In this document: one piece after another, positions 1 to 48,934 of the stretch
Layout: each line of letters starts with the position of its first letter
Position numbering within the stretch: position 1 is the first letter of the stretch
Source of the DNA: an uncultured Gammaproteobacteria bacterium
GTDB taxonomy: Bacteria; Patescibacteriota; Patescibacteriia; UBA9934; GWF2-40-263
Direction: 5' to 3'
Assembly (NCBI GenBank): GCA_964616135.1
Contig: CAZTTQ010000003.1
Location: 1 to 48,934 of the forward strand
Length of the DNA stretch: 48,934 nt
The notes under the pieces: model-generated
The model's database searches: none
The model's input: only the letters and a program-made list of their open reading frames with translations
Told to the model about the DNA's origin: nothing
Translations under genes and position numbers: made by a program

Positions 1-2052
<2,052 letters not shown>

Positions 2053-2093
2053 AAAAGCGCCCGCTCCCGAAGTCCCGGGGCGGGCGTTGGCGT
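2053..2093. terminator. Bidirectional hairpin terminator shared by convergent uvrA and nucleotidyltransferase genes
   Basis: CGCCCGC (2058-2064) pairs with GCGGGCG (2080-2086). An A-run lies on the left and T-rich sequence on the right, so it reads as stem plus U-tract on both strands. Confidence 0.6.
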
Positions 2094-2951
2094 TTAGGGG
2101 AAGAGGGCGTCGCAGGCCTTGTAGAACTGCCAGGCCTGGCGCGCGAGGTCTCCCCAGAGCTTGTCGAGCGACGACTCGTAGTCGTGGACGCTCTTGAATT
2201 CCTTGCGGAGCCGCTCGGAACCGTGAAGCTTGAACGGCGCCGCGAACAGGCGGCTCCCGTACGCGCGGTTCAGCTCCACGCCGTGCGTGAGCGCCTCGAT
2301 CGCGTCCGGCGCGTCGTGCGCTTCGGCTACCTCGCCGAAGGCGGCGAGGAGTCCCGTGCGGTCCGTGTGCATGACGTCGGTCATGGCGTGCGTGATCTTG
2401 CGCGCCAGATGCACCGGACCGTCCGCGGCCTGCGCCAGCGCGCGGAGGCGCTCGGACGGCGGCATCGCGCGCCAGCGGTGCATCCGCTGCTGCAGGCGGT
2501 TGCGCTGCAGGCCGCGGTATTCCGCCGCCTCGGCCAGGGTGTCGGCAGGGGGTGCGGTGAGGAACGTCCACGGATCCTTGTCTCCCGCGATGAGGCGCGC
2601 TTCCCGCAGATGCGCGTAGAGTCCCGGGCCGATGCTGTTGCCGGGCCGGCGCGCCTCGTCCGCGTCCAGGACGATCATCTGGAGCGGGACGTGCCGGCGG
2701 GCGGCTTCGGTATACAGATTGGCCAAGCGGCCCGTGTGGAGGCGCAGGCCGGCTCCCTCCTTGGCGATGATGATCACGTCCAGGTCGCTGCGGGCCGTGT
2801 GGAGGCCCAGGCCGACGGAGCCGAACACGGCTGCCGACACGGCCTCACCACCGCCCAGTTCCTCTGCCAACGTCCGTTCGACCTGGTGGAATGCCTCGGC
2901 GGTGGGAACCGCACTCTCGAACACGTCTTCGCCGCTGAAAAACCGTCCCAT
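2094..2951 (-). CDS. Pol-beta-superfamily nucleotidyltransferase with helical C-terminal half (function unknown)
   Basis: Start placed at ATG 2951 (MGRFFSGEDV...) with GAGG 6 nt upstream. NTase motif FGSVGLGLHTARSDLDVIIIA, ~180-aa helical C-terminal region, own promoter and terminator. Confidence 0.65.
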   Translation of the reverse strand: MGRFFSGEDVFESAVPTAEAFHQVERTLAEELGGGEAVSAAVFGSVGLGLHTARSDLDVIIIAKEGAGLRLHTGRLANLYTEAARRHVPLQMIVLDADEARRPGNSIGPGLYAHLREARLIAGDKDPWTFLTAPPADTLAEAAEYRGLQRNRLQQRMHRWRAMPPSERLRALAQAADGPVHLARKITHAMTDVMHTDRTGLLAAFGEVAEAHDAPDAIEALTHGVELNRAYGSRLFAAPFKLHGSERLRKEFKSVHDYESSLDKLWGDLARQAWQFYKACDALFP

Positions 2952-2985
2952 GGGACACCTCGTTGTGCCACCGTGGCACGGCCGG

Positions 2986-3014
2986 AACCTAGCGCGTTTT
3001 GGTCCGCGTGTCAA
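2986..3014 (-). promoter_or_regulatory. TTGACA-N17-TAGGTT promoter for the nucleotidyltransferase gene
   Basis: The reverse complement of 2986-3014 reads TTGACA cgcggaccaaaacgcgc TAGGTT. It has correct orientation about 35 nt upstream of ATG 2951. It is one of five exact copies of this motif class in the window. Confidence 0.55.
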
Positions 3015-3020
3015 CGTACA

Positions 3021-3053
3021 GACTCCCTCCAACTCCCTCTTGAAAAGAGGGAG
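3021..3053 (-). repeat. Palindromic repeat element, copy A (intergenic, inverted orientation)
   Basis: GACTCCCTCC aa CTCCCTCTT-gaa-AAGAGGGAG. This is a 9-bp perfect stem plus the flank that is the reverse complement of GGAGGGAGTC seen in copies C and D. Confidence 0.7.
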
Positions 3054-3071
3054 AGGCGCGGGGACCGGCGA

Positions 3072-3105
3072 CCCCCTCTTTACAAGAGGGGGAAACGGGG
3101 GAGTG
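3072..3105 (+). repeat. Palindromic repeat element, copy B (intergenic)
   Basis: CCCCCTCTT-tac-AAGAGGGGG aaac GGGGGAGTG. The stem is identical to the murB copy (16178-16198). Confidence 0.7.
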
Positions 3106-3108
3106 CGC

Positions 3109-3136
3109 AAAAAGACCGGCCTTAGCCGGTCTTTTT
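3109..3136 (-). terminator. folD intrinsic terminator with the stop codon in the loop
   Basis: AAAAAGACCGGC-cTTAg-GCCGGTCTTTTT. The 7-bp GC stem is flanked by A5 and T5. The TAA stop of folD (3122-3124, minus strand) lies in the loop. Confidence 0.75.
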
Positions 3137-3958
3137 CTTAAGCTCGCGCGCTTTGAGTACGTTCAGCAGCAGGTACGCCACGGTGAGCGGGCCGCTGCCG
3201 CCCGGGACGGGAGACACCCACCCGGCGACCGGATCCACGGACGAACGGTCCACGTCGCCCATGACGCTCTTGCCGGATTTGGTCGTGCCAACGTCGATCA
3301 CAACGGCACCGGGCTTCAGCAACTGGGCGGTAATGAGACCCGGACGTCCGACTGCCGTGACCAAGACGTCTGCTGTACGGCATCGTTCTACCAGGTGCGG
3401 CGCATGCGGCGAGACGATCTCTGATACCATCCCGCGTTCCTTCAGCAGGGAAGCGAGCGGGGAGGAAAACAATTCACTACCGACTAAGACGGCTTTTTTC
3501 CCCGTTACATTCTGCCCCGTGGCCTCAATCAGCTTCATGACGCCCAAGTGGACGGGCGGGGCCAAGCACGGTTTGCCCGCGGCGCAGGCGGCGGCGTTGT
3601 CTGGATGGAACCCGTCGATGTCCTTGGCGGGATCAATGGCCGGGATAATGCGGTTCGGATCCTGCGTGGGCAGGGGAAGCTGGACCAAGATGCCGTCCAC
3701 GTCGGCACGGGCGTTCAGTTCGTCGATTTTTTCAAGCAACACGTGTTCCCCAATGTCCGCGGCATAGGAGAACTGTTCAAAATGGATCCCCGCCTCCTCA
3801 CACGCACGTTTTTTTAAACCGACGTACACGTGGGAGGCCGGATCGTCTCCAACCAGCAGGACGGCCAGACCGAGCGGTGGGGATAACTTGGCTGCGCGGT
3901 CGCGGACCTTCTCCCGGATGGCTGCGGCGAGAGAGGTTCCGTTCAAGACGATTGCCAT
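3122..3958 (-). CDS. folD: Bifunctional methylenetetrahydrofolate dehydrogenase/cyclohydrolase FolD
   Basis: Start at ATG 3958 (MAIVLNGTSLAAAIREKV...). Motifs typical of FolD: VLLVGDDPASHVYV, DGILVQLPLP, DGFHP, VVIDVG, PVPGGSGPLTVA. Confidence 0.93.
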   Translation of the reverse strand: MAIVLNGTSLAAAIREKVRDRAAKLSPPLGLAVLLVGDDPASHVYVGLKKRACEEAGIHFEQFSYAADIGEHVLLEKIDELNARADVDGILVQLPLPTQDPNRIIPAIDPAKDIDGFHPDNAAACAAGKPCLAPPVHLGVMKLIEATGQNVTGKKAVLVGSELFSSPLASLLKERGMVSEIVSPHAPHLVERCRTADVLVTAVGRPGLITAQLLKPGAVVIDVGTTKSGKSVMGDVDRSSVDPVAGWVSPVPGGSGPLTVAYLLLNVLKARELKKKTG

Positions 3959-4003
3959 AATGGGCCTATCCTGACAGGGAAAATCGAAAAGATCAAGCGG
4001 GAG

Positions 4004-4012
4004 TGGTATACT
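4004..4012 (+). promoter_or_regulatory. Extended -10 promoter element (TGGTATACT) upstream of the giant gene
   Basis: TGn+TATACT lies 27 nt upstream of ATG 4040. The same TGGTAyAnT form recurs at 31548-31556. No good -35 is present. Confidence 0.4.
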
Positions 4013-4039
4013 GTTTCCGTACCGCAAACAATCCCGTCC

Positions 4040-7000
4040 ATGAGGAGGTTCAGGGACATATTGAACACGCTCCGCACCATCATCACCGGGTGGTTGCTTT
4101 TCTCGTTGATGTGGGGAAACGGCGGGTTGCAGGCCGTGTTGTCCGTACCGACGGCCAAAGCTGCCGGGGAGTTCTCCGTAAAGACCGGCTATTACGTAGG
4201 AACTGGTACCACGTTGGCCATAACAGGGCTCGGGTTCCAGCCGGAGGTCGTCATGGTGAAGGCGGAGTCCTCCGCCGGTAACTGGATGTTCAAAACGTCG
4301 GCCATGCCGACTTCCGTCACTGCATATCTGGGTGCTTCGACGTCAGATAATGCTGAATCGGAAATTACCTTCACGTCGGATGGATTCACGCTGTCCCCCG
4401 CCTTGGAAGTGAACACGGTCAACGTCCGGTTCCTCTACATGGCATTCTACGGGTACATGTGTGTGGGAAGTTACACAGGGAACGGTTCTTCCAACCAGGC
4501 GATCTCAAGTGTTGGGTTCCAACCCGATTTGGTCATGGTCCGTAGATCCATTGCGTCGAGCGTCGTGTTCCGTACTTCGGACATGAGCACGAACCATGCG
4601 GCGTTCATTGATTCTGCTTCAGCAAACAACACGACGGGGGTTTATTTTCAGACCTTGAATGCAACTGGATTTACTGTAGGATCCACAGTTAACGTCAACG
4701 CGGGCTCGTATTATTTCCTCGCATTTAAAAACCTGGCAAATAAGTTCAAGGTCGGCACTTTTACCGGGGACGGAACGGACAACCGTAACATTACCGGAGT
4801 GGGATTCTTACCTGATTTCGTCTTCATTAAGCAGAACTCGGCGATCGTTGGGGCCTTCCTCCAGACGGAGTCTTGGGGAGACGCTTCCGTGCTCCCCAAC
4901 TTGAGCTTTCCCGTCGTAAACCACATTCAGTCGTTGCTAGCGGACGGGTTCCAAGTGGGATCCGGCAACAGCGTGAACGTGGTAGGTGTAGCAAGTTACT
5001 ATTTTGCCTTTGGCGGCGCGCCGGATCCGGTCACGTCCGGTAGTTTTTACATGGCCCGCGGATCCTATACCGGCAACGGGACGTCCCAAAGCATTGATAC
5101 GACGTTCCGGCCGGATTTGGTGATGATAAAAGGGAACACCATCCAATACGCCGTCTGGGCCACCAGTCTGGAGCGTGACAATACGCACTATTTTGCGACG
5201 ACGACGCCGTTCACGACAGGCATCACCTCTCTGAATGCCACAAGCTTTTCCGTGGGCGCGCACGCGACCGTGAACTCAAACCTACTGACGTACGAATGGA
5301 TGGCATTCGGAAACGCCACTACTCCGCAACGCGGTGGGGGATCCGCGGAGTTCGTGATCGGTGCGTTTACAGGGACAGGTCTCGCGCGTAGCATTACCAA
5401 TTTGGGGATGGCGCCGGACATGGTCACGGTCAGCCGTAATGGTGCGTCGACTCCCGTTTGGAAAACATCGGCGCCAACCACCGCGGCCGGGACATCCTTG
5501 TATTTTGTTAACACGGCAGATGATGCAACGGCAACACTGATCAACACACTGACGTCGAATGGTTTTACGGTGGGAACCGGTGCCACAGTAAACACGGCCA
5601 ACGCAGTCAACGTATTCTTTGGCTTTAAGGAAGGAGCTAACTTTGACGTCGGTACGTATACGGGAGACGGCGTGGCGGGACGCGATGTGACAGGTCTGGG
5701 GTTTGATCCCGATTTGGTGTGGGTGAAGCGCAGTACGGCGGTTGGTGGCGTTCTTCGCTCCACGTCTTCAACCATCACTGGGACGAACGCCCAATACTTT
5801 CAAAACTTGGCCAACGCGGGCAGCCTCATTACCGGGTTCATTACGGGTGGGTTTGAAGTGGGGACGGCCTCGGAAGTGAACGCAGCCGCGGGTGTCTACC
5901 GCTATGCCGCATGGAATGCCACCACCACGGCCAATCCGCCGAATACCCCCACCAACTCCAGTCCCGCCAATGCGGCAACAGCACAGGATCTAAACCCGAC
6001 ACTCACGGGCTCCGCCTATTCTGACACGGACGGGGACACCCACGCGGCCACGTATTGGGAAGTAGATGACGACTCAAACTTTACTCACCCAGCATGGACG
6101 CGGACGTCTGTGACGGGGGAGACGAGCATTGTGGTGAACACGACCAATGGGACCTTTGCGAACGAGTCGGCGGGAAAAACGGAATTGGACCACAACACCA
6201 CCTACTATTGGCGCGTCAAATATTCGGACGGCGTCTATTCTCCGTTGTCGACCGCCACGTCCTTTACGACCAACGCCATCGTCACGCCGACAAACTCCAG
6301 TCCGGCAGCGGACGCGACGGTGACCAGCCTGACCCCCACACTCACCGCGTCTGCGTTCTCGGATCCGCAGGCAGGCCATACGTCCGCCAGCGCCCAGTGG
6401 CAGATCAGCACGGTCAGCGACTTTTCGACCACCGTGTATGACTCCGGAACAGTCAGTTACACTGCCTCGTTGGCGGTGCCGAGCGCCGTGCTTGCCGATC
6501 GCACCTCCTATTACTGGCGCGTGCGATACAAGGACTCCTCCGACTTTTGGTCGAGCTGGTCCACGGCCACGCGTTTTGCCACCAACGTATCCGTCGTGTC
6601 AGTGACGGGCTTGATCGGTTCTCCGGTTGTCGACCAGGGAGACACCTTGAAAATAGACGCCCGCGTCGCCCTGACCAACGGGACGGCCATCAACGACGCG
6701 ACGGTAACGGTGAATATTTACAACCCTTCCGGGACTAAGGTCGTAGACGCGGCCTCCATGACCTACCTGACGGGTTCCAACGGCGTGTACCGGTATTCCT
6801 ATACGGTTCCCGCTACCAGCGGCAGCTATCTCTATGAGGCGACGGCAGTCAGTAACAGCGTGACGGGTTACGGGGCGGGGAACTTTGAGGTGCGGACCCT
6901 GCAGGCGAACGTGAGCACGATCTCGTCAAACCTCACCTCGTTGTCATCGACGGTTTCCACCATCGCCTCCGACGTCGCAGACATAAAGACGGACGTCGCG

Positions 7001-10000
7001 ACGCTGATCACCCAAATCGGCACCGGCAACATTTCAGCCATCAAGACGGCTACGGACACCATCAACTGGGCAAACGTAACGACAATTGTCTCCAACACGG
7101 GTGCCATCCAGGCTAAAACCGACACGATTGATTGGACGGACGTCGCCGCCATCAAGACCAAGACAGACACCATCGCCTGGGCGGACATCACGGATATCCA
7201 ATCCAAGGTTGATACTCTGGTGACCCAGATCGGTACCGGTAATATTTCAGCCATCAAGACTGCCACGGATACCATTGCTTGGACCGACGTGACCAGCATC
7301 CTCACGGATACGGGGATTATCAAAGCAAAGACGAACACCATCGACTGGACGGACGTCGCTGCTATCAAGACCAAGACGGATACCATCCTCTGGACCGATG
7401 TGACGGGTGTCCGTTCCGTCGTTGATACGCTGGCTTCGGAAATCGGCACTGGCAACATCTCGGCCATTAAGACCAAGACGGACACGGTTGATTGGACCGA
7501 CGTGACGGGGGTCGTGACGGACACGGGGCTGATCAGAGCCAAGACCGACACTATTGATTGGAGTAACGTCACGGCCATCAAGACCAAGACGGATACGATC
7601 AATTGGGCCGACGTCACGGACATTCAGTCGAATGCGGATACGTTGGTGACGGAAATCGGCACGGGCCGCATTTCGGCCATCAAGACGTCTACGGACACGA
7701 TTGACTGGGGCGACGTAACCGGGATCGTGACGGACACGGGCCTCATCAAGGCAAAGACCGACACCATTGATTGGACGAACGTGACGGCGATCAAAACCAA
7801 GACGGATACCATCCTCTGGACTGACGTGACAGGCGTTCGTTCCGTCGTGGACGACCTCGCAACTGAAATCGGTACCGGAAACATTGCCGCCATTAAGACC
7901 AAAACGGATACCATCAATTGGGCGAACGTAACCGGGATCGTGACGGACACGGGCCTCATCAAGGCAAAGACGGACACCATTGATTGGACGAACGTGACGG
8001 CGATCAAAACCAAGACGGACACCATCGCGTGGGCTGACGTCACGGACATCCAAGCAAAGGCCACCAGTATCCAGGCGAACATGGATATCCTGGTCGGTGC
8101 CATGATCGTGACCCAAGGGACGGTCAGTGATGCGTCCGCGACCACAACCTCGTTTGTCTCCTCGTTGACTAATGCGACGACTAATTTCTACAAGAACGCG
8201 GTCATTACATTCACGTCCGGGGCGTTGGACGGCCAGAACCGCCGCATTTCGGCCTATGATGGCGTCACGAAGGCCATTACCGTAGACCCGGCGCTCACCT
8301 CGGCCCCGGCGAACGGCGCCGGCTTCACCATCATTACCCAGAACGTGCGGGTGGAAGAGCAGATGGTGGACCACGAGGCGTTGGAATCCGCGTTCCGCGC
8401 GGACGTCACCAACCGCCTGACATCCATTGAAACGAAGATCGATACCATCACGTCCACGCTGAACGGCGTGGACACGGACCTGTCCGCGACGCAGGCGGTG
8501 GTAGACAACCTCCGCGCGTCCCAAGTATTGAACAGGGAGGTCGTCCTGTCGGACGTCTCGACCGTCGCCGCTTCCGGGGACTATCACGCGACGTTGACGG
8601 TGCAGGACTATGAATCCGATCCGGTGGCGCCGGACGCCGCTCCGCAAATAACCATTTACGACGCCACGGGTGCCACGGTTCAAGCGGCAACGCCCATGAC
8701 CCTGGCCTCTACGGGCGTGTACACGTTTGACCTGACCCTGGCCTCGGACGCCGTGTCCGGCCTGTGGGAATCCAAGGTCACCGTGGACGTCGGCGGGTCG
8801 TCAGACGTCACGCGCAAGGACTACTTCTACGTGACGGGCGCGCCGGCCCAGGTGCTCATTAACAGCATCTCGGACCTGACGGTTCCGTCCATCGCGGCCG
8901 ACATTACCATCACAAACGAAGGAACGGCCCCGTTCGAATACCCGTACGAATGGTGCGTTGTTTCTTCCGTAAACAACGCCTGCGGGGGAGGGGACGACGT
9001 CTACCACGGGTCCGCGGCGAAACTGATCGCCGTCGGGGAGAACTTCAACACGACGCTCTCGGCGACCGTGCCGACGCCGGGCAACTATTACTTCAAGCTT
9101 GTCGCCTACTTTGGAACGGAAGCGTCCGCGGCCAGCCGGTCGTTCACGGCCGTGGCGGACGGCGTGCCGCCGGAACCTCCGCCGACGTCCGGAGGTGGCG
9201 GCTCCAGCTGGGTCTACACCCCGCCCGTACCGGAACCGACGGCGACGGGAGAAGACCCGACGGGCGACCACGCCATGCTCATGCGTGAGCTGTCGGCCAG
9301 CTCCCTCAAGCTGGAAATGATCCTGGAGTCGTTGTCCATGATCTCGCCGGACGTGAAGCAACTGCTCGTCGTCAACGCGGGTCAGACCAGCAGCCTAAAG
9401 GACATCCAGAACAAGGTTTCGGACCTGCGCGCCGTGTCCACGGCCACGCGCCAGATCGTGGAACGCAAGGCCTCGGAGCCGATCGTCCACAGCTACATGA
9501 AGTTCAACTCGGTGGTCATCAGCTTCCTGATCACCAACCCGACCGGCGTGTCGCAAACCCTCAAGTTCAAGGCGTTCCTGCCGGAAGAAGCCAAACCGGA
9601 ATACGTCATGGACTCGCAGGGGTTGAAAGTGGACTACGACACCGACGCAAAACTGTACTTCGTCTCGGGCGACGTCGTGCTGGGCCCGAGCGAAACGGTG
9701 ACGCGCGACGTCGAACTGAAGGACGTGTGGGTGTTCGACAAGGACGAACTGGGCCAAATCAAGGCGCAAGTCGCCAGCATGCTGCCGGTCCTGTCCGGCA
9801 CGCAGTATGAGGCCCAAGGAATCCTGTTGAAGAACGACGTCGATTCGACGATCGACGCGGTGCTCCGCAAACAGGAAAGCAGCTACACGTCGCCGCAGGA
9901 CCACATCGTCGCGTACCGGGAAAACGTCGACCGCGTCGCGCGCGTGCATGAGGAAGTTTCAAAGATGAAAGACTTGGTCGTGCAGGCGGGGGCGTCCCGC

Positions 10001-10297
10001 AGCGTCGTCGGCCAAGTCGGCGGCATTCAGACGTTTGCCACCTGGGGCATTATCGTCGCCATCGTGTTCGGCTTTGGAATGTTGGCCGCCGTCATCTTCG
10101 CGATGTGGCGCCACCAGACCCTGCTGACGGCCGCCGCGCTTGGCATGAGCAAGGACGACCTGGCGGACTACTTGGGCAAGTCCAAGCGGAAAGCTCTGCC
10201 GCCCGCGCCTAAAAAGCCGAGGATCCGACGCAAAAAGGAAGAACCGGAGCCGATTGACCTGCCGCCTCCGCCGGACGCCGAACCCCCGCCCATGTGA
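4040..10297 (+). CDS. Giant (2085 aa) modular cell-surface protein with N-terminal signal/anchor and C-terminal TM anchor
   Basis: Uninterrupted 6258-nt ORF. Signal-like N-terminus (RRFRD..TIITGWLLFSLMW..AKA/AG). Six ~100-aa modules with G-x-[YF]-x-G-x-G...GF-x-PD-x-V-x-[VI]K. Two FN3-like modules ending YYWRV(K/R)Y, Ig/CARDB-like modules, and a 5 x 71-aa array. C-terminal TM helix WGIIVAIVFGFGMLAAVIFAMW plus a K/P-rich tail. Confidence 0.85.
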   Translation: MRRFRDILNTLRTIITGWLLFSLMWGNGGLQAVLSVPTAKAAGEFSVKTGYYVGTGTTLAITGLGFQPEVVMVKAESSAGNWMFKTSAMPTSVTAYLGASTSDNAESEITFTSDGFTLSPALEVNTVNVRFLYMAFYGYMCVGSYTGNGSSNQAISSVGFQPDLVMVRRSIASSVVFRTSDMSTNHAAFIDSASANNTTGVYFQTLNATGFTVGSTVNVNAGSYYFLAFKNLANKFKVGTFTGDGTDNRNITGVGFLPDFVFIKQNSAIVGAFLQTESWGDASVLPNLSFPVVNHIQSLLADGFQVGSGNSVNVVGVASYYFAFGGAPDPVTSGSFYMARGSYTGNGTSQSIDTTFRPDLVMIKGNTIQYAVWATSLERDNTHYFATTTPFTTGITSLNATSFSVGAHATVNSNLLTYEWMAFGNATTPQRGGGSAEFVIGAFTGTGLARSITNLGMAPDMVTVSRNGASTPVWKTSAPTTAAGTSLYFVNTADDATATLINTLTSNGFTVGTGATVNTANAVNVFFGFKEGANFDVGTYTGDGVAGRDVTGLGFDPDLVWVKRSTAVGGVLRSTSSTITGTNAQYFQNLANAGSLITGFITGGFEVGTASEVNAAAGVYRYAAWNATTTANPPNTPTNSSPANAATAQDLNPTLTGSAYSDTDGDTHAATYWEVDDDSNFTHPAWTRTSVTGETSIVVNTTNGTFANESAGKTELDHNTTYYWRVKYSDGVYSPLSTATSFTTNAIVTPTNSSPAADATVTSLTPTLTASAFSDPQAGHTSASAQWQISTVSDFSTTVYDSGTVSYTASLAVPSAVLADRTSYYWRVRYKDSSDFWSSWSTATRFATNVSVVSVTGLIGSPVVDQGDTLKIDARVALTNGTAINDATVTVNIYNPSGTKVVDAASMTYLTGSNGVYRYSYTVPATSGSYLYEATAVSNSVTGYGAGNFEVRTLQANVSTISSNLTSLSSTVSTIASDVADIKTDVATLITQIGTGNISAIKTATDTINWANVTTIVSNTGAIQAKTDTIDWTDVAAIKTKTDTIAWADITDIQSKVDTLVTQIGTGNISAIKTATDTIAWTDVTSILTDTGIIKAKTNTIDWTDVAAIKTKTDTILWTDVTGVRSVVDTLASEIGTGNISAIKTKTDTVDWTDVTGVVTDTGLIRAKTDTIDWSNVTAIKTKTDTINWADVTDIQSNADTLVTEIGTGRISAIKTSTDTIDWGDVTGIVTDTGLIKAKTDTIDWTNVTAIKTKTDTILWTDVTGVRSVVDDLATEIGTGNIAAIKTKTDTINWANVTGIVTDTGLIKAKTDTIDWTNVTAIKTKTDTIAWADVTDIQAKATSIQANMDILVGAMIVTQGTVSDASATTTSFVSSLTNATTNFYKNAVITFTSGALDGQNRRISAYDGVTKAITVDPALTSAPANGAGFTIITQNVRVEEQMVDHEALESAFRADVTNRLTSIETKIDTITSTLNGVDTDLSATQAVVDNLRASQVLNREVVLSDVSTVAASGDYHATLTVQDYESDPVAPDAAPQITIYDATGATVQAATPMTLASTGVYTFDLTLASDAVSGLWESKVTVDVGGSSDVTRKDYFYVTGAPAQVLINSISDLTVPSIAADITITNEGTAPFEYPYEWCVVSSVNNACGGGDDVYHGSAAKLIAVGENFNTTLSATVPTPGNYYFKLVAYFGTEASAASRSFTAVADGVPPEPPPTSGGGGSSWVYTPPVPEPTATGEDPTGDHAMLMRELSASSLKLEMILESLSMISPDVKQLLVVNAGQTSSLKDIQNKVSDLRAVSTATRQIVERKASEPIVHSYMKFNSVVISFLITNPTGVSQTLKFKAFLPEEAKPEYVMDSQGLKVDYDTDAKLYFVSGDVVLGPSETVTRDVELKDVWVFDKDELGQIKAQVASMLPVLSGTQYEAQGILLKNDVDSTIDAVLRKQESSYTSPQDHIVAYRENVDRVARVHEEVSKMKDLVVQAGASRSVVGQVGGIQTFATWGIIVAIVFGFGMLAAVIFAMWRHQTLLTAAALGMSKDDLADYLGKSKRKALPPAPKKPRIRRKKEEPEPIDLPPPPDAEPPPM
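7004..8068 (+). repeat. In-frame tandem array, 5 units x 213 bp (71 aa), inside the giant gene
   Basis: Unit starts at 7004, 7217, 7430, 7643 and 7856, exactly 213 nt apart. Unit consensus is L(V/I)T(Q/E)IGTGNISAIKT-x-TDTI-x-W-x-(D/N)VT...AKTDTIDW(T/S)(D/N)V(A/T)AIKTKTDTI-x-W-x-DVT. Units alternate A-B-A-B-A in their last ~15 aa (..W(A)D(I/V)TDIQ(S/A).. versus ..LWTDVTGVRSVVD..). Confidence 0.9.
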
Positions 10298-10731
10298 CGG
10301 TAGAAGACTTGGGCGGGCCGCCGAAAGGCGTGACCCCAGCGATCCTCGCGTGCGTGGCAGGTTTGGTCCTGCCCGTTCTCCTCATCCCGGTTATTGCCTT
10401 CACGGGCTCCTCGGAATGGGTCGAAGAACTGGCCAAGGCCGCCGTCGTCCTGTTCCTGGTGCTGGCCGTGCCGGGTCGGACGCGCCAATTGGCGACGGGG
10501 ACCGCGTTCGGCTTCTTGTTCGGCCTGTCGGAAAACGCGCTGTATCTGAACCAGGTGTTCCAGGCGGGGACCGTTTCCACGTTCTGGGAACGGTTCGCCT
10601 GGACCCTGCCAATGCACCTGCTGACGGCCGCGCTCCTCACCGTATCCGGCCTCTGGGGGAAGAAATTCCTCCCCTTCGGCTTTGCCGCGGCGTTGGGGCT
10701 CCACCTGCTGTTCAACCGGCTTGCTGTGTAA
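10294..10731 (+). CDS. PrsW/CPBP-like intramembrane metalloprotease (short, 5 TM)
   Basis: The GTG start overlaps the giant gene stop (GTGA). Motifs EELAKA (EExxK), FGLSEN (FxxxE), PMHLLTA and GLHLLFN (HxxxN) are embedded in predicted TM helices. The exact start is uncertain (alternative GTG at 10330). Confidence 0.55.
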   Translation: MTVEDLGGPPKGVTPAILACVAGLVLPVLLIPVIAFTGSSEWVEELAKAAVVLFLVLAVPGRTRQLATGTAFGFLFGLSENALYLNQVFQAGTVSTFWERFAWTLPMHLLTAALLTVSGLWGKKFLPFGFAAALGLHLLFNRLAV

Positions 10732-10755
10732 AAGACGCCCCTTCGGGCGTCTTTT
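10732..10755 (+). terminator. Intrinsic terminator after the PrsW-like gene
   Basis: AAAGACGCCC-cttc-GGGCGTCTTT followed by TG; it begins right after the stop TAA (10729-10731). Confidence 0.75.
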
Positions 10756-10758
10756 GCG

Positions 10759-10787
10759 TTGACAAGAGGCCGATTTTGGCGTAGGTT
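10759..10787 (+). promoter_or_regulatory. TTGACA-N17-TAGGTT promoter of the DUF488 operon
   Basis: TTGACA (10759-10764), a 17-nt spacer and TAGGTT (10782-10787), followed by SD GGGAGGAG and TTG start at 10831. Confidence 0.55.
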
Positions 10788-10830
10788 TCCTCTCTTCCGA
10801 ATCCAACCCCTCGGAAGGGAGGAGCGTTCC

Positions 10831-11562
10831 TTGCCCAATCAACCATCGCTGCTGCCGGATCCTCCGGCGGCAGGCCCCGCGTCCGGGCCGAAGACGCTCG
10901 ATCCGCCGCCGACCGTCACGCATGTGTACGGGATCAGCTGCGGTGTTTCCGCGGAGACGTTCTTTGGTCTCCTGAAGGGTGTCGGTCTCTTGGTGGACAC
11001 CCGCCGGACGCGTTCGTACCAGTACGCCGGGTTCGCAGATGGCGGCGACCTGCCGTATCTCTGCGCCGTTCACGGCGTCAGGTATGTCGCCGTGGAAGAA
11101 CTCGCCCCCACCCAAGAACAGCGGGATGGCCTGGCAAAGGCGTTCAGCGACGTGAAGCAGGCGGAGGATCGCGATCCGGAAGCGTGGACGCGGTTCCTGG
11201 AAGGCTACGCGCGGCGACTGATGGACCAGAAGTTCCTCCGTCTGGACGGGCCGACGTACCGCCTGCTCTACGAACAGGGGCCGAAGTCCGTCGCCTTCCT
11301 GTGCTCCTGCGGCCAGCCGGACGACTGCCACCGCTCGGTGTTGGTCGGCCTTATCGGCCGGTTCGTGCAGGGCGTGCAGACCGCGCAGCTCATGCCGTCG
11401 CATCTGCGCCGGGAGGGCGTTGAGGACCCGAAGTTCAAGAGCCCGCGTCGCTACCGCGTCCGGCACCTGCCGCTTGCCGGGCTCCGGGCGAACGCGACGT
11501 CGTCCGCGCTCCGTGACGTGGAGCGGTGGCGGAAGCGCTTCCCGCCGGGAGGTGCGCCGTGA
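10831..11562 (+). CDS. DUF488-family protein
   Basis: TTG start at 10831, 6 nt after GGGAGGAG. Pattern VYGISCG..FFGLL...GLLVDTRR.....GDLPYLC..HGVRYV...ELAP.....FLCSCGQPDDCHRSVLVGLI matches my recollection of DUF488 (conserved C..CHR near the C-terminus). Confidence 0.6.
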   Translation: MPNQPSLLPDPPAAGPASGPKTLDPPPTVTHVYGISCGVSAETFFGLLKGVGLLVDTRRTRSYQYAGFADGGDLPYLCAVHGVRYVAVEELAPTQEQRDGLAKAFSDVKQAEDRDPEAWTRFLEGYARRLMDQKFLRLDGPTYRLLYEQGPKSVAFLCSCGQPDDCHRSVLVGLIGRFVQGVQTAQLMPSHLRREGVEDPKFKSPRRYRVRHLPLAGLRANATSSALRDVERWRKRFPPGGAP

Positions 11563-12230
11563 CCGTGCTGCGTGGAACGGTTCTCTCGCACACCGCCATG
11601 AACGGGTCGGGGTTCTGCACCAACATCGCGGTCCAGGACCCGGCCACCGGGGCCTGGCGGCAGCTGCGCCCGCGCCTGCCGCCGAACATGCCCCTCGCCC
11701 TCACCTCGTTCGGCTACGATGCCGCGACGATGCGCGCCTACTGGCAGCCTGGTGCCCAGGTCGACATCGATTGGACAGTGCCGGCAACTCCGCCCCGCGC
11801 GACGCACCCGGAAGACCACCTCTTCCAGGCCGCCGGATCCAAGGTGTACTCGACCAGGCTGACGGCGCTGCAGTTCCGCCAGCTGGCCGGGCTGTTCCAG
11901 GCGCCGTCGCTCCGCGCGCTCTTTCCGCCCATCACGGGTTCCCGCGGGGGGAAGCAGTACGTGGAAGACGGCCACGTTCTGGCCCAGTCCGTCGGGTACG
12001 TGGAATGCAGCAACGTCATGCTGGTTTCCACGACCGACGCGGAGGTGCTGACCAAGGCCGGCGAGTCGTTCCGGGTTGCTGTGAAGGACGCGGCCGTCCT
12101 GGCCCGTCCCGTCGGTACCCAGTTCGCCGACGCCTTGGTCCGGTTCTCCCTCGCGAACGCGTGGGACGGCGGCCACATCGGGTTCTCGCCCGAGCGATGC
12201 TACCTGATGCTGAGCCACGTCGTGCCGTAA
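11559..12230 (+). CDS. Hypothetical protein translationally coupled to DUF488
   Basis: GTG 11559 overlaps the DUF488 stop (GTGA), with GGGAGG 5 nt upstream. 223 aa with balanced composition and no motif I can name. Followed by a terminator. Confidence 0.55.
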   Translation: MTVLRGTVLSHTAMNGSGFCTNIAVQDPATGAWRQLRPRLPPNMPLALTSFGYDAATMRAYWQPGAQVDIDWTVPATPPRATHPEDHLFQAAGSKVYSTRLTALQFRQLAGLFQAPSLRALFPPITGSRGGKQYVEDGHVLAQSVGYVECSNVMLVSTTDAEVLTKAGESFRVAVKDAAVLARPVGTQFADALVRFSLANAWDGGHIGFSPERCYLMLSHVVP

Positions 12231-12234
12231 TCTC

Positions 12235-12279
12235 ACCCGCCACCTTCGTTCCCATGGAACGGGGCAGGCGGGTTTTTTG
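12235..12279 (+). terminator. Intrinsic terminator of the DUF488 operon
   Basis: ACCCGCC (12235-12241) pairs with GGCGGGT (12267-12273), with an inner GTTCC/GGAAC stem, followed by T6. Confidence 0.65.
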
Positions 12280-12282
12280 TAC

Positions 12283-12306
12283 GCAAAACCCGCCGGGGAG
12301 GCGGGT
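12283..12306 (-). terminator. glyA intrinsic terminator
   Basis: On the minus strand: ACCCGCC-tcccc-GGCGGGT followed by TTTTGCG. It lies 10 nt downstream of the glyA stop. Confidence 0.65.
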
Positions 12307-12315
12307 AAAACGCGG

Positions 12316-13560
12316 CTAGTAGGAGACGGACGGATAGAGTGGGAACTTTGCCGTCAGTGCTTTCACTTCGGCCTTGATCGAAGCGAGCTTGGACGGATCC
12401 GCCTTTGCCTTCAACGCTTCTTCAATCCAGCCGGCGATCAGCGCCATTTCCGCTTCCTTCATGCCGCGGGTAGTGACGGCCGGCGTGCCCAAGCGGATGC
12501 CGGAAGGGTCCATGGGCCCGCGCGGATCGTCCGGAATGGCATTCTTGTTCACCGTGATGCCTGCTTCGTCCAAGGCGTTCTGCGCTTCCTTACCACTCAC
12601 GTTCTTGTTGCCCAGGTCGACTAGGAGCAAGTGGTTTTCCGTGCCGCCGAAGACCAGCGTGAAGCCGCGGGCGCGCAGGGCTGTTTCCAGGGCCTTCGCG
12701 TTCGACCGGATTTGCTTGGCGTAGGTTTTGAACGCCGGATCCAGTGCTTCCTTAAACGCCACGGCTTTCGCCGCGATGGCGTTTTCATGCGGGCCGCCCT
12801 GGAGACCGGGGAAGATCGCCTTATCAATTGCTTTGGCATGGACGGCCTTGCACAAAATCATGCCGCCGCGCGGGCCGCGGAGCGTCTTGTGCGTGGTGGT
12901 GGTGACGACGTCGAACAAGGGGACGGGGTTTTTCATTTCGCCGCCGGCAATGAGCCCGGCAATGTGCGAAATGTCCGCCATGGTGTACGCGCCGACCTGG
13001 TCCGCAATTTCCTTGACCTTGGCGTAGTCGATGTCGCGCGTATAGGCGGAGTAGCCGACCAAAATCAGCTTCGGCTTGTGGGCCATCGCCAGGTTCTGCA
13101 TGTTGGCGTAATCGATGGCGCCGTCCGCCGTGGTCTTGTAGCCGACGAAGCGGTAGATGGCGGCGGGGAAGGTGGCCGGATGCCCGTGGGTCAGGTGGCC
13201 GCCGTGGGAAAGGTCCATGCCAAGCACCGTGTCGCCCGGCTTCAGCAAGGCGCTATACGCGGCCAGGTTGGCCGGGGCGCCGCTCAAGGGCTGGACGTTC
13301 ACGTGTTCCGCCCCAAACAGCGCCTTGGCGCGCGCGACGGCCAGGGACTCCATCTCGTCGATGAACTGGCAGCCGCCGTAATAGCGCTTGCCTGGCGTGC
13401 CTTCCGCGTACTTGTTCGTCGCCACGCTGCCGAGTGCCGCCAAGACGGCTTCCGAGACGAAGTTTTCCGAAGGGATCAGTTCCAGGCCTTCTTGCTGGCG
13501 CGCCAATTCTTTTTGCAGGGAAGCGGCCAATTCCGGGTCGAAGGAGGAGAGGATGGGCAC
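12316..13560 (-). CDS. glyA: Serine hydroxymethyltransferase
   Basis: 414 aa. [25 protein letters not shown], the PLP-lysine region [14 protein letters not shown], and full-length similarity to SHMT. GTG start at 13560. Confidence 0.96.
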
Positions 13561-13660
13561 AGGCGGGAAGACGTTAGGCGAATAAGGATGGAGCGATTGT
13601 ACGGACCCCGTTCCGGATTCGCAAGGACCGGCCCGCCTGTCCTATCGTCTGGACGGCTGG

Positions 13661-13689
13661 TTGACGAAATGCGTTTTTTGGGCTAGGTT
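13661..13689 (+). promoter_or_regulatory. TTGACG-N17-TAGGTT promoter of the 13762 ORFan
   Basis: TTGACG (13661-13666), a 17-nt spacer and TAGGTT (13684-13689). The leader contains hairpin TCCGCTT/AAGCGGA and a duplicated ATCCGCAGAA. GAGG lies 5 nt before the ATG. Confidence 0.5.
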
Positions 13690-13761
13690 TGGCTTCCGCT
13701 TTGGTGCGAAGCGGATCCGCAGAACCAAACCCCGCACCATCCGCAGAAAGAAGAGGTTCGC

Positions 13762-14460
13762 ATGCACACGGACGTCATTTGCTTGAACCCAGGTGTCCGC
13801 CACCTGATGCGCGCGACGCGCGCATTTGCCGCGGCTTCCAACGACGCCCTGGCCGACGAGGCCTTGGCGATCCTGGAGGGAGCCCGCGCCACCGAGTTGC
13901 CGATCTCCTTCATGGAGGTCTCCGCCGACGACGACCGCCTGGACGACTACCTCGTGCGCGTCGTTCTCCGCCGCAACATGCGGCCCAACGGCTCGGTCCT
14001 GGCGGTCCGGGTTCTCGTCGCCGCCGACGTGCCGGAGGACCTCTGGCTCGGCGCGTACGGCATCCTGGCCGGGATCACCATCCGGAACATCCTGATCAAC
14101 CGGGAGTTCCACGCGACGAGCATGGCCCGGAGCGACGTGCCCGTGTCCCTCAAGATGACGCGCGTCATGGCGCAGAACGCGGCCCTGCACGGTCTCACCC
14201 GCCTCTTCGCGGACCAGGAGCTCATCAGCTTCTCCTCCATCCGCACCTTCCGGGGCGAGCAGAAGCCTCCCAAGCCCCGCGACGGCGCGGAAGCCCTGCG
14301 CTTCCTCGACTGGTCGCTGTACGTGACCCCGATGGGCGCCCAGCGTCTGCCGAGGCCCGCCGAGAAAGCCCGCGTCGGCGCCGGTACGCTCATGGCGTTC
14401 TTCCTCGCCGCCACGATGAGTCAGGCCGATCGCGTCGTCCCCGTCTACGCCCTTCGCTAG
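13762..14460 (+). CDS. Hypothetical protein (232 aa, ORFan to me)
   Basis: ATG with SD, own promoter and own terminator. Protein-like composition with no recognisable motif. Confidence 0.55.
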   Translation: MHTDVICLNPGVRHLMRATRAFAAASNDALADEALAILEGARATELPISFMEVSADDDRLDDYLVRVVLRRNMRPNGSVLAVRVLVAADVPEDLWLGAYGILAGITIRNILINREFHATSMARSDVPVSLKMTRVMAQNAALHGLTRLFADQELISFSSIRTFRGEQKPPKPRDGAEALRFLDWSLYVTPMGAQRLPRPAEKARVGAGTLMAFFLAATMSQADRVVPVYALR

Positions 14461-14470
14461 CCCGTCCTCT

Positions 14471-14514
14471 CGCCGTCCGCTCCCATCCCGGGACCGGGCG
14501 GCGTTTTTCTTTTT
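14471..14514 (+). terminator. Intrinsic terminator after the 13762 ORFan
   Basis: CGCCGTCCG (14471-14479) pairs with CGGGCGGCG (14495-14503), followed by TTTTTCTTTTT. Confidence 0.65.
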
Positions 14515-14542
14515 CCTTCGACGGGGCTATGCTTACGGGGCT

Positions 14543-15910
14543 ATGTTAGATGGATTTCGCCATGTACACGTGATCGGCGCGGGTGGAATCGGCACGGCTG
14601 CCGTCGCCAAGCTGTTGTTGGCAAAAGGCGTTGCCGTGTCCGGTTCCGACACCCACGCCTCGGAGTTGACGCGCGACCTGCAGCGCCGCGGCATGCGGTT
14701 CGCGGAAGGGCACGACGTCTCGGCGCTCGCCGGGGCGGATTTGGCCGTGTATTCCGCCGCCGTGCCGGACACGGACCCGGAACGCGCGGAAGCGGCCCGT
14801 CTGGGCGTCCGCCAGCTGTCGTATCCGCAGTTCTTGGGCGAATTGTCCAAGGGCCACACGACTATCGCGGTTTCCGGGACCAACGGCAAAAGCACCACCA
14901 CGGCCATGCTTGGCCTCATGCTGGAGGCGGCGGGGATGGATCCGCTCGTCATCGTCGGGTCTTTGGTCCCGGGGTTTTCGGACGGGAATTTGCGCCTCGG
15001 AAAAGGCCGGTTCTTCGTCGTGGAAGCGTGCGAATACCGCGCCCACATGCTGAATATCCATCCGGAGATGATCGTGCTGACCAATATTGAAGAAGACCAC
15101 CTGGATTATTTCCGCGACATCAATCATATCCGGGACACGTTCCAGGAGTTCTTGAACAAGATGAAAGGCCGCGGCATCGTCGTGATGAACGCGGACGACC
15201 CGGAGTCCCGCAAACTGACGGCGTCGCGCGTTGTCCGTTACGGCACCAAGGACGCGGATTTCATCGCGTCCGACCGCCGTACCGCCGCCGGTACCCAGGC
15301 CGTCACCGTGCATCAGACACAGCCCGCCGGCGTGCTCGGCAATCTTACGCTCCGCGTGCCGGGCGCCTTTAACGTGGCCAACGCCATGGCGGCCACGGTC
15401 GCGGCCATGGAACTTGGCGTTCCCTTCGACGTCTGCCAAAAAGTATTGGAACGCTTCCCGGGCATCTGGCGCCGCTTTGAACGCGTCGGCACGTGGAATG
15501 GCGCCGACGTCATTTCGGACTACGGCCACCACCCGACGGCCATCCGCGGCACGATCGCCGCCGCGCGGGAATTCTTTCCCGGCCGCCGCGTCGTGTTGTG
15601 TTTCCAGCCGCACCAGCATTCCCGTACCAAGGAGCTGTTCGACGGGTTCGTGGACGCCATTGGAGAAGCGGACGCGGCCGTCTTGCCGGAAATCTACAAG
15701 GTGGAAGGCCGCACGGAGGAAGAAGAAAAACTCGTCTCCGGCAAGATGCTGGCCGACGCCGTGAAGGCCAAGCGCCCGTCCATGGACGTCCGCTACGCCA
15801 CAGACTTGAAAGACGCGCGCGCCATGCTATCCGTCACCGTCCGTCCGGGCGACGTGCTGATCATCCAAGGCGCCGGCAGCGTGGACGAATTGGCACGGGC
15901 CCTCGTATGA
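14543..15910 (+). CDS. murC: UDP-N-acetylmuramate--L-alanine ligase
   Basis: HVIGAGGIGTAAVAKLL (Rossmann fold), GTNGKSTTTAML (P-loop), DYGHHPT. 455 aa. Confidence 0.94.
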   Translation: MLDGFRHVHVIGAGGIGTAAVAKLLLAKGVAVSGSDTHASELTRDLQRRGMRFAEGHDVSALAGADLAVYSAAVPDTDPERAEAARLGVRQLSYPQFLGELSKGHTTIAVSGTNGKSTTTAMLGLMLEAAGMDPLVIVGSLVPGFSDGNLRLGKGRFFVVEACEYRAHMLNIHPEMIVLTNIEEDHLDYFRDINHIRDTFQEFLNKMKGRGIVVMNADDPESRKLTASRVVRYGTKDADFIASDRRTAAGTQAVTVHQTQPAGVLGNLTLRVPGAFNVANAMAATVAAMELGVPFDVCQKVLERFPGIWRRFERVGTWNGADVISDYGHHPTAIRGTIAAAREFFPGRRVVLCFQPHQHSRTKELFDGFVDAIGEADAAVLPEIYKVEGRTEEEEKLVSGKMLADAVKAKRPSMDVRYATDLKDARAMLSVTVRPGDVLIIQGAGSVDELARALV

Positions 15911-16830
15911 CCGACATCACCGTTGCGTTGCGCGCTGTCTTCGGTCCACGGCTCAAAGAAAACGAACCGCTCGCCAAGTACGTGAACTTCCGCATCGGTG
16001 GCCCCGCGCGTTGGGTTGTGGAGGCAAAGACCGAAGGGGAGATCGTGGAAGCGTTGCGTATCGCAAAAGACGCCGGCGTGCCGACGTTTATTTTGGGCGG
16101 CGGGTCCAATACGTTGCCAAGTGATCAAGGGTTTGACGGCCTGGTCGTGAAAATCGCCTTGCGCAGTTTTTCGATCACCCCCTCTTCGCAAGAGGGGGCA
16201 GGGGGGAGTCTCGTCCGCGCGGACGCCGGCGCCATGTCAGCGGGCCTGGCGCGCGCTACGGCGGAGGCCGGCCTGGCAGGATTGGAGTGGATGATCTCGC
16301 TTCCTGGCACCGTCGGTGGCGCGGTGCGCGGTAACGCGGGCTGCTTCGGCGGGGAAGTGAAAGACAACCTTGTCTCAGCGCGTATCTTGAGGGGCGGACA
16401 GATAACGGACGTCTCTGCCGCGGATTGCGCCTTCGGGTACCGGGACTCGGCGTTCAAACGTACGGACGACGTCATCCTCTCCGCGACGTTCGCGCTGTCT
16501 CCCGGCATTCCGACGGTTTTGAAGGCGAAGATGGAGGAACAATTGGCCAAGCGGAAAGCGTCCCAACCGACGAATGCCGGTTCCGCCGGCTGCGTGTTTA
16601 AGAATCCCCCCGGCCAATCCGCCGGCCGGTTGGTCGATGAGGCGGCGTTGAAAGGCCAAACCATCGGTGACGCGGAGATTAGTACGGCCCACGGTAATTT
16701 CATCGTGAACAAGGGACATGCCACGGCGGACCAGGTGGTCCAACTGGTGGCCCTTGCCAAAACCCGCGTCCGCGATCGGTTCGGTATTCAACTTCAGGAG
16801 GAAATCCAGTATCTTGGATTCGGTAGTTAA
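15907..16830 (+). CDS. murB: UDP-N-acetylenolpyruvoylglucosamine reductase
   Basis: ATG overlaps the murC stop (ATGA). FRIGGPA, ILGGGSNTL, LEWMISLPGTVGGAVRGNAGCFG, PTNAGSAGCVFKNP. Carries a palindromic-element insertion at 16178-16210. Confidence 0.93.
   Translation: MTDITVALRAVFGPRLKENEPLAKYVNFRIGGPARWVVEAKTEGEIVEALRIAKDAGVPTFILGGGSNTLPSDQGFDGLVVKIALRSFSITPSSQEGAGGSLVRADAGAMSAGLARATAEAGLAGLEWMISLPGTVGGAVRGNAGCFGGEVKDNLVSARILRGGQITDVSAADCAFGYRDSAFKRTDDVILSATFALSPGIPTVLKAKMEEQLAKRKASQPTNAGSAGCVFKNPPGQSAGRLVDEAALKGQTIGDAEISTAHGNFIVNKGHATADQVVQLVALAKTRVRDRFGIQLQEEIQYLGFGS
16178..16210 (+). repeat. Palindromic repeat element, copy C, in frame inside murB
   Basis: CCCCCTCTT-cgc-AAGAGGGGG ca GGGGGGAGTC, translated as ..TPSSQEGAGGS.. 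in the murB frame. Confidence 0.7.
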
Positions 16831-16843
16831 CCACCGATTTCGT

Positions 16844-17182
16844 ATGAACATCGTTTCTCTCAAAGGGCAGAACATGGACCTGACGGACGCCATTAAAGCG
16901 TACGTGGAACAAAAGCTCGCGGCGCTGGATAAAATGGCTTCCGGGCCGGCGGTGGAAGCGCGCGTGGAGGTGGGGAAGTCCACCCACCACCACAAGAACG
17001 GTCCCTTCATGCGGTGTGAGGTGAACCTGGCCGTGCCGGGCGCGACCCTCCGGTCAGAAGAGGAGCAGGAAGACTTGTATGAGGCCATCGACATGTCGGT
17101 CGCCAACTTGCAGCGCCAGCTGGTCGCGCGCAAAGAAGGCATGCAGGACCGCCACCGCGGCCCGCGCGCGGACAAAGAATAA
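16844..17182 (+). CDS. hpf: Ribosome hibernation factor, short HPF/RaiA type
   Basis: MNIVSLKGQNMDLTDAIKAYVEQKL..., a sigma-54-modulation/S30EA-type fold pattern. 112 aa with no long-HPF C-terminal domain. Confidence 0.8.
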   Translation: MNIVSLKGQNMDLTDAIKAYVEQKLAALDKMASGPAVEARVEVGKSTHHHKNGPFMRCEVNLAVPGATLRSEEEQEDLYEAIDMSVANLQRQLVARKEGMQDRHRGPRADKE

Positions 17183-17187
17183 AAAAT

Positions 17188-17237
17188 ACCCGCCTGCCGA
17201 TGTCCCCGTCTTGGGACGTCGGCGGCGGGTTTTTTTC
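17188..17237 (+). terminator. hpf intrinsic terminator
   Basis: ACCCGCC (17188-17194) ... GGCGGGT (17224-17230), with an inner GCCGAtGTCC/GGACgTCGGC stem, followed by T7. Confidence 0.75.
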
Positions 17238-17247
17238 GTCTCGGCCC

Positions 17248-17535
17248 CTAGTGGACCGTATCGTCCGGGAGGCGCTTGCGGTCCTGGGCGAAGAAGTGGG
17301 CGTGGGCCTCCAGGGCTTTTTGGAGGCGGACGATCTCGCTGAGGCGCGCCTTGAGGCGCGCGTGCGTCAGGGGGTCGGCCCTGGGGAGCTGGCGCCGTAG
17401 GGCGTTGAATTCCCTTCGCAGGGCAGTGGTCGCGTCGAGCGTCTGCGGGGCGGGCGTATGGCCAGGGCGGGCGCGTCGGATGACGACGCCGGCGGAACGG
17501 GAAGCGCTGGTGGAACCGTCTGTGGTGGACTTCAT
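17248..17535 (-). CDS. Hypothetical small helical protein (95 aa)
   Basis: ATG 17535 lies 8 nt after GAGGAG. The Arg/Leu-rich helical sequence (..REFNALRRQL..RLKARLSEIVRLQKALEAHAHFF) fills the hpf-secA gap. Confidence 0.45.
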   Translation of the reverse strand: MKSTTDGSTSASRSAGVVIRRARPGHTPAPQTLDATTALRREFNALRRQLPRADPLTHARLKARLSEIVRLQKALEAHAHFFAQDRKRLPDDTVH

Positions 17536-17697
17536 TGGGGAAACTCCTCGGTGGGCGGGCGTCTCGCACGTACAGGATACGCGAAACGTAGGTCCGCTCT
17601 ATTCGTACAGGTTTTTCGCTGCGTTGTCAAGAAATAGCCCATCCTCCGCTCCCCCTTGTTTTTTCCCCGTTTTCGACGCATACTTCAGCAGCTATTT

Positions 17698-20433
17698 ATG
17701 GTGAAACTCTTCCAGTTCCTCTTCGGGGACCCCAACAAAAAGGCCGTGGATTCCTTGCGTGCCCAGGCCGCCAGGGTCACTTCGTTTGAGACGGGTATCC
17801 GCGCCCTGTCGGACGACGCGTTGCGTGGCAAAACGGCCGAATTCCGCGACCGCCTTTCCAAGGGCGAATCCCTGGACGCGTTGGCGCCGGAAGCCTTTGC
17901 CGTGGCCCGAGAAGCGGCCCGTCGCGTTTTGGGCCAGCGTCCGTATGACGTGCAGGTGATGGGCGGCATGGTGCTCCACCGCGGCGGCATCTCGGAAATG
18001 CGTACGGGTGAAGGCAAGACCCTTACCGCGGTCGCGCCGCTGTACGTGAACGCGTTGGCCGGCAAGGGGGCCCACCTCGTCACGGTTAACGACTACTTGG
18101 CCCGCCGCGACGGCGTCTGGATGGGCCGCGTCTTCCACGCGCTCGGACTTTCCACCGGCATCATCACGCATGACGGCGGCTTCGTGTATGACCCGGCGTT
18201 CAAGGTGGAACCGCTTCCGGCCGCAGGAGAAGGCGAACCGACTACGGATACGACCAGCGTGTTCAAGGTCCAGACGGAATTCATGCGCCCGGTTGGCCGC
18301 CAGGCCGCCTACGCCGCCGACATCACCTACGGTACCAACAATGAATTCGGCTTCGACTATCTCCGCGACAACATGGCCGGCAGTGCGGAGCAGCGCGTCA
18401 TGCGCGGCTTGGCCTACGCCATCGTGGACGAAGTCGACTCCATTTTGATCGACGAGGCCCGCACGCCGCTCATCATTTCCGCCCCGGCGGACCGTTCGGA
18501 CGACCTGTATCGTCGCATGGCTGGCGTCATGCCCGCCCTGCGTGAGAACGAACACTACAACGTGGATGAAAAAATGCGCGCCGCCACGTTCACCGCCGCC
18601 GGTATCGCCGCGGTGGAGAAAGCCTTGGGAGTGGAAAACCTCTACGCGGCCGGCTCCAACGTACAGTTCTACGCCGAAACCGCGTTGAAGGCCCATGCGC
18701 TCTACAAAAAGGATGTCCAGTACGTCGTCCGCGGCACGGAAGTCGTCATTGTCGACGAATTCACCGGCCGCCTCATGCCCGGCCGCCGGTTCTCGGAAGG
18801 CCTGCACCAGGCGCTGGAGGCAAAAGAAGGCGTGGAAATCCAGCGGGAGAGCCAGACCTTGGCCACCGTCACCTTCCAAAACTTCTTCCGCATGTACGGC
18901 AAGTTGTCCGGCATGACCGGCACCGCCGCCACGGAAGCGGAGGAATTCTCCAAGATCTACAAGCTGGAGGTCACTACCATTCCGACCAACATCGACCCGA
19001 AGCGCGTGGACTTGCCCGACCGTGTCTATAAGACGGAAAAGGGCAAGATCGCGGCGGTTATCGCGGACGTAAAAGAACGCCATGAAAAAGGCCAGCCGGT
19101 CCTGATCGGCACGGTCTCCATTGAAAAGAACGAGCAGTTGGCCAACGCCCTGCGCCTGGCCGGCATCCCGTTCGGCATGTTGAACGCCAAGAACCATGAA
19201 AGCGAAGGCGCCGTGATCGCCCAGGCCGGCCGCAAGGGCGCCGTCACGCTCGCGACCAACATGGCGGGCCGTGGCGTCGACATCATGCTCGGCGGCAACC
19301 CCAGTACCAAACAGGAACAGGACGAAGTGCGCGCGCTCGGCGGCCTGCACGTGCTCGGCACGGAGCGCCATGAAAGCCGTCGCATTGATAACCAGCTGCG
19401 CGGCCGCGCCGGCCGCCAGGGAGACCCGGGTTCCACCCAGTTCTTCGTCTCCATGGATGATGATCTGATGCGCGTCTTCGGCGGCGACCGTGCCAAGGCC
19501 ATGTTGGACCGCCTCGGCATCCCGGAAGACGTGCCGATTGAAAGCAAGATGGTGTCCCGTTCTTTGGAACAGGCCCAGCACCGCGTGGAAGGGAACAACT
19601 TCGACATCCGCAAGCACCTGTTGGAATACGACGACGTGCTGAACAAGCACCGCGGCTTGGTCTACGCCCGCCGCGCGGAAGTGCTGGAAGCCACGGGTGA
19701 AACGGACCTGAAGGACATGATCCTCGAACTGATCGAGGAAGAAGTGGAACAGGCCGTGTCGTTCCATACGGGAGAAATGCCCGCGGCGCCCGTCGCCGGT
19801 ACGCCGGACCGGGATGGCACGGAAATCCTCCAGGTGTTCGGCACGATCATTCCGATCAACCCGGAACGCCGCGCCGCGCTTCAGACGTTGGCCCAGGCGG
19901 CCGCCGCGGCCAAGCAAAAACCCGGCCTTGCCCAGGCCCGCACCGCCCTCATTGAAAAGATGATGGAATGCGTGCGCGCCGCCTACGCGGAATTGGAACA
20001 GCGCTATCCGGACCGGGGCCAGCTGCGTCTGGTCGAACGCGCCGTCCTGCTGCGCGCGACCGACGTCCTGTGGATCGACCACTTGGCCGCCATCGGCGCC
20101 CTGCGCGTCGGCATCGGGCTCCAAGGCTACGGCCAGCGTGACCCGCTCGTGGAGTACAAAAAGGAATCGTACGCCATGTTCCAGCGCCTGCTTGCCGGCA
20201 TCAACCAGGAAGTCGTCTACGGCTTCTTCGTCACGGCGCACCATAACGCGAACGCGCGCGCCCAACAGGCCGCCGCGCTCCAGTCGCCGATGGCCGCCGC
20301 GGAAAAGAAGGACGAAACCGCCCCGGCCCCCAAGGCCGCCGGCCCCGTCGACTTCTCCAAGGCGGATCGCAACGACCCGTGCCCTTGCGGTTCGGGCAAG
20401 AAGTATAAAAAATGCCATGGCGTGAATGCCTAA
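17698..20433 (+). CDS. secA: Preprotein translocase ATPase SecA
   Basis: Start at ATG 17698 (MVKLFQFLFGDPNKK). MRTGEGKTL, DEVDSILIDEARTPLIIS, TNMAGRGVDI, and the C-terminal zinc motif CPCGSGKKYKKCHG. Confidence 0.96.
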   Translation: MVKLFQFLFGDPNKKAVDSLRAQAARVTSFETGIRALSDDALRGKTAEFRDRLSKGESLDALAPEAFAVAREAARRVLGQRPYDVQVMGGMVLHRGGISEMRTGEGKTLTAVAPLYVNALAGKGAHLVTVNDYLARRDGVWMGRVFHALGLSTGIITHDGGFVYDPAFKVEPLPAAGEGEPTTDTTSVFKVQTEFMRPVGRQAAYAADITYGTNNEFGFDYLRDNMAGSAEQRVMRGLAYAIVDEVDSILIDEARTPLIISAPADRSDDLYRRMAGVMPALRENEHYNVDEKMRAATFTAAGIAAVEKALGVENLYAAGSNVQFYAETALKAHALYKKDVQYVVRGTEVVIVDEFTGRLMPGRRFSEGLHQALEAKEGVEIQRESQTLATVTFQNFFRMYGKLSGMTGTAATEAEEFSKIYKLEVTTIPTNIDPKRVDLPDRVYKTEKGKIAAVIADVKERHEKGQPVLIGTVSIEKNEQLANALRLAGIPFGMLNAKNHESEGAVIAQAGRKGAVTLATNMAGRGVDIMLGGNPSTKQEQDEVRALGGLHVLGTERHESRRIDNQLRGRAGRQGDPGSTQFFVSMDDDLMRVFGGDRAKAMLDRLGIPEDVPIESKMVSRSLEQAQHRVEGNNFDIRKHLLEYDDVLNKHRGLVYARRAEVLEATGETDLKDMILELIEEEVEQAVSFHTGEMPAAPVAGTPDRDGTEILQVFGTIIPINPERRAALQTLAQAAAAAKQKPGLAQARTALIEKMMECVRAAYAELEQRYPDRGQLRLVERAVLLRATDVLWIDHLAAIGALRVGIGLQGYGQRDPLVEYKKESYAMFQRLLAGINQEVVYGFFVTAHHNANARAQQAAALQSPMAAAEKKDETAPAPKAAGPVDFSKADRNDPCPCGSGKKYKKCHGVNA

Positions 20434-20438
20434 TCAAC

Positions 20439-20470
20439 TCGCCCGTCCGGGAAACCGGCGGGCGATTTGT
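20439..20470 (+). terminator. secA terminator hairpin
   Basis: TCGCCCGtCCGG-gaaa-CCGGcGGGCGA followed by TTTGT (weak U-tract). Confidence 0.5.
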
Positions 20471-20474
20471 CATG

Positions 20475-20503
20475 AAAAAACGCCGCCGGAGTTACCGGGG
20501 CGG
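20475..20503 (-). terminator. Terminator of the 20510 gene
   Basis: The minus strand reads CCGCCCCGG-taac-TCCGGCGGCG followed by T6. Confidence 0.6.
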
Positions 20504-20509
20504 AGAAGG

Positions 20510-21013
20510 TCAGTCGCTGCAGGTATTTGCTTGGAAGAGGCGCAGGAGGGGTTCGGCCCCGTAGTGCTTTTCCGCGATGGCGATCGCCTCATCGAGGGTA
20601 ATTTCGCCGATTGCGGAAGCGATGGCAAGTGAGACGGCTTCGTCCCAGGAATCAGACCAGGAGCCAGACGTGGCGATGTGGAAGTGCGGCGTCCTGACAC
20701 CACCGCCGCAGATCCCCAAGGACGCGTCGCGGGCATCCCAGGTGGTTGCGAGCTCCGGGCGTTCACGGAGAAGGTCGCATTTCTTCTGGGCGGAGAAGGC
20801 GTACTCTTCCCAACGGTGTGCTGGCACCAGCCCCATTGGGATTGGCAAGAGCAGGATCATCAGCGGATCGCGGTCCAGGAACCATCGCCGTACACAGACG
20901 ACAGCGCCGTTGCTTCCGTCACTGCGCGCATTGCGGGCGGCTCGTCGGACGGCCAGTTCCGCGGGTATCAGGAAGTTGCGCACGCAGGGGATGGGTTGGT
21001 CTTGGTGGGACAT
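20510..21013 (-). CDS. Hypothetical protein (167 aa)
   Basis: ATG 21013 lies 5 nt after GGAGA (MSHQDQPIPCVRNF...). The segment GICGGGV..HIATSGSWSDSWDEAVSLAIA faintly resembles GlcG/DUF336-type proteins, but I cannot support that call. Confidence 0.5.
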   Translation of the reverse strand: MSHQDQPIPCVRNFLIPAELAVRRAARNARSDGSNGAVVCVRRWFLDRDPLMILLLPIPMGLVPAHRWEEYAFSAQKKCDLLRERPELATTWDARDASLGICGGGVRTPHFHIATSGSWSDSWDEAVSLAIASAIGEITLDEAIAIAEKHYGAEPLLRLFQANTCSD

Positions 21014-21147
21014 GGTTTCTCCGACTGCGCGTGGCGCAGGCTCCGGCGGCGGGAGGCGCCGACGCGGACACGGGATACTCGCATAGCGTTTCGGGGGCGT
21101 CAAGGCGGCCTATGAACGAATACGTGCGGGCCTCGGATGGGAAAAGA

Positions 21148-21186
21148 CAAAAAACGCCGCCGGCTTCTTAGGGAGAAGCGGCGGCG
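21148..21186 (-). terminator. Terminator of the 21168 gene, stop codon in the loop
   Basis: CGCCGCCGGCTTC-TTAggga-GAAGCGGCGGCG preceded by A6 on the plus strand (a U-tract on the minus strand). Confidence 0.65.
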
Positions 21187-21380
21187 AGGCGGCGGGCGAG
21201 TTCGCCCATGAGGGCTGGGCGGTGCTTGCTCAGAAATCCCATCAGTTCGTGGATCTGATCCTCGGACTCGATCGTGAGGTCCAGCGCCAACGAACGCACA
21301 TACGTGTCGGGAATTTCTGGAGTGATGGCGGCGAGCTTGAGGGCCTCGAATGGGGACAAGGCGGCGTTGACGGCAGTCAT
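21168..21380 (-). CDS. Hypothetical small protein (70 aa)
   Basis: ATG 21380 lies 6 nt after AGGAGG (MTAVNAALSPFEALKLAAITPEIPD...). Has its own terminator. Confidence 0.5.
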   Translation of the reverse strand: MTAVNAALSPFEALKLAAITPEIPDTYVRSLALDLTIESEDQIHELMGFLSKHRPALMGELARRLAAASP

Positions 21381-21469
21381 GCGGTTCCTCCTGGAAACGT
21401 GCGGGCGGCGATCCTTATTCGATACTCGGGAGACATCCAATACGTTCGTCTTTTTTGGGGGGAATGTCA

Positions 21470-22054
21470 ATGCGGACGCGTTCGGACGGGACGTTCGTGT
21501 TAGAGTGGTCTCCTATGGATTACGAGCGCTTCAACCGCCACGCCGCCTTTGCCGCCCGCGCGCATACGGAACACGCCAAGCCGGGGGCAAAGCCTTACCG
21601 TCTCTTTAAAAGCGGGGAGAAGGTGCCGTATTACGGCCACACGTTGTGGTGCGCCATGATGTTGCTGATGGAAGCGCAATTGCCCGCCGCCATCCGTGAG
21701 CCGGGTGCCACGGCCTTGGTGCTGCATGACATTATCGAGGACACGGAGCTGCCGTTGCCGGAAGACGTGACGGCGGAAGAACGCGCGTTGGTGGAAGGCA
21801 TGACCTATCACGGCGGGTTTGACGAAGAAAAGACGGCGGTCTTGCAAAAGCCGCCTCTCATCAAACTGCTCAAGCTCTACGACAAGACGGCCAGCATGTA
21901 CGACGGTTGTTTGTCGCCGCGCCGGTACGCGGAATGGACCGCGTTTACCGAACGGTTGGCGGATGACGTCGAAAAAGAATACGGCGCGCTGAACGTCCTG
22001 CCCCTTGCCAGGGCGCTGATCGCCACGTATCGTGCCGCCCAGGAGGCCGCATGA
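21470..22054 (+). CDS. HD-domain phosphohydrolase, SpoT/Mesh1-like small hydrolase type
   Basis: H..(x)n..LHDIIEDT metal-binding signature (YYGHTLW...ALVLHDIIEDTELP). The start is uncertain: ATG 21470 follows a G6 tract, and ATG 21515 (MDYERF) is the alternative. Confidence 0.65.
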   Translation: MRTRSDGTFVLEWSPMDYERFNRHAAFAARAHTEHAKPGAKPYRLFKSGEKVPYYGHTLWCAMMLLMEAQLPAAIREPGATALVLHDIIEDTELPLPEDVTAEERALVEGMTYHGGFDEEKTAVLQKPPLIKLLKLYDKTASMYDGCLSPRRYAEWTAFTERLADDVEKEYGALNVLPLARALIATYRAAQEAA

Positions 22055-22503
22055 TCTTTGATGTTTTGCCGGAGGATTTCCACCGGAATCCAACGGTGGT
22101 CGTTGGGTGTTTCTTTCTGTTCGAAGGCACGATGCTGTTGCTCCACCGCCAGCCGCACAAACCGCAGGGCGGTACCTGGTGTCTGCCCGGCGGCAAGCTG
22201 GTCGGAGCCGAGGATGCAGTAACGGCGACCCGTCGCGAAGTGCGCGAGGAAACGGGTGTGGAACCGGAGGAGAATCGGCTGGAGTACCAAGGCCGGTTCT
22301 ACGTCCGGTATCCGCCGCGGGAGGACTTTGTCTACATCGTGCGGGCCTGTCGTTTCCGGTCGCGTCCCGCAATCGTGCTGGCGCCGGATGAGCACCAGGC
22401 CTTCCGGTGGGCTACTGTGCCAGAAGCCCTCGCAATGAATCTTATTCAGGACCAAGACGAAGTCATCCGCCGTCTCGCACACCGCCTCTTCGGCCCGACC
22501 TAA
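22051..22503 (+). CDS. NUDIX hydrolase
   Basis: ATGA overlap with the HD gene and AGGAGG 5 nt upstream. Nudix box GGKLVGAEDAVTATRREVREETGV. Confidence 0.85.
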   Translation: MIFDVLPEDFHRNPTVVVGCFFLFEGTMLLLHRQPHKPQGGTWCLPGGKLVGAEDAVTATRREVREETGVEPEENRLEYQGRFYVRYPPREDFVYIVRACRFRSRPAIVLAPDEHQAFRWATVPEALAMNLIQDQDEVIRRLAHRLFGPT

Positions 22504-22546
22504 TCCGTCGGCCGTTTTTTTTTTTGCGCAAAAAACACCGCCGGCC

Positions 22547-23095
22547 CTAGTCGGGTTCGGCGGCGAAGTGGCGGAGCAGGGAGACGAAGGCGGCGAGGGC
22601 CTTGGCGAATCCGTGCGGGTCCGCGTGGTCGTTGACGATCGTGTAGTCCGGTTTGGGCACGAGCTTCGCCCGTGCTTCGTCGGCGGCCACGCGGTCCGGA
22701 CTGCGGATGGCGTGGTTCAGCGCCTGGATGCGGACGTGGCGGATGCGGTAACGTCCGCCGTCCAGCAGCTGCTTCAGTCCCGGCTCGGTCAGACTCTTCA
22801 CGCCCACCTGGCCCGGGCCGACGCGGGTGAATTCCGCGTGGGGCGTGCCGTACAGGTGCGGATCCTTCGGGTTGTAGTCGTCGTGTTCGGCGAACCCGCC
22901 TCCGTCGACGTACGTCCTGAACTGTTCCCGGGTCATGAACAGGTAGCACTGGTCGCTCTCCGGGTCGCGCGGGCTCCGGGTGGTGCCGGAGCAGAGCTCG
23001 ACGATTTCCCCGGGATGCATCTGCCGGGCCTCCCGGATGAGCCGGGTTTTGCCGGCGCCGGAATGGCCGGTGACGATCACGAATGGGCGCCCCAT
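22547..23095 (-). CDS. Guanylate-kinase-family P-loop kinase (divergent)
   Basis: P-loop VTGHSGAGKT, then GTTRSPRDPESDQCYLFMTREQF..GGFAEH....LYGT, resembling the Gmk TTR-x-PR-x-GE-x-Y-x-F pattern. AAGGAGGT SD. Confidence 0.6.
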   Translation of the reverse strand: MGRPFVIVTGHSGAGKTRLIREARQMHPGEIVELCSGTTRSPRDPESDQCYLFMTREQFRTYVDGGGFAEHDDYNPKDPHLYGTPHAEFTRVGPGQVGVKSLTEPGLKQLLDGGRYRIRHVRIQALNHAIRSPDRVAADEARAKLVPKPDYTIVNDHADPHGFAKALAAFVSLLRHFAAEPD

Positions 23096-23131
23096 GGCGC
23101 ACCTCCTTATTCGGCCGTTGGCCGTGGGCGT

Positions 23132-23160
23132 TTTCTATCCGGTTCCGGCCGGATTGTCAA
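23132..23160 (-). promoter_or_regulatory. TTGACA-N17-TAGAAA promoter of the kinase gene
   Basis: The reverse complement reads TTGACA atccggccggaaccgga TAGAAA, about 35 nt upstream of ATG 23095. Confidence 0.45.
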
Positions 23161-23170
23161 TCGTGCTACC

Positions 23171-23461
23171 ATGTCGGAAATCTCATCCATTGTTATGGAA
23201 ACCCCCGCGCAAGCACCCCTCCGCGAACGGTTGCCCGTTCCTCAGCGCAATAAGCTGCAAATGGAATTGATTGAAGAATTCCGGATGGACCCGATGAAGT
23301 GGATTGAAAAATACGCGGCGAGTTTCGATGAAATCACCATGAATTCCAAAAAGCTGCGCGCGCTCGTGGTGCGTGATCCAGAAGCCGCCGTTGATATCGT
23401 TTATCGCCGCCTGATTGAGAAGACGCCGGCGGACATGCGCCGGTATCGCCGCGCTGCATAA
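23171..23461 (+). CDS. Hypothetical protein (96 aa)
   Basis: ATG 23171 (MSEISSIVMETPAQ...), helical, and abuts the DUF1294 gene (TAA-c-ATG). Confidence 0.45.
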   Translation: MSEISSIVMETPAQAPLRERLPVPQRNKLQMELIEEFRMDPMKWIEKYAASFDEITMNSKKLRALVVRDPEAAVDIVYRRLIEKTPADMRRYRRAA

Positions 23462-23462
23462 C

Positions 23463-23819
23463 ATGCGCCGTTCCCCCTTCGTCCCGTTCCTGTGTTTCTG
23501 GGCCGTCCTCGTGGCGGCCGTATTTTTCGCCGCTTGGAAATTTCTCCCGCCGTTCCCGGACCTGTGGCGCGCGGCCGTGGCTCTGAACGTGGCGACGTTT
23601 TTGTTGTACGGCACCGATAAAGTAGCGGCGATGGCTGGCGGAAGTCGTGTGCCGGAGCGGTTGTTATTCCTGACGGCGTTGTTCGGTTCGCCGGCCGGGG
23701 GACTCGCGGGAATGTTCGTCTTCCGCCATAAGGTGTCCAAAGTCCCATTTCTGTTCGTCTTTGCCGTCATCTTGTTGGCACAGGTTGCCTTGGTCGCGTG
23801 GTGGTTCGGTGAACGGTGA
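23463..23819 (+). CDS. DUF1294 membrane protein
   Basis: LLYGTDKVAAMAGGSRVPERLLFLTALFGSPAGGLAGMFVFRHKVSK matches the DUF1294 core (DK..A.....R.PE....GG..G...FRHK). Confidence 0.7.
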   Translation: MRRSPFVPFLCFWAVLVAAVFFAAWKFLPPFPDLWRAAVALNVATFLLYGTDKVAAMAGGSRVPERLLFLTALFGSPAGGLAGMFVFRHKVSKVPFLFVFAVILLAQVALVAWWFGER

Positions 23820-23882
23820 GCGGCGTGGACGTGAGGCCGAAATCGGCGTATAAATCCGCCAGCCCTTTGCCGTGAGGTTCCC

Positions 23883-24395
23883 ATGAGGCGCTATGACAAA
23901 CTGGTCCGTGACCACATTCCGGCGTTGATCCGAAAGAAAGGACAATCGTGTCGTTGCCACGCGGCGCCGCCGGAGGATTTGCCCCGGTACGCCCTGGCCA
24001 AACTGAAGGAGGAAATGGGCGAACTCATTGCCGCCTTAGACGAACCGTCCAAGGCGGAGGAGGAGATTGCCGACGTGATGGAGGTCATCACGTTGATCGT
24101 GCGGCTGGCGCGTCTCGACGAGGAAGATCTCTTGAGGCGCGTCCCCCTCGATTCCGCGGGCATGAAGGTCGATCCCGAACAGTACGTGACCTTGCTGTGG
24201 AACAGCGTCCAACCGTTCACGGAGGAGTTCGGGAGTCCGGAGACGCTGACCAGGCACCTGCGCGCGGTCATCGGCGCGGTGGACCTACTTTTCTTCCGCG
24301 GCGGCCTGAGCCCGATCGCTGTGTGCCTCCACATGAACAAAAAGCGTGAGGAGCGCGGCGGATTCGCGGAGGGCATAATCCTTGACGAGGCGTGA
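23883..24395 (+). CDS. MazG/PRA-PH-like nucleoside triphosphate pyrophosphohydrolase
   Basis: YDKLVRDHIPALI...KLKEEMGELIAAL...EEEIADVMEVI...KKREERGGFAEGIIL, with GAGG SD. Contains a ~60-aa insert relative to the minimal family members I recall. Confidence 0.6.
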   Translation: MRRYDKLVRDHIPALIRKKGQSCRCHAAPPEDLPRYALAKLKEEMGELIAALDEPSKAEEEIADVMEVITLIVRLARLDEEDLLRRVPLDSAGMKVDPEQYVTLLWNSVQPFTEEFGSPETLTRHLRAVIGAVDLLFFRGGLSPIAVCLHMNKKREERGGFAEGIILDEA

Positions 24396-24447
24396 AAAAC
24401 GGGGTACCGTTTTTACAGACCCGTTCCTGTCCCCAAAAGGAGACGAC

Positions 24448-24753
24448 ATGCCCCGCCGCCGCACGGAGCGCCCCGCGCTCGCCTTGCCCGATCACGTGCA
24501 TTGTACGACCCGCGCCAGATTCCTGGCCGTGAACAAAGACCGTCTCGGGGACCAGCTGGACCTCGAGGAGTGGGCCAACCCCCAAAGCAGGGCCCGTCGG
24601 CTCCGCGCCGTCCCGCCGCAGGCGGCGGCGTGCCCGGAGCCCGCGGCGCCCTCTCCGCCCGTCCGTACCCCGATCCGTACCACCCCGGTCCTCCGGGCCC
24701 GCCGCGGGCCCTGGCGCGACGTAGTCGCGCTGCGCGCGAGGAACGACGACTGA
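24448..24753 (+). CDS. Hypothetical Arg/Pro-rich protein (101 aa)
   Basis: ATG lies 6 nt after AAGGAG and is followed by a clean terminator. Low-complexity C-terminal half. Confidence 0.4.
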   Translation: MPRRRTERPALALPDHVHCTTRARFLAVNKDRLGDQLDLEEWANPQSRARRLRAVPPQAAACPEPAAPSPPVRTPIRTTPVLRARRGPWRDVVALRARNDD

Positions 24754-24781
24754 CCTGCCCCTCCGGGCAGGTTGTTTTTTC
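24754..24781 (+). terminator. Intrinsic terminator
   Basis: CCTGCCC-ctcc-GGGCAGG followed by TTGTTTTTT. Confidence 0.75.
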
Positions 24782-24855
24782 TTGCTTGCGTTTGGGCCCC
24801 CGTTCGGCTACGCTAGCCGCGTTCATTTTTGACCCTTTTCCTTCCGTTCCGGCTT

Positions 24856-26952
24856 ATGCAGACTTGGAAACGCAAGAAAGCCTACGTCCGCCCCAGCCAC
24901 GTTGGGGCCGTAAAGCCGTGGCGCACGCGCCTGGCCGCCGCCTTTTTCCTGTTGGCCACCGTGGCCACGGGCCTGTCGTCGTTCCCGCAGCCGTGGGACG
25001 CCGCGGCCAACGCCGTGAATGCCAAGACGGGTTGGCACATCCCGACGGTCCCGGCACCCAACTTCCGCTTGGGGTTGGACCTGCAGGGCGGCACCCACCT
25101 CGTTTATGAGGCGGACATGAAGGACATTCCGGAAGCGGACCGCGACACCGCCTTGGAAGGCGTCCGCGACGTCATTGAAAAGCGCGTCAACGCGTTCGGC
25201 GTCGCCGAACCGCTGGTGCAGACCACGTCCACGGGCGGTACCTACCGCCTGGTGGTCGAACTGGCCGGCGTCCTGGACGTAAAGGAGGCCATTAAGCAGA
25301 TCGGCGAGACGCCGGTCTTGGAGTTCCGCGAACCTTCCAAGGATCTCGGCCGCGACCCGACCGCGGAAGAAAAGCAGAAGCTCGCCGACACCAACAAGGC
25401 GGAACGCAAGGCTGCCGCGGACGCGTTGGCCCGCGCCCAAAAGGCGCCGGCGACGTTTGCCGTGCTGGTCCAGGAATTGTCCGTGGACCTGACCAAGGCC
25501 GACACGCTCGGCAAACTCGGCAACGTGACGGCCGCGTCCGAAGCGTACGGCGCCATCGCCAAGGCCATCACAGCCACCGGCTCCTGGCCCGGCCGCGTGG
25601 TCCCGCGCGTCATTGAGACGCCGGAAGGCCTGAATGTGGTGAAGTACACGGGCATGGGCAACGGGCAGGAAATGCAGCTGTCCCACATTCTCGTCTGTTT
25701 TGAAGGCGCCACGGGCTGCGCCAACCCCATTCCGGAGTTGGACGCCTCGCTCCTCATCAACCGGTTGAAGGGGGAAGCGACGGCGGCGAACTTCGCCGAC
25801 CTTGCCACGCAGAACTCCACGGACGCCGGTTCCGCCGCGAACGGCGGCAAGTTGGATCCGTCGGAAACGGACCCGTGGGTCAAGCCCGGTTCCTTGGTCG
25901 CCCCGTTTGAAATCGCCGCCCTCGCGCTGAAGCCGGGCCAGATTTCCGACGTCGTGCGCACGGACTTCGGGTTCCACCTGATCTACAAGCGCGCCTCCCG
26001 CCCGGTAAAGACGTACCAGGTGGAGCACATCGTCCTGCCATTGTCGGACATCACCGACATCGCGGCCCCGGCGTCCCCGTGGAAGAACACGGCGTTGTCC
26101 GGCAAGCACTTGTCCCGCGCGACCGTGCAGTTCGACCAGACGTCGGGCGCCCCGCACATCGCCATCCAGTTCAACGAGGAAGGCGGCAAGCTGTTTGCCG
26201 AATTGACCGGCCGCTTGGTCGGCCAGCCGATCGGAATCTTCCTGGACGGCAATGCCATTTCCACGCCGGTGGTTGAAACGGCCATCATCGGAGGACAGGC
26301 CGTCATTACAAGCAAGGACTTCACTTTGGAGAGCGCCAAATTGCTCGCCCAGCGTCTGAACGCCGGCGCGCTGCCGGTGCCGATCACACTGCTGTCCCAA
26401 CAGACCGTCGGTCCGACGCTCGGCCTCGCGTCCCTGGACGCGTCGCTCAAGGCCGCGTTGATCGGCTTCGCCTTAGTCGCGCTGTTCATGATCGTCGTGT
26501 ACCGCCTGCCGGGCCTGGTCGCCGTCGTGGCGCTCGCCCTGTACGCGGCGCTGAACGTGCTGGCGTACCGGATCTTCGGGGTGACGATCACGCTCGCCGG
26601 CGTCGCCGGCTTGGTCCTGTCCCTCGGTATCGCTGTGGACGCCAACGTGCTCATCTTCGAACGTGTCCGGGACGAATCCCGCCACGGGCATGACCTGCGC
26701 ACGTCGTTGGAAGAAGGCTTCAAGCGCGCCTGGCCGCCCATCCGCGACGGCCACATGACCACGTTCATCTCGGCCATGGTGCTCTACACCTTCAGCTCCA
26801 GCTTCGTCCGCGGCTTCGCCCTCACGCTCGCCATCGGTATCATCCTCTCGCTCTTCACGGCCATCACGGTGACCCGCGCGTACCTGCGCGTCGTCTCCAA
26901 GCCGGCCTTCCTGCAGCGCCCCTGGCTCTACGGGTTCAAGAAATCCGCCTAA
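24856..26952 (+). CDS. secD: Protein-export membrane protein SecD with an inserted parvulin-type PPIase module
   Basis: N-terminal TM helix, then LGLDLQGGTHLVYE. C-terminal 6-TM core (VGPTLG....LSLGIAVDANVLIFERVRDE). About 230 extra residues sit in the periplasmic domain, including a rotamase-like segment. Confidence 0.9.
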   Translation: MQTWKRKKAYVRPSHVGAVKPWRTRLAAAFFLLATVATGLSSFPQPWDAAANAVNAKTGWHIPTVPAPNFRLGLDLQGGTHLVYEADMKDIPEADRDTALEGVRDVIEKRVNAFGVAEPLVQTTSTGGTYRLVVELAGVLDVKEAIKQIGETPVLEFREPSKDLGRDPTAEEKQKLADTNKAERKAAADALARAQKAPATFAVLVQELSVDLTKADTLGKLGNVTAASEAYGAIAKAITATGSWPGRVVPRVIETPEGLNVVKYTGMGNGQEMQLSHILVCFEGATGCANPIPELDASLLINRLKGEATAANFADLATQNSTDAGSAANGGKLDPSETDPWVKPGSLVAPFEIAALALKPGQISDVVRTDFGFHLIYKRASRPVKTYQVEHIVLPLSDITDIAAPASPWKNTALSGKHLSRATVQFDQTSGAPHIAIQFNEEGGKLFAELTGRLVGQPIGIFLDGNAISTPVVETAIIGGQAVITSKDFTLESAKLLAQRLNAGALPVPITLLSQQTVGPTLGLASLDASLKAALIGFALVALFMIVVYRLPGLVAVVALALYAALNVLAYRIFGVTITLAGVAGLVLSLGIAVDANVLIFERVRDESRHGHDLRTSLEEGFKRAWPPIRDGHMTTFISAMVLYTFSSSFVRGFALTLAIGIILSLFTAITVTRAYLRVVSKPAFLQRPWLYGFKKSA
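25672..25992 (+). other. Parvulin (PpiC-type rotamase)-like domain embedded in SecD
   Basis: MQLSHILVCFEG....NFADLATQNSTDAGSAANGGKLD.....LVAPFEIAALALKPGQISDVVRTDFGFHLIYKR follows the parvulin pattern (HIL..., S.D.GSA..GG.L, F..A...L..G..S..V.T.FG.H.I). Confidence 0.65.
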
Positions 26953-26953
26953 T

Positions 26954-27850
26954 ATGGCCTTCAGCTTCATCAAGACGCGCTATTGGTGGTTCGCCCTGTC
27001 CGGTGCCATGATCGTGGGCAGCCTGCTTGCGGTCGCGACGCTCGGATTGAACCAGAGCATCGACTTCACGGGCGGCAGCCTCATGGAACTGAAGTTCGAA
27101 GGGGACATGCCCGCCACGTTGGACGTCGCCCGGGACCTGACGGACGCCGGATTCAAGGCCGTGACCGTGCAGTCCTCCGGCGCGGACGAAGCGATCGTCC
27201 GCCTGGAATCCCTGGATGAAACGCGCCACCAGGAAGCCCTGGCGGCGTTGTCCAAGTCCTTCAAGGTGCAGGAATTGCGCTTTGACTCCATTGGCCCGGT
27301 CGTGGGGAAGGAGCTCAAGAACTCCGCCTTCACGGGCGTCGCGGTGACCTTGCTCCTCATCGGCCTCTATATCGCCTGGGCGTTCCGCAAGGTGTCCCAG
27401 CCGGTGGCCGCGTGGAAGTACGGCGCCCTGACGGTGCTGGCCGCCGCGCACGACGTCATCGTGCCGCTCGGCGTCTTCGCCGTGTTGGGCCGCTTCTACG
27501 GGTGGGAAGTGGGAACGGCCTTCGTGGCCGCCATCCTGACCATCTTGGGCTACTCCATCAGCGATACGGTGGTCGTGTTCGACCGTACGCGTGAAAACCT
27601 GCAGCATCAGACGGCGGGGGAGAGCTTCGCCGACGTGGTGGAAAAGAGCATCCAGCAGACGTTCGTTCGCTCGGTGAACACCAGCGTCACGACGTTGCTC
27701 GCTTTGCTCGCCATCCTTGTCTTCGGCGGGGACTCCACGCGTCCGTTCGCGTTGGCCCTGTTCGTCGGCATCCTGGTGGGGACGTATTCCTCCATCTTCA
27801 TCGCCTCGCCGCTCCTGGTCGAATGGGAGCTGCGTTCCAAGAACGCGTAA
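26954..27850 (+). CDS. secF: Protein-export membrane protein SecF
   Basis: IDFTGGS, DSIGPVVG, YSISDTVVVFDRTREN, 6 TM. Starts 1 nt after the secD stop. Confidence 0.93.
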   Translation: MAFSFIKTRYWWFALSGAMIVGSLLAVATLGLNQSIDFTGGSLMELKFEGDMPATLDVARDLTDAGFKAVTVQSSGADEAIVRLESLDETRHQEALAALSKSFKVQELRFDSIGPVVGKELKNSAFTGVAVTLLLIGLYIAWAFRKVSQPVAAWKYGALTVLAAAHDVIVPLGVFAVLGRFYGWEVGTAFVAAILTILGYSISDTVVVFDRTRENLQHQTAGESFADVVEKSIQQTFVRSVNTSVTTLLALLAILVFGGDSTRPFALALFVGILVGTYSSIFIASPLLVEWELRSKNA

Positions 27851-27856
27851 TCCGGC

Positions 27857-27889
27857 ACGCCGTCCCGCAGGGGGCGGCGTTTCGTTTTC
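27857..27889 (+). terminator. secDF intrinsic terminator
   Basis: ACGCCGTCCC-gcag-GGGGCGGCGT followed by TTCGTTTTC. Confidence 0.7.
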
Positions 27890-27906
27890 ATGCGGACGCG
27901 GACGCG

Positions 27907-27915
27907 TGCTATAAT
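27907..27915 (+). promoter_or_regulatory. Extended -10 promoter (TGcTATAAT)
   Basis: Perfect TATAAT (27910-27915) with an upstream TG. ATG 27926 lies 10 nt downstream. Confidence 0.55.
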
Positions 27916-27925
27916 CGGAGCCAAT

Positions 27926-29551
27926 ATGGTGCCATCGCTCGACCCCTCTTTCTGGACCCAGCCGATTGACCAAGTCCTGTACACTGTCCTCGTTCAGTTC
28001 GGGTGGATTCCCATTGCGCTGACCATCGTGCATGGTCTGCTCCAGGTGTGGAAAAACCACAAGCAGGGGGAATTCCTCTCCAAGCAAAAGTACGTAATGC
28101 TCGCCATCGACGTGCCGGCCATGACGGAACAGACGCCAAAATCCATGGAGAACCTGTTCGCCATGTTGGCCAGTTCCTATTCGGGTCCGACGTTCAAAGA
28201 AGAATGGATCATCGGCAAGGTGCAGACCACCTTCTCGTTTGAGATTGTCTCCACGGACGGCTACGTGCAGTTCTTGGTGCGCCTCCAGCCCAAGTTCCGT
28301 GATGCGTTGGAAGCGGCCATCTACGCGCACTACCCGGACGCCGAAATCGCGGAGGTTGAGGACTACGCGCGGGACTTTCCGACCAAGTTTCCGAATGACA
28401 CCCATGACATGTGGGGGTCCGAATTCAAGTTGAAGAATCCGGAAATCTTCCCCATCCGCACCATCCGGGACTTTGAAGACCCCATTACGAAGGAAATTAA
28501 GGATCCGCTCGGCCAGATCCTGGAACAGATGGCCAAGATGCGTCCCGGGGAAAACTTCTGGGTGCAATACCTGTTGGAGCCCTGTAACAATGATTGGCAA
28601 AAAGCCGGCGGCACCTTCATTAACAAGGTGTACGGCATTGAAAAGCCCCCGACGGAAAGCGGGTTCACGGCCGGTCTCCGCACGCTGGTCTCTGTGCCGG
28701 ACGCGGTGTTGGCCAAGACGCTCGGCATCACCATCGGCGACCTGTTCTTGGGCGCGCCGCCTAAGGCCAAAGAAGCGGACCAGTGGCGCGCGTTCAAGCT
28801 GACGTCCGTGGAAAAGGAACAAACGGCGGAAGTCCTGGAAAAAATCTCCAAGCCGGGCTTTAAGGTAAAAGTCCGCGTGCTCTACGTGGCGCGCAAGGAA
28901 GCCTTCAACAAGGGCGGCCGCGTGCTCATGATCAAGGGGATGTTCAACCAGTACGCCAACTCGTACCTCAACTCCTTCGGCTTCTTCGGCCAGAGCATGC
29001 CCAAGGACGACTACTTCTGGCAGGTGTGGGAATACGCCAAGAAACAGGAGACCCTGATGAAGGCGTACGTCAACCGTGACCCGTCCACGGGCGCCAACGG
29101 CCTGGTGCTCAACTCGGAGGAGCTCGCTACGTTGTGGCATTTCCCGATGATCGGCGTAAAGGCGCCGATGATCCGCAAGGCGGAGGCGCGCCGCGCGGAA
29201 CCGCCTATCGGCCTGCCGGTCGGTCTGGACGAGCCGCTGCCCACGGGCCCACGTGCCGACAAGAAGCCAAAAGAAGAAAAAGCCTATGTCGCCTCCGCTC
29301 CGGACGTGTCTTTGCCGGGCATGGCCGCCGCCGCGTATACGTCGTCTCCTGTGCGCGCTACGGCGCCGCACGCGGAAGTTGCCGCAGAGCCGGAAGAAGT
29401 CGAACTCGGCCTGGACGCAACTGATATGGGGCCGCCCGCGGACGTAGAACTGCCGGGACCGCCCCCGGGCTTCGTCACGGGAGAAGGCTTGGAAGACAAG
29501 GACAACGACGGCTCCCGTGAAGGCGCCCCGCCCCCCAATTTGCCCATGTAG
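27926..29551 (+). CDS. Single-pass membrane protein, partner of the T4CP-like ATPase (unknown family)
   Basis: 541 aa. TM helix FGWIPIALTIVHGLLQVW, a ~400-aa globular region (..SFEIVSTDGYVQFLVRL..IYAHYPDAEIAEVEDY..) and a Pro/Ala/Glu-rich tail. The next gene follows after a 3-nt gap. Confidence 0.7.
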   Translation: MVPSLDPSFWTQPIDQVLYTVLVQFGWIPIALTIVHGLLQVWKNHKQGEFLSKQKYVMLAIDVPAMTEQTPKSMENLFAMLASSYSGPTFKEEWIIGKVQTTFSFEIVSTDGYVQFLVRLQPKFRDALEAAIYAHYPDAEIAEVEDYARDFPTKFPNDTHDMWGSEFKLKNPEIFPIRTIRDFEDPITKEIKDPLGQILEQMAKMRPGENFWVQYLLEPCNNDWQKAGGTFINKVYGIEKPPTESGFTAGLRTLVSVPDAVLAKTLGITIGDLFLGAPPKAKEADQWRAFKLTSVEKEQTAEVLEKISKPGFKVKVRVLYVARKEAFNKGGRVLMIKGMFNQYANSYLNSFGFFGQSMPKDDYFWQVWEYAKKQETLMKAYVNRDPSTGANGLVLNSEELATLWHFPMIGVKAPMIRKAEARRAEPPIGLPVGLDEPLPTGPRADKKPKEEKAYVASAPDVSLPGMAAAAYTSSPVRATAPHAEVAAEPEEVELGLDATDMGPPADVELPGPPPGFVTGEGLEDKDNDGSREGAPPPNLPM

Positions 29552-29554
29552 CCT

Positions 29555-31510
29555 ATGCCACACGACCAGCAGCCAGAGCCCATCACGTATTTTGCCCGCA
29601 CCAACTACCGGAATCAGTTGGTGAAATTCGGCATCAAGCGGGACGACCGCCGCCGCCATATGTACTTGGTGGGGAAGACCGGCATGGGCAAGTCCGTCCT
29701 GCTGGAGAACATGTTCCTGTCGGACATCTACGCCGGCAACGGCTGCTGCTACGTGGACCCGCACGGCGACACGGCGGAACGCCTGATCGATTTCATTCCG
29801 TCTTGGCGCATTAACGACGTCGTGTACTTCAACCCGGCGGACTTGGATTTCCCGATCGGGTTCAACATTTTGGAAGCCGTCGACGAACGCCACAAGCACC
29901 TGGTGGCGTCGGGCATGATGGGCGTTTTCAAGAAGATCTGGGAGAACGTCTGGTCGGCCCGCATGGAGTACATCCTCAACAACACCATTTTGGCGTTGAT
30001 GGACAACCCGGGGTCCACGCTGCTCGGTATCAACCGCATGCTGTCGGACGAAGAATACCGCAACCGGATGGTCAGCAACGTAAAGGACCCCATCGTCAAG
30101 CAATTCTGGCTGGGCGAATTCGCCTCGTGGGATCCCAAGTTTGCCGCCGAAGCCAGCTCGGCCATCCAAAACAAGATCGGCCAGTTCCTGTCGGCGTCCG
30201 TCATCCGCAACATCGTCGCGCAGGTAAAATCGACCATCAACATCCGCCAGATCATGGATGAAGAGAAGATCTTCATCGTGAACCTGTCCAAGGGCCGCAT
30301 CGGGGAAGATTCCTCGCGCCTGTTGGGCGGCATGCTGATCACCAAAATCCAACTGGCGGCCATGGAACGCGTGGACCAGCTGGAAAAGGACCGCAAGGAC
30401 TTCTACCTGTACGTGGACGAGTTCCAGAACTTCGCCGTGGAATCGTTTGCCGCGATTTTGTCCGAAGCGCGCAAATACCGCCTATGCCTGGTCATGGCGC
30501 ACCAGTACATCGCCCAGCTGTCGGATGAAGTGCGCGAGGCGGTCTTCGGCAACGTCGGAAGCATGATCGCGTTCCGCGTCGGCAGCCCGGACGCCGTGTT
30601 CCTGGAAAAGGAATTCGAGCCCCGCTTCATGGTGGCCGACATCGTGAACCTGCCGAAATACAACATCTACCTGAAGTTGCTTATCGACGGCGTGTCCAGC
30701 CAGCCGTTCTCCGCCGTGACCTTGCCGCCCATCGCCCAGCGCACCGATTCCGGGGACAAAGTGACCCGCGTGACGCGTGAACGCTACTCGCTGTCGCGCA
30801 AGGACATTGAGGACAAGATCACCAAGTGGAGCGGCATAGAAGAAGGCCCCGCCGGCACGGCCAAGCTGATGGCCGCCGCCGCCGAGAAGAAAAAGTCTTT
30901 TAAGGACGCCAAGAAGCCCAAGTTCGAGTACAAGTGTTCCCGCTGCGGCAAGCAGATCATTCTGCCGGTGGAATTGGACGCCTCGCGCCCCATCTACTGT
31001 GAGGAATGTATCGAGATCGTCCGCGCGGAACGCAAAGGAGGAAAGCCGTCTGCGCCCGTCGCGCCCAAACCGGCAGCGACGCCAGGCGTGGTGACACAGA
31101 CGGCCCCGCGGCCGCCCGTGGCTCCTGCGCCGACGGTCGCGACGGTAAACGTGCCTGCATCGGCCAAGCCGGCCACGGTTCCCGCCCCGGTGCCCAAAGC
31201 CTCTGTGTCGCAAAAACCGCGCGACGCTCGGCCCCAAAAGGACCTACCGCCGCCGCGCTCGCTCCCGCCCGTCCAAAAGCCCTCGTCTCCCGGCGGCCCC
31301 AAGCCTCCAGCCCTGACGCTCGCGGAATTGGCGGCAAAGGCCGGTCCGGCTAAGCGCGTCGTAGAAGACGACGACGAACTCGGGCCCGACGAAAGCGACG
31401 TGCCGGAGATCCCGCTGAACGAACTCATGAAGGCTGCCATGAAAGAAGAAGAATCCAAAAAGGCCAAGACAGGAACGTTGAAACCGGGCGAAACCGCCCT
31501 GTTCGACTAA
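29555..31510 (+). CDS. Soluble VirD4/TraD-like (type IV coupling protein family) P-loop ATPase with C-terminal CxxC-x17-CxxC zinc ribbon
   Basis: Walker A VGKTGMGKS, DPHGD, Walker B FYLYVDEFQNF, RKYRLCLVMAHQYIAQL. No N-terminal TM. CSRC-x17-CEEC at nt 30935-31009, then a Pro/Ala/Lys-rich tail. Confidence 0.75.
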   Translation: MPHDQQPEPITYFARTNYRNQLVKFGIKRDDRRRHMYLVGKTGMGKSVLLENMFLSDIYAGNGCCYVDPHGDTAERLIDFIPSWRINDVVYFNPADLDFPIGFNILEAVDERHKHLVASGMMGVFKKIWENVWSARMEYILNNTILALMDNPGSTLLGINRMLSDEEYRNRMVSNVKDPIVKQFWLGEFASWDPKFAAEASSAIQNKIGQFLSASVIRNIVAQVKSTINIRQIMDEEKIFIVNLSKGRIGEDSSRLLGGMLITKIQLAAMERVDQLEKDRKDFYLYVDEFQNFAVESFAAILSEARKYRLCLVMAHQYIAQLSDEVREAVFGNVGSMIAFRVGSPDAVFLEKEFEPRFMVADIVNLPKYNIYLKLLIDGVSSQPFSAVTLPPIAQRTDSGDKVTRVTRERYSLSRKDIEDKITKWSGIEEGPAGTAKLMAAAAEKKKSFKDAKKPKFEYKCSRCGKQIILPVELDASRPIYCEECIEIVRAERKGGKPSAPVAPKPAATPGVVTQTAPRPPVAPAPTVATVNVPASAKPATVPAPVPKASVSQKPRDARPQKDLPPPRSLPPVQKPSSPGGPKPPALTLAELAAKAGPAKRVVEDDDELGPDESDVPEIPLNELMKAAMKEEESKKAKTGTLKPGETALFD

Positions 31511-31513
31511 ATG

Positions 31514-31543
31514 AAATCCGCCCTCATGGGCGGATTTTCGTTT
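31514..31543 (+). terminator. Intrinsic terminator of the two-gene module
   Basis: AAATCCGCCC-tcat-GGGCGGATTT followed by TCGTTTC. Confidence 0.75.
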
Positions 31544-31547
31544 CGCT

Positions 31548-31556
31548 TGGTACAAT
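31548..31556 (+). promoter_or_regulatory. Extended -10 promoter (TGGTACAAT) of uppP
   Basis: TG+TACAAT. The first in-frame ATG (31555) lies inside the -10, and the second ATG (31567) lies 10 nt downstream with no SD. Confidence 0.5.
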
Positions 31557-31566
31557 GGCGGCCGAT

Positions 31567-32361
31567 ATGACCCTCCTCCATGCCGCCGTGCTCGGTGCCG
31601 TCCAGGGCCTGACGGAATTTCTGCCTGTTTCCAGCTCCGGCCATCTTATTTTGGTCCCGGCCCTATTGGGATGGAAAGACGCGTCGTCGCTCGCGTTTGA
31701 CGCGGCGGTGAACTTGGGAACGGTGGCCGCGGCGCTCGTCGCTTTGCGGGAAGACGCGGGGAAGATGATCCGCGGACTTACACGCCCGAAGACGGACCGC
31801 TTCGGCCGGCTGGGATGGATGATTGCCCTCGCGACCGTTCCGGCGATCCTTGCCGCCCTTTTCTTTCGGGAGGCGCTTGAGTCGTATGCCCGCACTCCGC
31901 AGGTCGTAGCGGGAAGTTTGGCGGCTTGGGGTGTCCTCCTGCTCGTTGCGGACCGTCTGGCCGGCGCGGGGGAGAAAGACATCGCCAAGGTCGGCTGGAA
32001 ACGAGCCTTTGCCCTCGGCTGTGCCCAGGCCATCGCCCTTATTCCCGGGACCTCCCGTTCCGGCGTGACGATTACGGCCGGTTTGTTCGCCGGGTTGGAT
32101 CGCGCCGCCGCTGCCCGATTCTCGTTCTTGTTGGGGATCCCCGTATTGCTACTTGCGTCCGCCTCGGGCGCGTACGACATCGTAAGGGACGGGACGGACG
32201 TATCTGTGGCGGCTATGGCCGTGGGGGTCCTGACGGCCTTCGGGGCCGGCCTGTTCGCCATTCGCTGGTTATTGAAGCTCTTCCAAGGGGAAACCACGTA
32301 CAAGTGGTTTGCCGTCTATCGTCTGGCGTTGGCTGCCGCTGTCCTGGTGTTTCTACGCTAA
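31567..32361 (+). CDS. uppP: Undecaprenyl-diphosphate phosphatase
   Basis: GAVQGLTEFLPVSSSGHL, PGTSRSGVTI, multi-TM. Start chosen at the second ATG (the ORF track starts at 31555). Confidence 0.92.
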   Translation: MTLLHAAVLGAVQGLTEFLPVSSSGHLILVPALLGWKDASSLAFDAAVNLGTVAAALVALREDAGKMIRGLTRPKTDRFGRLGWMIALATVPAILAALFFREALESYARTPQVVAGSLAAWGVLLLVADRLAGAGEKDIAKVGWKRAFALGCAQAIALIPGTSRSGVTITAGLFAGLDRAAAARFSFLLGIPVLLLASASGAYDIVRDGTDVSVAAMAVGVLTAFGAGLFAIRWLLKLFQGETTYKWFAVYRLALAAAVLVFLR

Positions 32362-32364
32362 TCC

Positions 32365-32393
32365 TTGACAGGAAGCCGTTTCCGGGGTAGCTT
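32365..32393 (+). promoter_or_regulatory. TTGACA-N17-TAGCTT promoter
   Basis: TTGACA (32365-32370), a 17-nt spacer and TAGCTT (32388-32393). It lies 38 nt upstream of ATG 32432. Confidence 0.5.
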
Positions 32394-32431
32394 CCGCCCG
32401 TCATTGTCCTTTCCCGCACCAGAGGTCCTCC

Positions 32432-32830
32432 ATGTCGCTCGCCGCAACGCCGATCGAGTTGTACGATGCCGAACCGTTCCTGGTGACCCAGGAGGCGCGC
32501 CTGCGCCGCCTGTGCAACGTCTTCGCCACCCGGGCGCTCGAGGCCCTGACGGACGGCGCCGAGCGCGCCGCCTTCTTCCAGCTCATGGGCCACGTGCCCA
32601 ACGAGCTGATCGAGGACATGGCCGAAGAAGAGCTGGCGTCCGCCGTGGACCGCAAGTCCCGGAAGGTCTTCAGCTTCGTCCACCTCCACGAGCGCCTGCA
32701 CGGCGCCTGGCAGGGGTTCAACCTCACCGTCGACGGGCTGGTGCGCGCCGCGCCGCGCCGCGAACTCGTCCGCCACTGGTTCGAACTCGCGATCATCGTG
32801 GCGCATACGCGCGCCTGCCAGCCCAACTGA
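32432..32830 (+). CDS. Hypothetical protein (132 aa)
   Basis: ATG with GAGG upstream, own promoter and terminators. Helical, with no recognisable motif. Confidence 0.5.
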   Translation: MSLAATPIELYDAEPFLVTQEARLRRLCNVFATRALEALTDGAERAAFFQLMGHVPNELIEDMAEEELASAVDRKSRKVFSFVHLHERLHGAWQGFNLTVDGLVRAAPRRELVRHWFELAIIVAHTRACQPN

Positions 32831-32889
32831 AAACCCGCCCCACTTCGGGCGGGCTCCGCGAACTCCCTCTCAACCGGGAGTTCTTTTTT
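32831..32889. terminator. Two hairpins serving convergent genes
   Basis: CCCGCCC/GGGCGGG (32834-32853) has an A-run to its left, acting as the minus-strand terminator. GAACTCCC/GGGAGTTC (32860-32883) is followed by T6, acting as the plus-strand terminator. Confidence 0.65.
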
Positions 32890-33514
32890 AGAGTTTACGG
32901 ACGATGTTCGCGATGTCCTGGCGCAACTCGTCGATGATTTGGAACGCGGGTTTGATCTTACCTCGCAAGGCGAACGCGGCGCCCGCGACCTTGTCCTTAA
33001 GGAGCGTTTCCAACCGGCGGCGTTCCAACGCGAGCTTGCCGGTTCCCAGGCCCAGTTGCGCTTCTAAGTCGCGTTGGTGTTCTTCCGTGCCCAGGAACGA
33101 ATCGACGACGCGTTTGACGCCCTCTTTGAGGGAAGCGGGATTGCGCGGATCGATGCCTTCCAGGCCGACGCGCTGCGGATCGGTCGTTTCCCGTTGCGCG
33201 CGCATCTGTTGTTCTTGCATGACGGTCCCGTGCTCCTGGAATCCTTCCAGGTCCGGTGCGCCGTCTTCCACAAGTTCGCCTTCTACGACTTCTTCTTCCT
33301 CCATCTTTCGCGCCGCTTCCACGGCCGGAATGCGCTTGGTTTTCTCCAGGGCGGCAGCACTGGCGAGGCGGGCCGTCTGTTCTTCTGGATCCGGCTTCGT
33401 CAGCTCTTCGTCAATATATTCCGCGATGCGGCGGGCATTTTCCGTGAGCGGAGGGAGCGGAGCCGGTTTTTTCTCCAGGGGTTTGGCGAACGGATTGTAG
33501 CCTTGTTCGGGCAT
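32888..33514 (-). CDS. Hypothetical acidic coiled-coil-like protein (208 aa)
   Basis: Start moved to ATG 33514 (MPEQGYNPFAKPLEKK...). Glu/Lys/Arg-rich. The upstream part of the track ORF overlaps the terminator of the REC gene. Confidence 0.5.
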   Translation of the reverse strand: MPEQGYNPFAKPLEKKPAPLPPLTENARRIAEYIDEELTKPDPEEQTARLASAAALEKTKRIPAVEAARKMEEEEVVEGELVEDGAPDLEGFQEHGTVMQEQQMRAQRETTDPQRVGLEGIDPRNPASLKEGVKRVVDSFLGTEEHQRDLEAQLGLGTGKLALERRRLETLLKDKVAGAAFALRGKIKPAFQIIDELRQDIANIVRKL

Positions 33515-33564
33515 AGGGAAATGGGATAACTGCGGCCATTCTAGCCCAAACGTGGAGGGAAGGG

Positions 33565-33608
33565 AAAAGAAAATGCCCGCCGTGTCCCGGGGAAGGGAAA
33601 CGGCGGGC
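33565..33608 (-). terminator. Terminator of the REC-REC gene
   Basis: GCCCGCCG (33575-33582) pairs with CGGCGGGC (33601-33608). On the minus strand it is followed by a U-rich tract (ATTTTCTTTTCCC). Confidence 0.6.
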
Positions 33609-33618
33609 GAGAGGGGCG

Positions 33619-34416
33619 TCAGGACGCGTCGGGCAGGAAGGCGTGCGAGCGCAGCCATGCCTGGACCGCGTTGTTGTTGACCGGCTTCTGGCGGTAGGCG
33701 CCGCCGTTCTGCTCGATGAGCGCGATCACGTCCGCGTCGTTGCGGCCGGAGAGGACCAGGTACGGCATGAGCCGGTCCTCCTGCCGCAGCTTGACGAGGC
33801 AGCGGACGCCGTCGAGGTCGCCCATCTGGAAGTCGGAGATGACGAAGGAGACGGCCCGGGAGCGGCAGTACGCCAGGGTCTCGGTCCCGTCACGGGCTTC
33901 CAGCACCTCGAAGCCGAGGCTGGTGAGCAGGTCCGCAAGCGATCTGCAGGCGTCGGGATCGTCGTCGGCGACGACGGCCACGTGCTTCGGGGCCGCGGGG
34001 AGGAACCGCTCCAGGAACCCTTCGATGACCTTCAGCTCGATGGGTTTCGGGCTGTACTCCGCGCCGAGCGTCTTGCACGTTTCCTGCTCGTCCTGGGACA
34101 GTTCGCCCCCGCTCATGAGGACGAACGGCAGGCGGGAACCGGTGGCGCGGATCTCGCGGAGGAGGCCCAGGCCCCCCATGTTCGGCATGTGGGTGTCGGA
34201 GATCACGAGGTCGGGCGCGAGCGCGCGGAACGTCGCGAGCGCTTCACTCCCGTCCTCGCAGGCCGTCACCTCGACCCGCAGGGAGCGCTTCATTGCCCAG
34301 GCGTCGATGACCCGTTTGTAACCCCGGCGGATGCCGAGTTGGTCGTCCACGAGCAGGACGCGCTTGGGGGTGGCTTCTTCGGCCAAAGGACACCTCTGGT
34401 ACCTGGCCCGCTCCAT
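33619..34416 (-). CDS. Response regulator with two tandem receiver domains and no output domain
   Basis: REC1 VLLVDD...DLVISDTHMPNMGG...SPKP. REC2 VAVVADDD...SFVISDFQMGDLDG...RQKP. No histidine kinase is in the window. Confidence 0.85.
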   Translation of the reverse strand: MERARYQRCPLAEEATPKRVLLVDDQLGIRRGYKRVIDAWAMKRSLRVEVTACEDGSEALATFRALAPDLVISDTHMPNMGGLGLLREIRATGSRLPFVLMSGGELSQDEQETCKTLGAEYSPKPIELKVIEGFLERFLPAAPKHVAVVADDDPDACRSLADLLTSLGFEVLEARDGTETLAYCRSRAVSFVISDFQMGDLDGVRCLVKLRQEDRLMPYLVLSGRNDADVIALIEQNGGAYRQKPVNNNAVQAWLRSHAFLPDAS

Positions 34417-34433
34417 GCGGGAACCAGAGGGCG

Positions 34434-34462
34434 AACCTACCAGAAAACGGGTCCATTGTCAA
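34434..34462 (-). promoter_or_regulatory. TTGACA-N17-TAGGTT promoter of the REC-REC gene
   Basis: The reverse complement reads TTGACA atggacccgttttctgg TAGGTT. The -10 ends 17 nt before ATG 34416. It shares the palindromic TTGTCAA core with the divergent mnmA promoter. Confidence 0.55.
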
Positions 34463-34484
34463 CCCTCCGTATTTCTGGCAGAAT
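34456..34484 (+). promoter_or_regulatory. TTGTCA-N17-CAGAAT promoter of mnmA
   Basis: The -35 overlaps the divergent promoter. The -10 ends 12 nt before ATG 34497, and there is no SD. Confidence 0.4.
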
Positions 34485-34496
34485 GCCTCATTCCCT

Positions 34497-35585
34497 ATGG
34501 AAATCCCTAAGAAAAAGGTTCTGCTCGGCATGTCCGGCGGCGTGGATTCGTCCGTGTCCGCGGCCTTGTTGTTGGAACAGGGGTACGAGGTGGTCGGCGC
34601 CTTCATGAAAAACTGGTCGCCGCTCGCCTGCGAGGCGGACGCCGGCTTTGAGGAATGCGACTGGCGCGGGGAGCGCCGCGACGCCATGCGCGTGGCGGGC
34701 CAGCTCGGCATTCCGTTCCTGACCTTCGATTTTGAGAAGGAATACCGGGAACGCGTCATTGAGGACTTGTTCGCTGAATATGATGCGGGCCGCACGCCCA
34801 ACCCGGACGTCTTGTGCAACAAGCACGTGAAGTTCGACCTGTTCCTGAAGGAGGCGGACAAGCTCGGCTGCGACTTCATCGCCACGGGCCACTATGCTCG
34901 CGTTGAAAACGGCCGCGTCTTGCAAGGTGTGGACGCCAACAAGGACCAGACGTATTTCCTCTGGGCCATCCCGCCCGCCGCGGTGCCGCGGGTGTTGTTT
35001 CCAGTCGGCCACCTCACCAAGCCGCAGGTGCGCGAGGAAGCCAAAAAGCGCGGTCTCGTAACCGCCGAAAAGAAGGACAGCACCGGCATCTGTTTCGTGG
35101 GAGAAGTGGACTTGAAGAAATTCCTCCTGACGAAGTTGGAGAAGAAGCCGGGGAATATCGTCACGCCGGAAGGGAAGGTGCTTGGCCGCCATGACGGCCT
35201 GGCGTTCTTCACGATCGGCCAACGCGAAGGTTTGAACGTGGCCGTGGGCGAACCGCTCTACGTCGCGGAGCGCCGTTTGGAGACGAATGAACTGGTCGTT
35301 GCGCCGAACGGCCATCCGGCCCTGTTCCGTTCGTCCGTGGAAGGGATCAAGGCGAATTGGTTCCGTACGCCCGTTGATGGGGCCAAACTCACTGTCCGTT
35401 TGCGTCATCAGCAGGTGCCGTTTGCCTGCACCGTGTCCCTCCCTCTTCAAAAGAGGGAGGCTTCGGGGCCGGAGGGAGTCTCGGTCCTGGTCCAATTCGC
35501 GGAGCCGCAGCGCGGTGTCGCCCCGGGCCAGAGCATGGTCTTCTACGACGGGGAAGAGATGGTTGGAGGCGCCGTGATCGCGTAA
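34497..35585 (+). CDS. mnmA: tRNA 2-thiouridine(34) synthase MnmA
   Basis: PP-loop LGMSGGVDSSV, NPDVLCN, DQTYFL, C-terminal PGQSMVFYDGEEMVGGAVI. Carries a palindromic-element insertion at 35438-35480. Confidence 0.94.
   Translation: MEIPKKKVLLGMSGGVDSSVSAALLLEQGYEVVGAFMKNWSPLACEADAGFEECDWRGERRDAMRVAGQLGIPFLTFDFEKEYRERVIEDLFAEYDAGRTPNPDVLCNKHVKFDLFLKEADKLGCDFIATGHYARVENGRVLQGVDANKDQTYFLWAIPPAAVPRVLFPVGHLTKPQVREEAKKRGLVTAEKKDSTGICFVGEVDLKKFLLTKLEKKPGNIVTPEGKVLGRHDGLAFFTIGQREGLNVAVGEPLYVAERRLETNELVVAPNGHPALFRSSVEGIKANWFRTPVDGAKLTVRLRHQQVPFACTVSLPLQKREASGPEGVSVLVQFAEPQRGVAPGQSMVFYDGEEMVGGAVIA
35438..35480 (+). repeat. Palindromic repeat element, copy D, in frame inside mnmA
   Basis: CCTCCCTCTT-caa-AAGAGGGAGG cttcggggcc GGAGGGAGTC, translated as ..SLPLQKREASGPEGV.. 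in the mnmA frame. Confidence 0.7.
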
Positions 35586-35587
35586 GG

Positions 35588-35627
35588 AAAAAAACACCGC
35601 CATCCCCGTTAGTGGGTGGCGGTTTTT
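35588..35627. terminator. Bidirectional terminator between mnmA and the HAD gene
   Basis: A7-CACCGCCATCC...GGGTGGCGG-T5. The stop codon of the minus-strand HAD gene (35609-35611) lies in the loop. Confidence 0.7.
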
Positions 35628-36517
35628 GCGGTGGAGAGGAAGTCCGCGAGTGGCTTCAGGCTGTCGCCGACGGAGACGATGTCCGCGGCAGCCACGATCT
35701 CCTCCAGGTGTTCGCTGTGGTAGCCGGCCGTGTTGGCGTCGTTGGTCGGGAACGGGATGATGAACGCGTTCACGCCGCGTCCCCGCTCCATGAGGCCCAG
35801 GTCCCCGGCGCTGTCGCCGATGGCGAACACGTGGTCCGGATTCCCGTCCCAGTGGGACACGTTGCGCAAGTGCCAGTCCCGCATTTCGCGCTTCAGCGCG
35901 GCGGGGAAGGCGTTCAGCGCGCAGCCGAGGATGCGGCCCTCCGGGTCAAACTCGACGCGGGACGCGCCGACCCAGACGGGACGCTTCGGGGTGGAGAACC
36001 CATGGGCATCCAGGAAGGCGCGGATCACGGGCTCGATGCCCATGCTGATCACGGCGCGGACGCGGAAGAGGTCGAGGAGATCCCCGGCTCCTTCACGCGG
36101 CGTCAGACCCATGCCCGCCTTCGCCAGGTCAGCCTCGGTGAGGCCGCCTTCGCGGTAGGCGCGGATGCCCCGTTCGATCCACTGGGTTTCCCAGGCGGCG
36201 AGATGCGCCGGAGACTGGGGGCCGCACGCGTGCAGGTCCGCGCCGTCCTTGGAGGACAGGCGGAACCGGCGGTAGGCGGCGTAGACGTCCGTCTCCCGCT
36301 GGGCGAGTTCCGGCGACAGGAACCGGTCCATGGCCCGCCACTGGTTGTCCGGGTGCAGGGTGTGGTCGAAGTCGAAGTACCCGTACTGCAGGCCCGCGGC
36401 GCGGGCGACCAGGTCCTCCTCCTCCCAGTTCGTCAGGAGGAGGGGAACCTTGTCTTCCAGCGACCGCCTGATGGCGGCGATGCGGGTTTCCAGTCCTTTC
36501 AAGGTACAAATACGCAC
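35609..36517 (-). CDS. HAD-superfamily hydrolase
   Basis: GTG start 5 nt after GGAGGT. Motif I YFDFDHTL (DxDxT) and motif IV-like AIGDSAGD. 302 aa. Confidence 0.7.
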   Translation of the reverse strand: MRICTLKGLETRIAAIRRSLEDKVPLLLTNWEEEDLVARAAGLQYGYFDFDHTLHPDNQWRAMDRFLSPELAQRETDVYAAYRRFRLSSKDGADLHACGPQSPAHLAAWETQWIERGIRAYREGGLTEADLAKAGMGLTPREGAGDLLDLFRVRAVISMGIEPVIRAFLDAHGFSTPKRPVWVGASRVEFDPEGRILGCALNAFPAALKREMRDWHLRNVSHWDGNPDHVFAIGDSAGDLGLMERGRGVNAFIIPFPTNDANTAGYHSEHLEEIVAAADIVSVGDSLKPLADFLSTAKTATH

Positions 36518-36556
36518 GGCCCACCTCCAGTTGGTTTGTGGAATTGCCGTGTGGAA

Positions 36557-36585
36557 ACCCTAGGGGTTTTTGGGCGGATTGTCAA
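36557..36585 (-). promoter_or_regulatory. TTGACA-N17-TAGGGT promoter of the HAD gene
   Basis: The reverse complement reads TTGACA atccgcccaaaaacccc TAGGGT. The TAG of the -10 is the stop codon of the upstream gene. Confidence 0.45.
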
Positions 36586-37123
36586 TCGTCTCCCGGTCCG
36601 CACGGTCGTAAAAGAGCGTCGCGTCGGCCAAGACCGGCGTGCGCATTTCTCCGCGGCGCGCGGCACGGACGGTCGCCGTGCCCAGCCAAACGTGGGCAAA
36701 GCGCCGTGCGGGCAGGTTCTCAAAAACGGCGCCGCCACGGGCGACGTCCGCCTCTACGACGTCCATGCGTACGTCGATGGGGACAGTGGTGGCCGTCACG
36801 GTGATCCGCCCCGTACCAAGACGCAGAACGATTTCCTTGCTCGATAACCGTTCAAGGGTGAGTTCTGTATGCGTGGCGATTTGGACCGTGCCAAGCCCGG
36901 CCAGGTCTAGCACGGTTCCTCGGTCGTCCGTCCGCACGGTTTCACCGCGGTGGACGGATTCCGTGCCTTCAATGGGGGAGATGCTTAGCGTGGCGAACGG
37001 GGTAGCGACGAGCGGTGTCTCATACCCGTCCCCGCCCGCGAACCGGAACCCAAGGCGCTGGCCGACCAATAAGGCGGCGCCGAGCATGAGGAATGCGGCA
37101 GTCAAAACGTGTTCACGCTTCAT
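36560..37123 (-). CDS. Membrane-anchored beta-rich hypothetical protein (possibly FecR-like fold)
   Basis: N-terminal TM helix (LTAAFLMLGAALLVG) followed by a ~160-aa beta-strand-like sequence. The FecR resemblance is weak. Confidence 0.5.
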   Translation of the reverse strand: MKREHVLTAAFLMLGAALLVGQRLGFRFAGGDGYETPLVATPFATLSISPIEGTESVHRGETVRTDDRGTVLDLAGLGTVQIATHTELTLERLSSKEIVLRLGTGRITVTATTVPIDVRMDVVEADVARGGAVFENLPARRFAHVWLGTATVRAARRGEMRTPVLADATLFYDRADRETIDNPPKNP

Positions 37124-37150
37124 ATGGGGGCATGGTATCGTATCTATCGT

Positions 37151-37181
37151 GCTAAAAGCTAATAGCTAAAGGCTAAGAGCT
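37151..37181. repeat. Heptamer microrepeat GCTAA(A/T/G)N x 4.4 in a divergent intergenic spacer
   Basis: GCTAAAA GCTAATA GCTAAAG GCTAAGA GCT, immediately upstream of ATG 37187. Confidence 0.6.
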
Positions 37182-37186
37182 CCCTT

Positions 37187-37450
37187 ATGGCCCTACTCGA
37201 ATTCTACGGGAAGGAATGCCCCCACTGCGTCACCATGATGCCAATGATCGACAAGCTCATCGCGGAGGGGATCAAGATCGAGAAGTTCGAAACCTGGCAT
37301 GATGAAGAAAACGCCAAGAAGCTGGAAAAATACGACCGCGGTCTCTGCGGCGGCGTGCCGTTTTTCTATAACACGGATTCCAAGCGCTTCATTTGCGGGG
37401 AAACGGATGAAGAAACCATCCGTAAGTGGGCAAAAGGGGAGAAGGTCTAG
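37187..37450 (+). CDS. Small thioredoxin-fold protein (CPHC active site)
   Basis: LEFYGKECPHCVTMMP...GVPFFYN. 87 aa, with a glutaredoxin/thioredoxin-like layout. Confidence 0.8.
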   Translation: MALLEFYGKECPHCVTMMPMIDKLIAEGIKIEKFETWHDEENAKKLEKYDRGLCGGVPFFYNTDSKRFICGETDEETIRKWAKGEKV

Positions 37451-37451
37451 G

Positions 37452-37488
37452 CAAAAAGAAAGCGGCCCGTGCGGGGCCGTTTTCTTTT
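37452..37488. terminator. Hairpin between the convergent thioredoxin-like and era genes
   Basis: A5..CGGCCC-gtgcg-GGGCCG..TTTTCTTTT. Confidence 0.55.
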
Positions 37489-38356
37489 ACTCAATGCCCA
37501 TGTTGTCCTGCCAGTGGCGGTCGACGTCGACGTTCAGGTCCAGGAACACCGGGCCGTTCATGACTGTCTGCAGTTCGCGGCGCGTGCTCTGGCCGATTTC
37601 CTTCACGCCTTGGCCGCCGCGCCCGATGATCATGCGCTGGTAGCGCTCGTCGTTGGTGAAGATCGTCGCGCGCACGTAGGTCGTGCCGTTTTCGCGCGTT
37701 TCGATCTCATGGCACACGACGTGGACGGAGTAGGGGACTTCCTGGCGCAGGCGGAGGAAGAGTTTCTCACGGATCAGCTCTGCCATCCATTCCTTCTGTC
37801 CCATGTCGGTCATCTGGAATTCCGGGTAGAAGTACTCGCCTTCGGGCAAATGCTTCATGACCTCGGCGGCCAGCGTTTTCACGTGGGTGCCGTTTTCCGC
37901 GGACACTTCCACCAAGGCGTCGAACTTGGGAGCCAAGTCCTTGTAGAAGTCGTAGAACGGCTTCTCCGGCAGGTCCATCTTGTTGATGACCAGGATCTTC
38001 GGCTTGTTGGTGTGTTCCACCAGGGACATGATGTACTTTTCTTCCTCGCCGATGGAACGCGTCGGGTCTACCACGTACACGACGGCGTCGATGCCTTTCA
38101 ACGACTGGCGCACGGCGTCGGCCAGGTGCTTGGAGAGGGAGTCCTTGGCGTCCTTAAAGACGCCCGGGGTGTCCACGAACACGACTTGGCCTTCCGGGCG
38201 CGTCAAAATGCCGCGGACCGGCAAACGGGTCGTCTGTGCTTTGGGGGAGGTGATCGCGACCTTGGTGCCGACGAGCGCGTTCAGCAACGTGGATTTGCCC
38301 ACGTTGGAGCGCCCGACGAGCACGGCAAAGCCCGCCTTCTTTTTTGGTTGGTCCAT
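37487..38356 (-). CDS. era: GTPase Era
   Basis: Start at ATG 38356 (MDQPKKKAGFAVLVGRSNVGKSTLLNAL). DTPG, NKMD, and a C-terminal KH domain (IIGRGGQGVKEIG). Confidence 0.94.
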   Translation of the reverse strand: MDQPKKKAGFAVLVGRSNVGKSTLLNALVGTKVAITSPKAQTTRLPVRGILTRPEGQVVFVDTPGVFKDAKDSLSKHLADAVRQSLKGIDAVVYVVDPTRSIGEEEKYIMSLVEHTNKPKILVINKMDLPEKPFYDFYKDLAPKFDALVEVSAENGTHVKTLAAEVMKHLPEGEYFYPEFQMTDMGQKEWMAELIREKLFLRLRQEVPYSVHVVCHEIETRENGTTYVRATIFTNDERYQRMIIGRGGQGVKEIGQSTRRELQTVMNGPVFLDLNVDVDRHWQDNMGIE

Positions 38357-38365
38357 AGTCAGCTG

Positions 38366-38394
38366 ACGGTAGCGCAAAAACGCGCCGCGGTCAA
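38366..38394 (-). promoter_or_regulatory. TTGACC-N17-TACCGT promoter of era
   Basis: The reverse complement reads TTGACC gcggcgcgtttttgcgc TACCGT. The -10 ends 9 nt before the ATG, and there is no SD. Confidence 0.45.
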
Positions 38395-38405
38395 TGGGGA
38401 GGGGA

Positions 38406-38436
38406 ATAAAAAACGCCGTCCCGTTAGGGATCGGCG
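38406..38436 (-). terminator. Terminator of the 38424 gene, stop codon in the loop
   Basis: A7-CGCCGTCCC-gTTA-GGGAtCGGCG. Closely resembles the terminator at 39383-39411. Confidence 0.65.
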
Positions 38437-38888
38437 GAGAGTACTGGGGGAAGTCCCGGGATGGGGGACGATTGCTGCGCGGCGACGGACCGGGCGGCTT
38501 CCTTCGGGTCCAGGAACGCCAGGTCACGAATGGTCCCATCGGGCGCGTATGTGATCCGCAAGGCGTAGGGAGTGTCCGGGTTCGCGGGAATGAACACGAT
38601 CCCTTCACGCAGGGAGCCGATGGGGAACAGGCCGAACGCCTGCGGGTCTCCCGTGACGACGTTTCCCGCCTGGTGGAGAAGGACGTCTTGGTGGGCGAGG
38701 CGGTCAAACGCGTATCGCGCGGCCGCCTGCCAGGCGTCGCGGTCCGCCGCGAGATAGGCCTGGGAACCGTCGTGGGTGAGTTGTAGGGCGCGGACGCGCC
38801 GGAAGTGGTCCACCTCGTGCATGATGAACATCCCGAGGAGCAACAGGACGCCAACGATCACGAGGGCAAGGTGCTTCTTCTGAAACAT
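38424..38888 (-). CDS. Hypothetical membrane-anchored protein (154 aa)
   Basis: ATG preceded by GGGAGAA. N-terminal TM helix LALVIVGVLLLLGMFIM. Confidence 0.55.
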   Translation of the reverse strand: MFQKKHLALVIVGVLLLLGMFIMHEVDHFRRVRALQLTHDGSQAYLAADRDAWQAAARYAFDRLAHQDVLLHQAGNVVTGDPQAFGLFPIGSLREGIVFIPANPDTPYALRITYAPDGTIRDLAFLDPKEAARSVAAQQSSPIPGLPPVLSADP

Positions 38889-38971
38889 CGGGTTCTCCCA
38901 GGGAAGTGGAAATCCGCTTGCGGGCGGATGAACTATGGCAGGAAATGGAGGGTTGTCAACCGGGGGACGAA

Positions 38972-39000
38972 CAAAAAACCACCCGGGACGGCGGGTGGTT
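38972..39000 (-). terminator. Terminator of the small-peptide operon
   Basis: AACCACCCG-ggacgg-CGGGTGGTT, with A6 on the plus strand (a U-tract on the minus strand), 3 nt after the stop at 39003. Confidence 0.7.
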
Positions 39001-39002
39001 GG

Positions 39003-39143
39003 TCAGGGGCGCATCGGGTACGGATCGGCCATGTTCGGGTCGGGCCGTGGCCGCTGGTCTCCGAACTCATCCACGCATTTGGCGGCGCCGATGAGCACGA
39101 TGAGGCCGATGATGAGCAGAAGGAACTTCCTCGGCGTATCCAT
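39003..39143 (-). CDS. Small membrane peptide 2 (46 aa; below the ORF-track cutoff)
   Basis: Hand translation gives MDTPRKFLLLIIGLIVLIGAAKCVDEFGDQRPRPDPNMADPYPMRP*. GGAGG lies 5 nt before the ATG. Confidence 0.55.
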   Translation of the reverse strand: MDTPRKFLLLIIGLIVLIGAAKCVDEFGDQRPRPDPNMADPYPMRP

Positions 39144-39162
39144 GTTGCCTCCGGTGTACTGC

Positions 39163-39288
39163 TTACGGAAGGGACGTCCACGGACGGTCCGGGTCCGGGA
39201 TGCCGCAGTGTGGGACGGCGAAGAACAGGACGGCCGTTCCGAGCAGAACCAGCAGGATCGTTCCGATCGTACGGAACCGTGTACGCAT
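39163..39288 (-). CDS. Small membrane peptide 1 (41 aa)
   Basis: MRTRFRTIGTILLVLLGTAVLFFAVPHCGIPDPDRPWTSLP*. GGAGG lies 5 nt before ATG 39288. Same layout as the neighbouring peptide. Confidence 0.55.
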   Translation of the reverse strand: MRTRFRTIGTILLVLLGTAVLFFAVPHCGIPDPDRPWTSLP

Positions 39289-39316
39289 CGTGCCTCCAGG
39301 TCTGTGGGACAAGGCC

Positions 39317-39345
39317 AACCTAGTCGTATGTTCGCGCCGCGTCAA
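39317..39345 (-). promoter_or_regulatory. TTGACG-N17-TAGGTT promoter of the small-peptide operon
   Basis: The reverse complement reads TTGACG cggcgcgaacatacgac TAGGTT, about 28 nt upstream of ATG 39288. Confidence 0.55.
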
Positions 39346-39382
39346 CCCCCAATCCATCCAGAGGCGTGGGCGTTTTTTTATG

Positions 39383-39411
39383 AAAAAACGCCGTCCCGTC
39401 AGGGGGCGGCG
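39383..39411 (-). terminator. Terminator of the yjjX-like gene, stop codon in the loop
   Basis: A6-CGCCGTCCC-gTCA-GGGGgCGGCG. A second A/T-rich palindrome GGCGTTTTTT/AAAAAACGCC (39369-39392) overlaps it. Confidence 0.6.
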
Positions 39412-39956
39412 TAGAGTTCCGGGTGAAGTCCCGGGGCAAGGGCGAGCAGCACGGCTTGCTGGACGAGCTCCAGGCGGCTGGTGGCTCCGTCCGTAAGACG
39501 GTAGATCGTGCCCTCTTCGTAGCCGTCGTCGTCGTTGACAATCGGCGGACCGAAGACGGCCAGGTCGGCCTGTGCGTGCGTCATGCCTCCCTTGATGAGG
39601 ACGGCGACGCGCGGCGGCACGATGTAGCTGGCAGAGCGTCCCCAGCCGCGGCGGCCGCGAAACACGACGTAGGCGAGCTGGAACAACCAGAGGTGGCCGC
39701 CCGCCTCCTCCACGCCCGCTTCCACGGAGACGAAAGCGATGCCGTCCAAGCGCCGGGCCGCGTCGGCCAAGAGAATCTCCAGGCGGTGGGTGACCCCTTT
39801 GGCCGTTTCTTCAAAGCCGAAGGGTTGGTCCGGCACTCCGGAGGCGGCCTGGACCGGGACGATATCCAGGACCGGTTCTTGCGGGCAGGCGAGACGTAGG
39901 GCTTCGCGCGTGCCGCTGACCATGGTCGGATGCTCCGACGCGACGTAAACGCGCAT
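39399..39956 (-). CDS. yjjX: Inosine/xanthosine triphosphatase (YjjX/DUF84 family)
   Basis: ATG 39956 after AGGAGGT. SGVPDQPFGFEETAKG..R, VSVEAGV, and QQAVLLALAP resemble E. coli YjjX as I recall it. Confidence 0.65.
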   Translation of the reverse strand: MRVYVASEHPTMVSGTREALRLACPQEPVLDIVPVQAASGVPDQPFGFEETAKGVTHRLEILLADAARRLDGIAFVSVEAGVEEAGGHLWLFQLAYVVFRGRRGWGRSASYIVPPRVAVLIKGGMTHAQADLAVFGPPIVNDDDGYEEGTIYRLTDGATSRLELVQQAVLLALAPGLHPELYAAP

Positions 39957-40061
39957 GTCACCTCCTGCGGAACCAGCCGCCGGAAAAAAAGAAAGAACGT
40001 GCGGCGCAGTGTGCGACCACACGTTCATTCCGTCAATACGTCCGCAAGAGCCTCTTCCGTC

Positions 40062-41390
40062 CTAGGCCTTCCGTTCGAGGAGGAACACGCACTCCATGTG
40101 CGGCGTGTGGGGGAACAAATCCAACGCGGCGGCCTTTTTTATCTCGTACACGGCGCCAAGCTTTTTCATTTCGTCCAAGAAGCGCGGGTAGCTGCAGGAA
40201 ACGTACACCACGCGCGGCGGTTGTGCCTCAAGCAACGTCTCGATCACCTTCGGGTGGAGCCCGGCGCGCGGCGGGTCCAAAATGACGACGTCCGGCGCGT
40301 AGGTTTTCCAATCGAATTCTTCCGCTTTGGAAACGAAGTATTCCGCGGCGATGCCGTTGGCGGCCGCGTTTTCCTTGGCGCAAGCGATCGCTTCCGCCGA
40401 CAGTTCGATGCCGATGGATTTCTTCGCTTCCTTGGCGAACGCGAGGGAGAAAAACCCGGAGCCGCAAAACAGGTCCAGCAGGGTCTTGCCGGACAAGTCG
40501 CCGCAGAATTCCTTCACCTTGTTTTGCAGCTGCTCCGCCATGACGGTGTTGGTCTGGAAGAACGCGTTCGGCGTGATCTTGTAGCGCACGCCGTTCACTT
40601 CTTCAAAAATCCACGGGTCGCCCTTGAGCGGCGTGATTGTTTCGGCCACGGACAGGTCCGTGATGAGCGGGTTCACCCCCCAGACGACGCACGTCGCCAA
40701 CTCGCCCAGCAACGCGGGGAGTTCTTCGACCTTCTTTTTTTCTTCGCCCTTCGGCGTAGCCGTGAGGAGCATCACCATGCGTTCGCCGGTGCGCTTGCCC
40801 TCGCGGATCACCAGGTAACGGAAGAAGCCCTCGTACGTATCGCCGTTCCAGAAGGGAAGGCCGCTCGCCTTCGCCCAGGTGCGCACGCGCGACATGATCT
40901 CCACGCTGGCGGGGGAAAGCAGGTGGCAGACGTTCAAATCGAGCGCGTCCCACCAGCGGTCCGGCGCCTTGAGGCCCAGCTCGCCGTTGCGGCCGAAGGT
41001 GAAGTCCATCCGGTTGCGGTAATAGAAGAGCTCCGGCGCCGGTTGGACGGCAGAAAGGGCGACGGGCATTTCCTTTTCCTGCGCCGTACAGAGGAACGTG
41101 TCCAACTTGCCCCGCAGCTGCGCCGGGTAGTCCACGTGCTGCCACTTGCAGCCGCCGCAGGAACCCGCGTACGGGCAGCGGGGCGCCACGCGGTCGGGGG
41201 AGGGCGCATCAATGGAAACCAACTCCGCCTTGGGGCCGTCCTTGGAGCGCTTTTTGAAGCGGGCCGTGACGGATTCCCCTGGAATGGTGTTATATACGTG
41301 GAACGCGTTGCCTTCCGCGCGCTCAATCACCCCGCTGCCGTCTTTGGCGAAGCGGGAGATGGCGCCGGAAATAATCGTGCCGAATTTCAT
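40062..41390 (-). CDS. RumA/RlmD-type 23S rRNA (uracil-5-)-methyltransferase with TRAM domain and Fe-S cysteines
   Basis: Start at ATG 41390 (MKFGTIISGAISRF..., TRAM-like). CPYAGSCGGCKWQH, the SAM motif LDLFCGSGFFSL, and DPPRAG. C-terminal catalytic-Cys region YVSCS. Confidence 0.85.
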   Translation of the reverse strand: MKFGTIISGAISRFAKDGSGVIERAEGNAFHVYNTIPGESVTARFKKRSKDGPKAELVSIDAPSPDRVAPRCPYAGSCGGCKWQHVDYPAQLRGKLDTFLCTAQEKEMPVALSAVQPAPELFYYRNRMDFTFGRNGELGLKAPDRWWDALDLNVCHLLSPASVEIMSRVRTWAKASGLPFWNGDTYEGFFRYLVIREGKRTGERMVMLLTATPKGEEKKKVEELPALLGELATCVVWGVNPLITDLSVAETITPLKGDPWIFEEVNGVRYKITPNAFFQTNTVMAEQLQNKVKEFCGDLSGKTLLDLFCGSGFFSLAFAKEAKKSIGIELSAEAIACAKENAAANGIAAEYFVSKAEEFDWKTYAPDVVILDPPRAGLHPKVIETLLEAQPPRVVYVSCSYPRFLDEMKKLGAVYEIKKAAALDLFPHTPHMECVFLLERKA

Positions 41391-41849
41391 ATGAGGCTTA
41401 TTGCCCACAATATCCGCTCGCTGCACAACGTCGGCGCCCTCTTCCGGTCGGCCGACGCGTTCGCGGTGGAGCGTTTGTACCTGACGGGTTATACCCCAAC
41501 CCCGCCGCGGAAGGAAATAGCCAAGGTCGCCCTGGGCGGCGAAGACCGCGTGCCGTGGGAACCGCGCGCGGACGTTCTCCCGCTCATTGCCGAGCTCAAG
41601 AAGGAGGGATTCCAGGTGGTCGCGTTGGAGAATGCGCCGGGGAGTGCGGATCTTTCCGCCTTTGCCGAGAAGGCGGATCGGACCAAAACCGCCCTTGTCT
41701 TGGGGAGTGAGGTAGAAGGAGTGCCGGCGGACGTCCTCGCCGCCTGTGACGCGGCGGTAGAAATCCCGCTGCCGGGCCGCAAACGCTCGCTGAACGTGAG
41801 CGTCGCCGCGGGCGTCGCGCTTTTTGTCCTACGCCCCAAAAACGGGTAG
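41391..41849 (+). CDS. SpoU/TrmH-family RNA 2'-O-methyltransferase
   Basis: MRLIAHNIRSLHNVGALFRSADAF..., ALVLGSEVEGVP, and IPLPGRKRSLNVSVAAGVALF (SPOUT knot motifs). The start codon abuts the divergent RumA start (CAT|ATG). Confidence 0.85.
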   Translation: MRLIAHNIRSLHNVGALFRSADAFAVERLYLTGYTPTPPRKEIAKVALGGEDRVPWEPRADVLPLIAELKKEGFQVVALENAPGSADLSAFAEKADRTKTALVLGSEVEGVPADVLAACDAAVEIPLPGRKRSLNVSVAAGVALFVLRPKNG

Positions 41850-41861
41850 AATGTGCCCATT

Positions 41862-42584
41862 ATGCTTTCGGTCGTCATCCCTACCAAGAACGAGGAGGCT
41901 GATTTGCCGAAACTGCTCGCCTCGTTGGCGGCGCAGACCGTCCGTCCGGATGAAATCATCGTCGCGGACGCCAAATCCACGGACAAGACGCGCGCGATCG
42001 CAGAAGCCGCCGGCGCGCGCGTGGTGGACGGAGGCCTGCCGTCCGTCGGCCGCAATCGCGGCGCCGCCGCCGCCACGCAATCCCTCGTGCTCTTTTTGGA
42101 CGCGGACGTGGTACTGACGGATCCGACCATGTTGCAACGCATGTTGGCCGCATTCGACGAGCGTTCCCTGGACGTCGCCACGTGTGAAGTGGAACCGTTG
42201 GACGCCGGCAAAGTGGACCGGGTGCTCCACAAGGCCTACAACCAATACGCCAAGGCGTTGGAAAAGATCTTCCCCCACGCGCCGGGTTTTTGCATTCTCG
42301 CGCGCAAGGAACTGCACGACCGCATCGGCGGCTTTGATGAATCCGTGGTGTTCTGCGAGGACCATGACTATGTGCAGCGCGCGTCCAAGTTGGGCCGCTT
42401 CGGCATTTTGCCGGTGAAGGTTCCCGTGTCCATCCGCCGCTTGGACCGTGACGGCCGCCTGCAGATCGCGGTGAAGTACGTCTTGGCGGAACTGCACTTG
42501 GCCACCCTCGGTCCCATCCGCCACGACCTATTCAACTATACGTTCGGCCACGACGCCAAGAAGAAAAAGGCCAAGAAAAAATGA
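41862..42584 (+). CDS. Family-2 glycosyltransferase
   Basis: MLSVVIPTKNEEADLPKLL, DAKSTDKT, FLDADV (DxD). An alternative GTG start lies at 41853. Confidence 0.85.
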   Translation: MLSVVIPTKNEEADLPKLLASLAAQTVRPDEIIVADAKSTDKTRAIAEAAGARVVDGGLPSVGRNRGAAAATQSLVLFLDADVVLTDPTMLQRMLAAFDERSLDVATCEVEPLDAGKVDRVLHKAYNQYAKALEKIFPHAPGFCILARKELHDRIGGFDESVVFCEDHDYVQRASKLGRFGILPVKVPVSIRRLDRDGRLQIAVKYVLAELHLATLGPIRHDLFNYTFGHDAKKKKAKKK

Positions 42585-42585
42585 T

Positions 42586-43152
42586 ATGGACATTCCCGTC
42601 GTCGTGCAGCACCGCCACGTGCACCTGTCCGCCGCCGACCAGGCGACGTTGTTTGGCGCGGACGCGAGCATGAAGCGTGTCGCGGACGTTGGGCATGACG
42701 GCCAGGCCGCGTACCAAGAGACCGTCACTCTCGTGGGAAAAAACGGTCAGATGGAAGACGTGCGCGTCCTCGGTCCCTGCCGGGAAGAAACCCAAGTGGA
42801 GCTGTCCGCCTCCGAAGCGTTCGCCCTGGGCATAGACGCGCCGCTCCGGGTGTCCGGAGACGTGAAGCGCGCCGCCTCCTGCGGATTGAAGGGGCCGCAT
42901 GGGAGCATCCGAAGCCGTGCCTGCGTCATCGTGCCGGTGCGCCACCTGCATTGCGGGGACGCCGACGCGAAGCGCCTGGGCATTCGGCACCGCGACACGG
43001 TGGCCTTAACGCCCGTCGGCCGGCCGGACCTGCGCATGGAACACGTCGCTGTACGCGTCCACCCGTCCTTCGGCCTATCGTTCCACCTGTCTGCTGACGA
43101 AGCCGCCCAATTCTGGCTCCACACGGGTGACCGTGTCCGCCTTGAACGATAA
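42586..43152 (+). CDS. pduL: Phosphate acyltransferase PduL
   Basis: Two PduL half-domains: VVQHRHVHLS..LFG and VIVPVRHLHCG. GPCREETQVELS and SGDVK motifs. Confidence 0.85.
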   Translation: MDIPVVVQHRHVHLSAADQATLFGADASMKRVADVGHDGQAAYQETVTLVGKNGQMEDVRVLGPCREETQVELSASEAFALGIDAPLRVSGDVKRAASCGLKGPHGSIRSRACVIVPVRHLHCGDADAKRLGIRHRDTVALTPVGRPDLRMEHVAVRVHPSFGLSFHLSADEAAQFWLHTGDRVRLER

Positions 43153-43156
43153 TCCT

Positions 43157-44347
43157 ATGCGCTTGCGCTACTTCGCCTCCGCCGCGCTCCTTGTCCTCGC
43201 CCCATTGTCGGTTCGGGCGGTGTCTTCCGATCTTGGCATTAACGCGCGGGACATCACGTTCTCCAAACCCCTGCTTGCGGGAGAACGCGTGCGTCTGTAC
43301 GGGGAAGTGCGGAATTTCGGGACAGAAGATGTCAGCGGCTACGTGACCTTCTTCCAAGGAAGTCTTCCGATAGGCGACTCGCAAGTCGTGTCTGTCCGGG
43401 CAGGCGGCCAAGCGGAAGACGTCTATGTGGACTTCACCGTGCCAAACGGCGCCTTTAACGTGCGCGCGGAAATTCGCGGCACGGATCCCGGGGACCAAAA
43501 TCCCTCCAACGACGTCGCCATGACGGGATTGTTCGAGCCGAAGCTGGACGCGGACCGCGACGGCGTCGTGGACGGGACGGACAACTGCCCGTCCGTGGCG
43601 AACGCGAACCAGAATGACTTGGACGCGGACAAAATCGGGGACGCGTGCGACCCGGACATCGACAACGACGGCGTCCTCAACGGCGCCGACGCGTATCCGT
43701 ACGACCAAAGCAAGAGCAAGGTGCCGGTCGTCGTCGCGCCCGTCGTGACGCCTGTTGTTTCCGCACCCGCGGTACGGCCGGCTCAGACGGTCTCGGCTCC
43801 CGCCAAGAAACCGGCGGCCAAGACGCCCGTCGTTGCGCCCGTCAAAGCGGATGCCGTACCGGAAGTGGTGGCGCCCGAGCTGCTTGCGTTCGAACCGTCC
43901 CAGCCGCTTGCTACGTCGCCCAAGGCCGTATTCACGTCTGAACGCACGGCGTGGAACGCCTTCCGGTTCGCTGTGTCGTCCCCGGAGGCCACCGGGGAGT
44001 TGCTTGCCTGGAATTTCGGCGATGGCGCCACGTCGGTCGCCCGTGAAACGTCCCATTCGTACCGCCGTCCGGGCACCTACGTCGTCACGCTCGCCCTCAC
44101 GGATACGTCCGGGAAGATCGCGACGGACCAGATGACCGTGCGCGTGCCGTTCTTCACGTTTAAGAATCCGGCCGTCGTCGGCTTGGCCGCGACGCTCGGT
44201 TTGGCTATCTTGATCGGGTTGATCGTCGCCGTGCGCGCGTCTTCCGCCGCCAAGGAGGCGTCGCTGACGAAACACCCCGCAGGACCCAAGCCTTTCGCCA
44301 AGCGCGTCGTGATCGATGACGACGAAGATCTGCCCGACGCCGCCTAA
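43157..44347 (+). CDS. Secreted, C-terminally anchored protein with CARDB-like, thrombospondin type-3 (Ca-binding) and PKD modules
   Basis: Signal peptide MRLRYFASAALLVLAPLSVRA. DADRDGVVDGTDNCP..NQNDLDADKIGDACDPDIDNDGV (TSP3 repeats), WNFGDG...HSY..PGTYVVTL (PKD), and a C-terminal TM helix. Confidence 0.8.
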   Translation: MRLRYFASAALLVLAPLSVRAVSSDLGINARDITFSKPLLAGERVRLYGEVRNFGTEDVSGYVTFFQGSLPIGDSQVVSVRAGGQAEDVYVDFTVPNGAFNVRAEIRGTDPGDQNPSNDVAMTGLFEPKLDADRDGVVDGTDNCPSVANANQNDLDADKIGDACDPDIDNDGVLNGADAYPYDQSKSKVPVVVAPVVTPVVSAPAVRPAQTVSAPAKKPAAKTPVVAPVKADAVPEVVAPELLAFEPSQPLATSPKAVFTSERTAWNAFRFAVSSPEATGELLAWNFGDGATSVARETSHSYRRPGTYVVTLALTDTSGKIATDQMTVRVPFFTFKNPAVVGLAATLGLAILIGLIVAVRASSAAKEASLTKHPAGPKPFAKRVVIDDDEDLPDAA

Positions 44348-44365
44348 TCGTTAGACGGGGGGAAC

Positions 44366-45991
44366 ATGCTTAAAATCCTGAACGCCGAGTCAAAATCCAT
44401 CGTCAGCGGCGCCGCCGTGGTGGGGATTTTGTCGTTGGTGAGCCGCCTGGTCGGCTTGGTCCGCGACCGCCTGTTGGCCGGCATGTTCGGCGCGGGCGAC
44501 GTCCTGGACGTCTACTACGCCGCGTTCCGCCTGCCGGACCTGCTGTTCAACCTGATCGTCGTCGGCGCCCTGTCCGCCAGCTTCATCCCGCTCTTCTCCA
44601 AGCACTACGCGGAAGGGAAGAAGTCCGAACGCGCGTGGGACCTGACGACCAACGTCTTGCACGTCATCCTGCTCGGGATGCTCGTCCTGTCGGCGGCGTT
44701 GTTTTTTGCCGCTGATCCGTTATCGGCGCTGATCGCCCCCGGCTTCTCGCCGGAAAAACGCCATGCCGTCGCCGGGTTCACGCGCGTCATGCTGTCGGCC
44801 CAAGTCCTGCTCGCCGCTTCCATGGTGTTCGGCAGCACGCTCCAGGGCATGAAGCGCTTTTTCCTGTCCTCCTTCGCGCCGGTGTTCTACAACGTCGGCA
44901 TCATCGTCGGCGGGCTGTGGTTCACCAGGTTCCTCGGACCTATCGGGCTCGCTTGGGGCGTGGTACTCGGCGCGTTCCTGCACCTCATGGTCCAGTTTGT
45001 CGGCGCCCGCGCCGCCGGCTACCGCCACCGCTGGATCTTTGAGCCGAAGGATCCGGACGCGCGGGAAGTCGTCCGCCTCATGGGCCCGCGCGCGGCCGGC
45101 ATCGGCCTGTCGCAGCTCGTGTTCGTCGCCTATACCACGTTCGCCACGACGCTCGCGGCCGGCAGCGTGACGCTCTTCCAGTTCGCCTACAACATCCAGT
45201 TCTTCCCGGTGGGCATTGTCGGCGTCTCATACGCCATCGCCGCGTTCCCGACGTTTGCCGAGACGTTGGGGAAGAAGGACCACGACGGTTTCCGCGCGGC
45301 GTTTTCCTCCACGGTGCGCCAGGTCCTGTTCTTCCTGACGCCGCTGTCCGTCGCCTTCCTCCTATTGCGTGCCCAGGCGGTCCGCATCGTCGTCGGCGCC
45401 GGCGCGTTTGACTGGTCGTCCACGGTCGCCACGGCCGACGCCCTCGCTGCGTTCGTCCTGTCCGTCGGCGCCCAATCGCTCGTGTATGTCCTGGCCCGTG
45501 CCTACTACGCGTTGCGTGACACGTATACGCCGCTCGTGCTCGGCCTGGCGGGCGACGCAATCGGTTTGCTCATCGCGTTTTGGCTGGCGCCCAAATACGG
45601 CGTGGCGGGCCTGGGCCTGGCGTTCTCGCTCGGGATCTTCATCGAGCTGGTGCTCATGTGGGTGATCCTGCGCCAGCGGCTGGGCACCTTGGGCGAATCG
45701 ACCATGGTCCGCAGCGTGCTGACGGTGTCCGGTGCCGGGCTGGTCGCCGCCGTCGTCATCCAGCTGGGAAAACAGCTCGTGCCGGTCGCCGTGCCGCTCA
45801 CGACCTTCTGGAGCGTGTTCGCCCAAGGGGCCGTCGCCGGCGGCCTGGGACTCCTCGCGTACCTGGGTGTCTGCGCCCTGGCGGGCAGCGAGGAACTGGG
45901 CACGGTCGCCGCCTCGCTCAAGCGCAAGTTGTTCCGCAGGTACCAGCCGACCGAAGCGACGCCTCCCGACACCACCGCCACCGGCGCCTAG
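44366..45991 (+). CDS. murJ: Lipid II flippase MurJ
   Basis: LVSRLVGLVRDRLLAGMFGAG...DVYYAAFRLPDLLFNL, 14-TM MviN/MurJ layout, 541 aa. Confidence 0.92.
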   Translation: MLKILNAESKSIVSGAAVVGILSLVSRLVGLVRDRLLAGMFGAGDVLDVYYAAFRLPDLLFNLIVVGALSASFIPLFSKHYAEGKKSERAWDLTTNVLHVILLGMLVLSAALFFAADPLSALIAPGFSPEKRHAVAGFTRVMLSAQVLLAASMVFGSTLQGMKRFFLSSFAPVFYNVGIIVGGLWFTRFLGPIGLAWGVVLGAFLHLMVQFVGARAAGYRHRWIFEPKDPDAREVVRLMGPRAAGIGLSQLVFVAYTTFATTLAAGSVTLFQFAYNIQFFPVGIVGVSYAIAAFPTFAETLGKKDHDGFRAAFSSTVRQVLFFLTPLSVAFLLLRAQAVRIVVGAGAFDWSSTVATADALAAFVLSVGAQSLVYVLARAYYALRDTYTPLVLGLAGDAIGLLIAFWLAPKYGVAGLGLAFSLGIFIELVLMWVILRQRLGTLGESTMVRSVLTVSGAGLVAAVVIQLGKQLVPVAVPLTTFWSVFAQGAVAGGLGLLAYLGVCALAGSEELGTVAASLKRKLFRRYQPTEATPPDTTATGA

Positions 45992-46060
45992 ACACGGCGC
46001 CGGTTTTCGTTTAGGGTATCGCCTCCCATTCATGTCGGATGGGAACGAAGGAGAATGCAG

Positions 46061-46735
46061 ATGGAGGAACGTTGTTCCAAACGTCCGCGTGTGCGCGTGT
46101 GCGCCAAAAGCGCGGACGTACGGACGCGCCTGGCAGACATGCTTTCCGCCCATCCGCACCTGGCGGGTGCGGAGGTAACGGAAGAGAGGATGCTCGTATC
46201 GGTACAGTGGTCCGATGCGCTCCGGTTCTTCCAGTCCCCATGCACGATCGACCTGAACCTGGCTCCTTTCTGGATGTTCGCTCCCACGTTCGATCACCTG
46301 ATGGAGGCAGGAAGGGAATTGGTCGGCCTCTCCTACGGTTCCTTTGGGGGGATCCTGTGGAACGGTGGCGTCGTCGTGCGCCACGTGCGCGGCCTCGTCT
46401 ATCGGCGCGGCACGTTCCCCGTGCTGCACGACGGCGTCCAAGTCATGTACTGCCGCGGACCTGGCTGGACGCACGGCACGCACGGCGTGCTCGTCTTCGA
46501 CACGGCGGGGCTCGCGCTCGTGGACGGTCCGTTCCAGACGGCTCCTCCGGCCCAGGGGGCGCACGCCGAGCGCTGGTTCCGCCGCCGGTGGAACCGCGCC
46601 GCACCCGGCATCCCCGAGGCCGACCCGTACCTCGTGCTCACGCACGAACGCACGGACCTCGCGTCCATTCTCTCGCCGCTCGTCAGTCGGGCGATGCATT
46701 CGCTCACGGGCATTCCGCTCGCCGCCGAATCCTGA
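46061..46735 (+). CDS. Hypothetical protein (224 aa)
   Basis: ATG 46061 lies 7 nt after GAAGGAG, and the terminator embeds the stop codon. Balanced composition. It competes with the Arg-rich N-terminal extension of the alaS-frame ORF, which I reject. Confidence 0.5.
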   Translation: MEERCSKRPRVRVCAKSADVRTRLADMLSAHPHLAGAEVTEERMLVSVQWSDALRFFQSPCTIDLNLAPFWMFAPTFDHLMEAGRELVGLSYGSFGGILWNGGVVVRHVRGLVYRRGTFPVLHDGVQVMYCRGPGWTHGTHGVLVFDTAGLALVDGPFQTAPPAQGAHAERWFRRRWNRAAPGIPEADPYLVLTHERTDLASILSPLVSRAMHSLTGIPLAAES

Positions 46736-46760
46736 ACGGGGATCGGCGGTTTTTTGTTTT
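46722..46760 (+). terminator. Intrinsic terminator, stop codon in the loop
   Basis: CCGCCGA (46722-46728) pairs with TCGGCGG (46743-46749), followed by T6GTTTT. TGA (46733-46735) lies in the loop. Confidence 0.65.
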
Positions 46761-46762
46761 GC

Positions 46763-46791
46763 TTGCCGTTTCGCCCCGTTTTTTCTACACT
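46763..46791 (+). promoter_or_regulatory. TTGCCG-N17-TACACT promoter of alaS
   Basis: The -10 ends 9 nt before ATG 46801, and there is no SD. Confidence 0.45.
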
Positions 46792-46800
46792 GCGCGCATT

Positions 46801-48693
46801 ATGACTACGTCCGACATTCGCGCCAAATTCCTCTCCTTCTTCGCCTCCAAGGGCCACGCGGTCATCCCGTCGGCCAAATTGGTGCCCGAAAACGACCCCA
46901 CGACGCTCTTCACCGGCTCGGGCATGCAGCCCATGGTCCCGTTCCTGTTGGGCGAAAAGCATCCGCTTGGCACGCGCGTCGCCGACAGCCAAAAGTGCTT
47001 CCGCTCCCAGGACATTGAAGAAGTGGGCGACAACCGCCACACCACCTTCTTTGAGATGCTCGGCAACTGGTCACTCGGCGACTTCTTCAAGAAGGAGCAA
47101 ATCACCTGGATGTTCGAATTCCTCACGAAGGAAATCGGCCTCGACCCCAAGAACCTCTACGTCACCGTCTTCCGCGGCAGCCCGGACCTGAACATTCCGC
47201 GTGACACGGAGGCCGTGGAATTGTGGAAGGCCTGCTTCGCGTCCGCCGGAGTTGAGGCGAAAGACGTGGACTTCTCGGAGCGCGACGGCATGAACGGCGG
47301 CCGCATCTTCTATTACCCGGAAAAGAAAAACTGGTGGAGCCGCGCGGGCGTTCCGTCCAACATGCCCGTCGGCGAACCCGGCGGTCCTGACACGGAAATG
47401 TTCTGGGACTTCGGTGTGGAGCGCAAACTCCACGAATCTTCGGCGTGGAAGGCCGAACCCTGCCACGTGAACTGCGACTGCGGCCGTTTCGTCGAAATCG
47501 GCAACAACGTGTTCATGCAGTACGTCAAAAAGGAAGCGGGTTTCGAATTGCTTCCGGCCGCCAACGTCGACTTCGGCGGGGGCTTGGAACGCGTCGCCGC
47601 GGCCAAGAATGATAACCCGGACGTCTTTCTGATCGACTTGTTCGACGGTGCCCGCCAGGCGCTTGAGACGGCTTCCGGCAAGAAATACGGTGCGGACGAA
47701 ACCGAAACCTTCGCGTTCCGTGTCGTCCTGGACCACATCCGCGCCGCCACCTTCCTCATCGGTGACAACGTCCTCCCGTCCAACAAGGACCAGGGCTACT
47801 TCGTGCGCCGCCTTATCCGCCGCGCCGTGCGTTTCGCCCGCCGCCTGGGCGCCGGGTCCATCGTCCGTGCCGCTTCCGACGCCTACATCACGTCCTATCA
47901 GGACGCGTACCCGGACCTGGCTGAAAAGCGAGAGGTAATTTTGAGCGCGATTGAAACGGAAGAAGGGAAGTTCGCCAAAACGGTCGAACAGGGCCTCAAG
48001 GAATTGCAGAAAATCAAAGAGAAGACGGGCGGCTTCACGGCCACCGACGCGTTCAACCTGTACCAGAGCTACGGCTTCCCGTTGGAATTGACCGTGGAAG
48101 AACTCCAGCGCTCGTACGGCCTCGCTGTCGACATGGAGGCGTACCGCGTCGAGTTCAAAAAGCACCAGGACCTCTCCCGCGCCGGTTCGGAGCAGAAGTT
48201 CGCCGGTGGGTTGGCGGACACCAGCGCGGAAACTACGCGCCTCCACACGGCCACGCACTTGTTGCACCAGGCGCTGCGCAAGGTGCTCGGTCCCCACGTC
48301 GCCCAAAAGGGAAGCAACATCACCGCGGAGCGCCTGCGCTTCGACTTTTCGCATGGTGAGAAAATGACGCCGGAGCAGATCACGGAAGTAGAGGCGCTCG
48401 TGAACGGCGCCATCGCCAAGGACTATCCCGTTTCGTTCGAACTGATGGACGTCGCCTCGGCCAAGGCCCAGGGCGCCATCGGCTTGTTTGAGGACAAGTA
48501 CGCCGCGGTCGGTGGCCAGATCAAGGTCTATACGGTGGGCCAACCGGGCGGGGAATGGTTCAGTAAAGAGGTCTGCGGCGGTCCCCACGTGGACCGCACA
48601 GGGGAACTCGGCAGCTTTAAGATCCAAAAAGAGGAAGCTTCCTCCGCCGGCATCCGCCGCATTAAGGCCGTCGTGACCGGTCCGAAGGCCTAA
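46801..48693 (+). CDS. alaS: Alanine--tRNA ligase, short form (630 aa) lacking the C-Ala domain
   Basis: MTTSDIRAKFLSFFASKGH, FTGSGMQPMVPFLLG, GDNRHTTFFEMLGNWS, editing-domain HTATHLLHQAL and CGGPHV. The ORF ends about 30 aa after the editing domain. Confidence 0.93.
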   Translation: MTTSDIRAKFLSFFASKGHAVIPSAKLVPENDPTTLFTGSGMQPMVPFLLGEKHPLGTRVADSQKCFRSQDIEEVGDNRHTTFFEMLGNWSLGDFFKKEQITWMFEFLTKEIGLDPKNLYVTVFRGSPDLNIPRDTEAVELWKACFASAGVEAKDVDFSERDGMNGGRIFYYPEKKNWWSRAGVPSNMPVGEPGGPDTEMFWDFGVERKLHESSAWKAEPCHVNCDCGRFVEIGNNVFMQYVKKEAGFELLPAANVDFGGGLERVAAAKNDNPDVFLIDLFDGARQALETASGKKYGADETETFAFRVVLDHIRAATFLIGDNVLPSNKDQGYFVRRLIRRAVRFARRLGAGSIVRAASDAYITSYQDAYPDLAEKREVILSAIETEEGKFAKTVEQGLKELQKIKEKTGGFTATDAFNLYQSYGFPLELTVEELQRSYGLAVDMEAYRVEFKKHQDLSRAGSEQKFAGGLADTSAETTRLHTATHLLHQALRKVLGPHVAQKGSNITAERLRFDFSHGEKMTPEQITEVEALVNGAIAKDYPVSFELMDVASAKAQGAIGLFEDKYAAVGGQIKVYTVGQPGGEWFSKEVCGGPHVDRTGELGSFKIQKEEASSAGIRRIKAVVTGPKA

Positions 48694-48722
48694 ACGAATT
48701 TGCCAAAATAAGGAGGGTAAAA

Positions 48723-48800
48723 ATGCGTAATTTAAGCCCCAAATCGAAAAAAAGTGACCTGGGGATAGGATTGCTTGACAGAAATAGGCCATTTCATTAA
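48723..48800 (+). CDS. Speculative 25-aa mini-ORF with a consensus SD
   Basis: TAAGGAGGG, then 6 nt, then ATG. Hand translation gives MRNLSPKSKKSDLGIGLLDRNRPFH*. It lies in the AT-rich tail of the window. Confidence 0.2.
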   Translation: MRNLSPKSKKSDLGIGLLDRNRPFH

Positions 48801-48803
48801 GAT
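48775..48803 (+). promoter_or_regulatory. TTGACA-N17-TAAGAT promoter-like element
   Basis: Consensus -35, a 17-nt spacer and TAAGAT. It overlaps the 3' end of the mini-ORF. Confidence 0.4.
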
Positions 48804-48830
48804 ACCCGCGCTGTAACTGTTAATAGTTCC

Positions 48831-48859
48831 TTGCGTACGAGGGGCTCAGGTGATAGTAT
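48831..48859 (+). promoter_or_regulatory. TTGCGT-N17-TAGTAT promoter with TG extension
   Basis: TGaTAGTAT (48851-48859). ATG 48870 lies 10 nt downstream, the same geometry as at 27926 and 31567. Confidence 0.4.
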
Positions 48860-48869
48860 TTCGTCAACT

Positions 48870-48934
48870 ATGAGCGACCCAGTGACGCCAGTAACCAAAC
48901 AGTTCATCGAGATGCGTGGTTCGGTAGAAGAGCT
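48870..48934 (+). CDS. 5' end of an unidentified gene running off the window
   Basis: MSDPVTPVTKQFIEMRGSVEE..., open to the window edge. Only 21 codons are visible. Confidence 0.3.
   Translation, partial: MSDPVTPVTKQFIEMRGSVEE

What the first reader, a model, noticed from the sequence alone, without database searches (positions are those of the whole stretch)
4040..10297. 2085-aa modular envelope-anchored giant protein built from unrecognised repeat modules
Seen in sequence. One uninterrupted 6258-nt ORF encodes the following parts in order.
- A signal/anchor N-terminus.
- Six tandem ~95-110-aa modules (about nt 4172-5915), each carrying G-x-[YF]-x-G-x-G ... G-F-x-P-D-x-V-x-[VI]-K. The six examples are GYYVGTGTT..GFQPEVVMVK, GSYTGNGSS..GFQPDLVMVR, GTFTGDGTD..GFLPDFVFIK, GSYTGNGTS..FRPDLVMIK, GAFTGTGLA..GMAPDMVTVS and GTYTGDGVA..GFDPDLVWVK.
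- Two FN3-like modules ending in YYWRV(K/R)Y (about 5957-6590).
- Ig/CARDB-like beta modules.
- A 5 x 71-aa array.
- More Ig-like modules and a Pro-rich linker.
- A ~270-aa C-terminal module, a single TM helix and a Lys/Pro-rich cytoplasmic tail.
Parts of the 5' third look AT-richer than neighbouring genes (by eye, not computed). Inference: this is a surface fibre or adhesin anchored by its C-terminus, the sort of protein expected to mediate cell-cell or host contact in a reduced, surface-attached organism. I cannot assign the N-terminal module or the 71-aa unit to any named family.
Basis: partly seen in the sequence, partly recalled or inferred. Interest (0 to 1): 0.65.

Follow-up and report, generated by a model that had tools for sequence, protein, structure and literature searches.

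The report
Giant surface fibre plus partner protease
This is a real 2085-residue cell-surface fibre of an ultrasmall (Patescibacteria/CPR) bacterium with a tip related to phage tail-fibre proteins, and it is always encoded with a tiny membrane protease that probably cuts or releases it, a pairing I did not find described in the papers searched.

Summary
It is one intact 6258-nt ORF with a signal peptide, six ~97-aa modules, two FN3-like modules, Ig/MG2-like modules and exactly 5 x 71 aa. These are followed by a Pro-rich linker, a conserved ~260-aa C-terminal module, one TM helix and a basic tail.

The "unrecognised" N-terminal module is Pfam DUF7483 and also matches a PHROG annotated as tail fiber protein. 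AlphaFold2 folds the six modules into one compact all-beta body (pLDDT 94, pTM 0.91) with no solved homologue. The 71-aa unit stays unassigned. It fills a variable-length gap (9-532 aa in orthologues).

The host is a Candidatus Uhrbacteria-like CPR bacterium from wastewater. More than 400 homologues exist, all unnamed or named Patescibacteria.

New: the next gene (10294-10731) overlaps the stop codon by 4 nt and encodes a 145-aa PrsW-family intramembrane protease with invariant catalytic-type motifs. This pairing with the C-terminal anchor module holds in 22 of 24 species loci, and in 4 of 4 loci in the reverse test. The same anchor carries other heads elsewhere.

Best reading: a C-terminally anchored host-contact fibre, processed or shed by its own protease. 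Adhesion and cleavage are inferred, not shown.

The parts
3984..4012 (+). Promoter-like site (TCGAAA, 17 nt spacer, TATACT with upstream TG) in the 81-nt gap between folD and the giant gene
   Evidence: consensus scan (9 of 12 matches, TG extension); sequence. This is a consensus match only.
4040..10297 (+). Giant ORF, 2085 aa, surface fibre
   Evidence: GC by codon position 0.50/0.49/0.76, consistent with coding. 419 homologues.
4040..4162 (+). Signal peptide, aa 1-41, predicted signal peptidase I site AKA|A
   Evidence: Sequence. The AxA site 3 residues before module 1 is present in all 26 relatives in which it could be located. Cleavage itself is inferred.
4169..5938 (+). Head: six DUF7483 modules (aa 44-633), one compact all-beta body
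   Evidence: Pfam DUF7483 1.5e-25. phrog_24898 'tail fiber protein' 3.8e-29. AF2 pLDDT 94.4, pTM 0.91. BFVD phage DUF7483 proteins E 5.6e-42. Positional orthology of modules 1-6.
5939..6622 (+). Two FN3/Ig-like modules (aa 634-745, 746-861) ending in YYWRV(K/R)Y
   Evidence: 40% identity between the two, E 1e-15. Pfam Ig_Rha78A_N 1.6e-8 at aa 783-849.
6623..6895 (+). MG2-like Ig beta-sandwich (aa 862-952)
   Evidence: Pfam MG2 1.4e-7, 32.2 bits, just under the 32.8 cut-off. AF2 pLDDT ~90. Alpha2-macroglobulin and complement MG hits.
6896..7012 (+). Helical lead-in to the array (aa 953-991)
   Evidence: AF2 helix at tile residues 93-133, pLDDT ~60.
7013..8077 (+). 5 x 71-aa array (aa 992-1346). 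Each unit holds three IKxKTDTIxW sub-repeats spaced 22, 15 and 34 aa. Read as a variable-length stalk.
   Evidence: Orthologues have 9-532 aa at this position. AF2 pLDDT <50. Only phrog_7599 (unknown function) at 5.7e-6. No PDB match.
8111..8335 (+). Small conserved beta domain (aa 1358-1432)
   Evidence: AF2 pLDDT ~90. Invariant F/R/R/Y/P columns in the family alignment.
8348..8524 (+). Long helix (aa 1437-1495)
   Evidence: AF2 helix at tile residues 576-634.
8537..9157 (+). Two Ig-like beta-sandwiches (aa 1500-1599 MG2-like; aa 1603-1706 with a conserved Cys pair)
   Evidence: AF2 pLDDT 80-91. Tandem Ig/FN3/MG Foldseek hits, RbmA 7.8e-10. Similarity to the first MG2-like module, E 2e-5.
9164..9256 (+). 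Pro-rich disordered linker (aa 1709-1739)
   Evidence: AF2 pLDDT ~30; sequence.
9257..10030 (+). Conserved juxtamembrane anchor module (aa 1740-1997): helices, a beta-sandwich, then helices running into the TM
   Evidence: AF2 pLDDT 76-92. 28 invariant columns in the alignment, which also spans the TM. 790 representatives in 1.84 billion proteins. No Pfam, NCBIfam or PDB match.
10031..10111 (+). Conserved TM helix (aa 1998-2024), preceded by the Gly-rich GGIQTF motif
   Evidence: Hydropathy. Invariant G, W, G, L, W, Q columns. AF2 confidence dips at aa ~1982-2001.
10112..10297 (+). Basic and Pro-rich cytoplasmic tail (aa 2025-2085) plus stop codon
   Evidence: Sequence. Variable in relatives. 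Many relatives continue with a second TM and an SH3_3 domain.
10294..10731 (+). Mini PrsW-family intramembrane protease, 145 aa; its GTG start overlaps the giant gene's stop by 4 nt
   Evidence: Pfam PrsW-protease 1.2e-4, 22.1 bits against 23.5. 23 of 26 family members match Pfam, best 1e-9. Invariant E44 E45 K48 F76 E80 Y84 H108 T111 H137 N141. Linkage.
10727..10758 (+). Terminator-like hairpin that ends the two-gene unit
   Evidence: 14-bp stem, -22.7 kcal/mol, z -3.75; sequence.

Best explanation
A two-gene operon of a Candidatus Uhrbacteria-like CPR bacterium encodes a surface fibre and its own membrane protease.

SHOWN:
- The fibre has a Sec-type signal peptide with a conserved AxA site and a single conserved C-terminal TM helix.
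- Its mature N-terminus is a ~590-aa compact body of six DUF7483 beta modules. Their only recognisable relatives outside CPR are phage tail-fibre or virion proteins.
- Between head and membrane lie FN3, MG2 and Ig-like spacers. A repeat array in this stretch varies from about 0 to 530 aa between orthologues.
- The anchor module plus TM is a widespread unit (790 cluster representatives) that also carries other heads (LamG, Fib_succ_major and others).
- The anchor is genetically coupled, in both directions of testing, to a 131-158-aa PrsW-family protease. That protease has invariant EExxK, SE, H and HxxxN motifs.

INFERRED:
- The head is displayed at the tip of a long stalk and binds a host-cell surface ligand, as phage receptor-binding proteins do.
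- The array sets the reach of the fibre.
- The mini-PrsW cleaves the fibre at or next to its conserved Gly-rich juxtamembrane/TM segment. Cleavage would mature it, shed it (detachment or turnover) or signal contact.
For: Gene and topology.

Head:
- Pfam DUF7483, 90.5 bits.
- PHROG 'tail fiber protein' 3.8e-29 and 'virion structural protein' 3.4e-22.
- AF2 pLDDT 94.4, pTM 0.91.
- BFVD phage matches down to E 5.6e-42.
- tblastn hits in Synechococcus phage S-B68, in a gene two genes downstream of the annotated tail fiber gene, and in a Phage C72C1 virion structural protein.
- Module number is 6, 12 or 18 in 113 of 120 relatives, with position-by-position orthology.

Stalk:
- Foldseek hits to RbmA, alpha2-macroglobulin MG domains, invasin and an adhesin extender.
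- Array length varies between orthologues.

Operon:
- 4-nt overlap, promoter-like site and terminator hairpin.

Protease:
-.

Linkage:
- Window plus 4 homologue loci.
- 22 of 24 GTDB species loci; the other 2 contigs are truncated.
- Reverse test 4 of 4.
- No PrsW gene beside two 12-module genes that lack the anchor.

Organism.

Transcription hint: metatranscriptome contigs at 95-99% identity.

Precedents:
- PrsW peptidases as releasing peptidases of filamentous surface toxins (PMC3482391).
- Very large CPR proteins are surface-targeted and carry adhesion domains (PMC13059738).
- An intramembrane protease that sorts C-terminal-signal proteins (PMC11980579).
Against: - No binding, localisation or cleavage data exist.
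- The head has no solved structural relative (best PDB TM <= 0.2), so 'receptor binding' rests on its phage relatives and its distal position.
- The window's own PrsW score is just below Pfam's cut-off (22.1 against 23.5 bits).
- The mini-PrsW has roughly half the length of B. subtilis PrsW and fewer helices than the eight described for most family members (PMC3482391).
- The tail after the TM is 61 aa. In many orthologues it is followed by a second TM and an SH3 domain. That does not look like a classical terminal sorting signal and would suit a stable anchor.
- The family sits among housekeeping genes and has a very conserved architecture, which would also fit a structural envelope role.
- AF2 could not model the array.
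Confidence: 0.6

Rival explanations
1. It is a structural envelope component, such as a spacer or scaffold that ties the membrane to the wall or S-layer, rather than a host-contact adhesin. The protease would serve only assembly or quality control.
For: - Chromosomal housekeeping context in the window and in homologue loci.
- Strongly conserved architecture and position-specific modules.
- Many orthologues end in an SH3_3 domain, a domain type I know as often wall-binding (own knowledge), after a second TM.
Against: - No SLH or other S-layer domain was found.
- The distal domain is related to phage tail-fibre proteins.
- Heads are swapped on a constant anchor and stalk length is highly variable. 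Both are typical of interaction proteins rather than lattice components.
- The window's protein lacks the SH3 extension.
Confidence: 0.2
2. It is a contact or stress sensor working by regulated proteolysis. The mini-PrsW acts as a site-1 protease, as PrsW does on the anti-sigma factor RsiW. Cleavage after ligand binding or mechanical pull would free the basic cytoplasmic tail to signal.
For: - PrsW's characterised role is site-1 cleavage of a single-pass membrane protein (PMC3482391 and references there).
- The partner has a conserved single-pass TM with a cytoplasmic tail.
- An ECF-type sigma factor gene lies 4 kb upstream in one homologue locus.
Against: - The tail is poorly conserved in sequence and length.
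- There is no anti-sigma domain.
- No sigma factor is linked in the window or in the other loci inspected.
- No site-2 protease is linked.
Confidence: 0.12
3. The gene is phage-derived cargo, a prophage tail fibre, and not a cellular surface protein.
For: PHROG and BFVD matches of the head to phage tail-fibre or virion proteins. GC3 of the head is well below that of neighbouring genes.
Against: - It is flanked by uvrA, folD, glyA (SHMT), a Mur ligase and secA, with no phage genes.
- It has a signal peptide and a TM anchor.
- The same architecture occurs in many CPR lineages at different chromosomal sites.
- Identity to phage proteins is only 17-25%.
Confidence: 0.03
4. The long ORF or its repeat array is an assembly artefact (chimera or mis-counted repeats).
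For: Depth is only ~6x. Logan contigs break inside the array and one bin has doubled depth. A related strain shows a possible in-frame length variant.
Against: - An independent assembly of the source run reproduces the sequence at 100% identity across the gene.
- Array copies are only ~75% identical in DNA.
- The frame stays open through 2085 codons with coding-type GC3.
- Orthologues share the whole architecture.
Confidence: 0.03

Closest known systems
Pfam DUF7483 (PF24299) proteins, including phage tail-fibre or virion proteins (phrog_24898, phrog_19943; BFVD A0A6J5QL19 and others)
   Same: The ~97-aa beta module with G-x-[YF]-x-G-x-G ... GFxPDxVxxK ... GF.VG ... VN is the same family. Predicted folds superpose: about 300 columns at ~3 A rmsd for three-module pieces.
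   Different: - Here the modules form a fixed, position-specific set of six at the mature N-terminus of a membrane-anchored cellular protein.
- In phages they occur as 1, 3 or more copies inside virion proteins.
- Identity is only 17-25%.
- No member of the family has a solved structure or a tested function.
Giant Ig-repeat surface adhesins and matrix proteins (LapA/MpIBP-type 'large adhesion protein' extender 6xi3, invasin InvE 5n40, V. cholerae RbmA 4be5)
   Same: It shares the long modular build, with tandem Ig/FN3/MG-type spacers carrying a distal ligand-binding region. Foldseek E values are 1e-7 to 1e-10 for the tandem beta-sandwiches.
   Different: - There are no RTX repeats, no T1SS signal and no LPXTG motif.
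- Anchoring is by a C-terminal TM helix with its own conserved juxtamembrane module.
- The head is different.
- The host is a monoderm-like CPR bacterium.
PrsW-RsiW site-1 proteolysis (B. subtilis) and PrsW-dependent release of polymorphic toxins (PMC3482391)
   Same: The partner gene belongs to the PrsW family and keeps four conserved motifs. As in those systems, a membrane-embedded PrsW peptidase is paired with a membrane-tethered, sometimes filamentous, extracytoplasmic protein.
   Different: - The enzyme is a minimal version of 131-158 aa.
- It is a separate gene, not fused to its putative substrate.
- The partner has neither an anti-sigma domain nor a toxin domain.
Dedicated sorting or processing enzymes for C-terminal anchors (sortase/LPXTG, exosortase/PEP-CTERM, rhombosortase/GlyGly-CTERM, myxosortase/MYXO-CTERM; PMC11980579)
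   Same: The logic is the same: a conserved motif plus TM plus basic residues at the C-terminal end of surface proteins with varied ectodomains, genetically tied to a polytopic membrane peptidase.
   Different: - The signal is not terminal. A 61-aa tail follows, or a second TM plus SH3 in relatives.
- The recognisable unit includes a ~260-aa folded module.
- None of the known signature motifs is present, and there is no NCBIfam sorting-signal hit.
- Linkage is one-to-one gene adjacency rather than one enzyme serving many substrates.
LapG-LapA surface-retention switch (Pseudomonas fluorescens; from established knowledge, not tested here)
   Same: A giant adhesin whose presence on the surface is controlled by a dedicated protease that cuts near its anchor. 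This is the closest functional analogy for a shedding role.
   Different: - LapG is a periplasmic cysteine protease that cuts an N-terminal retention module in a diderm.
- There is no sequence or architectural relationship.

Membership tests
Pfam DUF7483 (PF24299) | Whole-protein HMM score above the curated cut-off (27 bits) | tested here: met
   90.5 bits, E 1.5e-25, 4 matched stretches. All 119 listed homologues carry PF24299.
Phage tail fibre / receptor-binding protein | Sequence or fold relationship to annotated tail-fibre families | tested here: met
   phrog_24898 'tail fiber protein' 3.8e-29. BFVD hits E 5.6e-42 to 8.1e-29. This applies to the head only.
Phage tail fibre / receptor-binding protein | Encoded in a phage or prophage structural module and lacking export or membrane-anchor signals | tested here: not met
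   The neighbours are uvrA, folD, SHMT, a Mur ligase and secA. The protein has a signal peptide and a C-terminal TM.
Phage tail fibre / receptor-binding protein | Homotrimeric assembly | not testable with these tools
   Only monomer AF2 is available. The six-module head folds confidently as a single chain. The array is unresolved.
PrsW family intramembrane protease (PF13367), for the downstream gene 10294-10731 | HMM score above the curated cut-off (23.5 bits) | tested here: inconclusive
   The window protein scores 22.1 bits, E 1.2e-4. 23 of its 26 orthologues match at E <= 0.01, best 1e-9. NCBI names relatives 'PrsW family glutamic-type intramembrane protease'.
PrsW family intramembrane protease (PF13367), for the downstream gene 10294-10731 | Four conserved motifs in membrane helices (PMC3482391), including the EExxK and HxxxN-type motifs | tested here: met
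   E44, E45, K48, F76, E80, Y84, H108, T111, H137 and N141 are invariant in 26 sequences.
PrsW family intramembrane protease (PF13367), for the downstream gene 10294-10731 | Proteolytic activity on a membrane-tethered partner | not testable with these tools
   Only genetic linkage is shown.
Sortase-anchored (LPXTG) surface proteins | LPXTG-like motif before a C-terminal TM and a short basic tail | tested here: not met
   No LP.[TSA]G motif anywhere in the protein.
RTX / T1SS giant adhesins (LapA, SiiE type) | GGxGxD nonapeptide repeats and a C-terminal T1SS signal; no N-terminal signal peptide | tested here: not met
   No GG.G.D motif. An N-terminal signal peptide is present.
Haft-type C-terminal sorting signals (PEP-CTERM, GlyGly-CTERM, MYXO-CTERM, PGF-CTERM) | Short signature motif, TM helix and a few basic residues at the extreme C-terminus; matching NCBIfam model | tested here: not met
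   No NCBIfam sorting-domain hit on the last 319 aa. A 61-aa tail follows the TM; relatives add a second TM and SH3_3. The motif-TM-basic order is nevertheless similar.
S-layer proteins | SLH or other recognised S-layer anchoring or lattice domains | tested here: not met
   None found in Pfam or NCBIfam scans of the whole protein.

The most novel reading that the evidence does not exclude
The conserved juxtamembrane module plus TM, together with the adjacent mini-PrsW, may be a previously undescribed, CPR-wide protein-sorting or release system. It would be analogous to sortase, exosortase or myxosortase systems. It would mount interchangeable host-recognition heads on the surface of ultrasmall epibiotic bacteria and cut them loose on demand. 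Those heads include the phage-receptor-binding-like DUF7483 six-pack, LamG and Fib_succ_major. The six-pack itself would be a new single-chain fold built from phage fibre-tip modules.
Probability: 0.3. Interest if true: 0.8.

Novelty: new variant of a known kind. Interest (0 to 1): 0.58.

Why it matters
How CPR/Patescibacteria recognise and hold on to host cells is largely unknown outside type IV pili in Saccharibacteria. Most of the phylum is uncultured.

This locus offers three testable things:
- a conserved, abundant fibre family;
- a confidently modelled tip related to phage receptor-binding proteins;
- a one-to-one partner protease whose cleavage of a defined ~350-aa C-terminal fragment can be assayed in E. 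coli without culturing the organism.

If the anchor plus mini-PrsW proves to be a general mounting and release system, it would add a new class to the known bacterial surface-protein sorting systems. It would also give a handle for predicting host-contact proteins across CPR genomes.

Two sizeable domain families also turn out to have no structure or function: the DUF7483 set of six modules, and the anchor module (790 cluster representatives, no Pfam model).

Tried and rejected
- PDB by sequence, whole protein: only noise (E ~0.9).
- PDB with the anchor-module profile: only integrin TM helices at E ~0.02, taken as chance similarity between TM helices.
- PDB with the array profile: nothing.
- PDB with the single-module profile: designed WD40-like WRAP-T proteins at 2e-7. 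This comes only from summing eight copies of a 20-aa motif, each with i-E ~300, so I rejected it as a repeat artefact.
- Foldseek of the head against PDB: best TM <= 0.2. The weak list contains single-chain pseudo-threefold beta assemblies (Parkia lectin, single-chain adiponectin trimer, PCSK9 C-terminal domain). I treat this as a hint only.
- Foldseek of the 1179-aa C-terminal tile: dominated by generic tandem Ig/MG hits, so it says nothing specific about the anchor module.
- NCBIfam: no family for the fibre, its C-terminus or the protease.
- AF2 of the array: pLDDT <50, so helix, beta or oligomer cannot be decided. Hydrophobic periodicity was also uninformative (strongest at 2.45 residues).
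- Literature: no paper mentions DUF7483, and no paper linking PrsW to CPR surface proteins turned up.
- Beta-propeller idea for the head (a closed ring would explain multiples of six): weakened by 9-module relatives and by 3- and 1-module phage proteins. I could not inspect coordinates to settle the arrangement.
- Prophage origin and assembly artefact: rejected on context and read evidence.

Full report
**1. The observation**

The ORF at 4040..10297 (+) is intact and encodes 2085 aa. Its GC by codon position is 0.50/0.49/0.76, which is typical of coding sequence in this 62.6% GC window.

- Six modules. A phmmer search with module 1 finds five further copies, i-E 1e-4 to 3e-11. The six modules span aa 44-633 and are 24-38% identical to each other.
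- FN3-like modules. The two are 40% identical, E 1e-15.
- Array. It is exactly five 71-aa units without indels at aa 992-1346. TRF reports a 213-nt period, 4.9 copies and 75% matches.
- TM helix. The only strong hydrophobic segment is aa 1998-2024.
- Low GC in the 5' third. This is real and is not just amino-acid composition. GC3 is 0.649 in the head against 0.821 +/- 0.045 in 16 neighbouring genes, and it rises steadily to 0.865 in the C-terminal module.
- Read support. Logan contigs of the source run (a wastewater metagenome) reproduce the gene at 100% identity. Depth is only ~6x and the contigs break within the array. The array count is therefore plausible, since copies differ by ~25% in DNA, but long reads have not confirmed it.

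**2. What the parts are**

Head, sequence level.
- The N-terminal module is Pfam DUF7483 (90.5 bits, cut-off 27).
- It also matches phrog_24898 'tail fiber protein' (3.8e-29) and phrog_19943 'virion structural protein' (3.4e-22).
- tblastn finds it in a 1596-aa protein of Synechococcus phage S-B68, in a gene two genes downstream of the annotated tail fiber gene. It also finds it in the 1474-aa virion structural protein of Phage C72C1.

Head, structure.
- AlphaFold2 with 47 homologues models aa 44-633 as one compact all-beta body, pLDDT 94.4 and pTM 0.91, with about eight strands per module.
- No solved structure resembles it; the best TM is <= 0.2.
- Predicted phage DUF7483 proteins do resemble it, with E down to 5.6e-42. 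Three-module pieces superpose at ~3 A, and stand-alone phage proteins of one module (110-117 aa) exist.

Head, module number.
- Among 120 relatives the module count is 6 (54 proteins), 12 (58) or 18 (1). There are also two with 9, four with 13 and one with 11.
- Each of the six positions is closest to the same position in other proteins (mean score 209-300 on the diagonal, 100-134 off it).
- The 12- and 18-module proteins are tandem copies of the whole set.
- The set of six is therefore the evolutionary unit in CPR proteins. The phage data and the 9-module proteins suggest that three modules form the underlying structural unit. That is an inference, because I could not inspect coordinates.

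Rest of the protein. AF2 of aa 862-2040 gives, in order:
- an MG2-like sandwich, pLDDT ~90;
- a helix;
- the array, pLDDT <50 and unresolved;
- a small beta domain at aa 1358-1432, ~90;
- a 59-aa helix;
- two Ig-like sandwiches, 80-91;
- a disordered Pro-rich linker;
- the C-terminal module.

The C-terminal module consists of helices, a beta-sandwich at aa 1815-1893, then helices, the last of which runs straight into the TM. Confidence dips at the conserved Gly-rich stretch just before the TM. Foldseek finds only generic tandem Ig/FN3/MG proteins: RbmA, alpha2-macroglobulins, complement, invasin and an adhesin extender.

The 71-aa unit has no named family. The only hit is phrog_7599 (unknown function) at 5.7e-6, and there is no PDB match. 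Orthologues have between 9 and 532 aa at this position. The array is therefore a lineage-specific, expandable spacer.

**3. Organism and family**

The best named SecA hits are Candidatus Uhrbacteria at 58-63% identity, including a 63% GC genome. The neighbours are ordinary chromosomal genes: uvrA, folD, SHMT, a Mur ligase, secA, secDF, era, murJ and alaS.

The fibre has 419 relatives at E <= 1e-5. Those with names come from Pacebacteria, Parcubacteria, Dojkabacteria, Colwellbacteria and 'Patescibacteria group'. About 42 of them share the full architecture: six modules, the same C-terminal module and the TM.

An AxA-type signal-peptidase site lies 3 residues before module 1 in all 26 sequences in which it could be located. 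The head should therefore be the free, distal end.

**4. The partner gene**

A GTG at 10294 overlaps that stop by 4 nt and opens a 145-aa ORF, 10294-10731. This ORF matches the Pfam PrsW family of intramembrane metalloproteases at E 1.2e-4, with 22.1 bits against a cut-off of 23.5.

A promoter-like site with an extended -10 lies upstream of the fibre gene. A 14-bp hairpin follows the protease gene. The two genes therefore look like one operon.

Conservation of the pairing:
- The same pair occurs in all four homologue loci inspected.
- A scan of one genome per GTDB species with the C-terminal module found 24 loci. Of these, 22 have a PrsW-like ORF within 3 kb, and the other two contigs end too early to tell.
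- In 26 of these small proteins, E44, E45, K48, F76, E80, Y84, H108, T111, H137 and N141 are invariant. 23 of the 26 match the Pfam model.
- Reverse test: four independent mini-PrsW homologues on long contigs all lie within ~2 kb of a gene carrying the same C-terminal module. Two of those genes are 3933 and 4152 aa long, and no DUF7483 was detected in the portions of them held in the loci; one carries LamG_3.
- Two 12-module DUF7483 genes that lack the anchor have no PrsW gene nearby. One of them sits in a type IV pilus cluster.

The anchor module is widespread. It has 790 representatives of 50%-identity clusters at E <= 1e-3 and 638 at <= 1e-10. It is combined with LamG_3, Fib_succ_major, 3-keto-disaccharide-hydrolase-like and other regions. 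It is usually followed by a second TM and an SH3_3 domain. No Pfam, NCBIfam or PDB entry covers it.

**5. How it most likely works**

Shown:
- export and anchor signals;
- a distal head related to phage proteins;
- adhesin-type spacers;
- a variable stalk;
- a constant anchor with swappable heads;
- tight, reciprocal linkage to a PrsW-type protease with intact motifs.

Inferred:
- The head binds a surface ligand of a host or partner cell.
- The array sets the reach of the fibre.
- The protease cleaves at or near the conserved GGIQTF/TM segment, to mature, shed or signal.

Three precedents bear on this. PrsW peptidases are proposed as releasing peptidases of filamentous surface toxins (PMC3482391). 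Very large CPR proteins are surface-targeted and carry adhesion domains (PMC13059738). An intramembrane protease sorts proteins by a C-terminal signal (PMC11980579).

Rivals are a structural envelope role, a regulated-proteolysis sensor, a phage gene and an assembly artefact. The last two are contradicted by context and reads.

**6. Comparison and novelty**

The protein is a member of DUF7483, so that membership test is met. It is not a sortase, T1SS/RTX, S-layer or Haft-type sorted protein. The defining motifs of those classes were tested and are absent.

It works like a giant modular adhesin. It differs in three respects: its head, its anchor module and its dedicated mini-PrsW. I found no paper on DUF7483 and none on this pairing. 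I rate it a new variant of a known kind.

The window's gene is one ordinary member of a large uncharacterised family. The interest lies in the family-level features uncovered here, all of which are computational.

Noticed in passing
window 24829-26952 (+): The SecD gene carries an inserted PpiC-type rotamase (PPIase) domain at aa ~278-395, between the SecD N-terminal and P1-head domains. SecF follows at 26954-27850.
   Followed up: no
window 27890-31510 (+): A 553-aa ORF without any Pfam hit is followed by a VirD4/TrwB-like coupling ATPase (29555-31510). It may be part of the patescibacterial type IV secretion system (compare PMC12102498).
   Followed up: no
window 4040-10297: GC3 rises monotonically along the gene, from 0.65 in the head to 0.865 in the anchor module. 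Neighbouring genes average 0.82 +/- 0.045. The head may have been acquired or exchanged more recently than the anchor.
   Followed up: partly
L031 5001-9191: A 12-module DUF7483 protein without the anchor module sits inside a type IV pilus gene cluster (PilB/T2SSE, PilC/T2SSF, PilM/N-like). The same head may therefore also be used in a pilus context.
   Followed up: no
P0002, P0003, P0005, P0010 C-termini; L035-L037: Most orthologues continue after the TM with a ~60-aa basic loop, a second TM and a C-terminal SH3_3 domain. The window's protein ends after the basic/Pro-rich tail.
   Followed up: partly
window 7599-7904 (run X2): A related strain (95-99% identity) in an activated-sludge metagenome shows a contig joint that skips 304 nt and inserts 34 nt inside the array. 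This would be an in-frame length variant. The evidence is weak, with only 20 nt on one side.
   Followed up: no
window 3122-4027 (-): The folD ORF as listed starts at TTG 4027, only 12 nt from the giant gene. ATGGCAATC at 3958 is the more likely start, which leaves an 81-nt divergent promoter region.
   Followed up: partly
L001 1-7118: Upstream of the closest orthologue (P0002) lie a 1970-aa Cap4-nuclease/NACHT protein and a serine recombinase. This may be a defence or mobile island next to the fibre gene.
   Followed up: no
L038 10529-13222 (-): The public gene calls miss an 898-aa ORF that carries the anchor module, 2 kb from a mini-PrsW gene. Calls in that contig are fragmented.
   Followed up: partly
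window aa 1998-2024 of the fibre: The conserved TM (W-G-I-I-x-A-I-V-F-G-F-G-x-L-A-A-V-I-F-A-M-W-R) resembles integrin alpha-chain TM helices in a profile search (E ~0.02). I take this as chance. It does point to a small-residue packing face suited to helix-helix contact.
   Followed up: no

What the first reader, a model, noticed from the sequence alone, without database searches (positions are those of the whole stretch)
27907..31543. Orphan two-gene module directly after secDF: single-pass membrane protein plus soluble VirD4/TraD-like ATPase with a CxxC-x17-CxxC zinc ribbon
Seen in sequence. The module is a discrete transcription unit. It follows the secF terminator (27857-27889), has its own TGcTATAAT promoter (27907-27915), a 3-nt gap between the two genes (TAG cct ATG), and its own terminator (31514-31543) before uppP. 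Gene 1 (541 aa) has one TM helix near the N-terminus, a ~400-aa globular part with no motif I can name, and a Pro/Ala/Glu-rich tail. Gene 2 (651 aa) carries Walker A GKTGMGKS, DPHGD, Walker B FYLYVDEFQNF and RKYRLCLVMAHQY. This is the signature of the coupling-protein (VirD4/TraD/TraG) branch of the FtsK-HerA superfamily. Gene 2 has no N-terminal TM segments. It ends with CSRC-(17 residues)-CEEC (30935-31009) and a ~170-aa Pro/Ala/Lys low-complexity tail. Established knowledge: canonical T4CPs are membrane-anchored by their own TM helices and work with a relaxase, VirB4 and channel or pilus genes. None of those, and no integrase, is visible anywhere in this 49-kb window. Archaeal Ced-type DNA importers show that a membrane protein plus a HerA/VirB4-like ATPase can form a minimal translocator. 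Inference: the TM partner may supply the anchor for a minimal chromosomal nucleic-acid (or protein) translocation device, housed with Sec and envelope genes rather than on a mobile element.
Basis: partly seen in the sequence, partly recalled or inferred. Interest (0 to 1): 0.78.

Follow-up and report, generated by a model that had tools for sequence, protein, structure and literature searches.

The report
Split type IV coupling ATPase, Patescibacteria
The two genes are the two halves of one type IV secretion "coupling" ATPase, a membrane-anchor half and a motor half, split by an old gene fission and kept beside secDF in many Patescibacteria; the family is known, but this split, widely conserved copy has no described role.

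Summary
In detail: coordinates, lengths, motifs, zinc ribbon, tails and flanking hairpins are all as described.

The pair is not an orphan. The window is from a Candidatus Uhrbacteria-like genome. Gene 1 is Pfam DUF8128 and occurs in at least 574 species genomes. Gene 2 follows it in 65 of 72 loci, and secF precedes it in 58 of 75.

Gene 2 is a VirD4/TrwB-type coupling protein (T4CP) by profile and by fold. Gene 1 is that protein's own N-terminal part. Single proteins carrying DUF8128 plus the ATPase exist in other Patescibacteria, some beside secDF and some beside a T4SS cluster. They also exist in an actinomycete plasmid T4SS cluster and in Bacillus phages such as phage G gp156.

A stand-alone, Ced-like minimal translocator is neither supported nor excluded: one related genome with the same gene order has VirB4 elsewhere.

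Most likely this is a membrane-tethered T4CP paralogue serving the chromosomal T4SS. The substrate is unknown. I rate it a new variant of a known kind, of moderate interest.

The parts
24829..26952 (+). secD, with a PpiC-type rotamase domain inserted at aa 278-395. It is a conserved syntenic neighbour of the module.
   Evidence: Pfam SecD_1st, SecDF_P1_head, SecD_SecF_C and Rotamase. secD-secF lies upstream of gene 1 in most of the 81 loci.
26954..27850 (+). secF, a conserved syntenic neighbour.
   Evidence: Pfam SecD_SecF_C 1.4e-56. secF lies within 1.6 kb upstream of gene 1 in 58 of 75 loci with room.
27857..27890 (+). Terminator-like hairpin plus T-rich tail after secF.
   Evidence: 10-pair stem with 8 G-C pairs. 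This is a consensus match only.
27907..27915 (+). TGcTATAAT, an extended -10-like element.
   Evidence: Read in the sequence. No -35/-10 pair was found by the scan. Unverified.
27926..29551 (+). Gene 1: the anchor and N-terminal-domain half of a split T4CP (DUF8128 family, 541 aa).
   Evidence: Precomputed PF26449 tag. Matches phrog_5156 profile positions 16-288. Aligns to phage G gp156 aa 50-348. A broader N-terminal-domain HMM also matches the Embleya plasmid T4CP, E 1.3e-21.
27974..28042 (+). Single TM helix of gene 1 (aa 17-39), predicted N-out, C-in.
   Evidence: Hydropathy and flanking charges. AF2 models a long helix at aa 14-53.
28088..29221 (+). Cytoplasmic alpha/beta DUF8128 core (aa 55-432), ending in the junction-type motif EPPIGLPV (aa 425-432).
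   Evidence: pLDDT mostly above 85. Invariant motifs in the alignment. Foldseek: phage G gp156 2e-17; TrwK/VirB4 4e-4 with low TM-score. The fused proteins carry GEPPANLP[IV] at the same place.
29222..29530 (+). Disordered Pro/Ala/Glu spacer of gene 1, variable in length among homologues (56-185 aa).
   Evidence: pLDDT below 50. Tail-length statistics.
29531..29548 (+). Terminal PPNLPM hexapeptide of gene 1, a second copy of the junction-type motif and a putative docking peptide for gene 2.
   Evidence: Present at the C-terminus of 117 of 120 homologues. Related to the PANLP[IV] motif that lies about 10 aa before the ATPase domain in the fused proteins. Docking is inferred.
29555..31510 (+). 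Gene 2: the soluble VirD4/TrwB-type ATPase half (651 aa).
   Evidence: Pfam TrwB_AAD_bind 40.8 bits (cut-off 20.5), T4SS-DNA_transf and TraG-D_C, all above their cut-offs. Foldseek: TrwB 3.7e-6, Cag-beta 4.9e-5. Matches phrog_5156 positions 396-804, E 2.4e-59. Aligns to gp156 aa 381-812, E 2e-47.
29672..29695 (+). Walker A, GKTGMGKS (aa 40-47).
   Evidence: invariant in alignment A2.
29885..30259 (+). All-helical insert (aa 111-235) between the Walker A and Walker B parts of the fold, in the position of the all-alpha domain of T4CPs.
   Evidence: AF2 secondary structure; this region has low to moderate confidence (10-residue block means 47-70).
30401..30433 (+). Walker B, FYLYVDEFQNF (aa 283-293).
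   Evidence: invariant D288, E289, F290, Q291.
30935..31009 (+). CxxC-x17-CxxC zinc ribbon (aa 461-485), specific to the split subfamily.
   Evidence: TIGR04272 and zf_Tbcl_2 hits below their cut-offs. Present in 117 of 120 split homologues but 1 of 120 fused ones.
31025..31468 (+). Disordered Pro/Ala/Lys tail of gene 2.
   Evidence: Composition.
31469..31507 (+). Conserved C-terminal peptide TGTLKPGETALFD of gene 2.
   Evidence: An SGTLxxGxxxxF[DE]-type ending occurs in 107 of 120 homologues. Its partner is unknown.
31513..31543 (+). Terminator-like hairpin after gene 2.
   Evidence: 11-pair stem.

Best explanation
Genes 1 and 2 are the two halves of one type IV secretion coupling protein (T4CP). 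This T4CP class is built as an N-terminal TM helix, then a DUF8128 domain, then a VirD4/TrwB-type ATPase.

An old gene fission in the inter-domain linker separated the anchor and N-terminal domain (gene 1) from the motor (gene 2). The motor then carries a C-terminal zinc ribbon and a basic disordered tail.

The two products reassemble at the cytoplasmic face of the membrane. Gene 1 tethers the ATPase ring through its TM helix. Its long flexible tail ends in a PPNLPx peptide resembling the motif that precedes the ATPase domain in the unsplit proteins.

The complex most likely acts as T4CPs do. It would use ATP to recruit a macromolecular substrate (a nucleic acid or a nucleoprotein) and feed it to the chromosomally encoded T4SS located elsewhere in the genome.

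Shown here: homology, fusion and fission, topology, synteny and conservation. Inferred: complex formation through the tail peptide, coupling to the T4SS, and the nature of the substrate.
For: T4CP identity:
- Three T4CP Pfam families score above their gathering thresholds.
- The TrwB chain is the best sequence hit in the PDB, through the P-loop region.
- The best fold matches are TrwB and Cag-beta, ahead of HerA.

One functional unit:
- phrog_5156 covers gene 1 at profile positions 16-288 and gene 2 at 396-804.
- Phage G gp156 aligns collinearly to both proteins.
- 112 of 120 relatives of gp156 carry both domains in one chain. Most of those that carry a source name are Patescibacteria.
- Gene 2 lies within 800 nt downstream of gene 1 in 65 of 72 loci.
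- The window junction is in frame, TAG cct ATG.
- The PPNLPx motif lies at the domain junction of the fused forms and at the C-terminus of 117 of 120 split gene 1 homologues.

Link to the T4SS:
- Fused paralogues with 49-50% identity in the ATPase domain lie beside PrgI-like, TraC-like, VirB4, M23 peptidase and pilin genes next to dnaA/dnaN.
- An Embleya plasmid has the same TM-DUF8128-ATPase protein inside a PrgI, VirB4-like ATPase, T4CP, replication-relaxation, NlpC/P60 cluster.
- The ABY1 genome of L001, which has the same secDF-g1-g2 order, is listed as VirB4-positive.
- The Southlakia T4SS cluster lacks a recognisable coupling protein (PMC10633639).

Core gene rather than mobile element:
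- All identified neighbours are housekeeping genes.
- Median identity to the window protein is 65% for gene 2, against 51-52% for SecD and SecF.
Against: - No T4SS, relaxase or integrase gene lies in the window or within about 8 kb of gene 1 in any of the 81 loci.
- PMC12102498 reports T4CP homologues in 2,918 of 3,035 genomes but VirB4 in only 2,417, and only 148 T4CP genes near virB4. Its authors raise exaptation as a possibility.
- The T4CP homologue of Southlakia was reported as non-essential while the T4SS genes were essential. The only Saccharibacteria relative I saw (P0449) falls in a different paralogue group, at 41% identity.
- The linkage to secDF persists in both the split and the fused forms. 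The T4SS model does not explain it.
- The gene 2 structure model has only moderate confidence (pLDDT 62).
- No interaction between the two proteins was computed.
Confidence: 0.6

Rival explanations
1. A T4SS-independent membrane translocation motor. The split T4CP paralogue has been exapted. It works without VirB4 and the T4SS channel, for example as a nucleic-acid import or export motor, or together with the Sec/SecDF machinery it is always encoded next to.
For: - No T4SS genes lie nearby in any of the 81 loci.
- T4CP homologues occur in more genomes than VirB4, 96% against 80%.
- The secDF linkage is kept in split and fused forms and in both gene orientations.
- The ATPase is more conserved than SecDF.
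- The zinc ribbon and basic tail are specific to this subfamily.
- A cultivated patescibacterium takes up host RNA by an unknown route (bioRxiv 10.64898/2026.06.21.733656).
Against: - Gene 1 has one TM helix and a cytoplasmic domain, and nothing that looks like a channel.
- The closest paralogues, and the actinomycete homologue, are embedded in T4SS clusters.
- The ABY1 relative has VirB4.
- Metagenome-assembled genomes are incomplete, which can explain the gap between 96% and 80%.
- Synteny alone does not show a functional link with Sec.
Confidence: 0.25
2. An FtsK-like chromosome-segregation or division DNA pump that replaces or supplements FtsK in reduced genomes.
For: - It belongs to the same FtsK-HerA superfamily.
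- It has core-genome status and high conservation.
- Fused paralogues lie near dnaX, gyrBA and dnaA/dnaN.
Against: - The FtsK_SpoIIIE model matches only the P-loop, at 13.7 bits against a cut-off of 24.
- The fold ranks T4CPs first.
- TM7x, a patescibacterium, has its own ftsK (PMC10768705).
- No FtsK gamma-like domain was seen.
Confidence: 0.05
3. A relic or cargo of a mobile element or an anti-phage system (for example a MADS-type or HerA-type defence ATPase, or a domesticated phage gene) with no core cellular role.
For: - PADLOC mad8 hit, E 5.7e-16, plus weak HerA hits.
- Homologues occur in Bacillus phages and on plasmids.
Against: - No other MADS or defence genes, integrase or repeats lie nearby.
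- The position beside secDF is fixed across classes.
- Sequence conservation is very high.
- No relative was found by the pattern scan of IMG/VR viral contigs.
Confidence: 0.04

Closest known systems
VirD4/TrwB-type coupling proteins (TrwB of R388, Cag-beta of H. pylori)
   Same: P-loop ATPase with the same Pfam families above threshold. TrwB and Cag-beta are the best fold matches. A helical insert sits where the all-alpha domain lies. The protein is membrane-tethered.
   Different: The anchor is a separate polypeptide with one TM helix plus a roughly 380-aa DUF8128 domain that TrwB, TrsK and PcfC lack. It also has a C-terminal zinc ribbon and long disordered tails. No adjacent relaxase or T4SS genes. 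It is a chromosomal core gene beside secDF.
TM-DUF8128-ATPase coupling proteins in one chain: Embleya plasmid WP_331738717.1, patescibacterial P0484 and P0463 (T4SS-linked), P0418 and P0422 (secDF-linked)
   Same: Same two modules in the same order. N-terminal-domain HMM E 1.3e-21 and hhalign probability 98.6% for Embleya. 49-59% identity in the ATPase domain for the patescibacterial fused forms. Shared PANLP junction motif.
   Different: They are unsplit. They lack the zinc ribbon (1 of 120) and the roughly 95-aa disordered spacer. Embleya, P0484 and P0463 sit inside or beside T4SS clusters.
pIP501 TraI/TraJ two-partner coupling protein
   Same: A soluble T4CP proposed to be held at the membrane by a separately encoded membrane protein (PMC12857230).
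   Different: TraI is a small two-TM protein, not a detached N-terminal domain. The system is plasmid-borne with a relaxase and a full T4SS. No sequence comparison was run here.
Bacillus phage G gp156 and the 'VirD4-like' proteins of SPO1-like phages (phrog_5156)
   Same: Homologous over both modules.
   Different: They are fused. gp156 has no N-terminal TM helix but has an internal hydrophobic helix at aa 183-201. Their function in phages is unknown. Their neighbours are a VirB4-like ATPase (phage G gp155) or a replication-relaxation protein (SP8).
VirB4 with a detached or accessory N-terminal part (TrsD/TrsE of pGO1; VirB3-VirB4)
   Same: The gene 1 model's ten best PDB matches are all TrwK/VirB4 chains (E 4e-4 to 4e-3, probability 0.94-1.0). 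The N-terminal part being encoded separately from the ATPase is a shared theme.
   Different: TM-scores are low (0.25-0.30). hhalign and hmmsearch against TrwK, TrsD, TrsE and PrgJ find nothing. The ATPase half is closer to T4CPs than to VirB4.
Archaeal Ced DNA importer
   Same: A membrane component plus a FtsK/HerA-superfamily ATPase, not on a mobile element.
   Different: The CedD model matches only the P-loop (19.5 bits against a cut-off of 600). Gene 1 is single-pass and mostly cytoplasmic, unlike the multi-pass Ced membrane subunit (from my own knowledge; not compared here).

Membership tests
VirD4/TrwB-type T4CP | VirD4-type P-loop ATPase domain recognised by the family profiles | tested here: met
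   TrwB_AAD_bind 40.8 bits (cut-off 20.5), T4SS-DNA_transf 25.6 (20.1), TraG-D_C 25.2 (22). Walker A and Walker B are intact and invariant.
VirD4/TrwB-type T4CP | TrwB-like fold: nucleotide-binding domain with an inserted helical domain | tested here: met
   Foldseek: TrwB 3.7e-6, Cag-beta 4.9e-5, HerA 8.6e-5. Helical insert at aa 111-235. Model confidence is moderate (pLDDT 62).
VirD4/TrwB-type T4CP | N-terminal membrane anchor | tested here: met
   Gene 2 itself has none. The anchor is supplied in trans by gene 1 (TM at aa 17-39). In 63 of the 120 relatives of gp156 (112 of them fused) the first ~108 residues hold a TM-like segment; for P0418-P0422 it precedes the DUF8128 domain.
VirD4/TrwB-type T4CP | Genetic association with VirB4/T4SS genes and a relaxase | tested here: not met
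   None in the window or in the flanks of the 81 loci. It is met only for the paralogues P0484 and P0463 (T4SS genes only) and the Embleya homologue (with a replication-relaxation gene). A related genome has VirB4 elsewhere.
VirD4/TrwB-type T4CP | Hexameric, nucleic-acid-stimulated ATPase that recruits substrates to a T4SS | not testable with these tools
   Needs biochemistry and genetics.
DUF8128 (PF26449) | Match to the family profile | tested here: met
   The precomputed PF26449 tag is on the window protein's own cluster and on nearly all homologues; UniRef names one of them 'DUF8128 domain-containing protein'. The local Pfam copy returned no match to this family for gene 1.
FtsK/SpoIIIE | FtsK_SpoIIIE motor domain above threshold | tested here: not met
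   13.7 bits against a cut-off of 24, P-loop region only. No FtsK chain is among the fold matches listed.
HerA-NurA | HerA (DUF87) domain above threshold and a NurA partner | tested here: not met
   DUF87 14.3 bits against a cut-off of 23.2. HerA ranks below the T4CPs by fold. The partner gene is DUF8128, not NurA.
Ced DNA importer | CedD-type or CedB-type ATPase plus a multi-pass CedA-type membrane subunit | tested here: not met
   CedD 19.5 bits against a cut-off of 600. Gene 1 is single-pass.
MADS defence system | mad8-like ATPase together with the other mad genes | tested here: not met
   mad8 E 5.7e-16, but the neighbours are secDF and uppP and no other defence model matched.
VirB4 (N-terminal domain) | Homology of gene 1 to the VirB4 N-terminal domain or to TrsD | tested here: inconclusive
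   The ten best PDB fold matches are all TrwK/VirB4, with low TM-scores. No signal at the sequence or profile level. The tool does not report which part of VirB4 was aligned.

The most novel reading that the evidence does not exclude
The secDF-linked split T4CP, with its subfamily-specific zinc ribbon and basic tail, may be a core nucleic-acid translocation motor of Patescibacteria. It could pull host-derived RNA or DNA into the cell, through the T4SS or through another channel. That would make it part of the long-sought uptake route that lets these bacteria, which cannot make nucleotides, live on host nucleic acids. A side point: its DUF8128 domain may be a VirB4-type N-terminal domain, which would make this T4CP class an evolutionary link between VirB4 and VirD4.
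Probability: 0.15. Interest if true: 0.85.

Novelty: new variant of a known kind. Interest (0 to 1): 0.55.

Why it matters
Patescibacteria make up a large share of uncultivated bacterial diversity. They depend on hosts for nucleotides, lipids and amino acids. Their T4SS is essential for epibiotic growth in Southlakia, yet the cluster has no recognised coupling protein, and what it transports is unknown.

A strongly conserved T4CP that is widespread in the phylum is an obvious candidate for the missing motor, or for a new one. This one is as conserved as SecDF, is always encoded away from the T4SS, and is split into an anchor and a motor.

Recognising DUF8128 as the N-terminal module of a T4CP class also gives a function-level annotation to thousands of 'hypothetical' proteins. 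These occur in Patescibacteria, on at least one actinomycete plasmid and in large Bacillus phages. The result sets up direct experiments on interaction, localisation, nucleic-acid binding and knockouts.

Tried and rejected
- Sequence and profile links between gene 1 and VirB4, TrsD, VirB3 and canonical T4CP N-termini. hhalign and hmmsearch against TrwK, TrsD, TrsE, PrgJ, TrwM, PrgI, TrwB, TrsK and PcfC gave nothing, even with a 191-sequence N-terminal-domain HMM. The VirB4 resemblance therefore rests on Foldseek alone.
- The local Pfam copy, NCBIfam and PDB sequence searches found nothing significant for gene 1.
- The IMG/VR viral contig scan with the DUF8128 alignment gave 77 pattern matches, none confirmed.
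- FtsK replacement was rejected: TM7x has ftsK and the profile match is P-loop only.
- MADS or HerA defence was rejected on gene context.
- Literature searches for DUF8128, and for Candidate Phyla Radiation with secDF and coupling protein, found no description of this pair. The library is incomplete.
- Plasmid accessions BR000038 and FM207042 were not held; the RefSeq versions were used instead.
- I did not try a fused or multimer structure prediction, because the tool returns no coordinates or PAE, so an interface could not be judged.
- The distant T4CP and VirB4 references aligned over too few columns (0-50) in the NJ tree. Their placement there is meaningless and was ignored.
- I could not tell whether Saccharimonadia have the secDF-linked subfamily. 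The one Saccharibacteria relative seen (P0449) belongs to another paralogue group.

Full report
**1. The observation**

- Gene 1 is 27926..29551 (541 aa) and gene 2 is 29555..31510 (651 aa). They are separated by TAG cct ATG and lie in the same reading frame.
- Gene 1 has one hydrophobic segment, aa 17-39. The flanking charges place the large domain in the cytoplasm. It ends in a 111-aa tail rich in Pro, Ala and Glu.
- Gene 2 has no TM segment. It has intact Walker A and Walker B motifs, CSRC-x17-CEEC at nt 30935-31009, and a tail rich in Pro, Ala and Lys.
- Hairpins with T-rich tails follow secF (27857-27880) and gene 2 (31513-31538). The number of such sites in the region is not above the shuffled expectation.
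- TGcTATAAT is at 27907-27915, without a recognisable -35 element. The 'own transcription unit' is therefore plausible but unproven.
- The rest of the window is housekeeping: uvrA, folD, glyA, murC, murB, secA, secD, secF, uppP, murJ and alaS.
- No T4SS, relaxase or integrase gene was found in the window.

**2. Whose genome, and how common is the pair**

Both proteins have very many homologues, and the names their sources give are almost all Patescibacteria.
- Gene 2 gave at least 8000 scored hits. The best were labelled Candidatus Uhrbacteria or Patescibacteria and annotated 'type IV secretion system DNA-binding domain-containing protein'.
- Gene 1 carries the precomputed Pfam tag PF26449, DUF8128.
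- A profile of gene 1 finds 2,671 clusters at 50% identity with E <= 1e-3, and 898 with E <= 1e-30.
- A scan of one genome per GTDB species found at least 574 species with a relative. These included Uhr-, Magasanik-, Falkow-, Buchanan- and Nomurabacteria, Paceibacter and Minisyncoccota.

In the 81 loci fetched, the gene order is strongly conserved.

| Measure | Result |
|---|---|
| Gene 2 within 800 nt downstream of gene 1 | 65 of 72 loci with room |
| secF within 1.6 kb upstream of gene 1 | 58 of 75 loci with room |
| uppP found in the locus | 18 of 81 loci |
| Median identity to the window, gene 2 | 65% |
| Median identity to the window, SecD / SecF | 51% / 52% |
| Median identity to the window, gene 1 | 40% |

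In a few loci the pair is separated or gene 2 is missing from the flank; the inserted genes were not identified.

So this is a conserved four-gene neighbourhood under strong purifying selection. It is not an orphan and not a mobile element.

**3. What gene 2 is**

- The Pfam families TrwB_AAD_bind, T4SS-DNA_transf and TraG-D_C all score above their gathering thresholds. FtsK_SpoIIIE, DUF87 (HerA) and AAA_10 score below theirs, and match only around the P-loop.
- The NCBIfam CedD model scores 19.5 bits against a cut-off of 600.
- An AlphaFold model (pLDDT 62) shows a nucleotide-binding domain with a helical insert at aa 111-235. Its best PDB matches are TrwB (3.7e-6) and Cag-beta (4.9e-5), followed by HerA.
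- A family HMM scores TrwB at 1e-8, ahead of TrsK and the VirB4 proteins.

Gene 2 is a divergent VirD4/TrwB-type coupling ATPase.

**4. What gene 1 is: the key result**

The local Pfam copy, NCBIfam and PDB sequence searches are silent on gene 1. Its AlphaFold model has a confident alpha/beta core at aa 55-410 and a disordered tail.

The PHROGs scan showed what it is. One 824-position family, phrog_5156, matches gene 1 at positions 16-288 (E 1e-22) and gene 2 at positions 396-804 (E 2e-59). Further evidence for fusion:
- Bacillus phage G gp156 (825 aa) aligns collinearly. Its aa 50-348 match gene 1 aa 102-448, and its aa 381-812 match gene 2 aa 38-456.
- Foldseek against viral models puts gp156 first for gene 1, at 2e-17.
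- The 906-aa 'VirD4-like' protein of the SPO1-like phage SP8 also has both parts.
- Of 120 relatives of gp156, 112 carry both domains in one chain. Most of those that carry a source name are Patescibacteria: Berkel-, Falkow-, Sacchari- and Gottesmanbacteria.

The genomic contexts of the fused forms sort into groups.

| Fused proteins | Size and anchor | Context |
|---|---|---|
| P0484, P0463 | 726-728 aa, no N-terminal TM | Divergent neighbour of a T4SS cluster (PrgI-like, TraC-like, VirB4, M23 peptidase, T4SS pilins) next to dnaA/dnaN |
| P0422, P0418 | 927-937 aa, with N-terminal TM | Beside secF-secD, preceded by a second fused paralogue and tgt |
| P0449, P0428 | 945 and 829 aa | Among housekeeping genes |

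A neighbour-joining tree on 413 ATPase columns gives the following identities to the window's gene 2. The split gene 2 group is sister to the fused secDF-linked group.

| Group | Identity to window gene 2 |
|---|---|
| Fused, secDF-linked | 55-59% |
| Fused, T4SS-linked | 49-50% |
| P0428 and P0449 types | 41-44% |
| Phage G gp156 and relatives | 32-33% |

Outside the phylum, the best plasmid hits include an Embleya linear plasmid. There an 812-aa protein sits in a cluster of PrgI, a VirB4-like ATPase, the T4CP, a replication-relaxation protein and NlpC/P60. That protein has a TM helix at about aa 34-56. Its next domain matches a broadened DUF8128 HMM at E 1.3e-21 (hhalign probability 98.6%), and it ends in the gene 2-type ATPase (E 3e-69).

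DUF8128 is therefore the N-terminal module of a class of T4CPs. The window's two genes are one such T4CP cut in two.

**5. The fission point**

- The fused proteins have a single GEPPANLP[IV] motif about 10 residues before the ATPase N-terminus (TxFAxTxYR...FGIK..DRR.H.Y..GKTG.GKS).
- The split gene 1 has EPPIGLPV at the same place (aa 425-432). A disordered spacer of 56-185 aa follows, and then a second copy, PPNLPx, forms the very C-terminus. This is so in 117 of 120 homologues.
- The stop codon comes next, then one codon, then the ATG of gene 2, all in frame.
- I infer that the terminal peptide still packs against the ATPase and holds the two halves together on a long leash. This has not been tested.
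- The zinc ribbon is present in 117 of 120 split gene 2 homologues but in 1 of 120 fused proteins.
- A conserved C-terminal SGTLxxGxxxxF[DE] peptide ends 107 of 120 split gene 2 homologues. Its partner is unknown.

**6. Fold of the DUF8128 core**

The ten best PDB matches are all TrwK/VirB4 chains of R388 (E 4e-4 to 4e-3, probability 0.94-1.0). The TM-scores are low (0.25-0.30), and the tool does not say which part of VirB4 was aligned. No sequence or profile method supports the link. I treat a VirB4-type N-terminal domain as a lead, not a finding.

**7. What is already known**

- PMC12102498 (2025) reported 5,713 VirD4-type T4CP homologues in 2,918 of 3,035 Patescibacteria genomes, and VirB4 in 2,417. 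Only 148 T4CP genes lay near virB4. The authors suggested that exaptation cannot be ruled out. In the passages I searched and read, it does not mention DUF8128, the split, the secDF linkage or the phage homologues.
- Its Table S1 lists GCA_004297215.1 as class ABY1 and VirB4-positive. This is the genome of locus L001, which has the same secD-secF-g1-g2 order. At least that one relative therefore has a T4SS elsewhere in its genome.
- The Southlakia study found the T4SS essential and noted that the cluster lacks a recognisable coupling protein (PMC10633639).
- PMC12857230 records the pIP501 precedent: a soluble T4CP, TraJ, proposed to be anchored by a separate small membrane protein, TraI.
- A 2026 preprint reports host-RNA uptake by a cultivated patescibacterium, by an unknown route.

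**8. Mechanism and rivals**

Best explanation (0.6 overall). The pair is a membrane-tethered split T4CP. Gene 1 anchors, gene 2 is the hexameric motor, and the complex most likely recruits and energises transfer of a nucleic-acid or nucleoprotein substrate through the chromosomal T4SS encoded elsewhere. I rate the identity and fission part at about 0.9 and the coupling to the T4SS at about 0.45.

Rivals:
- A T4SS-independent motor, possibly working with Sec or in nucleic-acid import (0.25). In its favour are the unexplained secDF synteny, the wider distribution than VirB4, and the subfamily-specific zinc ribbon.
- An FtsK-like division pump (0.05). Against it: TM7x has ftsK.
- A mobile-element or defence relic (0.04). 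The PADLOC mad8 hit is outweighed by the gene context and the conservation.

**9. Verdict**

This is a new variant of a known kind, a split, chromosomal, secDF-linked T4CP with a zinc ribbon. The new recognition is that DUF8128 is the N-terminal module of a T4CP class shared by Patescibacteria, an actinomycete plasmid and large Bacillus phages. Interest is moderate (0.55). It would be high if this protein proves to be the motor for host nucleic-acid uptake.

Noticed in passing
window 24829-26952 (aa 278-395 of SecD): SecD carries a PpiC/parvulin-type peptidyl-prolyl isomerase domain, placed between its SecD_1st and P1-head Pfam matches (Rotamase 4.9e-23). The same is seen in the SecD of L001. 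This looks like a foldase built into the translocon accessory subunit.
   Followed up: partly
L015 5599-6759; L025 4422-5681; L027 9217-10458; L030 8388-9635; L032 11602-12891; L034 11976-13229: In six loci a second gene 2-like ATPase (37-43% identity by tblastn) follows gene 2 directly. In the rough tree it groups with a 743-aa fused protein. No gene 1-like part was looked for next to it.
   Followed up: partly
L092 2432-8348; L094 4899-10784: Berkelbacteria-like contigs carry two fused DUF8128-T4CP paralogues in tandem (829-831 aa and 927-937 aa). A conserved 173-178-aa gene separates them, tgt lies upstream, and secF-secD lies convergently downstream.
   Followed up: partly
L086 4747-8284 (phage SP8); L085 3220-7362 (phage G); L097 5762-9280 (Embleya plasmid): The fused T4CP-like gene is followed by a replication-relaxation (PF13814) gene in the SPO1-like phage SP8 and in the Embleya plasmid. 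In phage G it is preceded by a VirB4-like ATPase (gp155). Large Bacillus phages thus carry a piece of conjugation-type machinery whose role is unknown.
   Followed up: partly
L085 4885-7362 (phage G gp156, aa 183-201): gp156 has no N-terminal TM helix. It has a strongly hydrophobic internal helix (IVKGLMLIVDLLVSSVMLV, Kyte-Doolittle mean 2.28) in the region that is a low-confidence amphipathic helix (aa 246-266) in gene 1. This may be a membrane-associating element inside the DUF8128 domain.
   Followed up: no
window 31469-31507: Gene 2 ends in a conserved 13-residue peptide (TGTLKPGETALFD; an SGTLxxGxxxxF[DE]-type ending in 107 of 120 homologues) after a long disordered basic tail. It looks like a docking motif for an unknown partner.
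   Followed up: partly
window 4040-10297: A 2,085-aa ORF with DUF7483, Ig-like (Rha78A_N) and MG2 domains, in a stretch of lower G+C (0.55-0.57 against about 0.63). It is probably a giant surface protein.
   Followed up: no
window 33619-34416 (- strand): A 265-aa protein made of two response-regulator receiver domains, with no Pfam-detected output domain.
   Followed up: no
L096 6989-8176 (Sulfitobacter mediterraneus plasmid NZ_CP081110.1): The closest relative of gene 2 outside Patescibacteria (38% identity, E 6e-88) is a 395-aa ATPase-only protein on a non-mobilizable alphaproteobacterial plasmid. It lies among transposases and a recombinase, with no DUF8128 partner annotated. Streptomyces (117 records), haloarchaeal and Sulfolobus plasmids also carry relatives.
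   Followed up: partly
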